From the NCBI GenBank assembly GCA_051362555.1, contig CM120644.1:24698534-24762533 (forward strand): DNA of 64,000 nucleotides. The letters are read 5' to 3'. The DNA is from Lingula anatina (Eukaryota > Animalia > Brachiopoda). Shown piece by piece: positions 1 to 64,000 of the stretch (positions are counted from its first letter, which is position 1; each line of letters starts with the position of its first letter). The translations under genes were made by a program, and so were the position numbers. Under the pieces are notes generated by a model, which worked only from the letters and a program-made list of their open reading frames with translations, did not search any database and was not told where the DNA came from.

Positions 1-3000
1 TGCGAACTAGTTAGTTCACTGTTCTGAATGTGGCCCTATATTTGGCGAACTTCCCTGTATTTTCTGCAAATTGGATATTTATAAGTGGTTTTATTTCAAC
101 CTCGTGGGAAACCTGGTAGATTCTAGACAAGAGTTACGTACGTATGTTTCACTGAGGTTTAGGAGGTCATCTGAACACGTGGAGGACATTGACCTCGTGT
201 TAACTGGCATAGACGAGAATTTAACAGAAAATATACTTATGTACTAATATTATCTGTAATTCTTAGTAAAAATGAGTAGAGAATGATATAGATCTTATGA
301 TTATGATACAGTAAAACTGAAAGAAAATATGCATGGAACCTTGATCACCTTAAAATTTCATCTGAAGTTTCTTTCTTGCTATTTTTTCGTCTATTCCTGG
401 ATATTTTATTTTTGTCTCCTCTTTCCTGGGGGTAAGAAAAGAGATATTTGATTAAGAAGAGTCCGTGCAGATATTAAGGAGGTAAAAGTCACCTCAGAGA
501 GCAGAGTGTGGAGTGGTTTATTAAGTTAATGATAATTTTTACTCCTGAACCACCTGAGTCGTCTTGTTGCTTTCTTGGTTACGTGCAGGAGGTGTGTAGA
601 TTCTTACCAACGCTGATGGTTGCCACGGAAAATTAAAGCTTTACTTGTTTTGTTTAATTTGGAACAACTGTGCACTAAAAAAAAAAAAAACAATAATAAT
701 AATAAATAAACAAATAAATAAAAGGATGAATAAATAAATAAATAAATAAGTAAACGAGACATATTTTAAAATGAAAAATGAAGAATGAGAAAATGAACAA
801 GTAGATAATTTAAAATCTGTCAGGAAAAACGAAAAAAAAAACAAAACAAAACAAACTGAAGACAGAAGCTAATTCTTAGAACTTTCTTTTCACCCAGATA
901 TTTTCATTTTGGAACTATAAATGGCAATGATAGTCTTAGAAATGCATCTAACAGTGATATTTTTCCAAGAATATTGTCTCATAACAGTAAGTTTGCATTC
1001 CTCTGAAAACTGCCTCTGTTGCCAAATATAGTAGGATATACAAGTATATAAGCTGTACTGTACTTAATGACTGAGTGAAGTCATTCATATGAAGCAGCTT
1101 GTTGTAATGTCATTTTCTCCTGTCTGTTAGGTTAATACATTGTATCAGTTAAGTGAACTCGCCAGGCGCCATGCACACATCTAATCGTACACTCTGAGAT
1201 TGAGAGGTACGAGAGTAGTTGGACCGTCACGACACAATTAACATGTTTTATTGGAAGTTAATTACATAATATGGGATATAATGTCAGCTCAGTTGAATGG
1301 CTTTCCCAAGTAATAGTAGTTTACCCATGTGAATTGAAATAAGTGTATACAAGTGAATATGCGTACAGTCCTTCCCCCTCAATTCATAGTCCCATGCTCG
1401 TTTTCATATAAATGAAAAGATGATGGTGTTTTGAATGAGTTCAGTAGACATGAGATTATTATTTTTACTTTTCAGTATACATATATATTAAAATAGTCCA
1501 CGTTTCCTTGGTATTGGTAAAAAGTGTCCCATAGAACATCTCCATCAGTTACAGCAGTATGGCTGTTTCCTGTCGCACCTCCTGATTAGCTGTTGGATGT
1601 GTGGCAGTGCCCCGAGGTCTTGACTCTTTATAATTACATATATATCAAATAAATGGCTAAGCGTGTATGTGGAAATGGGAATAGCACACTAACAGAACTG
1701 GTGTCTCTTTCTTTTGGGTCTTTATTGCAACATATTAAGTTATGTTTTTAAGTTTTTTTATTGAAAAATGTGAAATAATTTACCTGTGACCCTGTTGTGC
1801 GTTCAATGACCCTCAGAATGGGCTGCAAGCAAGCTGATATATAATAGTATCCTGCTGAATTTAGCAGCCCTCAGGTGTCTTGCCATTATAATCATGATCC
1901 TCTGACATAAAAAAAATGTACTTTGATGTTGACTCAACAAAGTATTTAATAGTGATGTAGGAGCGTGGTCATATCTGTGGATGGAATTTCTCGCATAAAG
2001 CTATAAAACTTTTTGCGGTATGTACCTCTGTATACATATTAAATATAATTCTAATTTATTGTATTTGTTAATGGCATTTTCAACTCTTTGAACTCTAGAC
2101 TTGTGCATGCATTTATTCCGCTTTTTCTCTTAGGCTTAAATAATTAGAAAATTCTAAATCTAGTGGAAAGACAGCATGTGTGTGTGAAGAGATAGTAAGT
2201 AAAACAAGAACTACAATTGACCTGAGGAAATAGGAGGTGTATAAAGAGCGATGAGAAGTTTGAGGAATAGTTGTCTACTAATGGCCTAACAGAGCACACT
2301 AATGCATCTTTAATGATAAAATTGTACTCGTCTAAGTGAGGCTATATGTGCTGATGATGTGCTGAAGGAGTATGGTACTGACAAAGACAGAAAAACTCTC
2401 GGGATCTTTTGTCATCAGGTTTAAAAAAGATTCACACACGCATGCTAGCATGCATTCTCTCACGTGTGCACACAAATAAAAACTAGATAATAATAATAAT
2501 AATAATAATAACAATAATAATAATAATGATGATGATAATGATGATGATGATGAAAAAAGAAAAATATGATGGCTTCAGGTTTGGCTGGAAAATTAAAAAC
2601 ACCTACCCGTAGCCTGTATTTGTGTACTTGTATTTCTGTAAAATCATCTTCCTCACATTGAAAGGTCAGTTGCTATTTTCCCTGGGCAAAACAAAAAGGT
2701 CTTTGGTTGTCTCTTGTGCTTTGGTGGTAAACCATGTCTGTCATTCTATGAATTGTGTCTAAAGAAAGCGTAAGGTTGAAACATCATGCATTTTATCAGG
2801 TTTAGAATTTTTTCTCAATATATTACTTGCTTTCCTCCATCACTTGTCTCCTGAGGTCATCCTCTTCATCTATTACTGGGACTAAGATAAACAGTTTTAA
2901 CTGGACTGGAAGTTGGCCTTTTAAGCTTTATTTATTGAAAAAAAAGAAAGAAAGAAATAAATAAAGAAAGAAAAATAGCCAGAAGGTGGCTTAATGTTTG

Positions 3001-4403
3001 ATTATAGTATTTTAAAGTAATGCCGCTCTCCAATCTTCTGTCAGTTTGGCATCAATGAGGCAGCTACGTATACTTGTACTGTTGTGTAGTCACTGTAGTG
3101 CATCTTGTGCCAGAATTCAGTGTTAAAACTCCGCTCTCTACAAGTGCTGTTTGGTCCTAGGTGAACCTAAGGTTCATTATGGGCTTGTTCACAACTGGCT
3201 GAGCCACGAACTAACTAGTCTGGGGATCAAATATGTGGCAACCCACTTGAAAGCGTGTCGATATTTCACTGCTCTGCAATGATGACGTGAGTGGTTAAAC
3301 AAACACACTTGCTCTTCCAATCCTCTTTGATCCACACTTAACCATTCATTGTCAAGATCACACCATGTTTGACCTACGGATAAGTTAGTCCCTGGATGAA
3401 CTGGTTCTTAACGGGGCCCTATGACTTCCTGTGTTTAGAACTTGTAATCTGCCCCTCAAGATGACCCGTGCCAAGTTTGATCTGCCCAGCCTTACTATAA
3501 ATACGCCCAATAGGGTCATGTAAAGGCTTGGGATAGAGTGGCCATAGAATTATGACATTTCTTTGCCAAATGTTGTGTTTAAAAATGCATTTCATGTGTA
3601 GCTAGCCATCCACTGAGAATGGTAGCGACCAAGTGTGGACCAAAGGGGATAGGTAGGACAAGTGTATTTGTGGATGTTTTTGTCTTAAATTCAGGAAGAT
3701 TTAGACAGTTTTGAAGAATAAAAGTTGAGTAACGTGGATATTCCATTTAGGGGTCGGTGATTTGTGTTTTTGACTGCACTTTGATATGTAGATAATGTTC
3801 ACTGGAATCAGTGGCTGCCTGGTTTAAATGAAAACCAAGACAGACAGACAAGTGTTTTCCCTAGAATTCATCTTCTTGGAAAAGTGACTTATTGTGTGGA
3901 AACATTGAATTGTGTAAGAAAATAGAGAGTTATTTTTAACAAAGATACAGTAATAGAAACCCTGAATGCGATGAGTTCTTCCTAACATTTGAAAGCATGT
4001 CAACACATAAGAAGCCTGATGCTGAGAACTGAGAACGCGATTCCAGGAATGAGTACAATTACAAGGTATTGTAACTGTTTTTTTCTGAAACATATTCTGA
4101 AATAATCAGTTAATTTGCCTGACGTGATCATTCTTTGCTGCTGTCATTTTTCCCACGACAAAGTTGTGATGAGAAACCTGTGGTGTCAATTACAAAGGAA
4201 AAAAAACAGAATTTCATTATTTTTATTAATGGACCTGAATACCCCTAACTCCAATTTAGACATCATTTGTCAGTGTACTCATCTGGTTTTGTTGCAGATT
4301 ACAAATTGTGATTTCCTTTGAAGATTGGTAGCAACGCTTTAATATCATTACTACCTGAGGAAGAGCTTTTCAGGGAAATTATGGTCTCTTTTATTAATAA
4401 TAT

Positions 4404-4434
<31 letters not shown>

Positions 4435-4658
4435 TCAGCAAAATAATAATAGGACATTGACCAAGACTACAACCATAGTTGGGGCTAAGATTTTCTACTT
4501 TGTGTGTTTGGATGAGTGACTTATCCCAACTCCATATTTGTCCACTGTTTCAGCAGCTGTGAGGGGCGGGTAGGGGTGGGGTAGTAACAAAACAGCAGAA
4601 AGCCAGATAGAATCTTTCCCCACAGGTGCTCATACCTTTATTTTGTATACTATTTAAG

Positions 4659-4842
4659 GCCTCATTCAGAACACAGGACAAACATATCTACGGATCAAAT
4701 ATGGCCGACCCACTTGAATGCTTGTTGCGTAAACCCGGCAGGAAATCTATTCAGTGTCTAATCCCGAATTAAGCAGCAAGCTTTTTAAATGAGTTGCCAT
4801 ATTTGATCCGTGGATTTGTTAGTCCACTGTTCTGAATGTGCC
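4659..4842. mobile_element. MITE family A (imperfect hairpin, GGCC..CATTCAGAA-type ends); related copies at ~3181-3419, ~21265-21445 and an end fragment at 1-36
   Basis: Ends ggcctcattcagaaca / tgttctgaatgtgcc are inverted, with ttaa on both sides; inner gatcaaatatggc / gccatatttgatc inverted; core caacccacttgaa shared between copies. Confidence 0.7.
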
Positions 4843-6544
4843 TTAAGAGTACATGTATTGTAAATGTAAATAAGTTTATTAAAACATGGCAACCGAAAGG
4901 TTGAAGTTATGCATAAAATGGAATGAGAATAGAATTTACAAATTAAAATAATGATATACAAGTATCATATAGGATATATGCGAACAGAACTTAATGAGAT
5001 AAAAAGGATAAATTAAAATAAATGAATTAAAATAAATTTTTTCACAGGCATCTGAAAGTTAGTGTAAAAGAGGATGGAGTAATGATAATTAAGTACAATT
5101 AAGGCCAAAATAATTTTTAAAAGTAAAACTTAGACCACTGATATATCAGAGACCAGGCTAAGGTGAACTCAGTTCAGTTCACTAGGAAACACCCATCAGG
5201 GAAGCAATTACCTCAAGAAGTGTTGATCTATCCTCAGTGTAAACGCACATTAAGTTCCATCTCAGCCAGGATGTGTTTGCTTGCGGTAGTGGCTCAATTA
5301 TTTCAACCAGTTTCAGATACATAATTTTGGAATCATTGAAGATACATTTTTTTTTTTTTTTTTTTTGTAGCATTTTGGTGTTTTTACTGCGTAGAATAGA
5401 AATATAAGGTAATCTACCTTTTAATTATGTTGCTACCACTCAATAGGAATGTTCTATTTTTAAGAATCTATTACTTAAACATATAGCATCTGTAAAATTC
5501 ACAACTTTCCTGGTGAAAATGCTCCAGCCATTACCCTAGATACTGTAACAGCTATACTGTTCACCGGGGAAAGTAAATGACAGCTGTTATGGAGCTGTAG
5601 AATTCGGAGCTTTCCCCAGCACCATCCATTTCCAGTAATTAGGCAGATGTCGGCTGATTTGAGCTCCGATTACAAAGTCATTTGCCATCCAAGCACATTT
5701 CTGGATATTTGAACATGATTCATGACTTCAGTTAGTGTAACATTAGTTGGTTATAAATCTTAGGTTACTCCAACATGATGCAGCGATTTCCTCATTTCAA
5801 ATAAGACTTATGGTACCTGGGAGATGGCGTGGGGGGGAGGGGGGGTTTGGGGGGGGGGAGGTATGACTCTCCAAGTGACTTGTTAGATAGGTGTCTAAGA
5901 CAGTTTGGGATGTCACAGCTTGGATGGTGCTATCTGCTCTCATCTGTCATTTTCACAGTGATAAGCAAAAATATGTCCATGGTTTTGATTTGCATGAAGA
6001 ACTGATGACTGACAGCTACAATTATTAACTGTTGATAGAGATCAGAAAATCACCAAAGTTTGGCTGATGACAAGACAAGGACTGACCAAGATGCACTTCA
6101 CAGTACTAAATGCTTTATTGCAGCGCTGAAAGAAAACGGCGGCTATGGATTTCCCATCAAAATCATATGTATATAATAGTATTTGTAGTAATTACCATCA
6201 TCGCAGCTATTAACTGACAGCCAACGGCGTTTTCCTGATTGGTGGAGATGTTCCCAGCAGATTTCATCAGAATCAATAAAAGCTTTGGCTACGACTGCTC
6301 TCTCTGTTACTGGAACATGGTTCTAGGTGATAACATCAGGGCAATAATGAGTGATTTCTGTGGAAACCAGCTGATGTTTGATGTGGCAGTGTTAGGGTAC
6401 AGATAGTGCTGAAGAGGGAAGAGTAGCAGTAGGTGGAATGGCAGATGGCTTCACCCCGCGAGAGGCGCCCAGAAAGTGTGAGGTATACATGGTACTGGGA
6501 GGTATATACAGACATGAGCTTTTGCCACGTAATTAGGGAATTCT

Positions 6545-6579
<35 letters not shown>

Positions 6580-7454
6580 GGCTCCAGAGCAATTAAACCC
6601 CCAAAATCATATGAAGGTGTTTGGTTCCACAGTACACGTTCAGAATTTTATTTTCTAAAACCTGATATCATGTCTGTATATATATATCTTAGTTTAATGG
6701 AGCATAAAACTTAGTCTAGTGTATGCCAATAATTCCTCACTATGATTTATTGTGTCTGAATGAAATTTAATGAAAATGAAATATTATTGGACAGTTATGA
6801 TATTGACTTGATGAAGCAGCCACAGTTTTATTTTGTATCAGGACTGGGTTCTGTTCATGTTGTTTTAATGACTTTTTTTACTATAATTGCCATTGCTTTT
6901 TTGATTGGTTGTTTGATTGATTGGATTGTTCATTGAAACATATTTTTAAGGGGAAGAGGTAGCTAAGTGATGAAATTAAAAGGGTCAGCCTACATAGCTG
7001 ATTTTTTTTTTTACCCCATGGTTGTGAAAAAGATAATTTAGGTGCATACAATCTGATTTCCAGTCCACATACCTCATATTTAGGATACAAGCCATAGTTG
7101 TCTAGCAATGTGACTGAGATTTGTGTGACCCCAGCGTGATAATGCGGCAGTCTGAGAAAACTTAGCATCCATTTGTTCTCTGCGTATACCTAACATTATT
7201 CCTCATGTTTGTTCAAATTGATTTTTGTTTCCCTGTGGCTTTTTTCAGAGATGAGTATTGACCTGAACAATTTGTGTTTTGCATCATTTGCACTAGGGAG
7301 TAAAGAGGGCGCTACGTAAGGGTCTGCACCGTCTCCCCCTCCCTCCCCCCCTCCCCCTGCCCGCCAAGCACTCTATTTCACTTTATCCATTATGAATAAA
7401 ATTGCTCTGTTTGTGGACTTCTTCACTGTAAGTAGGAGAGATGAGGTTGTGTTA

Positions 7455-7678
7455 GGGTGCATTCCCATAGATTTTAGATCAATCTATCCCTATGGGGAGT
7501 CTCACTAGATTACTGTCAGATAATCCAGCTTGAATGTCCGTCCCGCCTACTGCAAGCTGTAAGGGGGTAATTAACTTTCATGCCCACTCGGCTGACAGCT
7601 ATTTAGCGTGAACCCTCAGGGAGTTAGGTCGATCTAAAGTAGATTGATGATATCTGTTTAAGACTTATGGCAAACAGC
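7455..7678. mobile_element. MITE family B copy
   Basis: Shares core ctagattactgtcag...gtcccgcctact...gctgtaagggggtaattaact...tttagcgtgaaccc...gggagttaggtcgatctaa with 18953-19167 and 56526-56751. Confidence 0.75.
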
Positions 7679-9153
7679 TTGGCAAATTGATATCTGTAAA
7701 GATCATAGACCGTGTATTAACTGGTGACCTAACTACATTGTATGGGCAATAATAACAAAGAATGGCCTGTGTACAGCTAGAGAACCACACTTCTGGCTGT
7801 GTCAGTGAAGAAAAAGCTGCACATTATAATTTATGGCTGCCATCAATTTACCAAGCTGTGTGTGATATCACATAACTGACTACATTCACTTCCAAGTCGT
7901 CTTCATACATCTTCTGCCTACTGCTTCCCAAAGATATATTAATGTTTTAATGACTGTGGATTTTATTTGAGTTGTGTTGAAGAAGCTGGTACAGTCTAAT
8001 AATTATATACTGATATGTGACAGAGGATTTACTCAGAGGGTCACTAGTGAATTCTTAAAATGTTGATTCATAAAGTTTCAAAAAGATATTTTTTTTAGGT
8101 GTCTGAGAGCATTTTTTTATGAATAACTGAAAGTGATAAAACTAAAAAAAAAATCTAGAAGAATTGTAGTGAAATTTATGAAAATAGCAAGTGATTACAG
8201 TAATTTCAGTCAAGTTGTAGTGTGTCTGTAGCACTACATTTCCCATTCTTATTACCCTGCCATATTTCCCTTTTGTCATTTCCTAATTGATTCAAAGCTG
8301 AAGTTCTGTTTCTGGGAAGTGTCAATTTTGTGTTAGTTTTAGGAGACTTCAGGGTCAGCGCAGTGGCTCATTGGTGATCAGATCAGATTACTGACATGTG
8401 AGCTGCCATTTCTTGTCCTGTTATCACTCTCAGGATCACCCTTAATGGCCCTTAATTCCAATAATTACATGAAAGCCATAACAGTTCAGCAGATGTACTA
8501 GTATTGATAAGACCGCCCGTACAACTTCTGATATTTGTGTTGTGTCTGAACCATTTGACTTCATTAACGTGATTACCTTACATGATCAACAGGACTATTA
8601 TGACTATAAATTTCCTGGAATATGCTTGCAGTAAAGTGTATTTTATTTTACAAAATTCAGATTAAATTTGTGGTCTTCACTCAGGATTTTTTTTATGTGC
8701 TTTATCTTGGTCTCTTAGAAGTTTATGTTACCAGTGACACAGACCAGGGAGGGGGGGGGGGGCTGTTTCACAAATAACTAATGCCAGCTTCGTGAAACGG
8801 GGCCCCAGGTCTGTTACTGTAGTGACTTAAATTTCTACATTTACCAGACAATATTTTAGCATTTGCAACTTTAAGCTGATCAAATAAGGAACCGAAAAAG
8901 ATAAAGTTATCACAATTGTTGACAAATGTCACCAGGGAATTGCTATTGTTAAAGCATTTTGTGGAAGGTTTATTTTTAAATCATCTTCGTGATGAGTTCT
9001 GGAAGGGCAGATTGCAAACCCCTGCCAGGGACTTCCAAGGCTTTATATCCCTGAGTGCTGTGTCTGCTGCTGCCAGATAACAGAGGAATCAGAGAGACAG
9101 AACAGGCTTCTGGGGGCTATTATTACACACCCTGCTTCTACAAGATAAAACTT

Positions 9154-9415
9154 AGGGATGGTTCCCAGACCCTAGCATACTAACTGTGGATCGATCTATC
9201 TCCTAGGGGATTCTTGGTAAGTTGCAATCAACTTAAGCAGATTAGATGTCTGTCACGCCTACTGGAGCTGCTAGCTATGAGGGAATAAATCATCATTTAG
9301 CAGCTTCAGTAGGCGTGCCAGACATCTAAGCAGATTAAGCTGAAAGCAATTTAGTGAGAAACCCCTTGGAGATGGATCGATCCTGTTGAACTGATCTAGG
9401 TAAGGGAACCCTGTC
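9154..9415. mobile_element. Palindromic MITE related to family B
   Basis: Inverted arms (ggatcgatc...agatgtctgtcacgcctactggagctgct / agcagcttcagtaggcgtgccagacatct...gatcgatcc) sharing motifs with family B. Confidence 0.6.
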
Positions 9416-11092
9416 TAAAGCACTTGTTTTTGTCAAAACCATTGTGAATACTACTTCAGCAGTCAGTCTTCATCTCCAGAGTTGCTGTGAAAACACCTGT
9501 GTTAGTGGCAGAGATAGCCACATGTTCTGTGTCCATGAAGGTGTTATTGTCTATTGACCCGAGCCTGCATGCTGATTGGTTCTTGGTAATTCACTCAGTC
9601 ACAGGTGGTTTACACGCACCCTGGGATGGTGGATCCACATACACCCTGGGTATCCAGGTGTGTTGGGGAGAGTGAGGTAGAAGCACCCTAAGATTCACAT
9701 GTCATAGCTGGAAACTGATATGTAGTGTCAGAGGGTAGGGAATACTACCCCCCCCCCCCACCTCCCCCTTAATCACCAATCACCAAGATTAAAACAGCTT
9801 GATCACCAATCACCAAGATGTATTCAGGCCAATTTCCAATCACAAGAATTCCTGAATCATGCTTCACACAGAATATTGGGCTCAAATAGTGCATCACGCT
9901 TGAAAAATAAGAGCAATTACGCAAAACACAAAAGATATTCCCTACTAGTACCTTCTTGTCATCATTCCTGTGCAGTTTCCAGTAACTGCAGCTCCAGTTT
10001 CAGAAGTCACAGTCACTGCACTGAAGAAAACTGAGTTTATCCAGGAATATCTGGGCACCATTAAAAAGTTAATTTCATACTTGACTTTAATTCTAACTCT
10101 GCAAGTCCTTGCCTATAAATTGATCCATGATGAATTAGAAATATTGAACTTTTTGAAATATAAAGGCATTGGGTCCATTCCCCCCCCCCCCAACCCCCCA
10201 AAAAAAATAAGAAGAAGAAGAAGAAAAATTTGTTCAAGTTTTGATGTTGACAATCATTTGCTTCTAATTGACAAAGTATTGTTATATCCTGTGCTAAAAA
10301 GAATACAGTTTTTATGGCCAAATGAAGATCAATGGCAATAAGAGTTGTGCAGAATGTGAGCTACAGTAAGCAGAGAACACACTGGCAGAAATAAGCTGAG
10401 ATGATATGTGGAAGACCCCAGTACACTGGAGACCTGCAGTGGTCGTGTTTTTAGCCAAGATAGGCTGAACTTACGTAAGACATCACAAATAAGTAAATTA
10501 AAAAAAAAAAAATAGTAATTGCAGAAAATTATAAAATTTATATGTTTATAAATATTTTAAAATCTTGAAACATGGATTGGCTTTATGTGAGAAATTGTAT
10601 TTGTTTTGAGAGTATCTAACAATGATAACCATTCAGAAGTAAAAGGTTAGAAATTTGTTCACATCATAGTGCTTACCAGACCTATTAAAGCTCTCACTTT
10701 TGTAAGGTTTCATGTGCAGATACAGTAAAGACATTTTCCCTTGGCTTCCTCCTCTCCCTTTGTTCTTCTTCAGGAACCCCCAAGCATCTATTTTTACTAG
10801 TAATCATGTAATGTGCCTCATAACATTGTTACACCTGAATATGAAAAATTGATTGTCAAAAACATTACTTTGTTGACAGCTATGACTGTATTTGTGATGT
10901 ATTGTATCCCTGTACTTACATGTTCCACAACAACTAATTAGTTTTCTTGCACATGCCTCAGCTGGCTTGTTGTAAAGAATCATTGGTTTTCTATGGTTCT
11001 GATGGCATGTTAGATGTGGGATCATTTATAAATGACAAGGTTTTACTACTGCAGAGGTGGTGGAGGAAGCAGGTCTGGGAGGACTCATGAAG

Positions 11093-11095
<3 letters not shown>

Positions 11096-11144
<49 letters not shown>
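11096..11144. repeat. (GA)n microsatellite; other simple repeats at 2486-2552 (AAT/GAT), 20046-20083 (CT), 22151-22222 (GT/GA), 24309-24365 (GT), 45558-45597, 60337-60391 and 61189-61267 (TA)
   Basis: Directly visible simple repeats. Confidence 0.95.
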
Positions 11145-11148
<4 letters not shown>

Positions 11149-12244
11149 CATGCAAACAGAAAAGATGGATAAAATTAGCATTGTGGTGAAAGGTTTCTTC
11201 TAATGTGAAAACTAATTATTTTTAGGAGATGTTTTTATGTAGATAAAGTTTCTAAGGGGTTGGGATTGAAAACAAAATTGTTTTCTCTAGGAGCAGCCCA
11301 TCCCAAGTATTCAAGGAAGCATTTTTAACACTTCAATAATTCAGGAAGAGACGGCTTCGTTTTCTTGAAGCATGGCCCAGTCTCTCAGTCACCGTGGCCC
11401 AGTCATAATTTTGTGGGGAACTATATACGCAGGCCCCTTGTCGTTAGGAGGGAAGTAGTCTCCATTATTAAATAACAAAAGTCATGGTTTGTTACATGTG
11501 GATGGTGATTCAGCTGTTATCAGAGATGGTCACAGGTGTACTAGTACCTAAGTTAAAGGATGGAAAAGATGGGATTACTAATGGTGTGATGGTAGGAAAA
11601 TAGCACCTGAAGACTAATAATAATAATAATAATAACTGTTCAACCTCCTTAAATAACCATACTCAAATATGGAAAAATTTAACAAAAAAAAAAAAGTTCC
11701 CAAACATTTATTATTTGATATTGTGAAGCTTGACAGTTAAACACCTGGTTCACCTTGATCTTGGTCCCTCTGCATGGTCATTCTTATTACAGAGAGAAGC
11801 CAGGAGGAAGTTTTTATAGAACTGACCACCTGTGACTGTTCTGACCACTGCAGTGTAGACTGACCACTAAGTGGACGGTGTTATACAGGATTAATATCTC
11901 ATATAATTGTCTTCATTAAATGTGGTGATTAGCTCTACAGCATGTCTTGTTCAGGTATGTGTATAATGACAATGACAGGGTTTTCACCTGTGTGTGGATG
12001 TGAAGTGACAGAGAATGTCGTCCTGTTTTGTAAGTGATGATGTCCGTAATTTACATACGGGACGCAGACAGGTTGGCTTTCAGTATGTGTCGCAGGTTTA
12101 ATCTCTGTGATTTCACCACATTCCTGAGTGCATGTGCCTCCTAGAGGTATGGGAACGTTTCACTTAGTCTAGCAACTAGAACTGTGTGGGAATGTTTCAC
12201 CAACATTTTTTAACTAAATGTCATCTTGTCTTCTTTATCCACAG

Positions 12245-12468
12245 ACAAGAGGTATGAGAAGCTGTGTCACAGCTGATGACCGCCGCTGACTTCATACATT
12301 CCTGACGTGGACACAGATGACCACAGCTGGACACACAGTGGACACTTGGACCAAAGGTCATCATCAGAACTGGACATTTTGGATGACTGGTCTTTCTGTT
12401 AGCAAAGAGACTATATATACATATCTATACCAGTGTGTGGATAAAGGAAAGAAGAAAAGCTATTTAAG
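12245..12468 (+). other. Probable non-coding 5' UTR exon of the GALNT gene
   Basis: Pyrimidine-rich acceptor (ttctttatccacag|) and strong donor (aag|gtgagt), ~2 kb upstream of the ATG exon; no ORF. Confidence 0.45.
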
Positions 12469-12664
12469 GTGAGTTATCGAATTTACATATATTTAAATAT
12501 TTATACATATGATATGTAGACTTTTCATTAGCATTAAAGATTTTGATATGATGTTTTAAATTGCTTTATAGTGCATCACGGTTTTATTTGATCAATTGTT
12601 TTGTTTGAAGTGGAATAGATGAGTTTCAGTAGAACTTTTGTAAAATGGAGAGCCTTACTAGTAT

Positions 12665-12699
<35 letters not shown>

Positions 12700-14454
12700 T
12701 TTTATTTATTTATTTATTATCCCACTTTACAAATGTTGAAAACTTGTGGCATGTTAACAACCTGAAAATTATACTTGTCTCCCCAGCTGATTATGAATCA
12801 TTAAACATCAGCAATTATAATAACTTCAATCACCATATGCTGTTGTCAAGATACATAATAATCACTACAGTAACTGCTTACAAGCTTTATGTGACGTATG
12901 GAAAGACAGACTGAAACCAAGACTGGTGTGGTATGAATTATGTCACATGATATTCAGATTAATTCACTATAGCTGTCCACAGAGTTAAACCAAGACTGCT
13001 TTGGTATGAATTATGTCACTTGACATGCGTTTTGATTCATTATTTGTCTATTGCTGTCAAGGAAATTAAACTATGACTGGTTTGGGTAAGACACATGTCA
13101 TAGGAAAACCAAATAAGTATCCAAGATGGACCTACCATCACCTCACCCATCAAACAAGGATATATATATATGACTGAGTGACAAATGTCCATATATGATA
13201 ATATCACTGGTGAAAGTACTGTAGTTGATGTTCTGGAGAGGTATATGTAATGTGGACTGGTAATAGGACAGACTTCACTTAAACAGAATTTATTACACAT
13301 GGTGAATTCCTGGAGTGCAATATTGTGTGGGATATCGTTAAACAGTTCCATTTGCTACAGTGTGTGTTTGAATTGACTAAAGTTACATTTGTCAATAGCT
13401 AAAGAAAAAATGTAACTGATAATTACCAGCCGATACTTCACCTGCTGACAGTCAGACTTCGTCAGGGAAATGAGGGCTGTGTTAGGTATTATAACTTGTG
13501 TGGGATACATATTGCTGTGATGGGTTGACATCTGACTTCCTTTTACAGAGAAGTAGCAGAATTACAGCAATTTGAGTTATTCAAACATAGCACATAATTT
13601 CCATACTAGAAATAGCATTAATTTTGGTATTTGTGGATATTAATGATTATAATTACATGATTATGTCTGCAAGTAAAGTTAATTTTTGTAAATTGGGGCA
13701 TTTGTGAGAAAATCCTGTCTGAGGAAATCCAATCTTGATGGCTTTTGAAAATTAAGTTATTTTATCGCTGTTTTCAAGACATGACATTTCACTGCAGCTG
13801 TGGATGGGATAAAGATATTTTAGAGCTGTTAGTCTATAATGACTTCTAGCGAAAGGAAATCTCTAAGCCTGAAACAATGTCACAGTGGTATTTTAGATCT
13901 TATAAAAGTTGATTACTTTCAATTTTCAGACATATCTGCACTGAAGGGAAAGATATCCTAGGAACAGAGAACATCTTCAACATTACTGCTGGAGGTGATT
14001 TTGTATAACAGGACTAGTGCCATTAGTAGAGAAAGGAGTCACAGAGACGGATTCTACCAGATTTAAGTCATTCTATTTATAGACCACATTGACTTGATAA
14101 TGAGGTCAAACTGACCCAGTTACATAAATTAGATATCAGAATTATAACTACTTGTAGTACAGGGCCTGCATATCAACAAGTCCAGGGAATTAATACACAC
14201 CTAGAAGCAGGTGTGTGACTAGGAACTAGGATCAGGTGCCCGTCATGTTGTCAACTCTCTAAAACTTAAGTGATTTAACCAAGATTCCAAGGCTCTGTTG
14301 ATAGAGCAGGGCAAGAAGCACCAGAATTCCATCTGACCTTGGATAAGGTCAGGTGACTGTGATAAGAACACTGGCTGAATATCGCCCCAGGTGACACAAA
14401 CTGCACATTCTGCAGCCGCCATATTACTGGCTGTCGTCCTAACCTGTAGTAGAC

Positions 14455-17400
14455 ATGGCCAGTTTCTTTAGGAGACGGAGAGGACTGATTTTCAAGGCCA
14501 TCTTGGCTGTTCCTATATTATGGCTGCTGGTAGTGGCGCTATTAGCCTATCAGGAGAAGGACAGGAAACACGCTGACGAGGACGTTAATCCTCTTCATCA
14601 GCGTAATGTGCGTGAAAAGAGAGATCAGTGGGGAGAACAGAATTTTGTACATGATAACCCTCATGGAGGCAACGAGGGTGGCAATAGGCATGAAAACGAA
14701 CAAAAAGTATACAACGAAGAACAGGCACCAGATGGCGTTGTAAACAACGATGGAGGAGATGCGAAGCAGGTCCAACATGAGCAGGCGCCAAAACCTCGTC
14801 CACATATTCCAACCAGTACAACACCCAATCCTAACGCCCCAGGTAAGTGAAAGGGATTGTCATACCTAGTTTGGTATTATGGGATGTTGGACAGTTTTGA
14901 CATATTTTTCATCAAAGGGTGACTGTGAGTAAGATGTGATAAAGGCTGTACGATAGAGGGTTGAAATGTTATGCCTCATCAGTAAATAACACAATTAGCC
15001 TCATTGAAACAAACATACTTTTTCTCCATCTTTGCATAATAGAAATAAAAATCCTCACTGTTGAGTATTGTGTAAAACCAGCTGTTCGTGCTCAGAAAAT
15101 AAATGAATATTGTCATGGCTACAGGTGAAATGGGGAAAGCTGTGATTATCAAGAAGGAAGATCTCTCCCCAGAAGAGAGGAAGAAATATGACGCAGGGTT
15201 CCAGAAGAACGCCTTCAATCAGTATGCCAGTGATATGATGTCATTACACAGGAGTCTGCCTGATGTCAGGGATAAAGAGTGAGTACCCATGGGGGGTGGG
15301 GGGGATATTAGTAGTAGTAGTGGCAAAGAGATAAGGAGAAGAGGAGTAAAAGAGAAGTAGAGAGGTTGTGGGAGGTAGGTAAGGGGAGAGAAGGTTGACT
15401 TCTGCATTTGGCAAATTGATTTCCAAGTAAAACAGTTGAAATACTTTTGACCCCCCCCCCCAAAAAAAAAAAAAAAAAAAAAAAAAGCTCACCTGAAGTG
15501 TATTGTATTTGAATTTATATTTGCTACGAATGATCAGTTGCTCAATACAGATTACCACACTAAGTACAAATGGAAATATCTTGTGACTGACTATCATTTC
15601 AGATGCCGTGATTTCAAATATGCCAGCCACCTGCCAGACACCAGTGTTGTCATTTGTTTCCATAACGAGGCTTGGAGCGTCCTGCTTCGTACCGTCCACA
15701 GTGTCCTGGACAGATCACCCGCACATTTGATAAAAGAAATTATTCTAGTGGATGATTTCTCTGACATGGGTAAGAGTGAAATATTTGTTGTTGTCTTAGG
15801 CTTCATTCACATGCAATGTCTATTTTCTAAATTCTATTTTCTATTCGCGGCATGTCTTATGATCACGGTCTGTGCCCTGAATATCCCGCGGCGTAATTAC
15901 TGGCAGCGCGAGCCAGTTACTATAAGTACTATAAGTAACTGGCTCGCGCTGCCAGTAATTACGCCGCGGGATATTCAGGGCACAGACCGTGATCATAAGA
16001 CATGCCGCGAATAGAAAATAGAATTTAGAAAATAGACATTGCATGTGAATGAAGCCTTAATTTATCACATATTATTTCCCAATTTATATATTTTCAGTTA
16101 TTCAATTAAGATGGGTAAGGAAAGGGAGAAATGGTATCCCTGTACTTATCTTTATTATTATATTTATTTAAAAAAAGGACTTTTAGGTTTTGATAACCAT
16201 CATCAGTCGAAGTACATAAAAGAGGGTAAAAACACTTCATTTATTTATAAGAAATTAGCAGTGTACAAATCTAATGTAGATCATACAGGCAGTTCCAGGT
16301 TTATTTGAACTTTCAATTTAGATGTGAGGACTTTAAATTTTCATCCAAAGAAAGGCAAACCTGAGGTCAGGAAAACCAGGAAGCAACCAGTTGTCCTGGC
16401 TCAGATGCCAGAGGGACTGAACTAAGTGGAAAGGTTTTGACTGTAAATCCCCACAGAGCTAAGGACCCCTGGTCTAGTTCAGTGATAGAGGAGAAGCATA
16501 AATAAACAAGATCTAAACTGAGCTGACTTCTGAATGGATACAGTTTCACCAAAGGACTTCTTTATAACTTGTTTTCCTTGGCACGATGACAGAGTGCTTA
16601 TTAGATTGACCTCCAGAATATAAACTGAGAGAGAGCCAGAGTGTGTGTTCTAGGAGAGAGAGAGAGAGAGAAGGAGAAGAGAGAGAGAGAGAGAGAGAGA
16701 GGAAAAGAAAAAAGATAAACAACGAAACCCAGATAATCACCTGAAAACAATAGAAGGGACTTGAACCCTTAGCCATGTCAAATGTGTGTGTGTTTGTGTG
16801 TGTGCGTGAGTGTTTGTGTGATTGTGCATGTCTGTGTGTGTGTGGGGGGGGGGGGTCTGATAGTAGCCAGGCTACTAATTAAGTTGCCAATCTCAAAATA
16901 GTCCAATCAAAAAAAAAAAAAAAAAAAAATCGATGTACCACTTGATGTAAAGTGGGGTTAAGATCCTGATTGTATAAGAAATAAAAGAATTGTTGTAACT
17001 GATACAGTGTAGCATGTGAAGTGGCTGGGAAAGCCTTCCTGTAGCATTCCGGTAGCTTGCTCACAGTGGGTGGCCAGGCATTCCCTGACTGTGCACATTC
17101 TTGTGAGAAAACCCAGGCTGTAATGGAATATATAGGCCAGAATATATCCCCTCTAACCATCCTCTGGTACGGGACTCACATTTAGCTGAAAATATTTAAA
17201 GCAGAAAAAGAATTAAAAGTATTTCTTCCACACACCTCTTTTCTGGGGATCAACTGATACCAGTGACCTCTCTGTAATCTTATGTTACAGCCAAGGCCTC
17301 CCTGTGCTGCCAGAATGGTATCATAGCTATTATATAGCTGATTCAGAATATGAGACATAGATTTAAATTTTTACTAGTACATCTAGATTTATTTCATGAC

Positions 17401-19741
17401 TTACACACAAGGAGGAGATTTTTCTAACTGTTGGCAGATTTCCAACTATTGGGGAGTGAAATATATCATTTTTGAGATTGATGCAGATCTGCAATAAAAA
17501 CTTGGGGGGAAGGGGGGGGGGGGGGGGCGGAGACACTGTATAACAAAAAAGCAACATATTTCATAATAAAATAGGTCAGCACTTGCAGAGCTCAGACCTA
17601 CAAGAACAGTTCAATTTTTGATGATATTAATTAACTCATTAATTAATGGATTACCACCAACATGTTACTGTTTGTTACATGGGCGACTCTTGACAGTTTC
17701 AGAATTTTTTTAATCAAAATTTGTCCACAATTTCTTTCACAATATTGCTTCACGTAAGCTTAACCAAAACCATCTTCTGGGCTAGGCATTTGAAACACAA
17801 CCCAGTGATTTTCAGTGAAATTCTGTCCATGGCCCTTGTGAATTTGAGCACATCAGAATTTGCATGTACTTCTTTGTGGAGGTAATCATTGAGAACTGTT
17901 ATAGCTATATCTACTGGATATTCTGTATAAAGAGATTTCAGTTAGAATAATTAAGCAAAAAACAAATGTAGTCCATTAATGTGATGAATGACACCAAGAA
18001 GTGGCTCTTGAAGCACCTTCCTCAGTTTGACGAGTTTCTTAATGCTGATAGTATAGCACTAATGTGTTTTACTAAAATACTTGTGTTTATTTAGATAACA
18101 TCAACTGGAGAAGAAATGTTTGTGATAATTTTGACACCTGATATTTTTATTGACAGAATTCTCAGAAGCATTGAAATGTTACCAGTTGTGTCTTAACAAT
18201 CTGCTTTAATTCTGTTGTTTAAAATCCTCAGTTGTGCTTCTTTTGGCAAGTTAAGGTATCACTGGCACTTCTTTCTACTTCCTAACATGTTGATAAAGCT
18301 ATTTCTGTGAAAACTCTGTTAAGAATTTAACACTTTTTGTTGTTATCTAGATTTCTTTCCAAGAAATAATTAAGTGTTTCTGTTTAGCTTCTGTAAAGAA
18401 ATAATATATATCCATGTTCTTACCCAGAGAAGATAAAGAGCTAAGAAGAACCAAGTTATATTATTGTTTCTATTTAGATCATGTGAAAAACTAAGTCATA
18501 TTATTAGTTCTATGTAGACCATGTAAAAAAGTCATTGTATTATTTCTATGTAGATCTTGTGAAGAAGTTATGATTATTTATTGTTTCTGTGAGACCTTGA
18601 AAAGAATTATTAACATATTCTTGTTTCTCTGCAGACCATGTGAAGAAGCCTCTAGAAGATTACATAGCCAAACTGGGCAAGGTGCGCATAGTCCGTGCCA
18701 AGAAAAGAGAAGGTTTGATCAGGTCACGACTTCTGGGTGCCTCCGTGGCCACGGGACAAGTGATCACGTATCTGGACTCCCACTGTGAATGTACTGAAGG
18801 TATGATATGTGCTGTTATGTATACGTGCGCGTGCACACACACACACACACACACCAGGTCTCGCACTGTAAATGTTAGGTAGGATGTATACTATTATTCA
18901 TGTGCCCACACATGCATGCACACATGGTCACGTATATATACCTGTACACACAGGCTGTATTCCCAAAGCTTTTAGATCGATCTATCCCTGCAGGGCGTCT
19001 CTCTAGATTACTGTCAGATAATCCAGCTTAAATGTCTGTCCCGCCTACTACAAGCTGTAAGGGGGTAATTAACTTTTGTGTCTGCCCGGCTGACAGCTAT
19101 TTAGCGTGAACCCCCAGGGAGTTAGGTCGATCTAAAGTAGATCGATCTAATCTCTGGAAATGGGGTCATACACAACACATGAAAGAGAGAGACACAGATG
19201 AGAGAGAGAGAAACATACTAGTAGTTGTATTCTGAAATGGACATTAAAAGCTGTTCTTCTCCAAAAATTTTTTGAGAAAAAAAATAAACATTGAAGGAAA
19301 ACCATGATGATAAAGTATTTATTCAGAGAGAGATGTGAAGCACAGGAGAAGACACCTGTTCTAGGACTTCCCAAAGCACTATTGTTTCTTTTATTGTTAA
19401 TTATTGATGGGAGTCTGAGTGGATTATCCCATTTACAAGTGAACAAATTACCCAGAGACTTTCTAGATGGAGCTTTAACTTGATGTAATGATCAGAAATT
19501 GGGACTGGACTGGACTGGTATCAAATTAGATGGAAATAATGGGGATTTAGAGAAATCTAATTACTCTTCTTTGTTCTTCTTAAAGTGCGTTGAATGTGCA
19601 CTAATAGAGAAATGATTAGAACACATACTAGGGTTGTTAGGAAATTCATGAAATATCAAGGGATTTTTATTTTTTACAATAGCTTAGAAAAACGTAACTT
19701 CTTTTCTTTTTGAGGAAAGCTTGAAAGCTCATTTTCTGGTA

Positions 19742-19777
<36 letters not shown>

Positions 19778-20039
19778 ATTATAATAGAAATGTAATTATC
19801 ATTCTCAAGATAGTTCAGTATAGGTGTTGGATGTTTAATTGTTGCTAGATCCCTCCAAACTTCAGGATGAATCAACACAGGATGTAGCAGCAGAGTTAGA
19901 GCAGGGAAAAGAAAATACAATGATGTATTTTAATTAAAATGTTGTTACTGGCGTTACTTCTCTTAATTCATCATCTCTGAGCAACAAGCAAATCTAAAGC
20001 TAAGTTTTAGTTGGAGTAACTGTAGTGAATTAAAAGTAT

Positions 20040-20085
<46 letters not shown>

Positions 20086-21974
20086 GGCAAAATGAAGGTT
20101 TTGAATTGGAGTTATTTCATATGTCTCCAAACTTTGCAAATTGGAATATCAACGAGAGAAACATGGTCTTTTGTTACAGGTTGAAAAAAAACCTGAAAAA
20201 ACTTATTCTTGACATCGGCAAGGGAAATATAAGTATTGATTGTCTCCAGAAACCAATAAGACTGCTCCAGTAGGAAGTCTTCAGAAATTGGTGATTAGTT
20301 ACATGCCCAATGCAATTGTTATCGTATTTTTAGAGTTTATGAAGTCATTTTTTATGTTGCTTAGATGAAATGTTGCTTGGTTTATGAAGCCTGAGTGGGG
20401 AAAATGGATAGTAAATGATGGTTGATTCTGTGGAGTGGATCATATTGAAGCTATTTGTCATTTGCACTTTTTTATGAAGTCGAGGCATGGTGAAAATAAG
20501 TATTTGTGATACATACAAGTGTTTCAAGCTGTTTCAGTATGCAGGTGCGTAATATTGAAGTGTTCCTGCACAAACAAAGATCACAGACACTAGAGGCAAT
20601 GTTTCTTTTTCCCATAAACATTTACCACCCATCCTAAAAACCTTAGAATTATACAAGGTGTTATCTTCTAGGTTGCTCACTTATTTAAGGGATTATCTTC
20701 TATGGTGTTTAGAAACTTTACTTTGATAGGGATGGGAGGGGGGGGGGGGTTAGATCGATGTACCTGACTTTTATAAGAGGGTCCTGGCCGCTATACCACC
20801 CAGTGGTCAGTGAGTGTCTGCATCTATTCACATCAGTCTGATGAAAGCCTACATCCAGCTTGGCCGTCAGCTAACAGTATGAAAGTTTTTCAGCTTGTTC
20901 TTCATTTATGATCCAGCTACCAAGCTAATGAACATTTTTGCTTATTATCTTCTAGGCTGAATAACTTATTAAGATCAAATCGGATGGTAAATCTCATTAA
21001 GCTATTATCTTCCAGGTTGGTTAGAACCTTTACTTGACGTCATCGCCAAAAACAAGTCCAACGTGGTGTGTCCTGTCATAGACGTCATCGAGGACGACAA
21101 CTTCAAGTATGACTTCAGCAGTGCGCGGGGGACCAGCATTGGGGGCTTTGACTGGAATCTACAGTTCAACTGGCACCCTATACCTGACCACGAGAGGAAG
21201 CGCATGAAGACGCCATTTGATCCCATCAGGTAAGTAGCGTGAGGCTTTGTGTCTAGATTTATGTAGGTCCCATTCAGAATTGGGGACTAACTAGTACGAG
21301 GGTCAAATATGGCCAACCCACTTGAATACTTCCCCATGGGTATATCTATTCAGTGTCTATTAGCGGATTAGACGCCAAGCTGTTTAGTGGGTCGCCATAT
21401 TTGACCCTTGGACTAGTTTGTCCACAGTTTGTTCTGAATACAGCCATTGAGGAAGTTTTCTGTCTGTCAAACTGATTATCTACAGAGATTTCAGCATAAT
21501 AATAATAGTAAAAATATTTGGGTCAAAATTGTTAGGACTATGCAGGTTTTCTTGATTTTCAGGCTTTACTTTGATCGTTTTCAGTCTTTTTGTTCATGCC
21601 TTGACACCAAGCTTATGTTTTCTGGATTATTAATTTTTTACAACTTTCACCCATGTTAAAATACTTATTATAATGATAGTCTTAATTGTAAGAGTTTCTA
21701 AATTATAGGAATAATAATTCAACAACTGTGAGTTTCAGTTAATAAGATAAATGAAATTACTGAAACTAAAAGAAATGGCCATCAAACCAGACAAGTTCCT
21801 GTTCTAATGTTGTAATGTTGTAGAACTGACTATGTCTATATATTTATTTACATTGCACCACATATCTTAATATCTTAACTATTTTCTTTTTATTATTATC
21901 TTTACTTATCTTATTCTGTTAATTTTACCCCTGTAAAGTCTTCTGAACATTTGTATATGGATTTAAAAATAAAG

Positions 21975-22008
<34 letters not shown>

Positions 22009-22147
22009 TACGTCCAGGTCACCCACCATGGCAGGAGGGTTGTTCTCTATCTCAAGAGAATACTTTGAATTCCTGGGTACCTACGACCCCGGAATGGACA
22101 TCTGGGGTGGAGAAAACCTGGAGCTGTCATTTAGGGTGAGATAGTAC

Positions 22148-22228
<81 letters not shown>

Positions 22229-24320
22229 AGTTGAGTGTGTGTGTGTGTGTTTGTGAGAGAAAGAAAGCTAGAGAGATTAAGAGAGAGAGAGGTGTGTGTG
22301 TTTAAACATACAAGGAGAGAACTTGGAGCTGTCATTTAGGGTGAGATAGTGTGTGTGTAAATGTGTGTGTGTGAGAGAGAGAGAGAGAGATGGGTAGTGC
22401 AAAATTTCACAAGAAGTACATTGTGTATTGCAGATGATTTAAAGAGAGACCAACTACATTTTAGTTCATTCTTCATTTATACAGCTGTGTATCTGTGACA
22501 TCCCATAAAATTCTGTGTTCATATTCTCAGATCTGGATGTGCGGCGGCACGCTGTACATCGTCCCGTGCTCACATGTAGGGCACATCTTCCGTAAACGCA
22601 GCCCATACAAGTGGAAACCAGGCGTCAATGTGGTGAAGAAGAACTCTATACGACTGGCTGAGGTCTGGATGGACGACTATAAAAACTACTACTATGAGAG
22701 GTTTAATCACGTCCTGGTAAGAAATGCTACAATTTTAAGTCTTTCAATTTTGTTATATATGACATATAAAGTTGAATTGTTTTTCAGATATCAGGAAAAA
22801 ATTACCAATAGAATTATAAATGAATTACAAATAGCCAAAAAAGGTGGTACATCTACACCATTTTAACTTTGAACAGTGGAACAATTTTTACTCATTATCA
22901 TAATAATGTTATAACATACTAACATTTTTGTGAAAATGTCAGTTCAAAAGATTGGAACATTCAAAACCAAGTTATGACCAGATATACTATGAATTAAGAA
23001 GTCTAACTATCGTTCTTTCAAATTTCCTTTAAAAAAAAAATCTACAATTTTGTAAATCCCAAGGGAAACTGGAGAAATAATGATTTTAAAATTCAAAGTT
23101 ACATCATTTCAGGGAGACTATGGAGATGTGACATCCAGGAAAGAGCTCAGAAAGCGTCTCCAGTGTAAATCATTTGACTGGTATGTCAAGAACATCTTCC
23201 CAGATCTCTTCATCCCTGGTGAAGCTGTCGCCAGTGGGGAGGTAAGATAGTCATATGGATGTGCGTGCACATACACACACACACACACACACATTTAGAA
23301 GTGCTTAAATCCACAAGCTTCACAGACAGCATTTTACTGAAAATAATTTTGTTGTGCTTTGTCTTCCCAGATTTCATTTTTGGATCATTTAAAGAGGTTT
23401 CATGAATACAAATATACATTGTGATAATAAGAGATGTTGAAAACATATGATAAAAATTAGAGTACATTCATATACACACCTGTCAGATTTATTATACAGC
23501 ATTTAAAATTTGGAATTCTTGAATTTCAAAGGAAACAGAATATTTGAAAAAGATTCAACAGCTTTTTAATGCTGATATTGTTCAGAATTTCATCTTTTTC
23601 TTTTTTTGTGTTCACAGATCCGTAACCAAGCTCAATCTCAGTGCCTTGACAGCTCAGTGGACCACAACGCCATGAACAAACCTGTCAAAATGTGGCCTTG
23701 TCACAACCAGGGAGGCAATCAGGTACTGTCACATCTAACACAATATAACAATATGTCACAACTAACACAATATTTGACTGTCACACCTAACACAATGTCA
23801 CACTTCAACCAGTAGGCCAGACTCAATATGTCATTACCAAGAAGGAAGTCAAGGTATTTGTTTTTACGTGCACTTGTTCTTTTGGGTGTGGGAGGTGTTG
23901 AACAGTGTAATTACTTCTCACATCACTTTTAAGTTCAAAGTACTGCTGGCTACTCCTGTGCCATGAAGTTCAGACAGTCATATAAATATGCTGTGGATCA
24001 ATATTTATATTACTTTCCAATGAAATACCTGTACTTTGATATAGCAGATATTATGCCTACATGTCTGTTGTTATTTTTTCCTTGCAGTACTGGATGTTAA
24101 GTAAAAACGGAGAGATCCGCCGTGACGAGGGCTGTTTTGACTTCACAGGTCAAGGTCAGGTTCAGATGTACACGTGTCATGGCCAGAAAGGAAATCAGTT
24201 CTGGGAGTATAGAGCGGTAAGCTGGGGACTGGCATTGAGGATTTTTCATGGTACTGTATGTGTGCATTTGTGTGTATGTGTGCGTTTGTGTGTGTACAGT
24301 ATATATTTGTGTGTGTGTGT

Positions 24321-24366
<46 letters not shown>

Positions 24367-24560
24367 ACATGCGTGCATAAGTTAGGGGTTGGAATTGAGT
24401 AACTCTGTTGGAATTGAATACTTTTGAGAGTACTGCGTTTGTGTGTGTGGGGGGGGGGGTGGAGGGAGTTTGTAAGGTGATTATATAACAGCTGTTGGAA
24501 TATAGAGAGGTAAGCTAGGGGTTGCATTTGAGTACTTCTGAGAGGAGAGTGAGTGTGTGT

Positions 24561-24591
<31 letters not shown>

Positions 24592-25032
24592 GGCAGATGT
24601 ACAGTGTTTTATTAACCAGCTGTTAGGATGGTTAACTAGTCTATAGAAACAATCACCTAGGACAATTATTTATTAACAGTATCACACTTAACATATTTAA
24701 ACACTGTCACACCTAACACAATATTGTCAGATCTAACTCAATATAACACTGTCACACCTAACACAATATTGCCAAATCTAACTCAATATAACACTGTCAC
24801 ACCTAACACAATATTGTCAGATCTAACTCGATATAACATTGTCACATCTAACCCAATATTGTCACAGCTTACACAATATCACACTGTTGTTTTCCAGGAT
24901 GGTCATCTGATGCATGTGAACAGCCAGAGATGTATGGAGCTGTCTGGTGACGGTCAGTCCATCCTGATGGAGCCATGCGGTAATAAAATACGCCAACTGT
25001 GGCTGTGGAAGAGAAAAGACGGCAGCTCATAG
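14455..25032 (+). CDS. GALNT: Polypeptide N-acetylgalactosaminyltransferase (GT27, pgant9/gly-5-like), 11 coding exons, ~629 aa
   Basis: Exons 14455-14842, 15125-15278, 15603-15769, 18635-18799, 21016-21229, 22018-22135, 22531-22716, 23113-23241, 23618-23722, 24088-24216, 24898-25032. All introns GT-AG with matching phases; total 1890 nt. Type II TM anchor, [23 protein letters not shown] metal motif (LDSHCEC), [30 protein letters not shown], ricin lectin repeats ([20 protein letters not shown]). Subfamily call is from recalled similarity. Confidence 0.96.
15799..16056. mobile_element. Near-perfect fold-back MITE (Tourist/PIF-Harbinger-like), TTA target-site duplication
   Basis: Arms of ~120 bp are exact reverse complements (ggcttcattcacatgcaatg... 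/ ...cattgcatgtgaatgaagcc); TTA at 15796-15798 and 16057-16059. Confidence 0.9.
18953..19167. mobile_element. MITE family B copy in GALNT intron 4
   Basis: Highly similar to 7455-7678 and 56526-56751; inverted tagatcgatcta subterminal motifs. Confidence 0.75.
20788..20926 (+). mobile_element. Partial copy of the hairpin element with hammerhead-like core (see 33625-33808)
   Basis: gctataccacccagtggtcagtgagtgt...cagtctgatgaaagcctacatccagcttggccgtcagctaacagtatgaaa matches the 33.7 kb copy; its 3' end (catttatgatccagctaccaagct) is nearly the reverse complement of that copy's 5' end. Confidence 0.65.
24701..24886. repeat. 45-bp minisatellite (~4 copies) abutting the last GALNT acceptor; related units at 23724-23802
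   Basis: Unit acactgtcacacctaacacaatattgtcagatctaactcaatata starts at 24701, 24746, 24791, 24836. Confidence 0.85.
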
Positions 25033-27776
25033 CACAGGGGGCACCACATACATAGTGTAGATATATACAGCGCTTTCAAGATTTTAGTGCAGGAAGAGGA
25101 GCGAGAGATCTGGGGTCAAATCAGAGACAGAATTTGCTGGGTTTGATTCCAGGGCTTGGTTTCTTTGAGACATATTTGGATGTGCTGTCAAGAAGATGAA
25201 GAGACAGTTATGCTCAAGCAGGGTTTGTTTTTCCTGGAAAATAAAGATGCAGAGGTCTTAGGGTCCCAGTGAAAAATTGTGAGAAACTTAACTCTGGGAA
25301 GTGGGACGGGAACTTCAGATGGATTTCACTGACTGGACCACCATTTATAATACATGAAGTATAGTACTTCCTGAGAAGGGACAGATTAAGAAGTACAAAG
25401 ATTCTGGAAGAATCAATACTTTCTTACAGAGAAAATACATATAATGGAAAAGAATTTCCATATACAACTTTATGTGTAACGAGAAGTGGTAAAGAAAAAC
25501 AATGCATTCAAGGTGCCCTTTAGAATAGATTGCTTTCACACTACAAAGAGGTAAAGCATTGTGCTTTTAGTCATGCACACGAGATAGACTATGATTATAC
25601 ATATGAAGGAATGCTCTTCTTACCAGTGAATTGAAGTTGATGTCTGAAAAGCGGGTTTTGAGTAAAGTCTCCTCTCTGATGCATTTTATTAAGGGTGATG
25701 CAGCGAGAATGTCAAAGGTATCCCCAACTGCAGCTTGAGTGTCTAGTCTAGTTATTGAAATGATTGGTGGTGATACCATGATATGTTGGTGAAACACAAA
25801 TGATAAATAAGTAAAACAAACACTTCTCTTGTAAAGTGAAAGTGATTTTGATTCAACATGAAAAACAGACCAAAGATCATTCTGTACTTAGAGCTATAAT
25901 GTGGACGTCATTTGTATGTTAACAAGGACTATATTACTGCTCAATATGTCCTCTTTAATCAAGATTTTGTATCAAGATTTGTAAAAGATATAGTAGAACA
26001 ATGTCTTTTCAGTGATTTATATCAGGAATTATAGAAATATAAAGAAACATTTATACATCTGGCTGATAAAGCTAATTGATGAAATCCAGTCTAGAGTAGA
26101 AATCTTCAAGAAAATACAGTTAAAATTTCCATTTATTTATGAAAATGGTGCTTAGATGCCTGACCGAAGAAATACCAGTGAAATAGGATGTAGAACCATA
26201 AGTAAATTTATATTATGGCCAAGATAAAAATAATGTGTTTCTTCACATTAAGAATAATTTTATGGTTCTCTAATCGGTATCTGACATCCGTTTTAACTGG
26301 CAATAACATTTAATTTAAATTTTGTCATACTAGTGACTTATCTACTTCAGCGACATGTAAACGTTTTCATATACAAGTTTTAGTGTAGGGTCAAATGTAT
26401 GACTTTTGCTATCAGTACTTATATGTCACTAATTTATACTTAATTATGATATGATTTTCAGCTACCATTCCAATATCAGTAAATGTGTGTACTTGGTATG
26501 TTATCTGCTACTTAAGCTGGCAGGTCTTATGTTTTACAACTGGTTTTGTTGCGTAGGCCTTACTTACCACAGATATAACTGATAGAATCATAAAAGAGAA
26601 AACAGTGTCATTGTCCCATCTTTTTGAGGTCCAGTTCATAGGAGAACTTAAGCTCTTATGTAGGACTTAAGCGAAAAGCATGGTTTGAGAATGGGGTCTA
26701 AGATTATAGGAAGGTTAAACAGATTGGTAAAAATTTACGTTCTGTTTTTTCAGTCACACCTCAGTGGGTATGACATGTACTGTATGTTTAAGTTGCTATT
26801 TTTTCATAAAGAATCACTAGCATGTGCAGGAAATGTGTTCCAAGCATGCCAAGAAACATAAATTAAGTTTTAAAAAATGCTATTTAGTTAAATGCTATCA
26901 TGGGTCTTTTATTTTCACAAAATAACTTCATCCCCAAAATCAGTCTTGACATTAAGAAGGAAGGTTTTGTGTAAGAAACAGCAGACTTGTTAGCCAGTTA
27001 TTTATTACCTGTTGTTATGAGAACACCCTCTCCCTGCTGAATGTAGCAGTGTTGGGGGGTGGGGGGGGTATCTACAGTGAGGTCACTTAGGGAGCGTTCA
27101 GATAAACCCATCGTACTAGCTGGATCAATCCAATTCTGAGAGAGATTCTCCCTAAGTGCAATCACTGTATATGGCTGAAATGTCTGCCACACCTCAAGTT
27201 GCTAGGGGGTAATTATCTGACTAACTAGCTACTGGAGGAAACGTGTAAGACAATTAGGTTAATTACACTGAATACACATTAGGGAGAATCCTGCGAAGAG
27301 TTGGAACGATCCAGCTGGCAAGATGCTTGAATCTGAATGCAGTGTTAAATCTAACCCGATCCAAGTTTATGTCCGTGTCTGAACGCACCTTTTGAAGTGC
27401 TTTGTTGATTTTAACAATTATTGCCATGGTAACAACTGCCAAACACGCTGTGATGATTACACTGACTTGTAGATGAAGTGTTACCATGGCAACCCTGTTC
27501 CCAGTTGTTAGTGTAAGGTGATAGTAGCAGTAGAAGAGGTATGATATTTTATAGAGATCAACTATATTTTATAATCCAAAGAAGCTTGATAAGGTATATA
27601 ATGTTGTAGTTAAAATTGGTAGTTTGGTGGGGAGGTGGGGGGGGATTTGCTGGGAATGTGGTTCACGGTTGAACAGCTGGGGTTTGGAGCAACTCCGCAA
27701 CAAAACGTACCTCCAATTCACGGTGTAAAAAATCTATCTATTAGCTCTGAATTGCGAAGTAGGGTTATAATATTGT

Positions 27777-27782
27777 AATAAA
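27777..27782 (+). promoter_or_regulatory. Candidate polyadenylation signal of GALNT (long 3' UTR)
   Basis: AATAAA ~2.7 kb downstream of the stop codon; other AATAAA candidates exist. Confidence 0.25.
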
Positions 27783-28139
27783 ATGTTTGAACTTTGTTCC
27801 AGGGCTTCGTTATATCTAGAGGAACTATTGGAGCTTTGCTAGTCCCAGGAAGTGGGCTGAAGTCCCATATTGGTGCCATATTAGTATTAAACTTAGTCGT
27901 GAGCTACAAGTGAGATATGTTCTATAATGATTTAAATTACATTGCAATTATCCAAGCTCTATGTTACATGTAGAGTGCTAACTGCTAGGGCATTGCGTTA
28001 CAGTACTGGAACATAAGTGTTAAACTAGGTCAAGTAGCGTTGGACGTGGGGTTAGGGTACTCCCCGTCAGCAGTGTAAAGTAGGCTATCTGGAGTTGCTT
28101 TCTTAACAACTGAGGGTTAGAATAAATTCTATTTTCTGA

Positions 28140-28175
<36 letters not shown>

Positions 28176-30221
28176 ATGTCGTAGCTTTTTCTTAGAGACT
28201 GAGGGCTAGATTAAATATGTATTATTATTTTTTAATGTCCATGTGTATGTGGGCAGCCAATAAGTATCTAGGTAGGTGATAAAGTCTTAGAGCAGCTATG
28301 TAGATTTTGGGGAAACCACTGCTGGCGAAGTGCCATGTTTTCCTGGGTAAAATACAATCCTGAAGTGAAAATAATATGGTGTTGATCAAGTAGTTTTTAG
28401 AATAGAAGTGATTATTTGTTGCTAAGTTTACTTTAAGTACATATTCCATACAACGAAAACGAGTACGAAAATGTGTAAGAATATTCCTGATAAATAGTAG
28501 AAAATATTTGGTTTGTATCGTCATACATATAAGTAAGCTGCAAAGAAGTACCAAGAAAGCTAGACGATGTAGGGGAGTGGGCATTATTAAAAGAAGAAAT
28601 ATTTATGATAAGTATTAGAACTGTGTGTGATGATTTACGGACTTTAGACGATCAGTAAGTATGATTTACCTCATGATTGCTATTTATGAAAACTCTTGAT
28701 CTATGCAATGACTTCAGATTATAGCCTGAGACAATACGTTGCCTTGACAACTGATTAACCAATCAGAAGCCTATGTGATTGTCACGTGACGAAAATGAAA
28801 ATAAATGTAATGAAATACGTTTTGGATTATTTTGTTATTAATAATTCTAGGAAGTATAATTGTAAAAATCAATAAAACATTAATGCGAAGCTTAATTGTC
28901 TATTTAATGATTGAATGATCGATTTATTTATTTATATTTTTAGATATTCATTTATATCTAGATCCCCCCCCCGAAATTGCAAACCTCCCTCGGTGAAAAG
29001 GAAAAAATAATTTAAATCTTTAAAATATAAGTCTGTATTAATTCAGGATTGTGACAACACAACCTTATCTCCTAAATAGCTGTCTGTCTGGAAAAGTTCG
29101 TCACAATTAAGGAGACATAAAACATGACTCTGAAGGCACTGTCACAGCTAGGGTGTAACACTGACATATGAGAAAGATTCCCCATACACCAACAAACGCA
29201 AGGGATTCGTAAGAATTACGTCGTTGTTCTGTGTTCGCATAGGGAGAAATATAGACTTTTTGACTTTTGTTCAAAAAGAATTCCATACGCTGCAAGTATT
29301 TTCATTTTAAATCGCCGAAAACAGTGATTACATACGCTCAAAGTCGTACTTGTAAACATTGTCACATACGACACTCATACGTACGTCTTTATGCTAGGCG
29401 TGACAGAACATTTACAGCCATGCCAACCAACACCAAAGAAAAAAAATTATCTCCAGCGTTGGCAGGGGTTAAAATTATCAACAACATTAAAACTGGCAGG
29501 CACCAGCTGGGTGAATCTCTAGGCCGCCGCCAGGAACTGGTCGTTAATATAGTAACAGTAGTATTTATTTCTTGTAACTGAATATGTTGGATTACAATGT
29601 CATTTCACTATTAAAATGTAAAATAAATAATAAAATATAAATAATCGGTGAATGTATAACAGTTAAAATGATAGAGGTCAAATAGGAATTTAGATGCATT
29701 TTCGCACATGAAAAGATATTTAAAGAACAAGTTGCACTTAAACAGCATGTGTTAAGAAATGCATTCTTAAATCACAATACTTAAATACAAGGCGACGCTG
29801 TCCTCCACGTGAAGAAATATCGGAGTCACAGGGACAGATGCCAACAGCAATTTATTTGAGAACAGAGATTCTTATTGCAAATTAATTATGACATTTAAAA
29901 AATTCCAACTGCCATTACCAAGTTCTTGAAGCCTGCACAGCTGAGGAGATTACAAATGACATACGTGTACCCTGAGTCTCCAGGCTGCCTCCACTGATTC
30001 CTATTCTAATACCAGCAAGGTGCCCGATATTGATGGGTGGATTGATGGCCGCCAATCCTTTGAAACTCCGGGTGATTTAAACCCTGTATATATACAGACA
30101 CATATAAGTTTGTGTTGCACACGGGGATCAGTCTGCATCTTGTGTCTGCCTGGGTTTAGTTCCCTGGTCTCTAAAATCTCTGCCACATCTCCTATTAGCT
30201 CCATTCCTCCCTAGCAGTAAC

Positions 30222-31396
30222 ATGAAGGTCGCTCTCACACTGTGCGTATTGTGCGCGTTTCTGGCGGTGACAACAACAGAGGCCAGTGAAGATACGCTGA
30301 AGAGTCTCCTGATGAAACTCCTGGATGACAGTAAGTGGAGGTCGCCCGAGTGGTTTTTATTTTGCTCATCTTGATTTTTTTTCTCAATTTCCTTACATGG
30401 TTTGTAATGAGATGTAAGTATAAAATTAATGCAGTTTGGTGGCGTGTGATGAATACATCTCTCACCTTTTTTTTTTTTTTTTTTGTTTTTCGCTTCGTAG
30501 AATCTCATCTGAATTTCACTTGTTAAAATGTATCTAAGCTATAAATCTTTTTTACAATACTTATACCTAAAAAAAAAGCACTAGTTGCTTTAAGGGATCT
30601 GCATTCCGATGAGCACCCAAAGATTCTTACAAAGTTCTCAAAGAATGTTTGATTGGAGATAGGTTTGTTGTTTTTGTCTGAAAAAAGAAATAACATAAGC
30701 AGTATATTATTTTTTGTTGAAGAATGAATTAGAACACGAAGCACTGTTCCTTTGATAGGGCTTGTGAGAAAGAATTAATTTCTCTTACAAAAGATACCAT
30801 TGGATGTCATACAGATTGAGTGAACTTTTTGCACTTCTTTACTAAAATATCATCATTTTTCTAACTTTTAGACACTGAGGAGGAGACGCAGGAGGAGGAA
30901 TCGAATGACAACTACGAGGACGAGGAGGAACAGTTGCTGACAGATCTGAAAGGTAGGAATTCACAAATTTGTTCAACCTGTGGACACTTATTTGGCTATT
31001 TGGCATAAAATGAAATTTTAAATTGACTTTTGAAGGTTGGGAATCGAGTGTGTGTTTAATAACTGTTTCATGACCGTTCAATGCAGTTCTGATGTCCCTA
31101 AATTCCAGCAGTGAATTTGAGAATCGAACCTGAGATTTGCGTATTGCGTGAAATAGGATAATTTACAAAAATAAGTTATCCAAAACGAACAAAGACCGAA
31201 CAGAAATGATTGGCGCATAGAAATTTCATTCATATAGCGATCATTTGTGACTCTTCAGCAACTCTAGGAATTTTTTCCATTCCGTAATTATAATAAATCG
31301 TGCGTTCATTCGGACGCTATTTTGTTTAGACAAAAACACAAAATCGAGAGAATAAGAAATACAAAAAATGTTTTCAAAGTCCTATGTATGCTTTTT

Positions 31397-31432
<36 letters not shown>

Positions 31433-32326
31433 ACTGAACAAGACTTGTCCACAACTTCAGACCGATTCACACACATGTGGTGTTGACTTCAATATTTCTT
31501 TCCCTCAGATGATCTGATGAACCTGGAAGCGTTCCGAAAATGCCAAAAATGCACCAAGACGAAGACGATGACCAAGACGCTGCAGTGCACTGTCTCTGAG
31601 TCACAAAAAGACGAGGAGGGCTTCTCACCGTGTAGAAACAGCGTTCTCACATTTAGTAAGTATCGCGATTTCATAGTTTTGTTTCTTTCTTTCTTTCTGT
31701 ATTTCTTTATTGTTTAGTTTGTTTGTTTGTTTGTTTCTTTTGTTGTTTTCTGTTCATCGAATCTGATTTTTGTTCTATCGGAATATTTATTATGATCTTT
31801 CTTTTTCACATATTTTACATTAATTCGCATGTTTGTAATTTTTCTATTTTTGTTGGCGCTTGATATCTTAAAAAAGGCACCCTCTTCCGCTTTAACAAAA
31901 CGCAGTTGAATTCGTATCTTATGATTTGTTACATGTGAATCATCGTTATTCAATATTCTCTTCATCATTCTTTTGTTTGACCTAATTGCAATGTGGTAAC
32001 AGTTGCCATGTCTATTCCATTCTTTTCTATCTCTGTCTAGTTTTGTTCCATCCAGTTTCATTATCAGTACTGTTCTATTTAATTTCATTATGTACAATAT
32101 TATATTGAAGACCTATACATATCCCGACTGTAGTATTGGCAGGGTAACATTAACGAGACGCTGTTTGTATTCAGGGGGACAGAGATACGAGAGCTGCCAG
32201 AGAAAGGGAGGACGCTGCAGCGGCCGTATCAAGCTGTGTGAGTCCCTGCGCTGTGTGAAGGCGGCGGACTGTTCCAGTGAAGTCCAGTGTGTCGTCTACA
32301 CGAGAGACTGCGAGTGGATCTGCTAG
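30222..32326 (+). CDS. Secreted cysteine-rich precursor A (signal + acidic pro-region + 12-Cys domain), ~162 aa
   Basis: Exons 30222-30330, 30872-30952, 31509-31655, 32175-32326; three phase-1 GT-AG introns; 489 nt. MKVALTLCVLCAFLAVTTTEA-SEDTLKSLLMKLLDDNTEEETQEEESNDNYEDEEEQLLTDLKDDLMNLEAFRKCQKCTKTKTMTKTLQCTVSESQKDEEGFSPCRNSVLTFRGQRYESCQRKGGRCSGRIKLCESLRCVKAADCSSEVQCVVYTRDCEWIC*. Paralogous to the next two genes. Confidence 0.88.
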
Positions 32327-33624
32327 AGACAGCCATGCTTTACGACGCCTCGTATTACTAGTGTGTTTGACACTATAATATTGTCTTAAAGCTAAAAAGA
32401 ACTTTTTTCATTTTAAAGCCAACTGCTTGTGCACTGGTGTTTGAGAAATAGTTTGAACGTACGATAGGCAGATCTAGTTTTGCTTAGGGAATCGATTTGA
32501 TACGAAGCCACACATTATTATAACTTGCTATTTCGCTTCAACCTGAAAAAAATTTGAAATTCTATATGCCCTACTGAAATACAAGGCAGAACGTGCAGTA
32601 GGCATATCCAGTTTTATGACATTTCAAGAAAATGTGATAGCCTTTGAATAATTCTTTCAAAAGTTTGATACAAGTCACCAGGATTATTCTGACGAGCAAC
32701 AGCCATGATGGAAATAGACGGTGTGCCATTGTCTTCTCTTGCGTAATTTAATTTGAAACTTTGACTTAGTTTTCTTATTGACATCAGAGATTCGGTTGAT
32801 GTTATTTTTACATCAGTTTTTTACTTTATGTAAAAGCAGCACATAAAATGTGATATATATTGAAATCATCAATTACCTCGTAGTGAAGGGACTATATTGT
32901 CTCTGTTGTTCTAATTACAGCAATAGCCTCAAAGTTTTATTCACAGATTGTGGCATTATCGATATATATAGTATGTTTTGTATTTCGAATCCTAATGGCG
33001 CATATTAGTTGCTACAATGTAGCCTGTTTTTAGATGCAATATTTTTTTACGAATGATAATGCATCTTGGATTATTTTATTAATTGTGCTATATTGTAGTC
33101 GGGCATAAACATTAACAAAATATTTGCAGGTAGTTACGGCAGTATTGTACTAGCAATACCACTCCCTTGCCTGTTTTCACAATGCACACTGAAAGTTTTG
33201 ATATCGTGAAGTAATCGCTGGATTGCAGTACAGTATATTCTGTCCTCCTGCTGATCGTGGACAGCTATACTGGTGCTTTACAGACAACATTTACCAAATA
33301 TCCAAAGTGAGAATTAAATCTGTCATTAGTGTTACACTCTCCCAGATGCTGTAACATGTTGTGAATATCAAGACACATTAGAGACAGAAATAAAATGCAT
33401 TGAGTGCTATAAGGTGTCAGACATTTTGTTTTATGTTCTTCAACATCTATTCGTCAAGGTGAAAAAACATCATGGTTGACCTCCGTCTAATTAAAGTATT
33501 CGTTTACAAAAGTCCATCAACAACGTACGTGACCAAAGAAATTTTACCAAAGTTTCTAAATGCTGCTCGTTAAAAAAACCATTCCGCAACAAGTCAGAGA
33601 GTAAATGTGCAAAAAAATGTTCAT

Positions 33625-33808
33625 AAGCTTTGTAGTTGGATCATAAATGAAAATTATCAAACACAAACCAAAAAGCGTTTATACCGTTAGCTATACCACC
33701 TAGCGGTCAGTGAGTGTGAACACGTCAGTCTGATGAAGGCCTACGTCCAGGTTGGCCGTAAGCTAACGGTATGAAAATATTCCGGCTTGTGTTTGATAAT
33801 TTTCATTT
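33625..33808 (+). mobile_element. Fold-back repeat with a degenerate hammerhead-ribozyme-like core
   Basis: Inverted arms aaatgaaaattatcaaacacaa / ttgtgtttgataattttcattt and ataccgttagc / gctaacggtat enclose CTGATGA-A-GGCC-(12 nt)-GGCC-GTAA. Confidence 0.55.
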
Positions 33809-34755
33809 TTAAAGTTTGAGACTAGTTCAGTATATATTCTCACTGGGCAGGTCAACGTCGACGCTAAGGAGACTGAACGTTGATGAGCTAAAAGTCCAGT
33901 AACAGATCACATAAGCTTTATTCATGTAAAGTTTCATAAACTGAAGGTCCAGTAATAGCTTAGATAAACTTACTTAGCGTAGGGTTTAATTAACTAAAAG
34001 TCCAATGAGAAAATCTTTAAACTTCAGTCTTGTAGAATACGACTGGGAGATTTATTTATACAGTCATATGTACACATACTGTCGACGAGGAAAAAATTGG
34101 GAGGGGTTTTGCTCCAAGATTTGGAAGATTTTTTGCAAAACGTAGTAAGAGGAATGTAAGAAAAATAAATCGATATTGTAGTCCATGTTCAGAGAGGGAT
34201 AATTTTTCAACGAGCGAAAGAGTCTAAATGCTTTTTTTAAATCTTTCTATGTCATTGTCACATATGTATCACGAGGGACAAAAATAGAATAGTCCAATAA
34301 AACAATTAAGAACTCTAAAAATGCACGTTTTGGACCCCCCCCCCCCCTCTCGTAAAAGGATTAATCTTTGGAGATGAAGGCATCGTATGTCTCGTTTTCC
34401 CTGTCGCTAAATCGTAACTAATCGCAGGCAGCTACTAGTTGGCTTCCAAGTCACAAACTGACATTAATTTCAGGAGGATATATTTACATATCAAATCCAC
34501 CTTGTATACAATATCCCACCAGACAACCATTCAGGTACTCGCTAATTGCTCTTATATCTCCATTTACCTGCCTGGCTGTGTGGAATTGAATGGAGAATGG
34601 ACGAGATGTCTGGCGTACAGAAAGACATCCAGATTTATGGGGTACCCTAAATGGCTGATAAATGATTGGGTGGGTAGTTTTTCAGATTTTTTTTATTTTA
34701 CTTTTTTTGAAAGTACATTGTGATTCACATTAAGTTTAAGGCCCGAATACAGATT

Positions 34756-34786
<31 letters not shown>

Positions 34787-35185
34787 TGTCGCGCAAAATC
34801 TGTGTTAGGTTGAATTAATCTTGACCTGACGTAAATGATCATATAAACAGTGGCTACCAGCCAGTCTGGTGTAAGTAATGACCGGTCCCTATGTGCCAAA
34901 GTGGCATAAATAATAACTGGTCCCTTCCAGAGTCAACTTGACATAGACCAGGGCCGATCCCTGACATTCAGTCTGATATGATATTCAAGTGGCACCTTCA
35001 TTTATGCAACAGTTACTGCCTGCACCTGTGAAGACTTTGCCATAGTTCCAAAGCACTATTTTCGAAACCATTACCCTCTCCCCTCTCATTAAAAAACACA
35101 TTAAATACCTCCCGGCATTTTATTTAATTAAACGCGCTGTATCACAAACACGTAAGGTGTCAGCGGTTAACTACTTATCCCCTAC

Positions 35186-35191
35186 TATAAA
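35186..35191 (+). promoter_or_regulatory. Candidate TATA box of cysteine-rich gene B
   Basis: TATAAA ~120 nt upstream of the ATG, with an Inr-like TCACT ~25 nt downstream. Confidence 0.5.
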
Positions 35192-35307
35192 CTGGGAACG
35201 CTAGCGTCGTTCACTCCGTCACGCACACCTCTGCCCGCGTCTTGGTGTCTCGTTTCTTAATTAACGGTATCATCACTGTTTGTGTCGTCTTAACCGTTGT
35301 CTCCGCC

Positions 35308-37245
35308 ATGAGGATCGCCCTGCTCTTGTGTATGTTGTGTGCTGTCGTCTCCACCACCAGCGCTGGCGACAGGGAAAATACGTTAAAGAAGCTCCTGTTG
35401 CGTCTTCTAGACGGTGAGTTGAAGGACTATTTTTCAAAATACTGTCTTGTTTTTAAGTATGTGATCATGAGAAACACACTGTACCAGACTGTCTGGCAGA
35501 CATAATAAATAGTCCTTATGTGTCAGTTTAGCATTAAAATGATTGTTTAACTGGTCACAGTCAGGCGAGATAAGATGGATGTTAAAATGTATTCTTACAA
35601 GAGCGTGCTATTTTTTCATAAAGCACTAAAGCTAGAGTACAAATATAGAAATAAATAAATATTCATACAAACGGTCTTTTGAGTTTAAATAAAAGATCAA
35701 TCGTCATCCTTCCCTCAACAGAAGAAACAGACAAAAGTTCTGAACATTCGAAAACAGAGGAGAAAGACGACGTTAAAGAAGAGGAAGAGATAGACGACCA
35801 TGATGAAGACCTGACTCTGAGAGGTAAATAATACAATTCTCCAGCATAATGCCATTGCTTCTTTACATAAAATACAGAAGGGATATATAACTTTTGGATT
35901 CGTTGTTGTTAATTAACACATAGTTTAAGTTTCCCGGCGTCTCCCTGCTTGCTGGTCATTGCAGAAGCCACTTTTGAATACATACACATACACTGGACAA
36001 TACTGTATATTGAACGGATAACAACTCTTCGAATGATATACATATTTCACAATAAATACATTGCAAACAACTCATAGATATGAAGTTTTTTACCACGACA
36101 ACGGCGGTTATCACAATTATTTTGGAATTTCTGATTGCCATCTTACCACGTGACTTCCATAGTTGGCTACCCTCTGTATTTATCTTTTAAGAGATTATAA
36201 CAAAAAGAAAACTTTGAATGTCGGAACGGATTCAGTAACCATTAGTAATTATGGCAAAATTGTTATTTACCCCAGGAGAGTCAATTTTTGGCCAAAATAA
36301 AGTCGTTATCCATTTAATCACACTGTCTTTTATTTGCCTCTCCCCAGGACTGATCGGGCTAGAGGAGTACCTGAAGTGCCACAAGTGTGAAAAGAAAGAC
36401 ATCCACACCCGACCTCTGTACTGCAGAGTCAGCGAGAAGAACGTTGAGAGCGGAGAGTTTGAAGTGTGCGAAGTTAGCCAGCGGATTATACACAGTAAGT
36501 TAGCCAGCGGATTATACACAGTAAGTTAGCCAGCGGATTATGCACAGTAAGTTAGCCAACGGATTATGCACAGTAAGTTAGCCAGCGGATTATACACAGT
36601 AAGTTAGACAGCGGATTATGCACAGTAAGTTAGCCAACGGATTATGCACAGTAAGTTAGCCAGCGGATTATACACAGTAAGTTAGCCAGCGGATTATGCA
36701 CAGTAAGTTAGCCAGCGGATTATGCACAATAAGTTAGCCAGCGGATTATACACAGTAGGTTAGCCAGCGAATTATACACAGTAAGTTATCCAGCGGATTA
36801 TACACAGTAAGTTAGCCAACGGATTATACACTGTAAGTTAGCACACATAATACATGCAGTCCACGTCACATTAAATACATACTGGTGTTAGACATGATGA
36901 CTGTCAGTCAGAAAACAAAATACCTCAGATTTTTTGGTCCTGGTCATGGTATCTTGGTCTTTTTTTGGTGTGCTGATGTTCTGATGTTAAAACTAAACAA
37001 TTTGTTCGTGTATTTGTTTTTATATAACAGTATGATTGTTCCATCGATTGAAAATAGGTTAATTAGAATATTAATCATTTTTCTCTTCAGGCGGTCAAAG
37101 ATTCCAAAATTGCAAACGCAAGGAAGGCAGCAAATGCACAGGTGAAGTGAAGGAATGTGAGTCGAAGAGATGCGTGCTCACTTCCGGTTGTAATGGACCA
37201 ATCACGTGCGAGGTGTACACCAAGAAATGTCACAAAGTCTGCTAA
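35308..37245 (+). CDS. Secreted cysteine-rich precursor B (12 Cys), ~169 aa
   Basis: Exons 35308-35413, 35722-35823, 36348-36494, 37091-37245; phase-1 introns as in gene A; 510 nt. MRIALLLCMLCAVVSTTSA-GDRENTLKKLLLRLLDEETDKSSEHSKTEEKDDVKEEEEIDDHDEDLTLRGLIGLEEYLKCHKCEKKDIHTRPLYCRVSEKNVESGEFEVCEVSQRIIHSGQRFQNCKRKEGSKCTGEVKECESKRCVLTSGCNGPITCEVYTKKCHKVC*. Kozak-like gccATG; AATAAA at 37449. Confidence 0.88.
36471..36842 (+). repeat. 26-bp tandem repeat (14 full copies + partial) spanning the exon 3 / intron 3 junction of gene B
   Basis: Unit aagttagccagcggattat(a/g)cacagt, period 26, counted directly. Confidence 0.95.
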
Positions 37246-39718
37246 AAACGCTGTCTAAAGAAGAAGAAAGATTGTCGCACTTTGTTCTTTTACAGATCTA
37301 AGAATACACTTGACTAAATCTTGACTGATTATGTCATATCAACTTGTAGGACATGAAAATGCTGGATTCCTTACACAAAACTATAAATGATATTGGCGCC
37401 AATTGGAAGTGCTTTACAGTGGCTATTGGAAAAGGAATCGTTCCTAATAATAAAGTAGATCAAAATATTTTAAAACATGTCCTTTTATGGGTAATTATTT
37501 TTACTGCCAGCTTCCTATAGAGGAACATAGAACTAATTGTAGAATTCCATGCCTTTGCTGGCAATGATGTTCTGGTTCGGGAATATAGAAGAAGGAACTG
37601 AATTTTCAGCAAGCTTTTGTTGTTTAGATAAACAGTTTTTATTTGTAAGTTTTAGATGTTAAGAAACTTGAAGTCAACTTACAAAATGACTTAATTCCCG
37701 TTTCTGTAGGGATGCTCGTGAACCGTGGTGTAATGGTAACACACAAATCGACTCCTCGCAAAGTCCCCCAAAACTGCAAACGCAGTTAGAGAACCAGTTT
37801 CGATTCAGAAATCTGACATTTGTTAGGACGCTAGTCTACTGTAGAAGATACAGCTTTCATTAAAGATAGAAAATTTAACATGTGCTTTGTAATGCATTTC
37901 TTTCTTTTTTTTCTTTTTGTTATCATCTACCCAAGATGTTGAGTTCACTGTAAATTTTTCAACAGCAGTCTACCTGAAATGGGCGTCAATCACATGATAT
38001 GATCCATGCCACTTCTGTCTGCCAGAAGAAAAATAATTGTCTACAAACTATTAGCGTAGGTGCATTGATGATCTCAGTGTCTTTACAGTTCAGCTGTTGT
38101 CTTAAACCGTGGCACATAAATCTACCAGAATTAGCTTTTTAAAGCAAAACAAAACAATTGAACTCCCTCTACCAGCAGACAAACTGTCACCTGAAAACCA
38201 GAACACATAAAACTGTCACATTCACAGTGATTTCTTGTCAACGATTGTAAGACAGGAGTAAAGTAATTAGGACAAAATGCTAATTCCCGGGGTTTATTTA
38301 TAACGTTTATTTCACAGTGGGTGTTAATTCACTAAGGAGTGGAACCGTGGTTTGGTATTAGTTCAGCGTGGTAGACGAGAACAGGTGACGCGGAAAGTGA
38401 CACCAAGGACATTGGCGAGGACAACGACAATGTGCCATGATGGCTAAATGAACGTTATGCGTGTTTGTGTTTGTGTCTGTGTAGGGGGTGGGGTATTAAG
38501 TGGTCTGGCATACCGAGGACAGCCTACGCGCGTTCCAGTCAATATTACCACCCGGTGAAGTATGCAGGTGTGGGAGGGAGGGAGGGGAGGTGCTGGGGGG
38601 GGGGGGAGTTCACTCAGTCCACTCAGTAAATGATTAAACGTGCAGGCGGATTCATGCTGTAATGACAACAACAACATCAAAACATTTTAATTTTAATTCA
38701 ATTAAAATTGTTTTACCTAACAATAGCGATTTCTCAATACCAGAGAATACAAGAGCCAGAGGTATAAACTGCAGAGTAAAATTTAAAGTAGATACTTTCC
38801 CATCTAATAAATCTCATGGACTCGACACCAGTGTAGTTACGTGTGCCACCCCGACGCATTAATTACTGAAACTGATCTCCATGTAATTACAGTCCAACCA
38901 CAAGTCAAAGTTTTCAAGATATTTCCATACCGCTACTAATAGACTCAATGGTTAACGCTCAGCAACACCCCAAGAACCACGTTGCCAGAATCCATGGTGC
39001 TTCACAGCAGCTTGTCTCATGGTCCGAGTAAGCTCACGTTATCGTTTCCTTCTCCTTTATGTTTTAAAGTAAATGTCTTTTATATAAACGTTGGGCCGTG
39101 TATGTGTTGTCATATATCAGATAAATCTTTTCAGTTTGTTGACGGCCAGGATATAAACGGAGGGAGGGGGGGTCTCTTTTGCCGAGTCTGTCTATTGCTC
39201 AGACGCCAAAGAGAGTTCCAAAACGGTTCTTCATATTTGATTGACTCGCATGAGATTTCAAGATACACTGACTGACTTTACAAATCGCCCGTTTCTTCAG
39301 TAAACCGAGGATAAAAGGAATCTTGAATCCATAACCCTGAAAAGTCAGTACATTAATCGTATCAAGATAATGTGACAAACACTAGTAAATGTTAGCTCAA
39401 AGACTCAATGCTCGCGCACCTTTGAAGCGGTTTCCTGTGGTGACCCTGTTTGGCCACAGAATCTGCTAGCAGTCTGTTACAAAATTCTATACATTTTTAG
39501 AGGCACATGAGATATCAGATGGTGTTCTGTTTACATGACCCGCAATAACACAGAACTGGCGGTGACACAATGATTTGATATCACCCGTATACCACTGGCT
39601 TAATTTAGATGTAACCATAGAAGACAGTTAGTATCTCTTTCTCTTTCTGTCTCTCTTATTTCTGTTTGCGTGTATTTCATTGTGTGTGTGTGCGTGCACG
39701 CGTGCATGTGTGTGTGTT

Positions 39719-39758
<40 letters not shown>

Positions 39759-40170
39759 GGGGAGGCAGGGTTAGGCGTCTCATTACGCCCCTGGATAAAT
39801 TCCACCGATTAAAATGTTTGCTCCACTTTGAAGTACACGTTACAAAACATTTGCAGCCATCATTTGCCTATAAATGTGTCCCTAATGGATATATATAAGG
39901 ACATGGATGTCTCTTAAACCACCGACCAGTGTGCTTGCATAAAATTAGACCAGAAACGCCTCCATATATTAAACCACCCCTCACTGGTGACACTAAGGGG
40001 TACAGAAATCTTCTTAACCAGACCGTCTAGCGTCTCACATTGAGTCAGTCGTGTGTATCCACGCGGAGGAGCAAACGTCTTCACCAAAACTCTACTCGTA
40101 CACCTTCCTTCCGCTGCCACATTCACTTAAAGAGGGAGGGACGCCGTCTTCATCAGACGCCAGGAGAAGC

Positions 40171-43101
40171 ATGAAGCCTGTCGTGGGGATATTGATCTTG
40201 CTGTGCGCCGCTCTGGGGGTGGTGAACTGCTCTGCAGACGACACCAGAGAGAAACGCAGCTCTTTCACTAACATCCTCGACGTGTTAAAAAGAATTCTGT
40301 ATGATGACGACAGCGATGATGATGGTAACGGTAGCTTTGTTTTTAGGTCGCTTTTGCACTTCTTCTTCTTGATTAACAAAGAATTGTGAATTTATTGTGA
40401 ATTCCTTCTCTATAATAATGTAGGCAAATAACAAAAAATTGTAACACTCATGTTAAGAAACATATTTTGTGTATCAATATTTTAGTTAATGAGTAGGGTT
40501 ATACAAGAAGATACAGCTATACCTCATTCGTGTGGATTGTAGAACAAAACAGACTGTAAATTTCCTAAAAAGTATAAGAATCCTCGTCTTTTCAATTGCG
40601 TTATTACTTAAAAATATATACAATAATGACAAAAATTAATTTGTAGACCAAACCGAAGATAGTTTTGACGACGAAGGCGACAATGACGTCAAAGAAGAGG
40701 ATAAAGAAAACTGGGAAAAATACTTAGAAAAACTAGGTACGAATGGTTATTGTGTGTGGTGCATTCCTCAACACCAAAAACTTATTTGTGAGTTCTTGTT
40801 ATTCAGAAACCAACATGATAATGGTTGTTTCTCTGTCTGTAGAGAGACATTATACGGTCTCGGTTATTAACTGTGACATTCCAGTCACCCAATGTACGTC
40901 TGAGGTATGTAATGGATAAGTAGGTCAAGGAGAAGTGTGGAAGAGTTTGTGTGTAGCCAGGGGTATTTGTATGTATGTGTTTGCGCGTGTTCGCATGTGC
41001 GTGTGTGTGCTTCTGTTTATATGTTCACGTGTGTGCGTGTGTGTACTTGTATTTGTGTGTTCGCGTGTGTGCATGGGTGTGTGTTTATGTATGTGTGCGT
41101 GTTGGGGGATATGGGCTGACAGGTAAACAGTTAAAGTATATATAATAGCATGCAAATACTTTTTTCAGTTATAAAATATTCCTGTGGCTTTATAATGTTA
41201 TTATGTCCTTCAGAAAATAATGAAAAATAATGCACCTCGATAGAGCCCCTGTTTTATGCATATCTTAATTAGTATTTTCATTAATACTTTCATTCTCTTT
41301 TCTTTCTTTGTCTTCATCTTTATGGAAAAAATATGTAGTTGATTAAAACATTTCAGGAAAATGTGAGAACTGCACCAGTACATCCCATCGTTGGATAGTT
41401 ACCTGCGGCAAAAGGTAAAGAACAATATGCACTACATCTCTACTAAACTATGGTCACAGTGCAAATTTTGAAGCTATAGATGTTTTTACAAGATGGCCGC
41501 CAATAGCCATAACAGCCATACAAGTTCTTTCCAGCTATATATGTTTTACTAAAATATTAAAATATTTCACTTTTAGGTAAGACTTTTGGTATATAACATG
41601 TCAGAGTGGTTTCCGATAAACTTAGTGGCATGTTTAAGGCAGACTTTGCCCAGTTTCATCAACTCTGAACAGCGCTATCTTCTGGATGACAGTATCCATT
41701 GGATGGAATTGCTGTCCTCTGAGCAATTATCCTGTGCGTTAAGTAACGTTTACTTAACACTAGAAACTTATTTTTGTCTCTGGTACTGCTTTCCATAGGT
41801 TAAAAAAGATTGCTGTCCCCCGGATAATTTTCCAGAGGATAACAATTTTATCTAAAGGCCAGTGTTAGCAATAGGATAGCGCTATCCCATATTGATAAAA
41901 CTGGGCCCGAGAGTTTTATCCAAGATGGCCGCAAATGCCCATTCTAGAGTATACCTATGATACCGGACCACACCCTCCTTGTTAAACAATATAAAGCTTT
42001 AAATTTTGCGTACAACTTCAATGTTAAAATCTAAGTCAACAAAATATCTGGAATTTATGATTAGCTCTAAATCATGCTTGAAAATTTTAATGCATCAATA
42101 TTGAAGACAACTGTAGTGGATCGTTATTTAACTGAGTGTTGGGTGTCATTTAGGATTTATCATAAAACTTTAATATGATGTTTAAATAGTAAATGTTTGC
42201 AAATAAATCAATATGTAGCGTAAATTTGTGATGAGGCATTGGCATGGGACAGGTCATATATGCTGAAGTGGAATTGGCGGCCATTTTGAATTGTCACGTT
42301 TCTCATGCATAGCTTCCATGGGACTTATAGTGTGTTGATAAGGGGCCTTCACGTAAATACATGGCGAATAATAAATTATCTTGCAATTTTGTCCAAGTGA
42401 AACCTTGACTTGCCTGGGTATATTCCACATTTGTGAAATATCGGACTGGATAAATGTAGTTTCTTTTACCAGCCATATCCCTCAATGCTATTGGCAACAT
42501 ATATTTATGATCATAAGTAAGTACATAGAACTCTAGATCATTTTATGTAGACATTGTTAGCTCATGTAAATCATAAGTACCATCACAGGGGCGGATCCAT
42601 ATATTATTGAGAGCCTTCCCAATTATCTTGTTGACCCATCCTCCATTTTTGACCGAGTTCCAACTCACGTTGAATTATTTGATAATCAATGTAGATAAGT
42701 TCAGGACTTAATTTGAGTAAATTCAATTCGTCCAATCTCTGAAAGGTCTTCAGATCCGACGGACTGGGACAATAAAACTACTGAACTACATATAGCTCTT
42801 AATTAAGACAAATTGGCTATCGGCTATTTAAAAATTCAAAACATCTTTAAAGATCGTGATCTTATTGTGATATGTTCATGTTTTTACCAATTCCAGGAGC
42901 ACGGCCAAAAAAGGGAAGTACGAAGTGTGCGGTTACATCCAGGGATCTCGGAAATTTTACTCTATAAAACAGTTGGAAGGAGAGTGTTTCAACGGCGGAA
43001 CATATGAGTTGTGTGCTGTGAACAGGTGCATGAAATTAAAGGGCTGCTACGGTAGGTTTGAGCTTCTTTACTGGAAGACCACCTGCAGGAACCAGTGTTA
43101 A
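40171..43101 (+). CDS. Secreted cysteine-rich precursor C (divergent paralog, 10 Cys), ~168 aa
   Basis: Exons 40171-40324, 40647-40736, 41357-41414, 42897-43101; phases 1,1,2; 507 nt. MKPVVGILILLCAALGVVNCSADDTREKRSSFTNILDVLKRILYDDDSDDDDQTEDSFDDEGDNDVKEEDKENWEKYLEKLGKCENCTSTSHRWIVTCGKRSTAKKGKYEVCGYIQGSRKFYSIKQLEGECFNGGTYELCAVNRCMKLKGCYGRFELLYWKTTCRNQC*. AATAAA at 43339. Confidence 0.8.
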
Positions 43102-45440
43102 TTGACGGACACGGACGCAGTAACTGGCCGGGCAAGCCGAACGGCGGAACGAAAATTCACGAACATCATTTATTACTTGAAATCGGCGGCTTCATAATTC
43201 AAAGAAGAAGCCAATTAAGACAATTATTTACAGATATGCTGTTTCTTTTAATGAAATATTAGACAAGAAAATAACAAAGTATATGTTATTGAAAGTATAC
43301 AAGTATAACTAATGGCGGTATCCGCTGCTTGCCAGCATAATAAATATAATAATATAAAAACAAATCAAAGACATTAGGTATTGTTTATTGTGATCTATAC
43401 TGAAAACGTGTTAAGAATGTTGTCACCCTTCGCCCAAAACTCCTAATTTACTGCCTTACATACATTCGTTTGGGTAATAAACAAATCTTTGGTGATCATG
43501 GCTATAAATCTATTTACATTTATACATATTTCATCTTTCGGGTGACATCATATTTGCGATTTTGGTGTAAAATCTGAATAAACCTGTTTCTCAAATTTCT
43601 CTTTTACTAGTACCTGAGCACACACGATGACAATTTTAACGCTGATTTAATGACATCATTTAGTATTCCAAATCCTGCCAGCGATTTTTCTTAAAAGTCT
43701 TAGTTCAGAATTTATCGTTGATAAAGCAAAATTATGATTTGTTTAATGAAAATCGGTTATTAGGAGCTCATAACTCTATAACAAAAAGAAAAAAAAAATG
43801 TGGCAAGGCATTGTAGTCTATACACTCCTGGTCAACTCTGCCAATATTTGTGATGAAATCAAATTGTTCGCCCCATACCAATTGTTATCTCACCTCAAAA
43901 TAGAAAGGTGTTAAAATTGACGATTAAGTTTTCAAATGCCTATGCTCATACTTTGCATTTATATTTGAGCTTCTTTTTTTTAATCACCATTAAGATAGAG
44001 GCATTATTGAATGATTAAATGCAGGAAAAAGTACATAAGGGCGGAATTTGGTCGTCCCACTACACATATTAAAGATGTAAAATTGTGGAGGGGTTCTAGG
44101 GGGATGATCCAACTTTTTTCAGTCAGGTCAGTCACGAGCGTAGGTACAATGTAGTAGTACTCGTTGTAGTACTCGTGAACAGCGCTCAGCGACAAATGCT
44201 AATTGTCGGCTACACAGTAGTTTTAAAGTACCAGTCTCTGTAAGAATCAGAAAAATAACATAGGGGCATTGGAACATGACCCTCCCAGATTTTGTTTTCT
44301 TTTAATTTATTGTGAAGAAATATGTTAAAAACTAATAAATTGAGCCCGAAAAGTTGCATATTTAAAATAATTTATTTTTTAGAGCGTTTTATACTTAAGC
44401 CTGAAATTTTTTCTCCCATATGCTTTTCTATATAAAATGTTCAGGTAACCCCATATTCACTGACAAATAACTCGTATGGCCGACGTAGTTATGTAAGATG
44501 GCTATACAAGATGTTTACAGCATATATTCAGCTACCAAAAAATGAAATAAAATTTTTTTCAAAACATAAAATGGTTAAATTACATTAAAAACAATCAACG
44601 CTAAAACTACGCGAAAAAGACCATCTGCGCATGCGCAGTAGCGGTGACTGCTAAACTACGAACTCATTCAGATGTAAATAAATTGAATTAAGGTTATTTA
44701 TCTCATGAAATGGATATTTTTTGGATAAATGGCACTTGTCTTCTGGATCATTTGTTGCTTGGATTGTTTTTATGCCGACTGGTGTGTAGTATTTGTTTCC
44801 GCACATCGTTTTTTTTATATACAACATAACTAATTTTATCCAAGATGGCGGGAGCTCTGATTGCCGTCGGTTTCGTATGTGGAAGGAGAATGCACACAGT
44901 TATTTATTTACGGCATGATATGCAGTTTTTCATAAATTACCCACAAGAAAGGACTGGTAGAACTTTATGGTCGTAAATAATCGGCCTTACTAACTATGGA
45001 TATCAAGAAAACTACCAGGTACATGTACCACTGTGAATTCATGTACCACCTCGTCTTCTCCCTCACGTGCAGTTGCCGTTAATATCCGATATAATCGACA
45101 AATACGTAAAGCACTGTCAGTTACTATACTCTAAATTACAGTCAGTGTCAACTATGATACAGGTTTTCTAATAAAGTTTTAATGTTCAACGTGAGTTTGT
45201 GTTTTACGGCTATTTACTGCTTGAGTATGGTCTACCTCCAATTTAAAACAGCGCCCTGTAAGGCCCGTCGTGCCCTCTCAGGTACTTGAAGTCGATAACA
45301 GAACAGATTACTTGAATACTTAATATATATAGTAGAAATTGGTACTCATACAAGTGGAAGAAATTTCTAGTTCTTCACAACCAGGATTCTAAATAAAAAA
45401 CCTTGTAAAATAAAATAGACATGTAAAAGATATCTGTCAA

Positions 45441-45552
45441 TTATAATAATATTCTTATATGGTGCCTTACGTGCTACCTCAAGGCGCCTTACAATAATAT
45501 AAATATTTAAATCTGAAACACTTGGAAACCATTTAAAATTAACACTACTAAA

Positions 45553-45599
<47 letters not shown>

Positions 45600-45930
45600 A
45601 GATATAGACAGATTTTAAAATGTGAGTTTTAAGAAGGGATTTAAAACTGTCAAAGTCGTTTGCTTTTCTAATAAAACTTGGTAAGGCGTTCCATAATTTG
45701 GGGGCATAGATTATAAAAGCCCGATCTCCATAACATTTGAGGCACCCCTTCTCTAAAATAGAGTGTTCTAAAATAAGGTCATTCTCAGTATTAAAATGTG
45801 TGGACCGCCATGGTGAGTTAAAACAGATAGGATCACATAAATATAATGGTCCTTGTGTATGTATCGCCTTAAAAATAATACAAAGTTCAAGCAGCCAGTT
45901 TTATCCTTTCAGAATGGGAGTGATATGGTG
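45441..45930 (-). mobile_element. 5'-truncated L2/CR1-group LINE fragment (ORF2 C-terminus + 3' end)
   Basis: Minus strand gives HITPILK and, after a disrupted stretch, YGDRAFIIYAPKLWNALPSFIRKANDFDSFKSLLKTHIL, then an L2-type 3' end tgtaaggcgccttgag...aaggcaccatataag and an AT-rich tail. Confidence 0.8.
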
Positions 45931-47039
45931 TGTACTATTGGCAGTTATTGCACTTTATTTGACAAACCAGTCTTGTAGCTCAGTTTTTCTCGGAAAAATA
46001 TAGCAGTACATTAGATTTTCAGTCACAAAAAATACTAAATGAGAAAACAAGATAGCATTACTTTACGATTTGCTTTATAAGCCTTGATAATCATGCTATT
46101 TGTATTAAAGACTCACCTAATCAAGTCCTGCGTAGTATAATGCTCCCACAGTTTTGATATCATAAAGTCTGTGTTATCCATAATTTTTTCTCATATTTCT
46201 TTACTGAAAACTACCAGGTGACCTAACTTTACTCTTTACATTAAAAATTGTAAATAGTAACTTAAATAGGGGAAATTATCATAATGATACTTTCTACCTG
46301 ATTGTAACATGCCAAATTAGTCCTCAGTGCTGAGGCAGATGTTGGACTCGTCAAAATGTATGATCATGCATGATTCTGGGGACAAAAAGCATCAAATACT
46401 ATCATGTTGAGGCACCCTTAACATTGATAACTGCTTTGCTTTGATATCACAACTAACAGTGTAGCTGGTTACCAATGGACTTTACCTACACCAAATATTC
46501 TTACAAATAAGTTGTATACCAAAAGAAAATTAGCAAAATTAATAAATTACGAACATCTTAGGGTAAGGAGCATGAGAGAAAATATATATTGGTATTTTAA
46601 GTTTGTGACAAAAATGCTGAACACCATAATAAATATTCATATAATTTACCAGTATGCAGAGAAGATGCCTCATTTTCTTTCAAATAAGAAAGACTAAATA
46701 CAAGTTTTATTTCACTGTGACTTGTTTAAAATATATTCATATACAATTAAAAGAATCAAATAAAAATGTTAATTAATCTGGGGTGGGCACTGCTAAATCC
46801 ACGCACATTATAGATAGTAGTTTATGATTAAGGGAATTTTTTTTCCTGCACAGTGGTAGAAAGTCCACAAGAGATTGAAACTGAAGCTGAGACTGGCAGG
46901 AGATATTTCTCAACTATTGGATGTCAACCAAAAGAATACCACCATATTGCTGTTATTGTATGACCCTGAATGATTAACACCCATTGTCCCATTGTGAAAA
47001 TTCATCATTTTAAAGTTTTTTTAAAGATCACAAAAATAT

Positions 47040-48310
47040 TTACCTGTGTGCTTTTGACTAAATCAAGTTATTTAGCAGGACACAAGTACAAAATTCATAT
47101 TTTAATCCATTTTTTAATGCAGAAATAGGGAAATATGGAAAATTTGCTATTTGGTTGATGCCATCTTGGATTGTGAATTTTAAAATTTGCATATTTTTTA
47201 AATGTTTGAAAAAAGATTTTTTTAGATATTAAATCAAAACATTCACTTTTAATGTATGACAATATTAGGTGTCTTTGGCCAGTCTATGAAAAATTTGAAA
47301 ATGGCAAAATTTTGGCATTTTAGCTAAAATTTGAAATTTTGGAAATCTGCCATTTTTAGAGTTGTTTTTCTAATTTTTTAGGACTTTTTAAAATATAGAG
47401 TAATATGCTTTTGACTAAATCAAGATATAATATTTAGCAGGATACAAAAATGAAATGTGTGTTTTTATCCATGCTTGTTTAGTTTACAGCAGAAATAGGG
47501 ACATTTTGCCATTTGATTGCCGCCATCTTGGATTAAGAATTTTAAAATTTGAATAATTTTTTGAAAAATGTGTTTGAAAAAAAAATTATTTTTGATTAAA
47601 ACAGTTCAGTATATGTACTTCCTTATATTATGTATGTCGATAATAGGTGGCTTTGGCCAGTTTGTTAAAAGTGTATTTGAAAATGGCAAATTTGGGCATT
47701 TTAGCAAAATTTTGAATTTTTGAAAATTCCCCATTTTCAAAGTTATTTTTTTAATTTTAAAAGGCCAGCAAAAAATAATATTTTTAATGTTTTTCACTTA
47801 ATCAAGATTTGGGATTTAGCAACATACCAATATAAAATAGGTGTTTAACCATGTTTGTTATTTTTAATATACACAAATATGTAAAATGTGCAATTTGGTT
47901 GCTGCCATCTTGGATTAAGAATTTTAAAAATTGAATAATTTTTTGAAAAATGTGTTTGAAAAAAAATTTATTTTTGATTATATAAGGACAGTACATGTAC
48001 TTTCTTATGTAATGTATGGTGATAATAGATGGCTTTGGCCAGTCTATGAAAAATGTATTTGAAATTTGCAAATTTTGGCATTTTAGCAAAAATTGGAATT
48101 TTTGAAAATTCCCCATTTTCAAAGTTATTTTTCTAATTTTTAAGGGCCACCAAAAACATTTATTTATATGTTTTTAGTTCAAATAGGATATGATATTTAA
48201 CAATGTCTGAAAATGAAAAATGTTTATTTATCCACATTTATGTTTTTTTTAGCTCAAATATAGCTGAAATTGAAATTTTGCAATCTGGATTCCGCCATCT
48301 TGGGTGAAAA
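47040..48310. repeat. Degenerate subterminal tandem repeat (~360-390 bp period, ~3.5 copies) inside the TIR element
   Basis: gccatcttgg recurs at ~47160, 47522, 47904, 48294, with recurring ctttggccagt and gcattttagc blocks. Confidence 0.8.
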
Positions 48311-48607
48311 ATTTTAAGTGCTGTTACCATGGCAACCGAGGGTGATTCAAACAAACCAATATCCATTATGTTGGTTTGGGGCTATAATGAACAAATACAC
48401 CAATTTTCATCAAAATCTGAGAGGGTCATGTGCCACCCTATTCTGAACCTTACAGAGACTGCTACTTAATTTCTAAAATATTTTTTTTCAGAAACCCCAT
48501 AAACGCGTTTGCTTTCAATCACTATGTCCTAGCTAGTATCCCTCCCTCTCACGACCCCTCCCTCTTGTGGTCCTGGTGAATCTTAGCTGAATCTCCATGT
48601 TTAGCAA

Positions 48608-48649
<42 letters not shown>

Positions 48650-48883
48650 GACAATAAGCATAATCAAGACTCGTTTGACTTTATTTCTACATCCAATTGC
48701 ATTTTATAGTAGTACCAATAACCAACAATGGCCTTTACTTTGATATTTATGTTGATATTTATTTAGAACTTTCACACTTTCAATATAAATATCAAAGGAA
48801 CAGGGTGCCGGTTTCTTTTAAGGCCCGTTTGTTGATAGCTCATTACATTTTCTTCAGTGAAAGTAATCACAATTCATGCATCA

Positions 48884-51094
48884 TCACAGAGCAATATACT
48901 TATACGTGGATATTTTTCCTCCCGCGGTTCCAACAACAAGCTCCCAGTTACTGTTGACAGCGACTGATATAGGAAGTTCAATGTTGTCACTCTTTGTCAA
49001 AATATTACGTAGAAATCTTCCGTCTGAACCAAGCACAACTACTCTGTCATTACCACGGTCAGCTATGAATATGTGTCCAAACATATCTACGCACACTCCA
49101 TCTGGATTACTCAGTTGTCCGTCTTCACTTCCACTCTGACCTCGTGCTCCGTATTGGAACATGACGTCACCCTGGGGTGTCACTGCATACACACAGTGGG
49201 TCCTGCAGTCGCTGACTATGACTGCATTGATGTCGTGGTGGTATGCACAGAGCAGTGGACCTATACTGCACATTGGGATAGGAATTCTGTTAACAAGTTT
49301 AAAAGATATCACGTCGTACACACAGATGCACTGTGCACCACTATCACACACGTACGCCTTACCCTCTGTACGGTCGACAGTGACACCCCAGGGGTCAGAC
49401 ATATCACCCTGACCAAAACATTGGATACCCTGACCTGATGTTGAATACAGTCCACAGCATTTATCATGGCATGTGACCACGAACCTATCATTACTGACTG
49501 TAGTGACACATATCGCTTTACCCTGTATACGGATCGCACGAATACATTCGCACGTATCAGAGAATATGGACACTGTAAAACCAAAACGTAAATTACCATG
49601 TAAAACTAAAGTACAACCGTCATCTGTGCAGTGGATATGCCCGGGCCAGCCCGCAACCATAATACAATAATTTAGCTCTGGTGTTTCAAGCCATGTGACC
49701 TTCTGAAATACCATTAGCTCGGAGCAGTGCGCCCTCTCTTGTTTCAAACTTCCAAAATATGCATCCAAGGGACCCCGGTGTGTTTTGGCCGTAAAAGACC
49801 CCGTTTTGATCGACAGCTGTGGTTCAGGAATTTCAGGAAACTGCAGCAGAACGTCCAGTTTTGTTTTCCCTGGTGTAAATGTTATGTTGGTGATATTAGT
49901 ATCAAAGACTGGTTCTAAGAGCTGCAATTTTGGGATTCTACTTTGGAGTTTTTTAGAGTGGGTCATGACCTCAATGTCAGAACCGTTGTCTGTTAGCTGA
50001 CGAGCGAAATCACGAATGCTTTGAATGGCAATTTTGTTCATTTCTTGCTTGTCCTTTTCAGCTTCCAAAGTCTTCACCTGCGTGGAGGTGAGTGCCATAA
50101 CTTCTGCCGTTATTTCGTTGCTTTTGTCATCTATAACTTTCTGCATTTCGATGTAATCCGACTGCACTTTTGTTTGATACGTTTTCAAATGTAGTTTTAC
50201 ACTCCTTAAATACGCGTCGGTCTGTTGACGTACGTCTTTCTCTACTTGTTGATAACAATTGTTGAGTTCTCTTTCTATAGTTTTGCTGTTTTCCTTTATC
50301 TCCTTTGTCATAGCCAATTTCTGACAATCCACCAAACAAAGAACCTTTCTCTGATTTTCTGTCAGCCTCTCTTCCGTTCGTCCAATGGCATTCTCCGCCT
50401 TCTCAAAACGAGACAGTTTCTCAGTAGGGAGACATTTTAGCTTCTCTTGTATTAGATCTCGTTGAACTTTCACCACATCCCCTAACTCTTTGAAATCGTG
50501 TTTGCTGTGGACTTTTACAATACATTCCCTGCATATAACAGTGTCATCGTTTTCACAATAGAATGCCAGCGGTTCTCCGTCGTGTTTGTCGCAGTATTGA
50601 GCTGTATCTAATACGTGACGTAACTGATCTCGCATGTTAGCTGGGTTAACGCAGAAATCGACTTGTGACAGAGGTACTAAGGAGTGGCCCTTGCAAAACG
50701 GTATTTTGTCGTGAATATCACGGCATGTAGCGCACAATTGGTTGGTTTCTGGACAACCTTGGCACAAGAAGGTAGCCTCTTTATGGTTACAATACTCACA
50801 AAGTCTCCCCTCGGGCGTTTTCGGGCCTTTTATGAAGTCTGTTACTTTCCTTAAGAAGAAATTTTTCACAAGGGTTTCTAACCCACCTGGTGGTACGGAG
50901 GCCTCTTGGCGACACACGGGACAGGAGAACTTGTTCTGGACACCATTCTTGGCTGCATGATCGGCAATGCATTCCAGACAGAACGTGTGGTAACAGGGGA
51001 GCACTCTCGGGTCTTTATATTCCTCCAGACATATATGACAAGTTAAAAAGTTCTCACTGAAGATGTTGTACATCTCTTTCGAAGCCATTGCCAT
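48884..51094 (-). CDS. Intronless TRIM-NHL E3 ubiquitin ligase (RING, two B-boxes, coiled coil, NHL repeats; TRIM2/3/56/71-like), ~736 aa
   Basis: C3HC4 RING CHIC..PCYHTFCLEC..CPVC; B-box1 CEYC..CQGC..CATC..H..H; B-box2 CDKH..C..CREC..H..H; NHL repeats (PWGVTVD, LSNPDGVCVD..GHIFIADRGNDRV). First ATG at 51094 (alternative 51088); the ORF-track start at 51148 is GTG. Confidence 0.93.
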   Translation of the reverse strand: MAMASKEMYNIFSENFLTCHICLEEYKDPRVLPCYHTFCLECIADHAAKNGVQNKFSCPVCRQEASVPPGGLETLVKNFFLRKVTDFIKGPKTPEGRLCEYCNHKEATFLCQGCPETNQLCATCRDIHDKIPFCKGHSLVPLSQVDFCVNPANMRDQLRHVLDTAQYCDKHDGEPLAFYCENDDTVICRECIVKVHSKHDFKELGDVVKVQRDLIQEKLKCLPTEKLSRFEKAENAIGRTEERLTENQRKVLCLVDCQKLAMTKEIKENSKTIERELNNCYQQVEKDVRQQTDAYLRSVKLHLKTYQTKVQSDYIEMQKVIDDKSNEITAEVMALTSTQVKTLEAEKDKQEMNKIAIQSIRDFARQLTDNGSDIEVMTHSKKLQSRIPKLQLLEPVFDTNITNITFTPGKTKLDVLLQFPEIPEPQLSIKTGSFTAKTHRGPLDAYFGSLKQERAHCSELMVFQKVTWLETPELNYCIMVAGWPGHIHCTDDGCTLVLHGNLRFGFTVSIFSDTCECIRAIRIQGKAICVTTVSNDRFVVTCHDKCCGLYSTSGQGIQCFGQGDMSDPWGVTVDRTEGKAYVCDSGAQCICVYDVISFKLVNRIPIPMCSIGPLLCAYHHDINAVIVSDCRTHCVYAVTPQGDVMFQYGARGQSGSEDGQLSNPDGVCVDMFGHIFIADRGNDRVVVLGSDGRFLRNILTKSDNIELPISVAVNSNWELVVGTAGGKISTYKYIAL

Positions 51095-51180
51095 AGTATA
51101 GGCGCCCAGAGTGGGCACAGCGCCCCGCCCCCTACACGGCGACCGCACCGCTCTACTGCTGCCAAAGCCGTTGCGTACGC

Positions 51181-51188
51181 TTTATATA
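51181..51188 (-). promoter_or_regulatory. Candidate TATA box of the TRIM gene
   Basis: TATATAAA on the minus strand ~90 nt upstream of the ATG. Confidence 0.5.
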
Positions 51189-51892
51189 TCATTTAATAAG
51201 TTATCTATACCACTTCAAAGTTGTCACCCGATCGACACATCACAATCAGGTGATGTTGTCAATAAGCAGGACGATATCAAAGTCCAAAGTCTGTACTAGC
51301 TGAGTGCTTGACATATCAGTGATACACTGTGAGGGTGACATGTCCCCCCCCCCTCCCCCGTATATCCCCTGGTGTTATAGTGCTGAGGCTTTGACAATAG
51401 GTTACGAAATACGGGGCGACAGCTGAATTGGAGTTGAAGTTGTCAGTTAGAATAGATGAGATATATCAGAATAGATGAGATATATCGTAGCACATGTATA
51501 TCGAAGGCTAAGGTTCGAGGCTTATATTTAATTAAACACTGAGACAGAAAGGAGAAGGAGTCTGGGCTGTATGTGTATCTTTGTTAAGTATCGGAGCCTT
51601 GTTTACACAAGAATGTACTTTCTATGATAAATTAAACTTGGTTGAAATGAAGATCGAATTCAGCCCCTAGCTTCTATACACCGAACCATTGCTGTGATAC
51701 ATGTATTAAAGCCCCCCCCCCCCCCCACTTCACACAGACAGCCCCGCTATACTGCTGCCAAGGACTTTAAGTACGTGTATATATCGTTTAGTAGGTTATC
51801 TAAAGTAGGACCTGCTTTAAAGTTGTCACCGATCGATACACAACAATCAGGTGATGTTGTCAATAACCAGGACGGTATCAAAGTCTATCAGC

Positions 51893-52140
51893 AGCCATGT
51901 ACGAGAAAGAAAGCAATAGTATTACTGCCTGTCGCAAACCCCGTGGAAGGTTTACCGTACCAGTATTTATTATCTGACCATTATGGTTTAATCTGACATA
52001 TACGGGCTTGCTGTTGTGGCTGAGACTATGGTAATGGAAGACGTAGACCCCTGAGGTCGGGGAGGTGAATTTCCTGGTGTCTTTATTATAACCGTTGCCA
52101 TCGTGCAGAAAGACGGTGTCGTAGACAACCACGGCGTTAC
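51893..52140 (-). pseudogene. C1q-domain remnant
   Basis: VVYDTVFLHDGNGYNKDTRKFTSPTSGVYVFHYH..VYVRLNHNG is a typical gC1q signature; after a frameshift comes FATGSNTIAFFLVHG, then stops; C-terminal strand motif absent. Confidence 0.75.
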
Positions 52141-55100
52141 CTTTTCCTTTCTGGTCAAGATCAATTAATCTTTATGTAATTCAAGTAAACGAGAGAAAAG
52201 AGATTGAACTAAAATTAGCCTGCATAATATTAATCCATCTCGTTAAGCATTAACCTATCATTAATGTAACAGTATTATCTTTATAATGGCCTATAGGGTT
52301 TTTGTTATGAGTGTGCCAGTGTCACTGTTACAGCTTGTAATGGACACCTTTTTGCACCGTGCAAAAAACGCATTTCGAAAGATTCAACTGTTCTTGTCAG
52401 ATTTACGTTAGGTCGCACAAAGAAAACCCAAGGACACTTAGTCAGAAGTTTAACGGGTTATCTGTTGAATCTCCTTAGCAACACGATGTACATGAAGTCT
52501 CCAAGTTCGGAACCCTCTCCCATAACGTCTTCTTACACATATGGTTCTTCTAAAAGCAATCCTATGATATTTATTCCGAAGGTTTAATTCCCAATTTTCT
52601 TCTCTGAGGTGTATCCAATGCTGCACTATTGAATAGTGCATATAAATGTTAATAACTCAAATTGTACACGTGCACTTGCGTTATGTAATTACAGTGTATA
52701 TGTAAAGCAATTAACCAAGCGACTCCACAAATATCAAAATGCAATTCTGTAGGATTATATACGCGAACTGAAGAAGTTTGAAGATGCAAGCTGTTTAAAT
52801 TGTGTAGTTTTCTGCAAAAGAAGAGTTATTTCCGCTGGTCGGTTTTAGTTGCATTTTATTGTTTTTCTTCTAGCTTGTGGAAAGTTCAATGCTAACTTAA
52901 AATCAACCCTCCCTAAATTATCCTTATTTGATTTTAAAACCTTGACACCTTAAAGGGTGACCGAATGTATATATCTAGTTTTCTGTTTTCTATTAAAAGG
53001 AATTAAATAGTTTAGCAGTATCATGCCTATCTGACCCTTTTTATTAAAATGACAAAATATTCACAATCTAGTCAAAACTGGATCTTAAAATATTCTGGTT
53101 CGAATGCAGATGTATTACACTTTATAATTAAAATAGTAACGAAGGAATGTGTGATTGAAATGGTGGGGTAGGATGTGACCTTATGATATAATTGGTTGCT
53201 CTTTGAATACCTCTACGTTGACTTTCGTGACTGCTAAGTACTGTACAAGCACATCTCTTGACATCTAACCTTATATCAAGTGACCTTTACCTATATAAAA
53301 CCTGTGTACGTCTTGTGTTGGTGAGTTCGTTGCTATGGTATTTCATTTATTTATGTTCGTATTTCCTATCATATTTACTATAGAAATATTTTCTACTATT
53401 ATTATTCATTTTTCTTTCAGCCTCAGATTACAGACATCCTCTAGTTTATCCTCCGTTTCAGTCATTTACAATCCCTCTCGGACATTGGGGAACGTACGAG
53501 TTAGCCCTGTGTAAATCTATATACGTACTATCTGGCATTTATCTATAGTAAGACTAGTATTTTTTTTATATAACAAAAAACATGTTAAATTATCATTATA
53601 ATTCATTTTTTCGGCTGTATTGCAAACATTACTGTAAACCAGCCACCCGAGTTGAGTTACTCATTCCTGATAACACTGGTATTAATCCGACAGTATTCGT
53701 TTAACTCAACGTTGTAGAATTTCAGGATTCGCAGCACTCCAATGTCTTGATATCGTTTTTATTCAGTTCATTATACAGTAAAAACATGCCTGTTGTTTTA
53801 CATCAAACACACGTCCAGCAAGAATAATTTATTCCAATTCATACCTCCTTTAATCCCCGTACAGTCCATGCTGTCATCATTGTTTTCCATAGTGAAGTTC
53901 AATCACCAGCTCCTTGTTTGTTGTTACCTTGATTCTGCATAGATATGGGTTTATATGACGTAATTTTCCTTTATGACGCATTTATTATTCTATGACGTTT
54001 TAAACGTTATCTCTATATGACGTCATAACGTAACAGTGTTGTTTCAGACGTTGACATTGGCGTATTTGAAAACAACGTGCTTAAAAGACATGAATGGATG
54101 AAAATGTTGCATAGACGGATTGCATGCCTGGTGCTCGCTTTTATTCATGGACAACGCGCTATATTGTTCATCTTTGGATCTAAATACTGTTATATTGAAA
54201 GCGTCATGAAAAATTTCTATGTGAATTATCAACCAGATAAAAACACATTCATTCCAATTCATTAATGGAGCGATTTAATATCCGTGATTTGTCTCTTCTA
54301 TGACAATAGCGGGTCCTTATTAGGCTACATGACCCCAGCACTTAAATTTCTTTGGAAGTGCCCATATTCCCCTCCCACCCAAACCCCCCAAAAAAGTCCC
54401 ACCCTACATGGGACACCTGATATCCATTCCAAGGACAACCATTCCTTTCCCACCGGGCGGCGGGACGCAAACGTACGATCATCAGTTTTGGTTTGAATTC
54501 GATTCGAAGACTAATGAAAACAAAAACCGTTCTGCTGTCGATCGCGTTTATTTACAATTTGAGAAACTGAACCTCGGTGCTAAACAAAAAATAAATAAAT
54601 AAATAAAAAGATAAAATAAAATAAAATTTAAATAATAATAAAAGTAATAACAACAACAACAATAATAATAATTAATAATAATACAACAGTAATAATTGAA
54701 ATAAAATTTAAATATTAATCAGTTAACATCTTCAAGACCCGAGTTTTGTTATTTTATGTCTAAAATTTCGAACTCTTTACTAGCAAAATCTCATCTCTTC
54801 TATTTGTTTTACATTCTATGCACATCATCTACCAGTTAAAACTTTTCACATGAAAACGATAAAAAGAAAAAAAAGGAAAAGATCAACATTTCATGCATAG
54901 GCTAAAATGAAATCCACTGTTTATAGTTTAAATATATAAGTAAAAACAAGGCAGCAAAGCTGTCAAATGTACAGACAAAAAGCAGGAAATAACTATGCAC
55001 AAAATAGGCTATTGTCAATTCTGATGCAAAAGTACATTATGTTAAACTGCAAATTCAACATCAAAATTTTTATTATGCTCAACAGGTAATACCAATGTAA

Positions 55101-55355
55101 GTTAAATGTGTAACAAGCAAAAGGCTTCAGGCCCATGGGAGTTCAAGTTCACACTTTGAAAATGTATAACTTCCAGAAAAAGAAGCCAATTAGACTGCTT
55201 TTCCAACTCAGGCTGCATTTTAGTCCTGTATTTCTTTTTTGAAAGTTTGACAATCATAAGTAACATGGCTTTCCCATAAAGGTCATCATGGCAGCAGCAC
55301 CCAAAATTTTGTTTTCTTCTATTCTGGTGCAATATTACATAATGGTTAACAGCAA

Positions 55356-55697
55356 CAGCTCTGTAAATATAAAGCCAAAAAGTAAAACTGCCTTCCACTT
55401 ATCGTGTTTAGCATAACTACTAAAATGATGGCCCGATCATGCTGATTTTCGAACTTGACCTGTGTTTTAGTAAGATTGATTTCTCCTGTGAGTTTTATGA
55501 CAGCAGGCTTATCGGTTTTTCCTTGAAATATGTTTACAGTGTTGCATATATGCTGAAAAGTGAAAAAAAACAGCATAACTTATACAATAATGGCACGATC
55601 ATGCTGGTTTTCGAACTCGACCTGCGTTGAATGAATATTCATCAGCTCTGTAAATATAAAGCCAAAAAGTAAAAGTGCCTTCCACTTATCGTGTTTA
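55356..55697. repeat. Local direct duplication / dispersed repeat fragments
   Basis: cagctctgtaaatataaagccaaaaagtaaaa(c/g)tgccttccacttatcgtgttta at 55356 and 55643; gatcatgctg(a/g)ttttcgaact at ~55435 and ~55598. Confidence 0.7.
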
Positions 55698-55827
55698 CAA
55701 GGAAAGTGCACGGCGACGGCATCGGCATCGGCATCGGCGACGGCGACGACAGACGCAGGTGATGGCAATATGTACAGACGCATCTGTGTCTATACATAAA
55801 AACGTATCTGTAAATGAAAAATATAAA

Positions 55828-57038
55828 GGCTCTCTAACAACCCGTCGTGCGTGCTTAGAGATCGTGCTTCCTCGGAGTTCTTGTCAGGCGTAGCGTTGTC
55901 GCAGGATGAACATTAAATCGCAGCGGACGTAAGTAGTAAGTACTTTATGAATAGGTGTGTCGTGCTCTAAACGTAGGGCCCGCAAGTGGTCTGTACGCCT
56001 TTTTTGGAAGTAGGAAGAAGTTAGGAGCACGTACGATCTGTACTTGTGTCGCACACAGTGAGTGAGATAATCGTACGTTTATTGAAAGTAAAGCGTGCGT
56101 TTTCAGAAATCGTACTTACGAAGTAAGAGAAACGTAAGAGAAACGTAATGAGCATGGAATTGTTAAGCACGACACTCGTGCGTCAAATTGGTGGAACGCA
56201 TGGATTATTAAATTAATATAAAAGGGAGCACCGAGTCTCTTCATCATTCACTGTTTTGGCTTCCAAAATGGCACTTCCAAGAAGGATGCGTCATCGACTT
56301 TGAACTGAATGCAGACTGTTCGTATCAGCTTTGATATAGGCGCACGATGCACCTAAGCAAGTACTTGTGGCGCACTTTTATGGTGCTGGTCACCTGCGTC
56401 GTCTTAGTGTGACGCACAGTACGATAGAAGTACACGCCACGCACTTTGGAAGTAAGATAAACAGCCCCCTTTTTGTTGACACGTACATTAAAAGCACGTA
56501 CGAGTCTCTTGCGTGGTAAGTATAACACCCCATTTCCATAGGTTTTTAGATCGATCTATCCCTGTGGGAAGTCTCACTAGATTACTGTCAGCTTAGCCGG
56601 CTTAAGCGTCTGTCCCGCCTACTAAAAGCTGTAAGGGGGTAATTAACTATGGTGCCCGCTCGGCCGACTGCAATTTAGCGTGAACCCCCAGGGAGTTAGG
56701 TCGATCTAAGACTTAATCTTTAGATCGATCTAAATCCCTGGGAAAGCACCCTAAGTCTTCGTGGTGAAATTCCCCCGGAATTTCTGCATGCTTTCCCCGC
56801 GTTACACGCACGCCCAGCGCATGCGCACTTACTCAGTACTTTTGTCTTGCGTGCTACGAGCGTGCTCCAGGCGTTCAAATTGTCGCACACAGGTCGTAGC
56901 GAAAAACTGGCCGGCCATTTTTCGGGCTGCGTCCACCAAAAAAAAAGTACGTTCTACGTGCGTGTATCTTACTACTTGGCCAACATTTTGCACGCAAACC
57001 GCTCGTAGAAGCACGCACGACCGGTTGTAAGAGTAGCT
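55828..57038. mobile_element. Non-autonomous TIR element (~1.2 kb, CpG-rich, possibly Harbinger-type) with a nested family B MITE
   Basis: gctctctaacaacccgtcgtgcgtgctt versus aagcacgcacgaccggttgtaagagtagc are imperfect inverted repeats; taaa / ttta flanks. Confidence 0.7.
56526..56751. mobile_element. MITE family B copy with TAA target-site duplication
   Basis: Similar to the 7455 and 18953 copies; TAA at 56523-56525 and 56752-56754. Confidence 0.8.
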
Positions 57039-57829
57039 TTACATGTTGATCTGCAAAAGATGAGAGTGCTCAATTAAATTTACAAAATTGATTGAATCTT
57101 TGTATGTCTTCATGCAAACGTTTATTTAATTATTTAGAACTTCGGCGCAATTTCAACAAACCTTGTGTTCACTACATTTCCTCAGTTATATTAATCACAT
57201 TTTAAACATAATTGAAGTTTCAAATCATATAAGTCATTACTCCTTAATATACTATATATGTGGATATTATTCCTGTGATGTGTTCACGATGGCCATATTC
57301 AGTTCCAACAACAAGCTCCCCTTCACTGTTGACATCAACTGACACAGGTTCCCCAATGTCATTCCTTGTCAAAATGCGGCGAAGAAATCCTCCGCTGTCA
57401 TTCCTTGTTAAAATGTTACGTAGAAATCTTCCGTCTGAACCAAGGACAACCACCCTGTCATTATAACGATCAGCTATGAATATGTGTCCAAACCCATCTA
57501 CGCACACTCCTCGTGGATACGACAGATGTCCGTCTCTACTTCCACTCTGACCTCGTGCTCCGTATTGGAACATGACGTCACCCTGGGGTGTCACTGCATA
57601 CACACAGTGGGCACTGTAGTCGCTGACTATGATTGCATTGATGATGTGGTGGTATGCACAGTGCAGTGTGTCTTCACTGCACATTGGGATAGGGATTCTG
57701 TTAACAAGTTGAAAAGATTTTATGTCGTACACACAGATGCACTGTACACCACTATCACACACGTACACCTTACCCTCTGTACGGTCCACAGTGACACCCC
57801 AGGGTTTAGACATATCACCCTGACCAAAA

Positions 57830-60333
57830 CGGAAGTAATATTCTAAGATGGGCTAGGGGATTTTGCCAATAGAGGGCTTCGTGTGAATACTAGTTATTTT
57901 ACATGCCACTTGGTGCGCTGTATTCCCATTCACAAAATGATGACGTAGGCGTATGACCCTTTTAAGCTCAAGAAAAAATATGAAGAAAATAGGGATATTA
58001 CGTACTTAACAGCAAGTCACGATTAAAATATACCATTATGTTTACGTGTTTTCTTGTTTGTGTTGTTTTAAGGAATTGTACATGTAATATGAGAACAGAA
58101 TAACTCATGAGTTGAAACAGCGTTGGAAGGAACAGATATATATGCACTATGTAAATTAACGTTGGCCCTGCGTTAATCATTATTTACAATGGAATTACAA
58201 GCATTTTCACGTGATTATTTTAAAATGAATGTTTAATACAGATAACATGTTTCAGGGTGTCGACTTTGGCAACTGAAGGAGGTGGGAGGGGGGGCTCACA
58301 TCATTATATGAATAACATAAAATATGTATTATATTATTTATAAATGAGCAAAACAATCCGCATAATATGTATAAACTACCAATTGAGAATTGTTGAGGGT
58401 AATTAGTACCCTCTCACTCTTCTGCAGCGGAAATTGTCAATTACATCTAAGAGCATAGATAATCTACGGATAATTGAAATTAAACAGATTATAATTACAC
58501 TTTATTTATCGATTTCTAATGAATAACATGTAGTGGTGGATGGGGGGGGGGGGGGGGGGGGCGTGTGGGGGAGGGGTCTTGACCCCCTTTTCGATTTCTG
58601 TAAAAAATCACATCAATGGTCTCTGTTAAAATAAATAGCACTGTTCGCCCTATAGAGGTGGAACGAGGGTCAGCTTTGCATCTGCAGCCTGTCATTCCAA
58701 AAAAGCCAGATCCCCCTTCAAATAATCCTGGATCCACCCCTGACATAGTAGTATCAATCCTGTATCGAGAAAAGTGGGATTTGTCCTACGTATATATAGT
58801 TTATAATGGTAAACCTGTAAATTGCTTCTTGGCCCCGATTTGTTAATTTAATGCTAGCCCAGGAAGCATAAAAGCAAATGCTGTATATAAAAAAAACTGT
58901 TATTCTTCCAATTTATTGCCACCAACAAAGTATAATTTAACAATTTAATTAATGCATTCTTACCAAGACAAATGTTAAAAGAAAATATATATAAATTTAC
59001 AGTTTCGATATGAAAGACATTTGTGGATGGATTACGGATATTTTTTTATTAAACAATCCTTCGTTCTTTATTAATTCAATTTTTTTGTTTCTTTTTCTTG
59101 TTAGGAATCTTGTAACTGAAGTTGTCGAAGTGAATATTTTATTCACTGTGTATTTTTTTTTTTACTGAGCTTTGCATGATATATAATCTACTGAGTGCAA
59201 ACCTGTGAGACATATTGGGTCGAGAGTTTTGCACAGGAATTTCCACTTTTAACCAATGTCTTTGGTTACTAAAAAATTGCAAAAAACTGAAAAAGTGTAT
59301 TATAAAAATATATTTATTCTCATAAAACTTATAGTACTTTTAGCATTACCATGTCACCCACAGAAAAAAAGTGGTTTAAAAAAAATAATAAAGAAAAAGA
59401 TGCAGTTGATAAAAGGGAGTTTAATAAATCTCAATTATGGAATATATTACATACATACTTATTTACACACACACATTTATATAGGAGATTCATATTTCAC
59501 TTAGAATACTTTGTAAACAACTCAGAGAAATATAATAAATTCAATTTTACTACCAAAATGGTGGTTCTTGCAATTATTCTGGAATCTGTGCTTACCACTT
59601 AACCATGTGACCTTCACAGATGACTAACCTCTGATAATCTGTTAAGAGTTGGGGGAAGCATCTGAACTTATTTGTTCTCTTGGGTAGAGTACTTTTTATT
59701 GTAAATAAACAAAATTATGTAAATATTTGGTCAACATTTTATCATTTAATGTGATCTATTCTTAAAATAAAATTCACACTTGTCTTTACTAGTACACAGT
59801 ACAATGTACATGTCATTTAAAATAAGATAAGAGGAGAGCCTCATCTTTTAATTTTAAAAATATTTAAAAATATTTTAAAATATTTTACAACAATCAGTAG
59901 GTTAACCATTTTAAGTTACTGTTGCACAAGTATATTGATTTCTCTTAGATAAACTGCATAAGGTGTGTTTACTGCAGGTAATAAAGAGACCTTGGGTTTG
60001 GAAGTGAAAAAAAATGTTGCGAACCACCCAAAATTTATTTTAAATAACAATTTAACTGTATTCATGTATATCAATATTTTCATTACTTCACTTGCAGTGT
60101 TTTGTTCAGATCTAAAAATGATTTTCCCACAATTATATAAAAATAAGGACATAAATACAGTACAGTGCATATTATACCCCTAATTCAGTGCACATGACTC
60201 TTTAACAAGTCCATCACCCAGACACCATTTTCAACACAGCATCCCATCTGCACCTTATAGAAATAGTAACAATAAAAATATAAAAAAATGTAATGGACCC
60301 CCCACAGTTAATGCAAAAGTTTGATTCAATATT

Positions 60334-60394
<61 letters not shown>

Positions 60395-61184
60395 AATATA
60401 TAATAGTAAAATCATTTCCAGGATTTGGTAGTAGTGGTCTCTTACAGAATTATTCTGGATCCATTATTGTTTTTGCATTAAATAACGACATGTCACAGTT
60501 ATATTCACTGGGCCAGTTAAGATTCCCTTTTGCACTTGTATAATTTAAAAAAAAAACTGTCACAAGTGTTGCATTATGACAAAATTAATCTGCTCTTATG
60601 CCGATAGGTATTATTTTGAAGTGGCTTTTGTCTGCAACAACTGAAAATCAAGAAAAAGATACTATATTAGTTATTAGCATTAAACATCAAACCAAAGGGA
60701 CAAAACAGTGACATTTCCAGACAGACAGGTGGGAAAACATGACCCCATCTATTTTGGAAGCTACAAGAGTCCAGGAATTTTAAGTGTCAAAAACTGAGAG
60801 ATCCTTAAAGGCTTTTTCAGGGCATAAAAAACTTTAAAGCAATCAAAGGCATTAAATTCATAAATTTAAATATTAATACATTATTGAAAATAAATATGAA
60901 TACAAGCTAGATTTTTGTATTTTAAATCTAACATCCAACTCTTACTTAATACATAAATAAATATCATAATTCTCATTATCATTTTTTTAACAAAATTAAA
61001 TTCCATATTCATACCAATATTTCTTAAAACCAGAATGGCTACATTTAGCCTATTAAAAAGTCTGGATGGCACATCTTTGTTAATTTGCCCAAGCCATATT
61101 CCAACAGGTACTCCACTGCCTGAATAAAAATTAATAATGATTCTATTAATATACCAGGAAAAAAGGAAAATCCCTACACAATGG

Positions 61185-61269
<85 letters not shown>

Positions 61270-63351
61270 AATATGTCTACACAAAAGTAATTTTGATGTT
61301 CAATACATTACGGGTAACTGTCTGTGCTGTTCATAAAATGTTAATAAATTCACATTGGGCGTTTATATTTTTTCTCTGTGTTTATGAACATGGTCTGGTC
61401 ATATTGAATTATGTTTAATCCTTGCTTGGGAGCTAAGTAATAAAATTTAAATCTAAAAATTATTTCATTGGCCTACAAATGTTTCCCTTAGGGACTCTTT
61501 AGAGGTGTACAAGTTTAGAACTTATATTGAAATGTGTGCTTCCTAGGTAGCATAACTCACATGTATACACCACAGCCGACAAGTGTAGCCATCTAGTTGT
61601 TTTTCATGTTCAATGGTGACAAACTGGCACCCTTTTTTTTTTCTTCTGGAGAAGTTGCTGAAAATACATTACAAGAAAAATTATACCTATTAACCCAATC
61701 ATAATATTGAATTGTCTGCACCTTGCACATATAATTAACATAATTAATATAAACACAGGGGCAGATGAAAGATTTAGACTGTCTTCAAGGTCTTCTGAAA
61801 GAAGGTCCGAGCTTACATTGGTGGGTATTTACTTTTTTCCTTTGGAAGACGGTCAAAAATGGAAAATGGATCGACAAAGATAATTTGGAAGACTCAGAAA
61901 ATATCTCTGGATCCACCCCTGTAAACCAATTATTAATACAATACAATATATAACATTTTTTACAAGACAAGACTGTTTTAATATTCAACTACCCCCAGTT
62001 TCTTGCGATGATGTCCTTTTCTTGGTCAGTCTCTCCAAGGGAATTGACATAGGTGAATTTACCCTCCTTTCTTCCACAATTCTAAGCACAATAGACACAA
62101 GTGAAAAAAATAATAAGTCCTAGTCAGTTCAATATGTCTTCATGTTAAACAAAATACAAAAATTGGTGTTGGGTGGAGAGTAAGTCAAATATCAGATTTA
62201 ATACAGAATACTAAAATTCTCCAAATTATGTCTTTTAACTTATTTTAATACACAAACAAATGTAACGATTTCTTTATTAAAACAGGATTATTTTAAAATT
62301 ATATAGATTTGTTATTGCCTTATGTCAAGCATATCTTATAGCAGAGTTACAGTTATTGCAGAGATAAACTGCCTTCATTCTATTTAGTAAAAACAACCCA
62401 AATCCAAAACTTAAATCTAAGAGAGTCCCATATAATGGATTGAATGTTTACCAAGACAGCATAGTACGTGTCCTCATCTAATGCAAACTCTGTCACATAA
62501 TATTCTCAGGCCTTTTTATATCACTAACACAGAAAAAAAAATTAAAATTAAAAGCAAGTGGAATTTAATTCAAATTATTATATTCATACATTGCCATTTG
62601 GGATAAAAAACAATTATACTAACAAAATGCCACCAAACCTATACCTGTACGAAAAAAAAAAAAAAAAGAAATTGTAGAAAAAGAAAAGTATTGAGAATTA
62701 TTTTTTTTAACATAAATAAGGAAACCTTTTTAAAAAAAACTATTACATATATATCAATGTATTTTTTAAAGTGCCAGCACATTTAAAGGTGGTTAAAATA
62801 AAATTCAATTTTTTCATTGTATTATTTGAGGTTTAATTTATAACACCAACCACAAAAAACAATGTCCTTTGAGACATAATGAAAAGGAAAAAAATTAAGT
62901 CAAAAGAAATATTATATATATAGGCAAAAAAAAAAAAGTTTTTTAAAGCATATTCAGTTACCTATTTAAAGATAATATGGGTAACCATCATATACAATCC
63001 TGAACATTACATGAAGGCTCACATGGAATGAAACACCTGTAAAAAGAATAGTAAATGATTATGTTTCTACCTCATATGACCAAATAATTCATTTTCTCTT
63101 AAAGATCTTGGAAACATCTTGATAGCTTTAAAATTTATAATATGCATTATTCAAACACGTAAATATCATATAATAAATTCAAATAGGACCTTCATTGCTG
63201 TCAAGTTTACCGCTATTTTCAGCTTAATGTGTCTACGTCATCATTTTGTGAATGGGAATACAGCGCACCAAGTGGTATGAAAAATAACTAGTTTTTACAC
63301 GAAGCCCTCTATTGGCAAAATCCCCTAGCCCATCTTAGAATATTACTTCCG
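57830..63351. mobile_element. 5.5 kb DNA transposon with ~118-bp TIRs (CGGAAGTAATATTCTAAGATGG...), decayed multi-exon interior
   Basis: 57830-57948 and 63233-63351 are near-identical inverted repeats; insertion splits a TRIM codon; AT-rich interior with short spliced exon remnants on the minus strand. Confidence 0.9.
61561..62081 (-). pseudogene. Two exons of a Ulp1/SENP (C48)-like protease remnant inside the transposon
   Basis: Exons 62081-61993 and 61657-61561 join in frame (GT-AG, phase 2): NCGRKEGKFTYVNSLGETDQEKDIIARNWGNFSRRKKKGCQFVTIEHEKQLDGYTCRLWCIH, resembling the YxDSL and QxNGxDCG motifs. Confidence 0.5.
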
Positions 63352-64000
63352 GATCGGATAACCTGACCTGATGTTGAATACAGTCTACAGCATTTATCTC
63401 TGCATGTAACCACGAATGTATCGTCACTGACTGTAGTGATACACCTCACCCCTCCCTCTATACTGATCTTACGATTACATCGACCTGTGCTGGAGAATAC
63501 GGACACTGTGCTTGAGAATACGGGAATAATGCTGGGGTCTATTAAGAGTGAATGAAGAAAACTGCAATTACCACTTAAAACTAAAATACAACCGTAATCT
63601 GTGCACTGGATATCCCGCAGCCAACCCCTCACGCTACAACAGATATTCCGCTCCGGCTTATCAAGCCAGGTTACCTTCACAAATTCTATCAGCGCAGGAT
63701 AGTACGCTCTCTTTTGTTTTAAACTTCCAAAATATGTATCAAAGCGACCCCGGTATGTTTTGGCGGTAATGGACCCCGTTTTGATGGACAGCGGCCGTGG
63801 TTCAGGAATTTTAGGAAACTGTAGCACAACATCCATTTTTGTTTGCCCTGGTGTAAATGTTATATCGGTGATCTTGGTATCAAGGACTGGTTCTACTGTC
63901 TGTAACTCCTGAATTCTAGTTTGGAGTTTTTTAGAGTGGGTCATGACCTCGATGTCAGAACCGGTGTCTGTGAGCTGCTGAGCGAAATCACGAATACTCT

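What the first reader, a model, noticed from the sequence alone, without database searches (positions are those of the whole stretch)
30222..43101. Tandem cluster of three secreted pre-pro-proteins with an unrecognised 12-cysteine scaffold
Seen: three same-strand 4-exon genes, each with a signal-peptide exon, a very acidic exon and a ~90-aa C-terminal domain. Genes A and B have the spacing C-x2-C-x11-C-x14-C-x15/16-C-x6/7-C-x6-C-x4-C-x5-C-x5-C-x6-C-x3-C-stop, ending on Cys. Residues between cysteines diverge strongly while the framework is kept. Established: signal + anionic propeptide + hypervariable disulfide-rich domain is the layout of toxin and antimicrobial precursors such as conotoxins and defensins. 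I do not recognise this spacing from macins, big defensins, mytilins, Kunitz, Kazal or cystine-knot hormones. Inference: a lineage-specific secreted effector family (defence, signalling or matrix), next to TRIM and C1q genes. Best candidate for an undescribed system in this window.
Basis: partly seen in the sequence, partly recalled or inferred. Interest (0 to 1): 0.85.

Follow-up and report, generated by a model that had tools for sequence, protein, structure and literature searches.

The report
Orphan resistin-shaped secreted brachiopod proteins
Three neighbouring genes of the lamp shell Lingula are spliced and switched on together and encode cysteine-rich proteins with no relative in the databases searched; they are likely secreted, are predicted to fold loosely like the mammalian antibacterial protein resistin, and likely act as surface-binding defence proteins.

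The parts
30222..30330 (+). Gene A coding exon 1: hydrophobic signal-like peptide and a leucine-rich helix
   Evidence: reads
30872..30952 (+). Gene A exon 2: acidic region (the reads and the RefSeq protein carry one extra Glu codon at its start)
31509..31655 (+). Gene A exon 3: short helix and Cys1-Cys4
32175..32326 (+). Gene A exon 4: Cys5-Cys12 and stop; 3' UTR reads run to about 33.4 kb
   Evidence: counterpart P0001 = LOC106178321
35308..35413 (+). Gene B coding exon 1: signal-like peptide and leucine-rich helix
35722..35823 (+). Gene B exon 2: acidic region
36348..36494 (+). Gene B exon 3: short helix and Cys1-Cys4
36471..36842 (+). 26-bp x 14 tandem array starting inside B exon 3; it holds 12 donor-like sites, of which the first is used almost always
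   Evidence: 119+5 and 175 reads at the first donor, 6 at 36754
37091..37245 (+). Gene B exon 4: Cys5-Cys12 and stop
   Evidence: counterpart P0004 = LOC106171949
40171..40324 (+). Gene C coding exon 1: signal-like peptide, an R-x-K-R site at residues 26-29, amphipathic helix, start of the acidic region
40647..40736 (+). Gene C exon 2: acidic region and short helix
41357..41414 (+). Gene C exon 3: first three Cys; ends in a phase-2 intron
42897..43101 (+). Gene C exon 4: remaining seven Cys and stop
   Evidence: counterpart P0002/P0003 = LOC106178319

Best explanation
Three co-expressed, spliced paralogues encode likely secreted precursors in which an acidic region precedes a basic cysteine-rich domain that is predicted to fold as a short helix plus a resistin-like jelly-roll and would likely bind anionic microbial surfaces in epithelial or mucus defence. 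Shown: gene structure, joint expression in a minority of RNA runs, charge layout, cysteine pattern, conservation between alleles. Predicted: signal peptide; a beta-sandwich closed by nested disulfides Cys1-Cys12 and Cys2-Cys11, plus Cys5-Cys10 (the pair lost together in C). Inferred by analogy only: helix-led trimerisation; masking of the head's charge by the acidic region until it is cut or displaced; membrane or glycan binding and killing or clumping of microbes. The resemblance to resistin is more likely a shared fold than shared descent.
Confidence: 0.4

Rival explanations
1. They are H-type-lectin-like trimeric glycan binders that recognise or agglutinate cells without attacking membranes.
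Against: Identity to these lectins is 4-10%; no H-lectin model is listed in the Pfam scans; paralogues share few non-Cys residues (20-32%), so no conserved sugar site is apparent. The sugar-binding residues could not be checked on the models.
Confidence: 0.2
2. They are secreted signalling proteins (hormone, pheromone or gamete-surface ligand) acting on a receptor, the acidic region serving sorting or storage.
For: Strong allelic conservation of the domain, on/off expression across runs, few copies, and an R-x-K-R site in C. Resistin itself is also a receptor ligand (PMC8253364 passages).
Against: No match to any hormone or cystine-knot family; no conserved processing site in A and B.
Confidence: 0.17
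3. They are structural or matrix proteins (mucus, burrow lining, pedicle cuticle, chaetae, egg coat or shell), the acidic part binding calcium and the head polymerising.
Against: 0 of 4 accessions in the shell proteome supplement of PMC13425148, where the control accession occurs 10 times. That proteome is shallow (97 proteins; section 8 read) and covers shell only. A and B have even Cys counts, leaving none obviously free for cross-links (inference).
Confidence: 0.15
4. They are conotoxin-like toxin precursors against predators or competitors.
For: Signal plus acidic spacer plus Cys-rich C-terminus in a tandem cluster. Weak Pfam rows for a Ptu toxin model (E 0.29-5.7) and an I68 inhibitor model (E 0.006), both below their cut-offs.
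Against: No allelic hypervariability and no specially conserved signal sequence; a 90-residue beta-sandwich prediction; Lingula is a filter feeder with no described venom system (own knowledge).
Confidence: 0.05

Closest known systems
Resistin / RELM family (mouse resistin 1RFX, 1RGX; RELM-beta 1RH7)
   Same: Signal peptide, variable middle, helix followed by a disulfide-rich beta-sandwich head; cationic head; best Foldseek match for both models.
   Different: Different cysteine spacing (no CC or CxC), 12 or 10 Cys, 4 coding exons instead of 3, a 45-55 residue acidic insert, 7-13% identity, TM below 0.5; described only from lobe-finned vertebrates in PMC4467842 (abstract and passages).
H-type lectins (Helix pomatia agglutinin, SLL-2, discoidin C-terminal domain)
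   Different: No sequence or profile match listed; far more cysteines; acidic N-terminal region.
PCSK9 C-terminal cysteine/histidine-rich modules
   Different: There it is a repeated module of a large protein; here a single head on a small precursor; 5% identity.
Anionic-propiece precursors of alpha-defensins, RegIII and conotoxins
   Same: Signal, then an acidic or pro region, then a basic Cys-rich domain; tandem gene cluster.
   Different: Much larger domain, no conserved dibasic site, no allelic hypervariability. The conotoxin pattern is recalled, not read here.

Membership tests
Resistin/RELM | Invariant C-X11-C-X8-C-X-C-X3-C-X10-C-X-C-X-C-X9-CC signature (PMC7251035 passage) | tested here: not met
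   No CC and no CxC in any of the three domains; spacings. Only a C-x11-C is shared, in A and B.
Resistin/RELM | Three coding exons at homologous positions (PMC4467842 passage) | tested here: not met
   Four coding exons, confirmed by reads.
Resistin/RELM | Helical stalk plus six-stranded jelly-roll head | tested here: inconclusive
Resistin/RELM | Sequence or profile similarity to the family | tested here: inconclusive
   No resistin row in Pfam scans or PDB sequence searches at E up to 10; the filters drop weak matches.
Resistin/RELM | Coiled-coil trimer or hexamer | not tested
H-type lectins | Small beta-sandwich of the Helix agglutinin type | tested here: inconclusive
H-type lectins | Conserved Gal/GalNAc-binding residues and trimer | not testable with these tools
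   Model coordinates and residue-level alignments are not returned.
Conotoxin-type precursor superfamilies | Conserved signal sequence with hypervariable mature region (recalled definition) | tested here: not met
   Domain 96/96, 96/98 and 93/93 identical to the RefSeq counterparts, first 21 residues 20/21, 19/21, 16/21; 6 of 7 listed read differences in domain codons are silent.
Macins, big defensins, Kunitz, Kazal and other Pfam cysteine-rich families | Profile match above the family's cut-off | tested here: inconclusive
   No family reaches its cut-off for exons or whole proteins; none of these folds is listed in the fold searches, which does not exclude them.
Lingula shell matrix proteins | Peptides found in shell extracts | tested here: inconclusive
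   0 of 4 accessions in one supplement with a working control; shallow proteome.

The most novel reading that the evidence does not exclude
These are the first lophotrochozoan resistin/RELM-like proteins: trimeric, disulfide-locked jelly-roll heads that permeabilise bacterial membranes, held inactive by an acidic pro-region that vertebrate RELMs lack. They would be either remote homologues that push the origin of the resistin fold in animal defence back to early bilaterians, or an independent invention of the same weapon.
Probability: 0.15. Interest if true: 0.8.

Novelty: new variant of a known kind. Interest (0 to 1): 0.5.

Why it matters
Brachiopod defence effectors are almost unstudied, and this is a verified, expressed family with a cysteine framework absent from the libraries searched. 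If the predicted fold holds, it gives an invertebrate counterpart to resistin/RELM, a family traced only to lobe-finned vertebrates in PMC4467842, and a direct test of whether this small jelly-roll is an old or a repeatedly re-invented antimicrobial or lectin scaffold. If not, it is one more orphan secreted family, of which marine invertebrates have many.

Tried and rejected
No whole genome is held, so copy number outside the window is unknown; a six-frame profile search of the window found no fourth member. Word-index searches returned only the genes' own RefSeq counterparts, and nothing among longer proteins (weak evidence). The exhaustive HMM search gave 3 hits: two own counterparts and P0005, a repeat protein matching 24 positions, rejected as noise. 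PDB sequence search: 0 hits, and a seryl-tRNA synthetase at E 0.18, rejected. Pfam rows I68, Toxin_30, Roughex and FAM176 are below cut-off or fall on the acidic part. ESM Atlas: no hit by features, and structure rows come from low-confidence models. Viral fold library: nothing at E 0.001 or better. A possible extra exon in C at 40843-40904 was rejected: it breaks the frame and reads skip it. No RNA holder was listed by the index; raw-read runs were laid instead, 8 of the 9 listed. Earlier findings: nothing shown. Literature: no full text holds the six LOC/XP identifiers searched; topic searches listed no description of this family, judged from listings and abstracts. Supplement searches of PMC13425148, PMC4595640 and PMC13121700 found no identifier or motif; the accession terms were badly formed and were repeated, and the latter two papers had no positive control. 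Gerdol et al. 2018 (PMID 29278680), on Lingula immune genes, is not held and may already list these genes; bioRxiv supplements were closed.

Full report
Observation. The window has three + strand genes of four coding exons: A 30222-32326 (162 aa), B 35308-37245 (169 aa) and C 40171-43101 (168 aa), with GT..AG introns and uninterrupted frames. Intron phases are 1,1,1 in A and B and 1,1,2 in C, whose third intron lies between Cys3 and Cys4 instead of Cys4 and Cys5. The C-terminal domains have Cys gaps of 2,11,14,14,6,6,4,5,5,6,3 (A), 2,11,14,15,7,6,4,5,5,6,3 (B) and 2,10,13,18,8,4,5,12,3 (C). The similarity is not due to cysteines alone: with Cys fixed and the other residues shuffled, 0, 5 and 0 of 2000 shuffles reach the A-B, A-C and B-C scores. 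No fourth member lies in the window; no whole genome is held.

Expression. I laid 8 of the 9 RNA runs listed, reading 6-26% of each. Runs X4 and X5 have junction reads at 9 of 9 introns, nearly all from one strand, which fits + strand transcripts in the usual stranded library. X4 has 12, 11, 16 reads for A, 60, 84, 124 for B and 23, 17, 27 for C. X5 has 52, 43, 57 for A, 85, 122, 175 for B and 61, 49, 72 for C. The first junction of A carries one extra codon, as in the RefSeq protein. X7 and X1 show 1-2 reads at a few junctions; X2, X3, X6 and X8 list none. X6 shares a study code with X4 and X5, which suggests restriction by tissue, stage or condition. The tissues are coded, the likeness cut-offs differed (88 and 93), and a more divergent population in the silent runs is not excluded.

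Identity. A profile of the last exons finds two proteins, labelled by their sources as uncharacterized Lingula anatina LOC106178321 (counterpart of A) and LOC106178319 (of C); a cluster look-up adds LOC106171949, the counterpart of B. Against these, the helix-plus-Cys domain is 96/96, 96/98 and 93/93 identical, and the first 21 residues 20/21, 19/21 and 16/21. Of the 40 difference rows listed in each lay, 7 and 12 fall in coding exons; 336 and 126 further rows were not shown. In domain codons 6 are silent and 1 changes a residue; in signal and acidic codons 4 distinct ones change a residue and 5 are silent. So the domain is under ordinary constraint and is not hypervariable, although the paralogues are old and far apart (28-41% identity, 20-32% without Cys).

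Anatomy. Each protein starts with a hydrophobic stretch (7-residue hydropathy about 3; SignalP could not be run), then a leucine-rich helix-like segment, an acidic region (net -16, -10, -16), a short segment with invariant L, E and K before Cys1, and a basic domain (net +7, +5, +11). Only C has a furin-type site, at residues 26-29, ahead of the acidic region; no dibasic site is conserved between the acidic region and the domain. 'Propeptide' is therefore an inference.

Relatives. HMMER over 1.84 billion representatives gave 3 hits at E 0.001: the two own counterparts and a repeat protein matching 24 positions. Word-index searches at near and longer lengths added nothing. Pfam gave nothing above cut-off, PDB sequences nothing credible, the ESM Atlas no hit by features. 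How many other brachiopod or phoronid proteomes these libraries hold is unknown, so 'orphan' means orphan in these collections.

Mechanism. Resistin is a helical stalk plus a six-stranded jelly-roll head that trimerises (PMC8253364, passages); RELMs bind anionic lipids and form pores through the head (same paper, section 9). Removal of a pro-segment activates RegIII and alpha-defensins (PMC7251035, passage). The same small sandwich forms trimeric glycan-binding tips in H-type lectins and phage fibres (PMC6116203 and PMC11377244, passages). Joining the cationic predicted head, the opposite-charged upstream region and the on/off expression, the most likely role is a secreted surface-binding defence protein whose acidic part masks the head (0.40). 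Rivals are a pure lectin (0.20), a signalling ligand (0.17), a matrix protein (0.15) and a toxin (0.05). No functional step is shown. Shell matrix is disfavoured mildly: 0 of 4 accessions occur in a shell proteome supplement where a control accession occurs 10 times (PMC13425148; abstract, section 8 and supplement search), but only 97 proteins were found there.

Membership and novelty. It is not a RELM: the signature C-X11-C-X8-C-X-C-X3-C-X10-C-X-C-X-C-X9-CC needs CxC and CC, which are absent, and RELM genes have three coding exons (PMC4467842, passages). It is not shown to be an H-type lectin, and it fails the recalled conotoxin pattern. No held full text names the identifiers; four topic searches (listings and abstract starts, plus passages of PMC7203481) and supplement searches of PMC4595640 and PMC13121700 (supplements only, no control) showed no description. 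The one paper devoted to Lingula immune genes (PMID 29278680) is not held and could reduce the novelty. The neighbours are a GalNAc-transferase-like gene upstream and TRIM-NHL and C1q genes downstream on the other strand; adjacency is weak evidence of function.

Verdict. A real, expressed, so far undescribed orphan family of a known general kind (secreted cysteine-rich precursor with an acidic upstream region), with a new cysteine framework and a tentative resistin/H-lectin-type fold. Interest 0.5.

Noticed in passing
window 36471-36842: A 26-bp x 14 tandem array grew from the end of gene B exon 3 and holds 12 donor-like sites; splicing still uses the first almost always (6 reads use the site at 36754).
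   Followed up: partly
window 48884-51181 (-): Single-ORF TRIM gene (RING, B-box, coiled coil, NHL repeats), about 736 aa from the first Met.
   Followed up: partly
window 63998-63354 and 57828-57256 (-): A second TRIM-NHL copy (62-73% identical) is split by about 5.5 kb, with a 119-bp duplication at the two ends of the gap (57830-57948 and 63233-63351): likely an insertion-broken paralogue.
   Followed up: partly
window 51881-52171 (-): Part of a C1q domain (Pfam E 1e-9); the full gene was not modelled.
   Followed up: no
window 14443-25032 (+): Multi-exon gene with glycosyltransferase-2 and ricin-type lectin pieces, like a polypeptide GalNAc-transferase.
   Followed up: no
window 15798-16057: A near-perfect 260-bp self-complementary stretch (97.7%), probably a small inverted-repeat element; shorter ones at 9188-9383 and 4654-4846.
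   Followed up: no
window 30222-43101 versus RefSeq records: The RefSeq counterparts of A and C lie on one 566-kb contig, but that of B on a different 516-kb contig, while here B sits between A and C: an assembly difference, a haplotig or a further copy.
   Followed up: no
window 47049-48317: An AT-rich array of about three degenerate 360-bp units between gene C and the TRIM gene.
   Followed up: no
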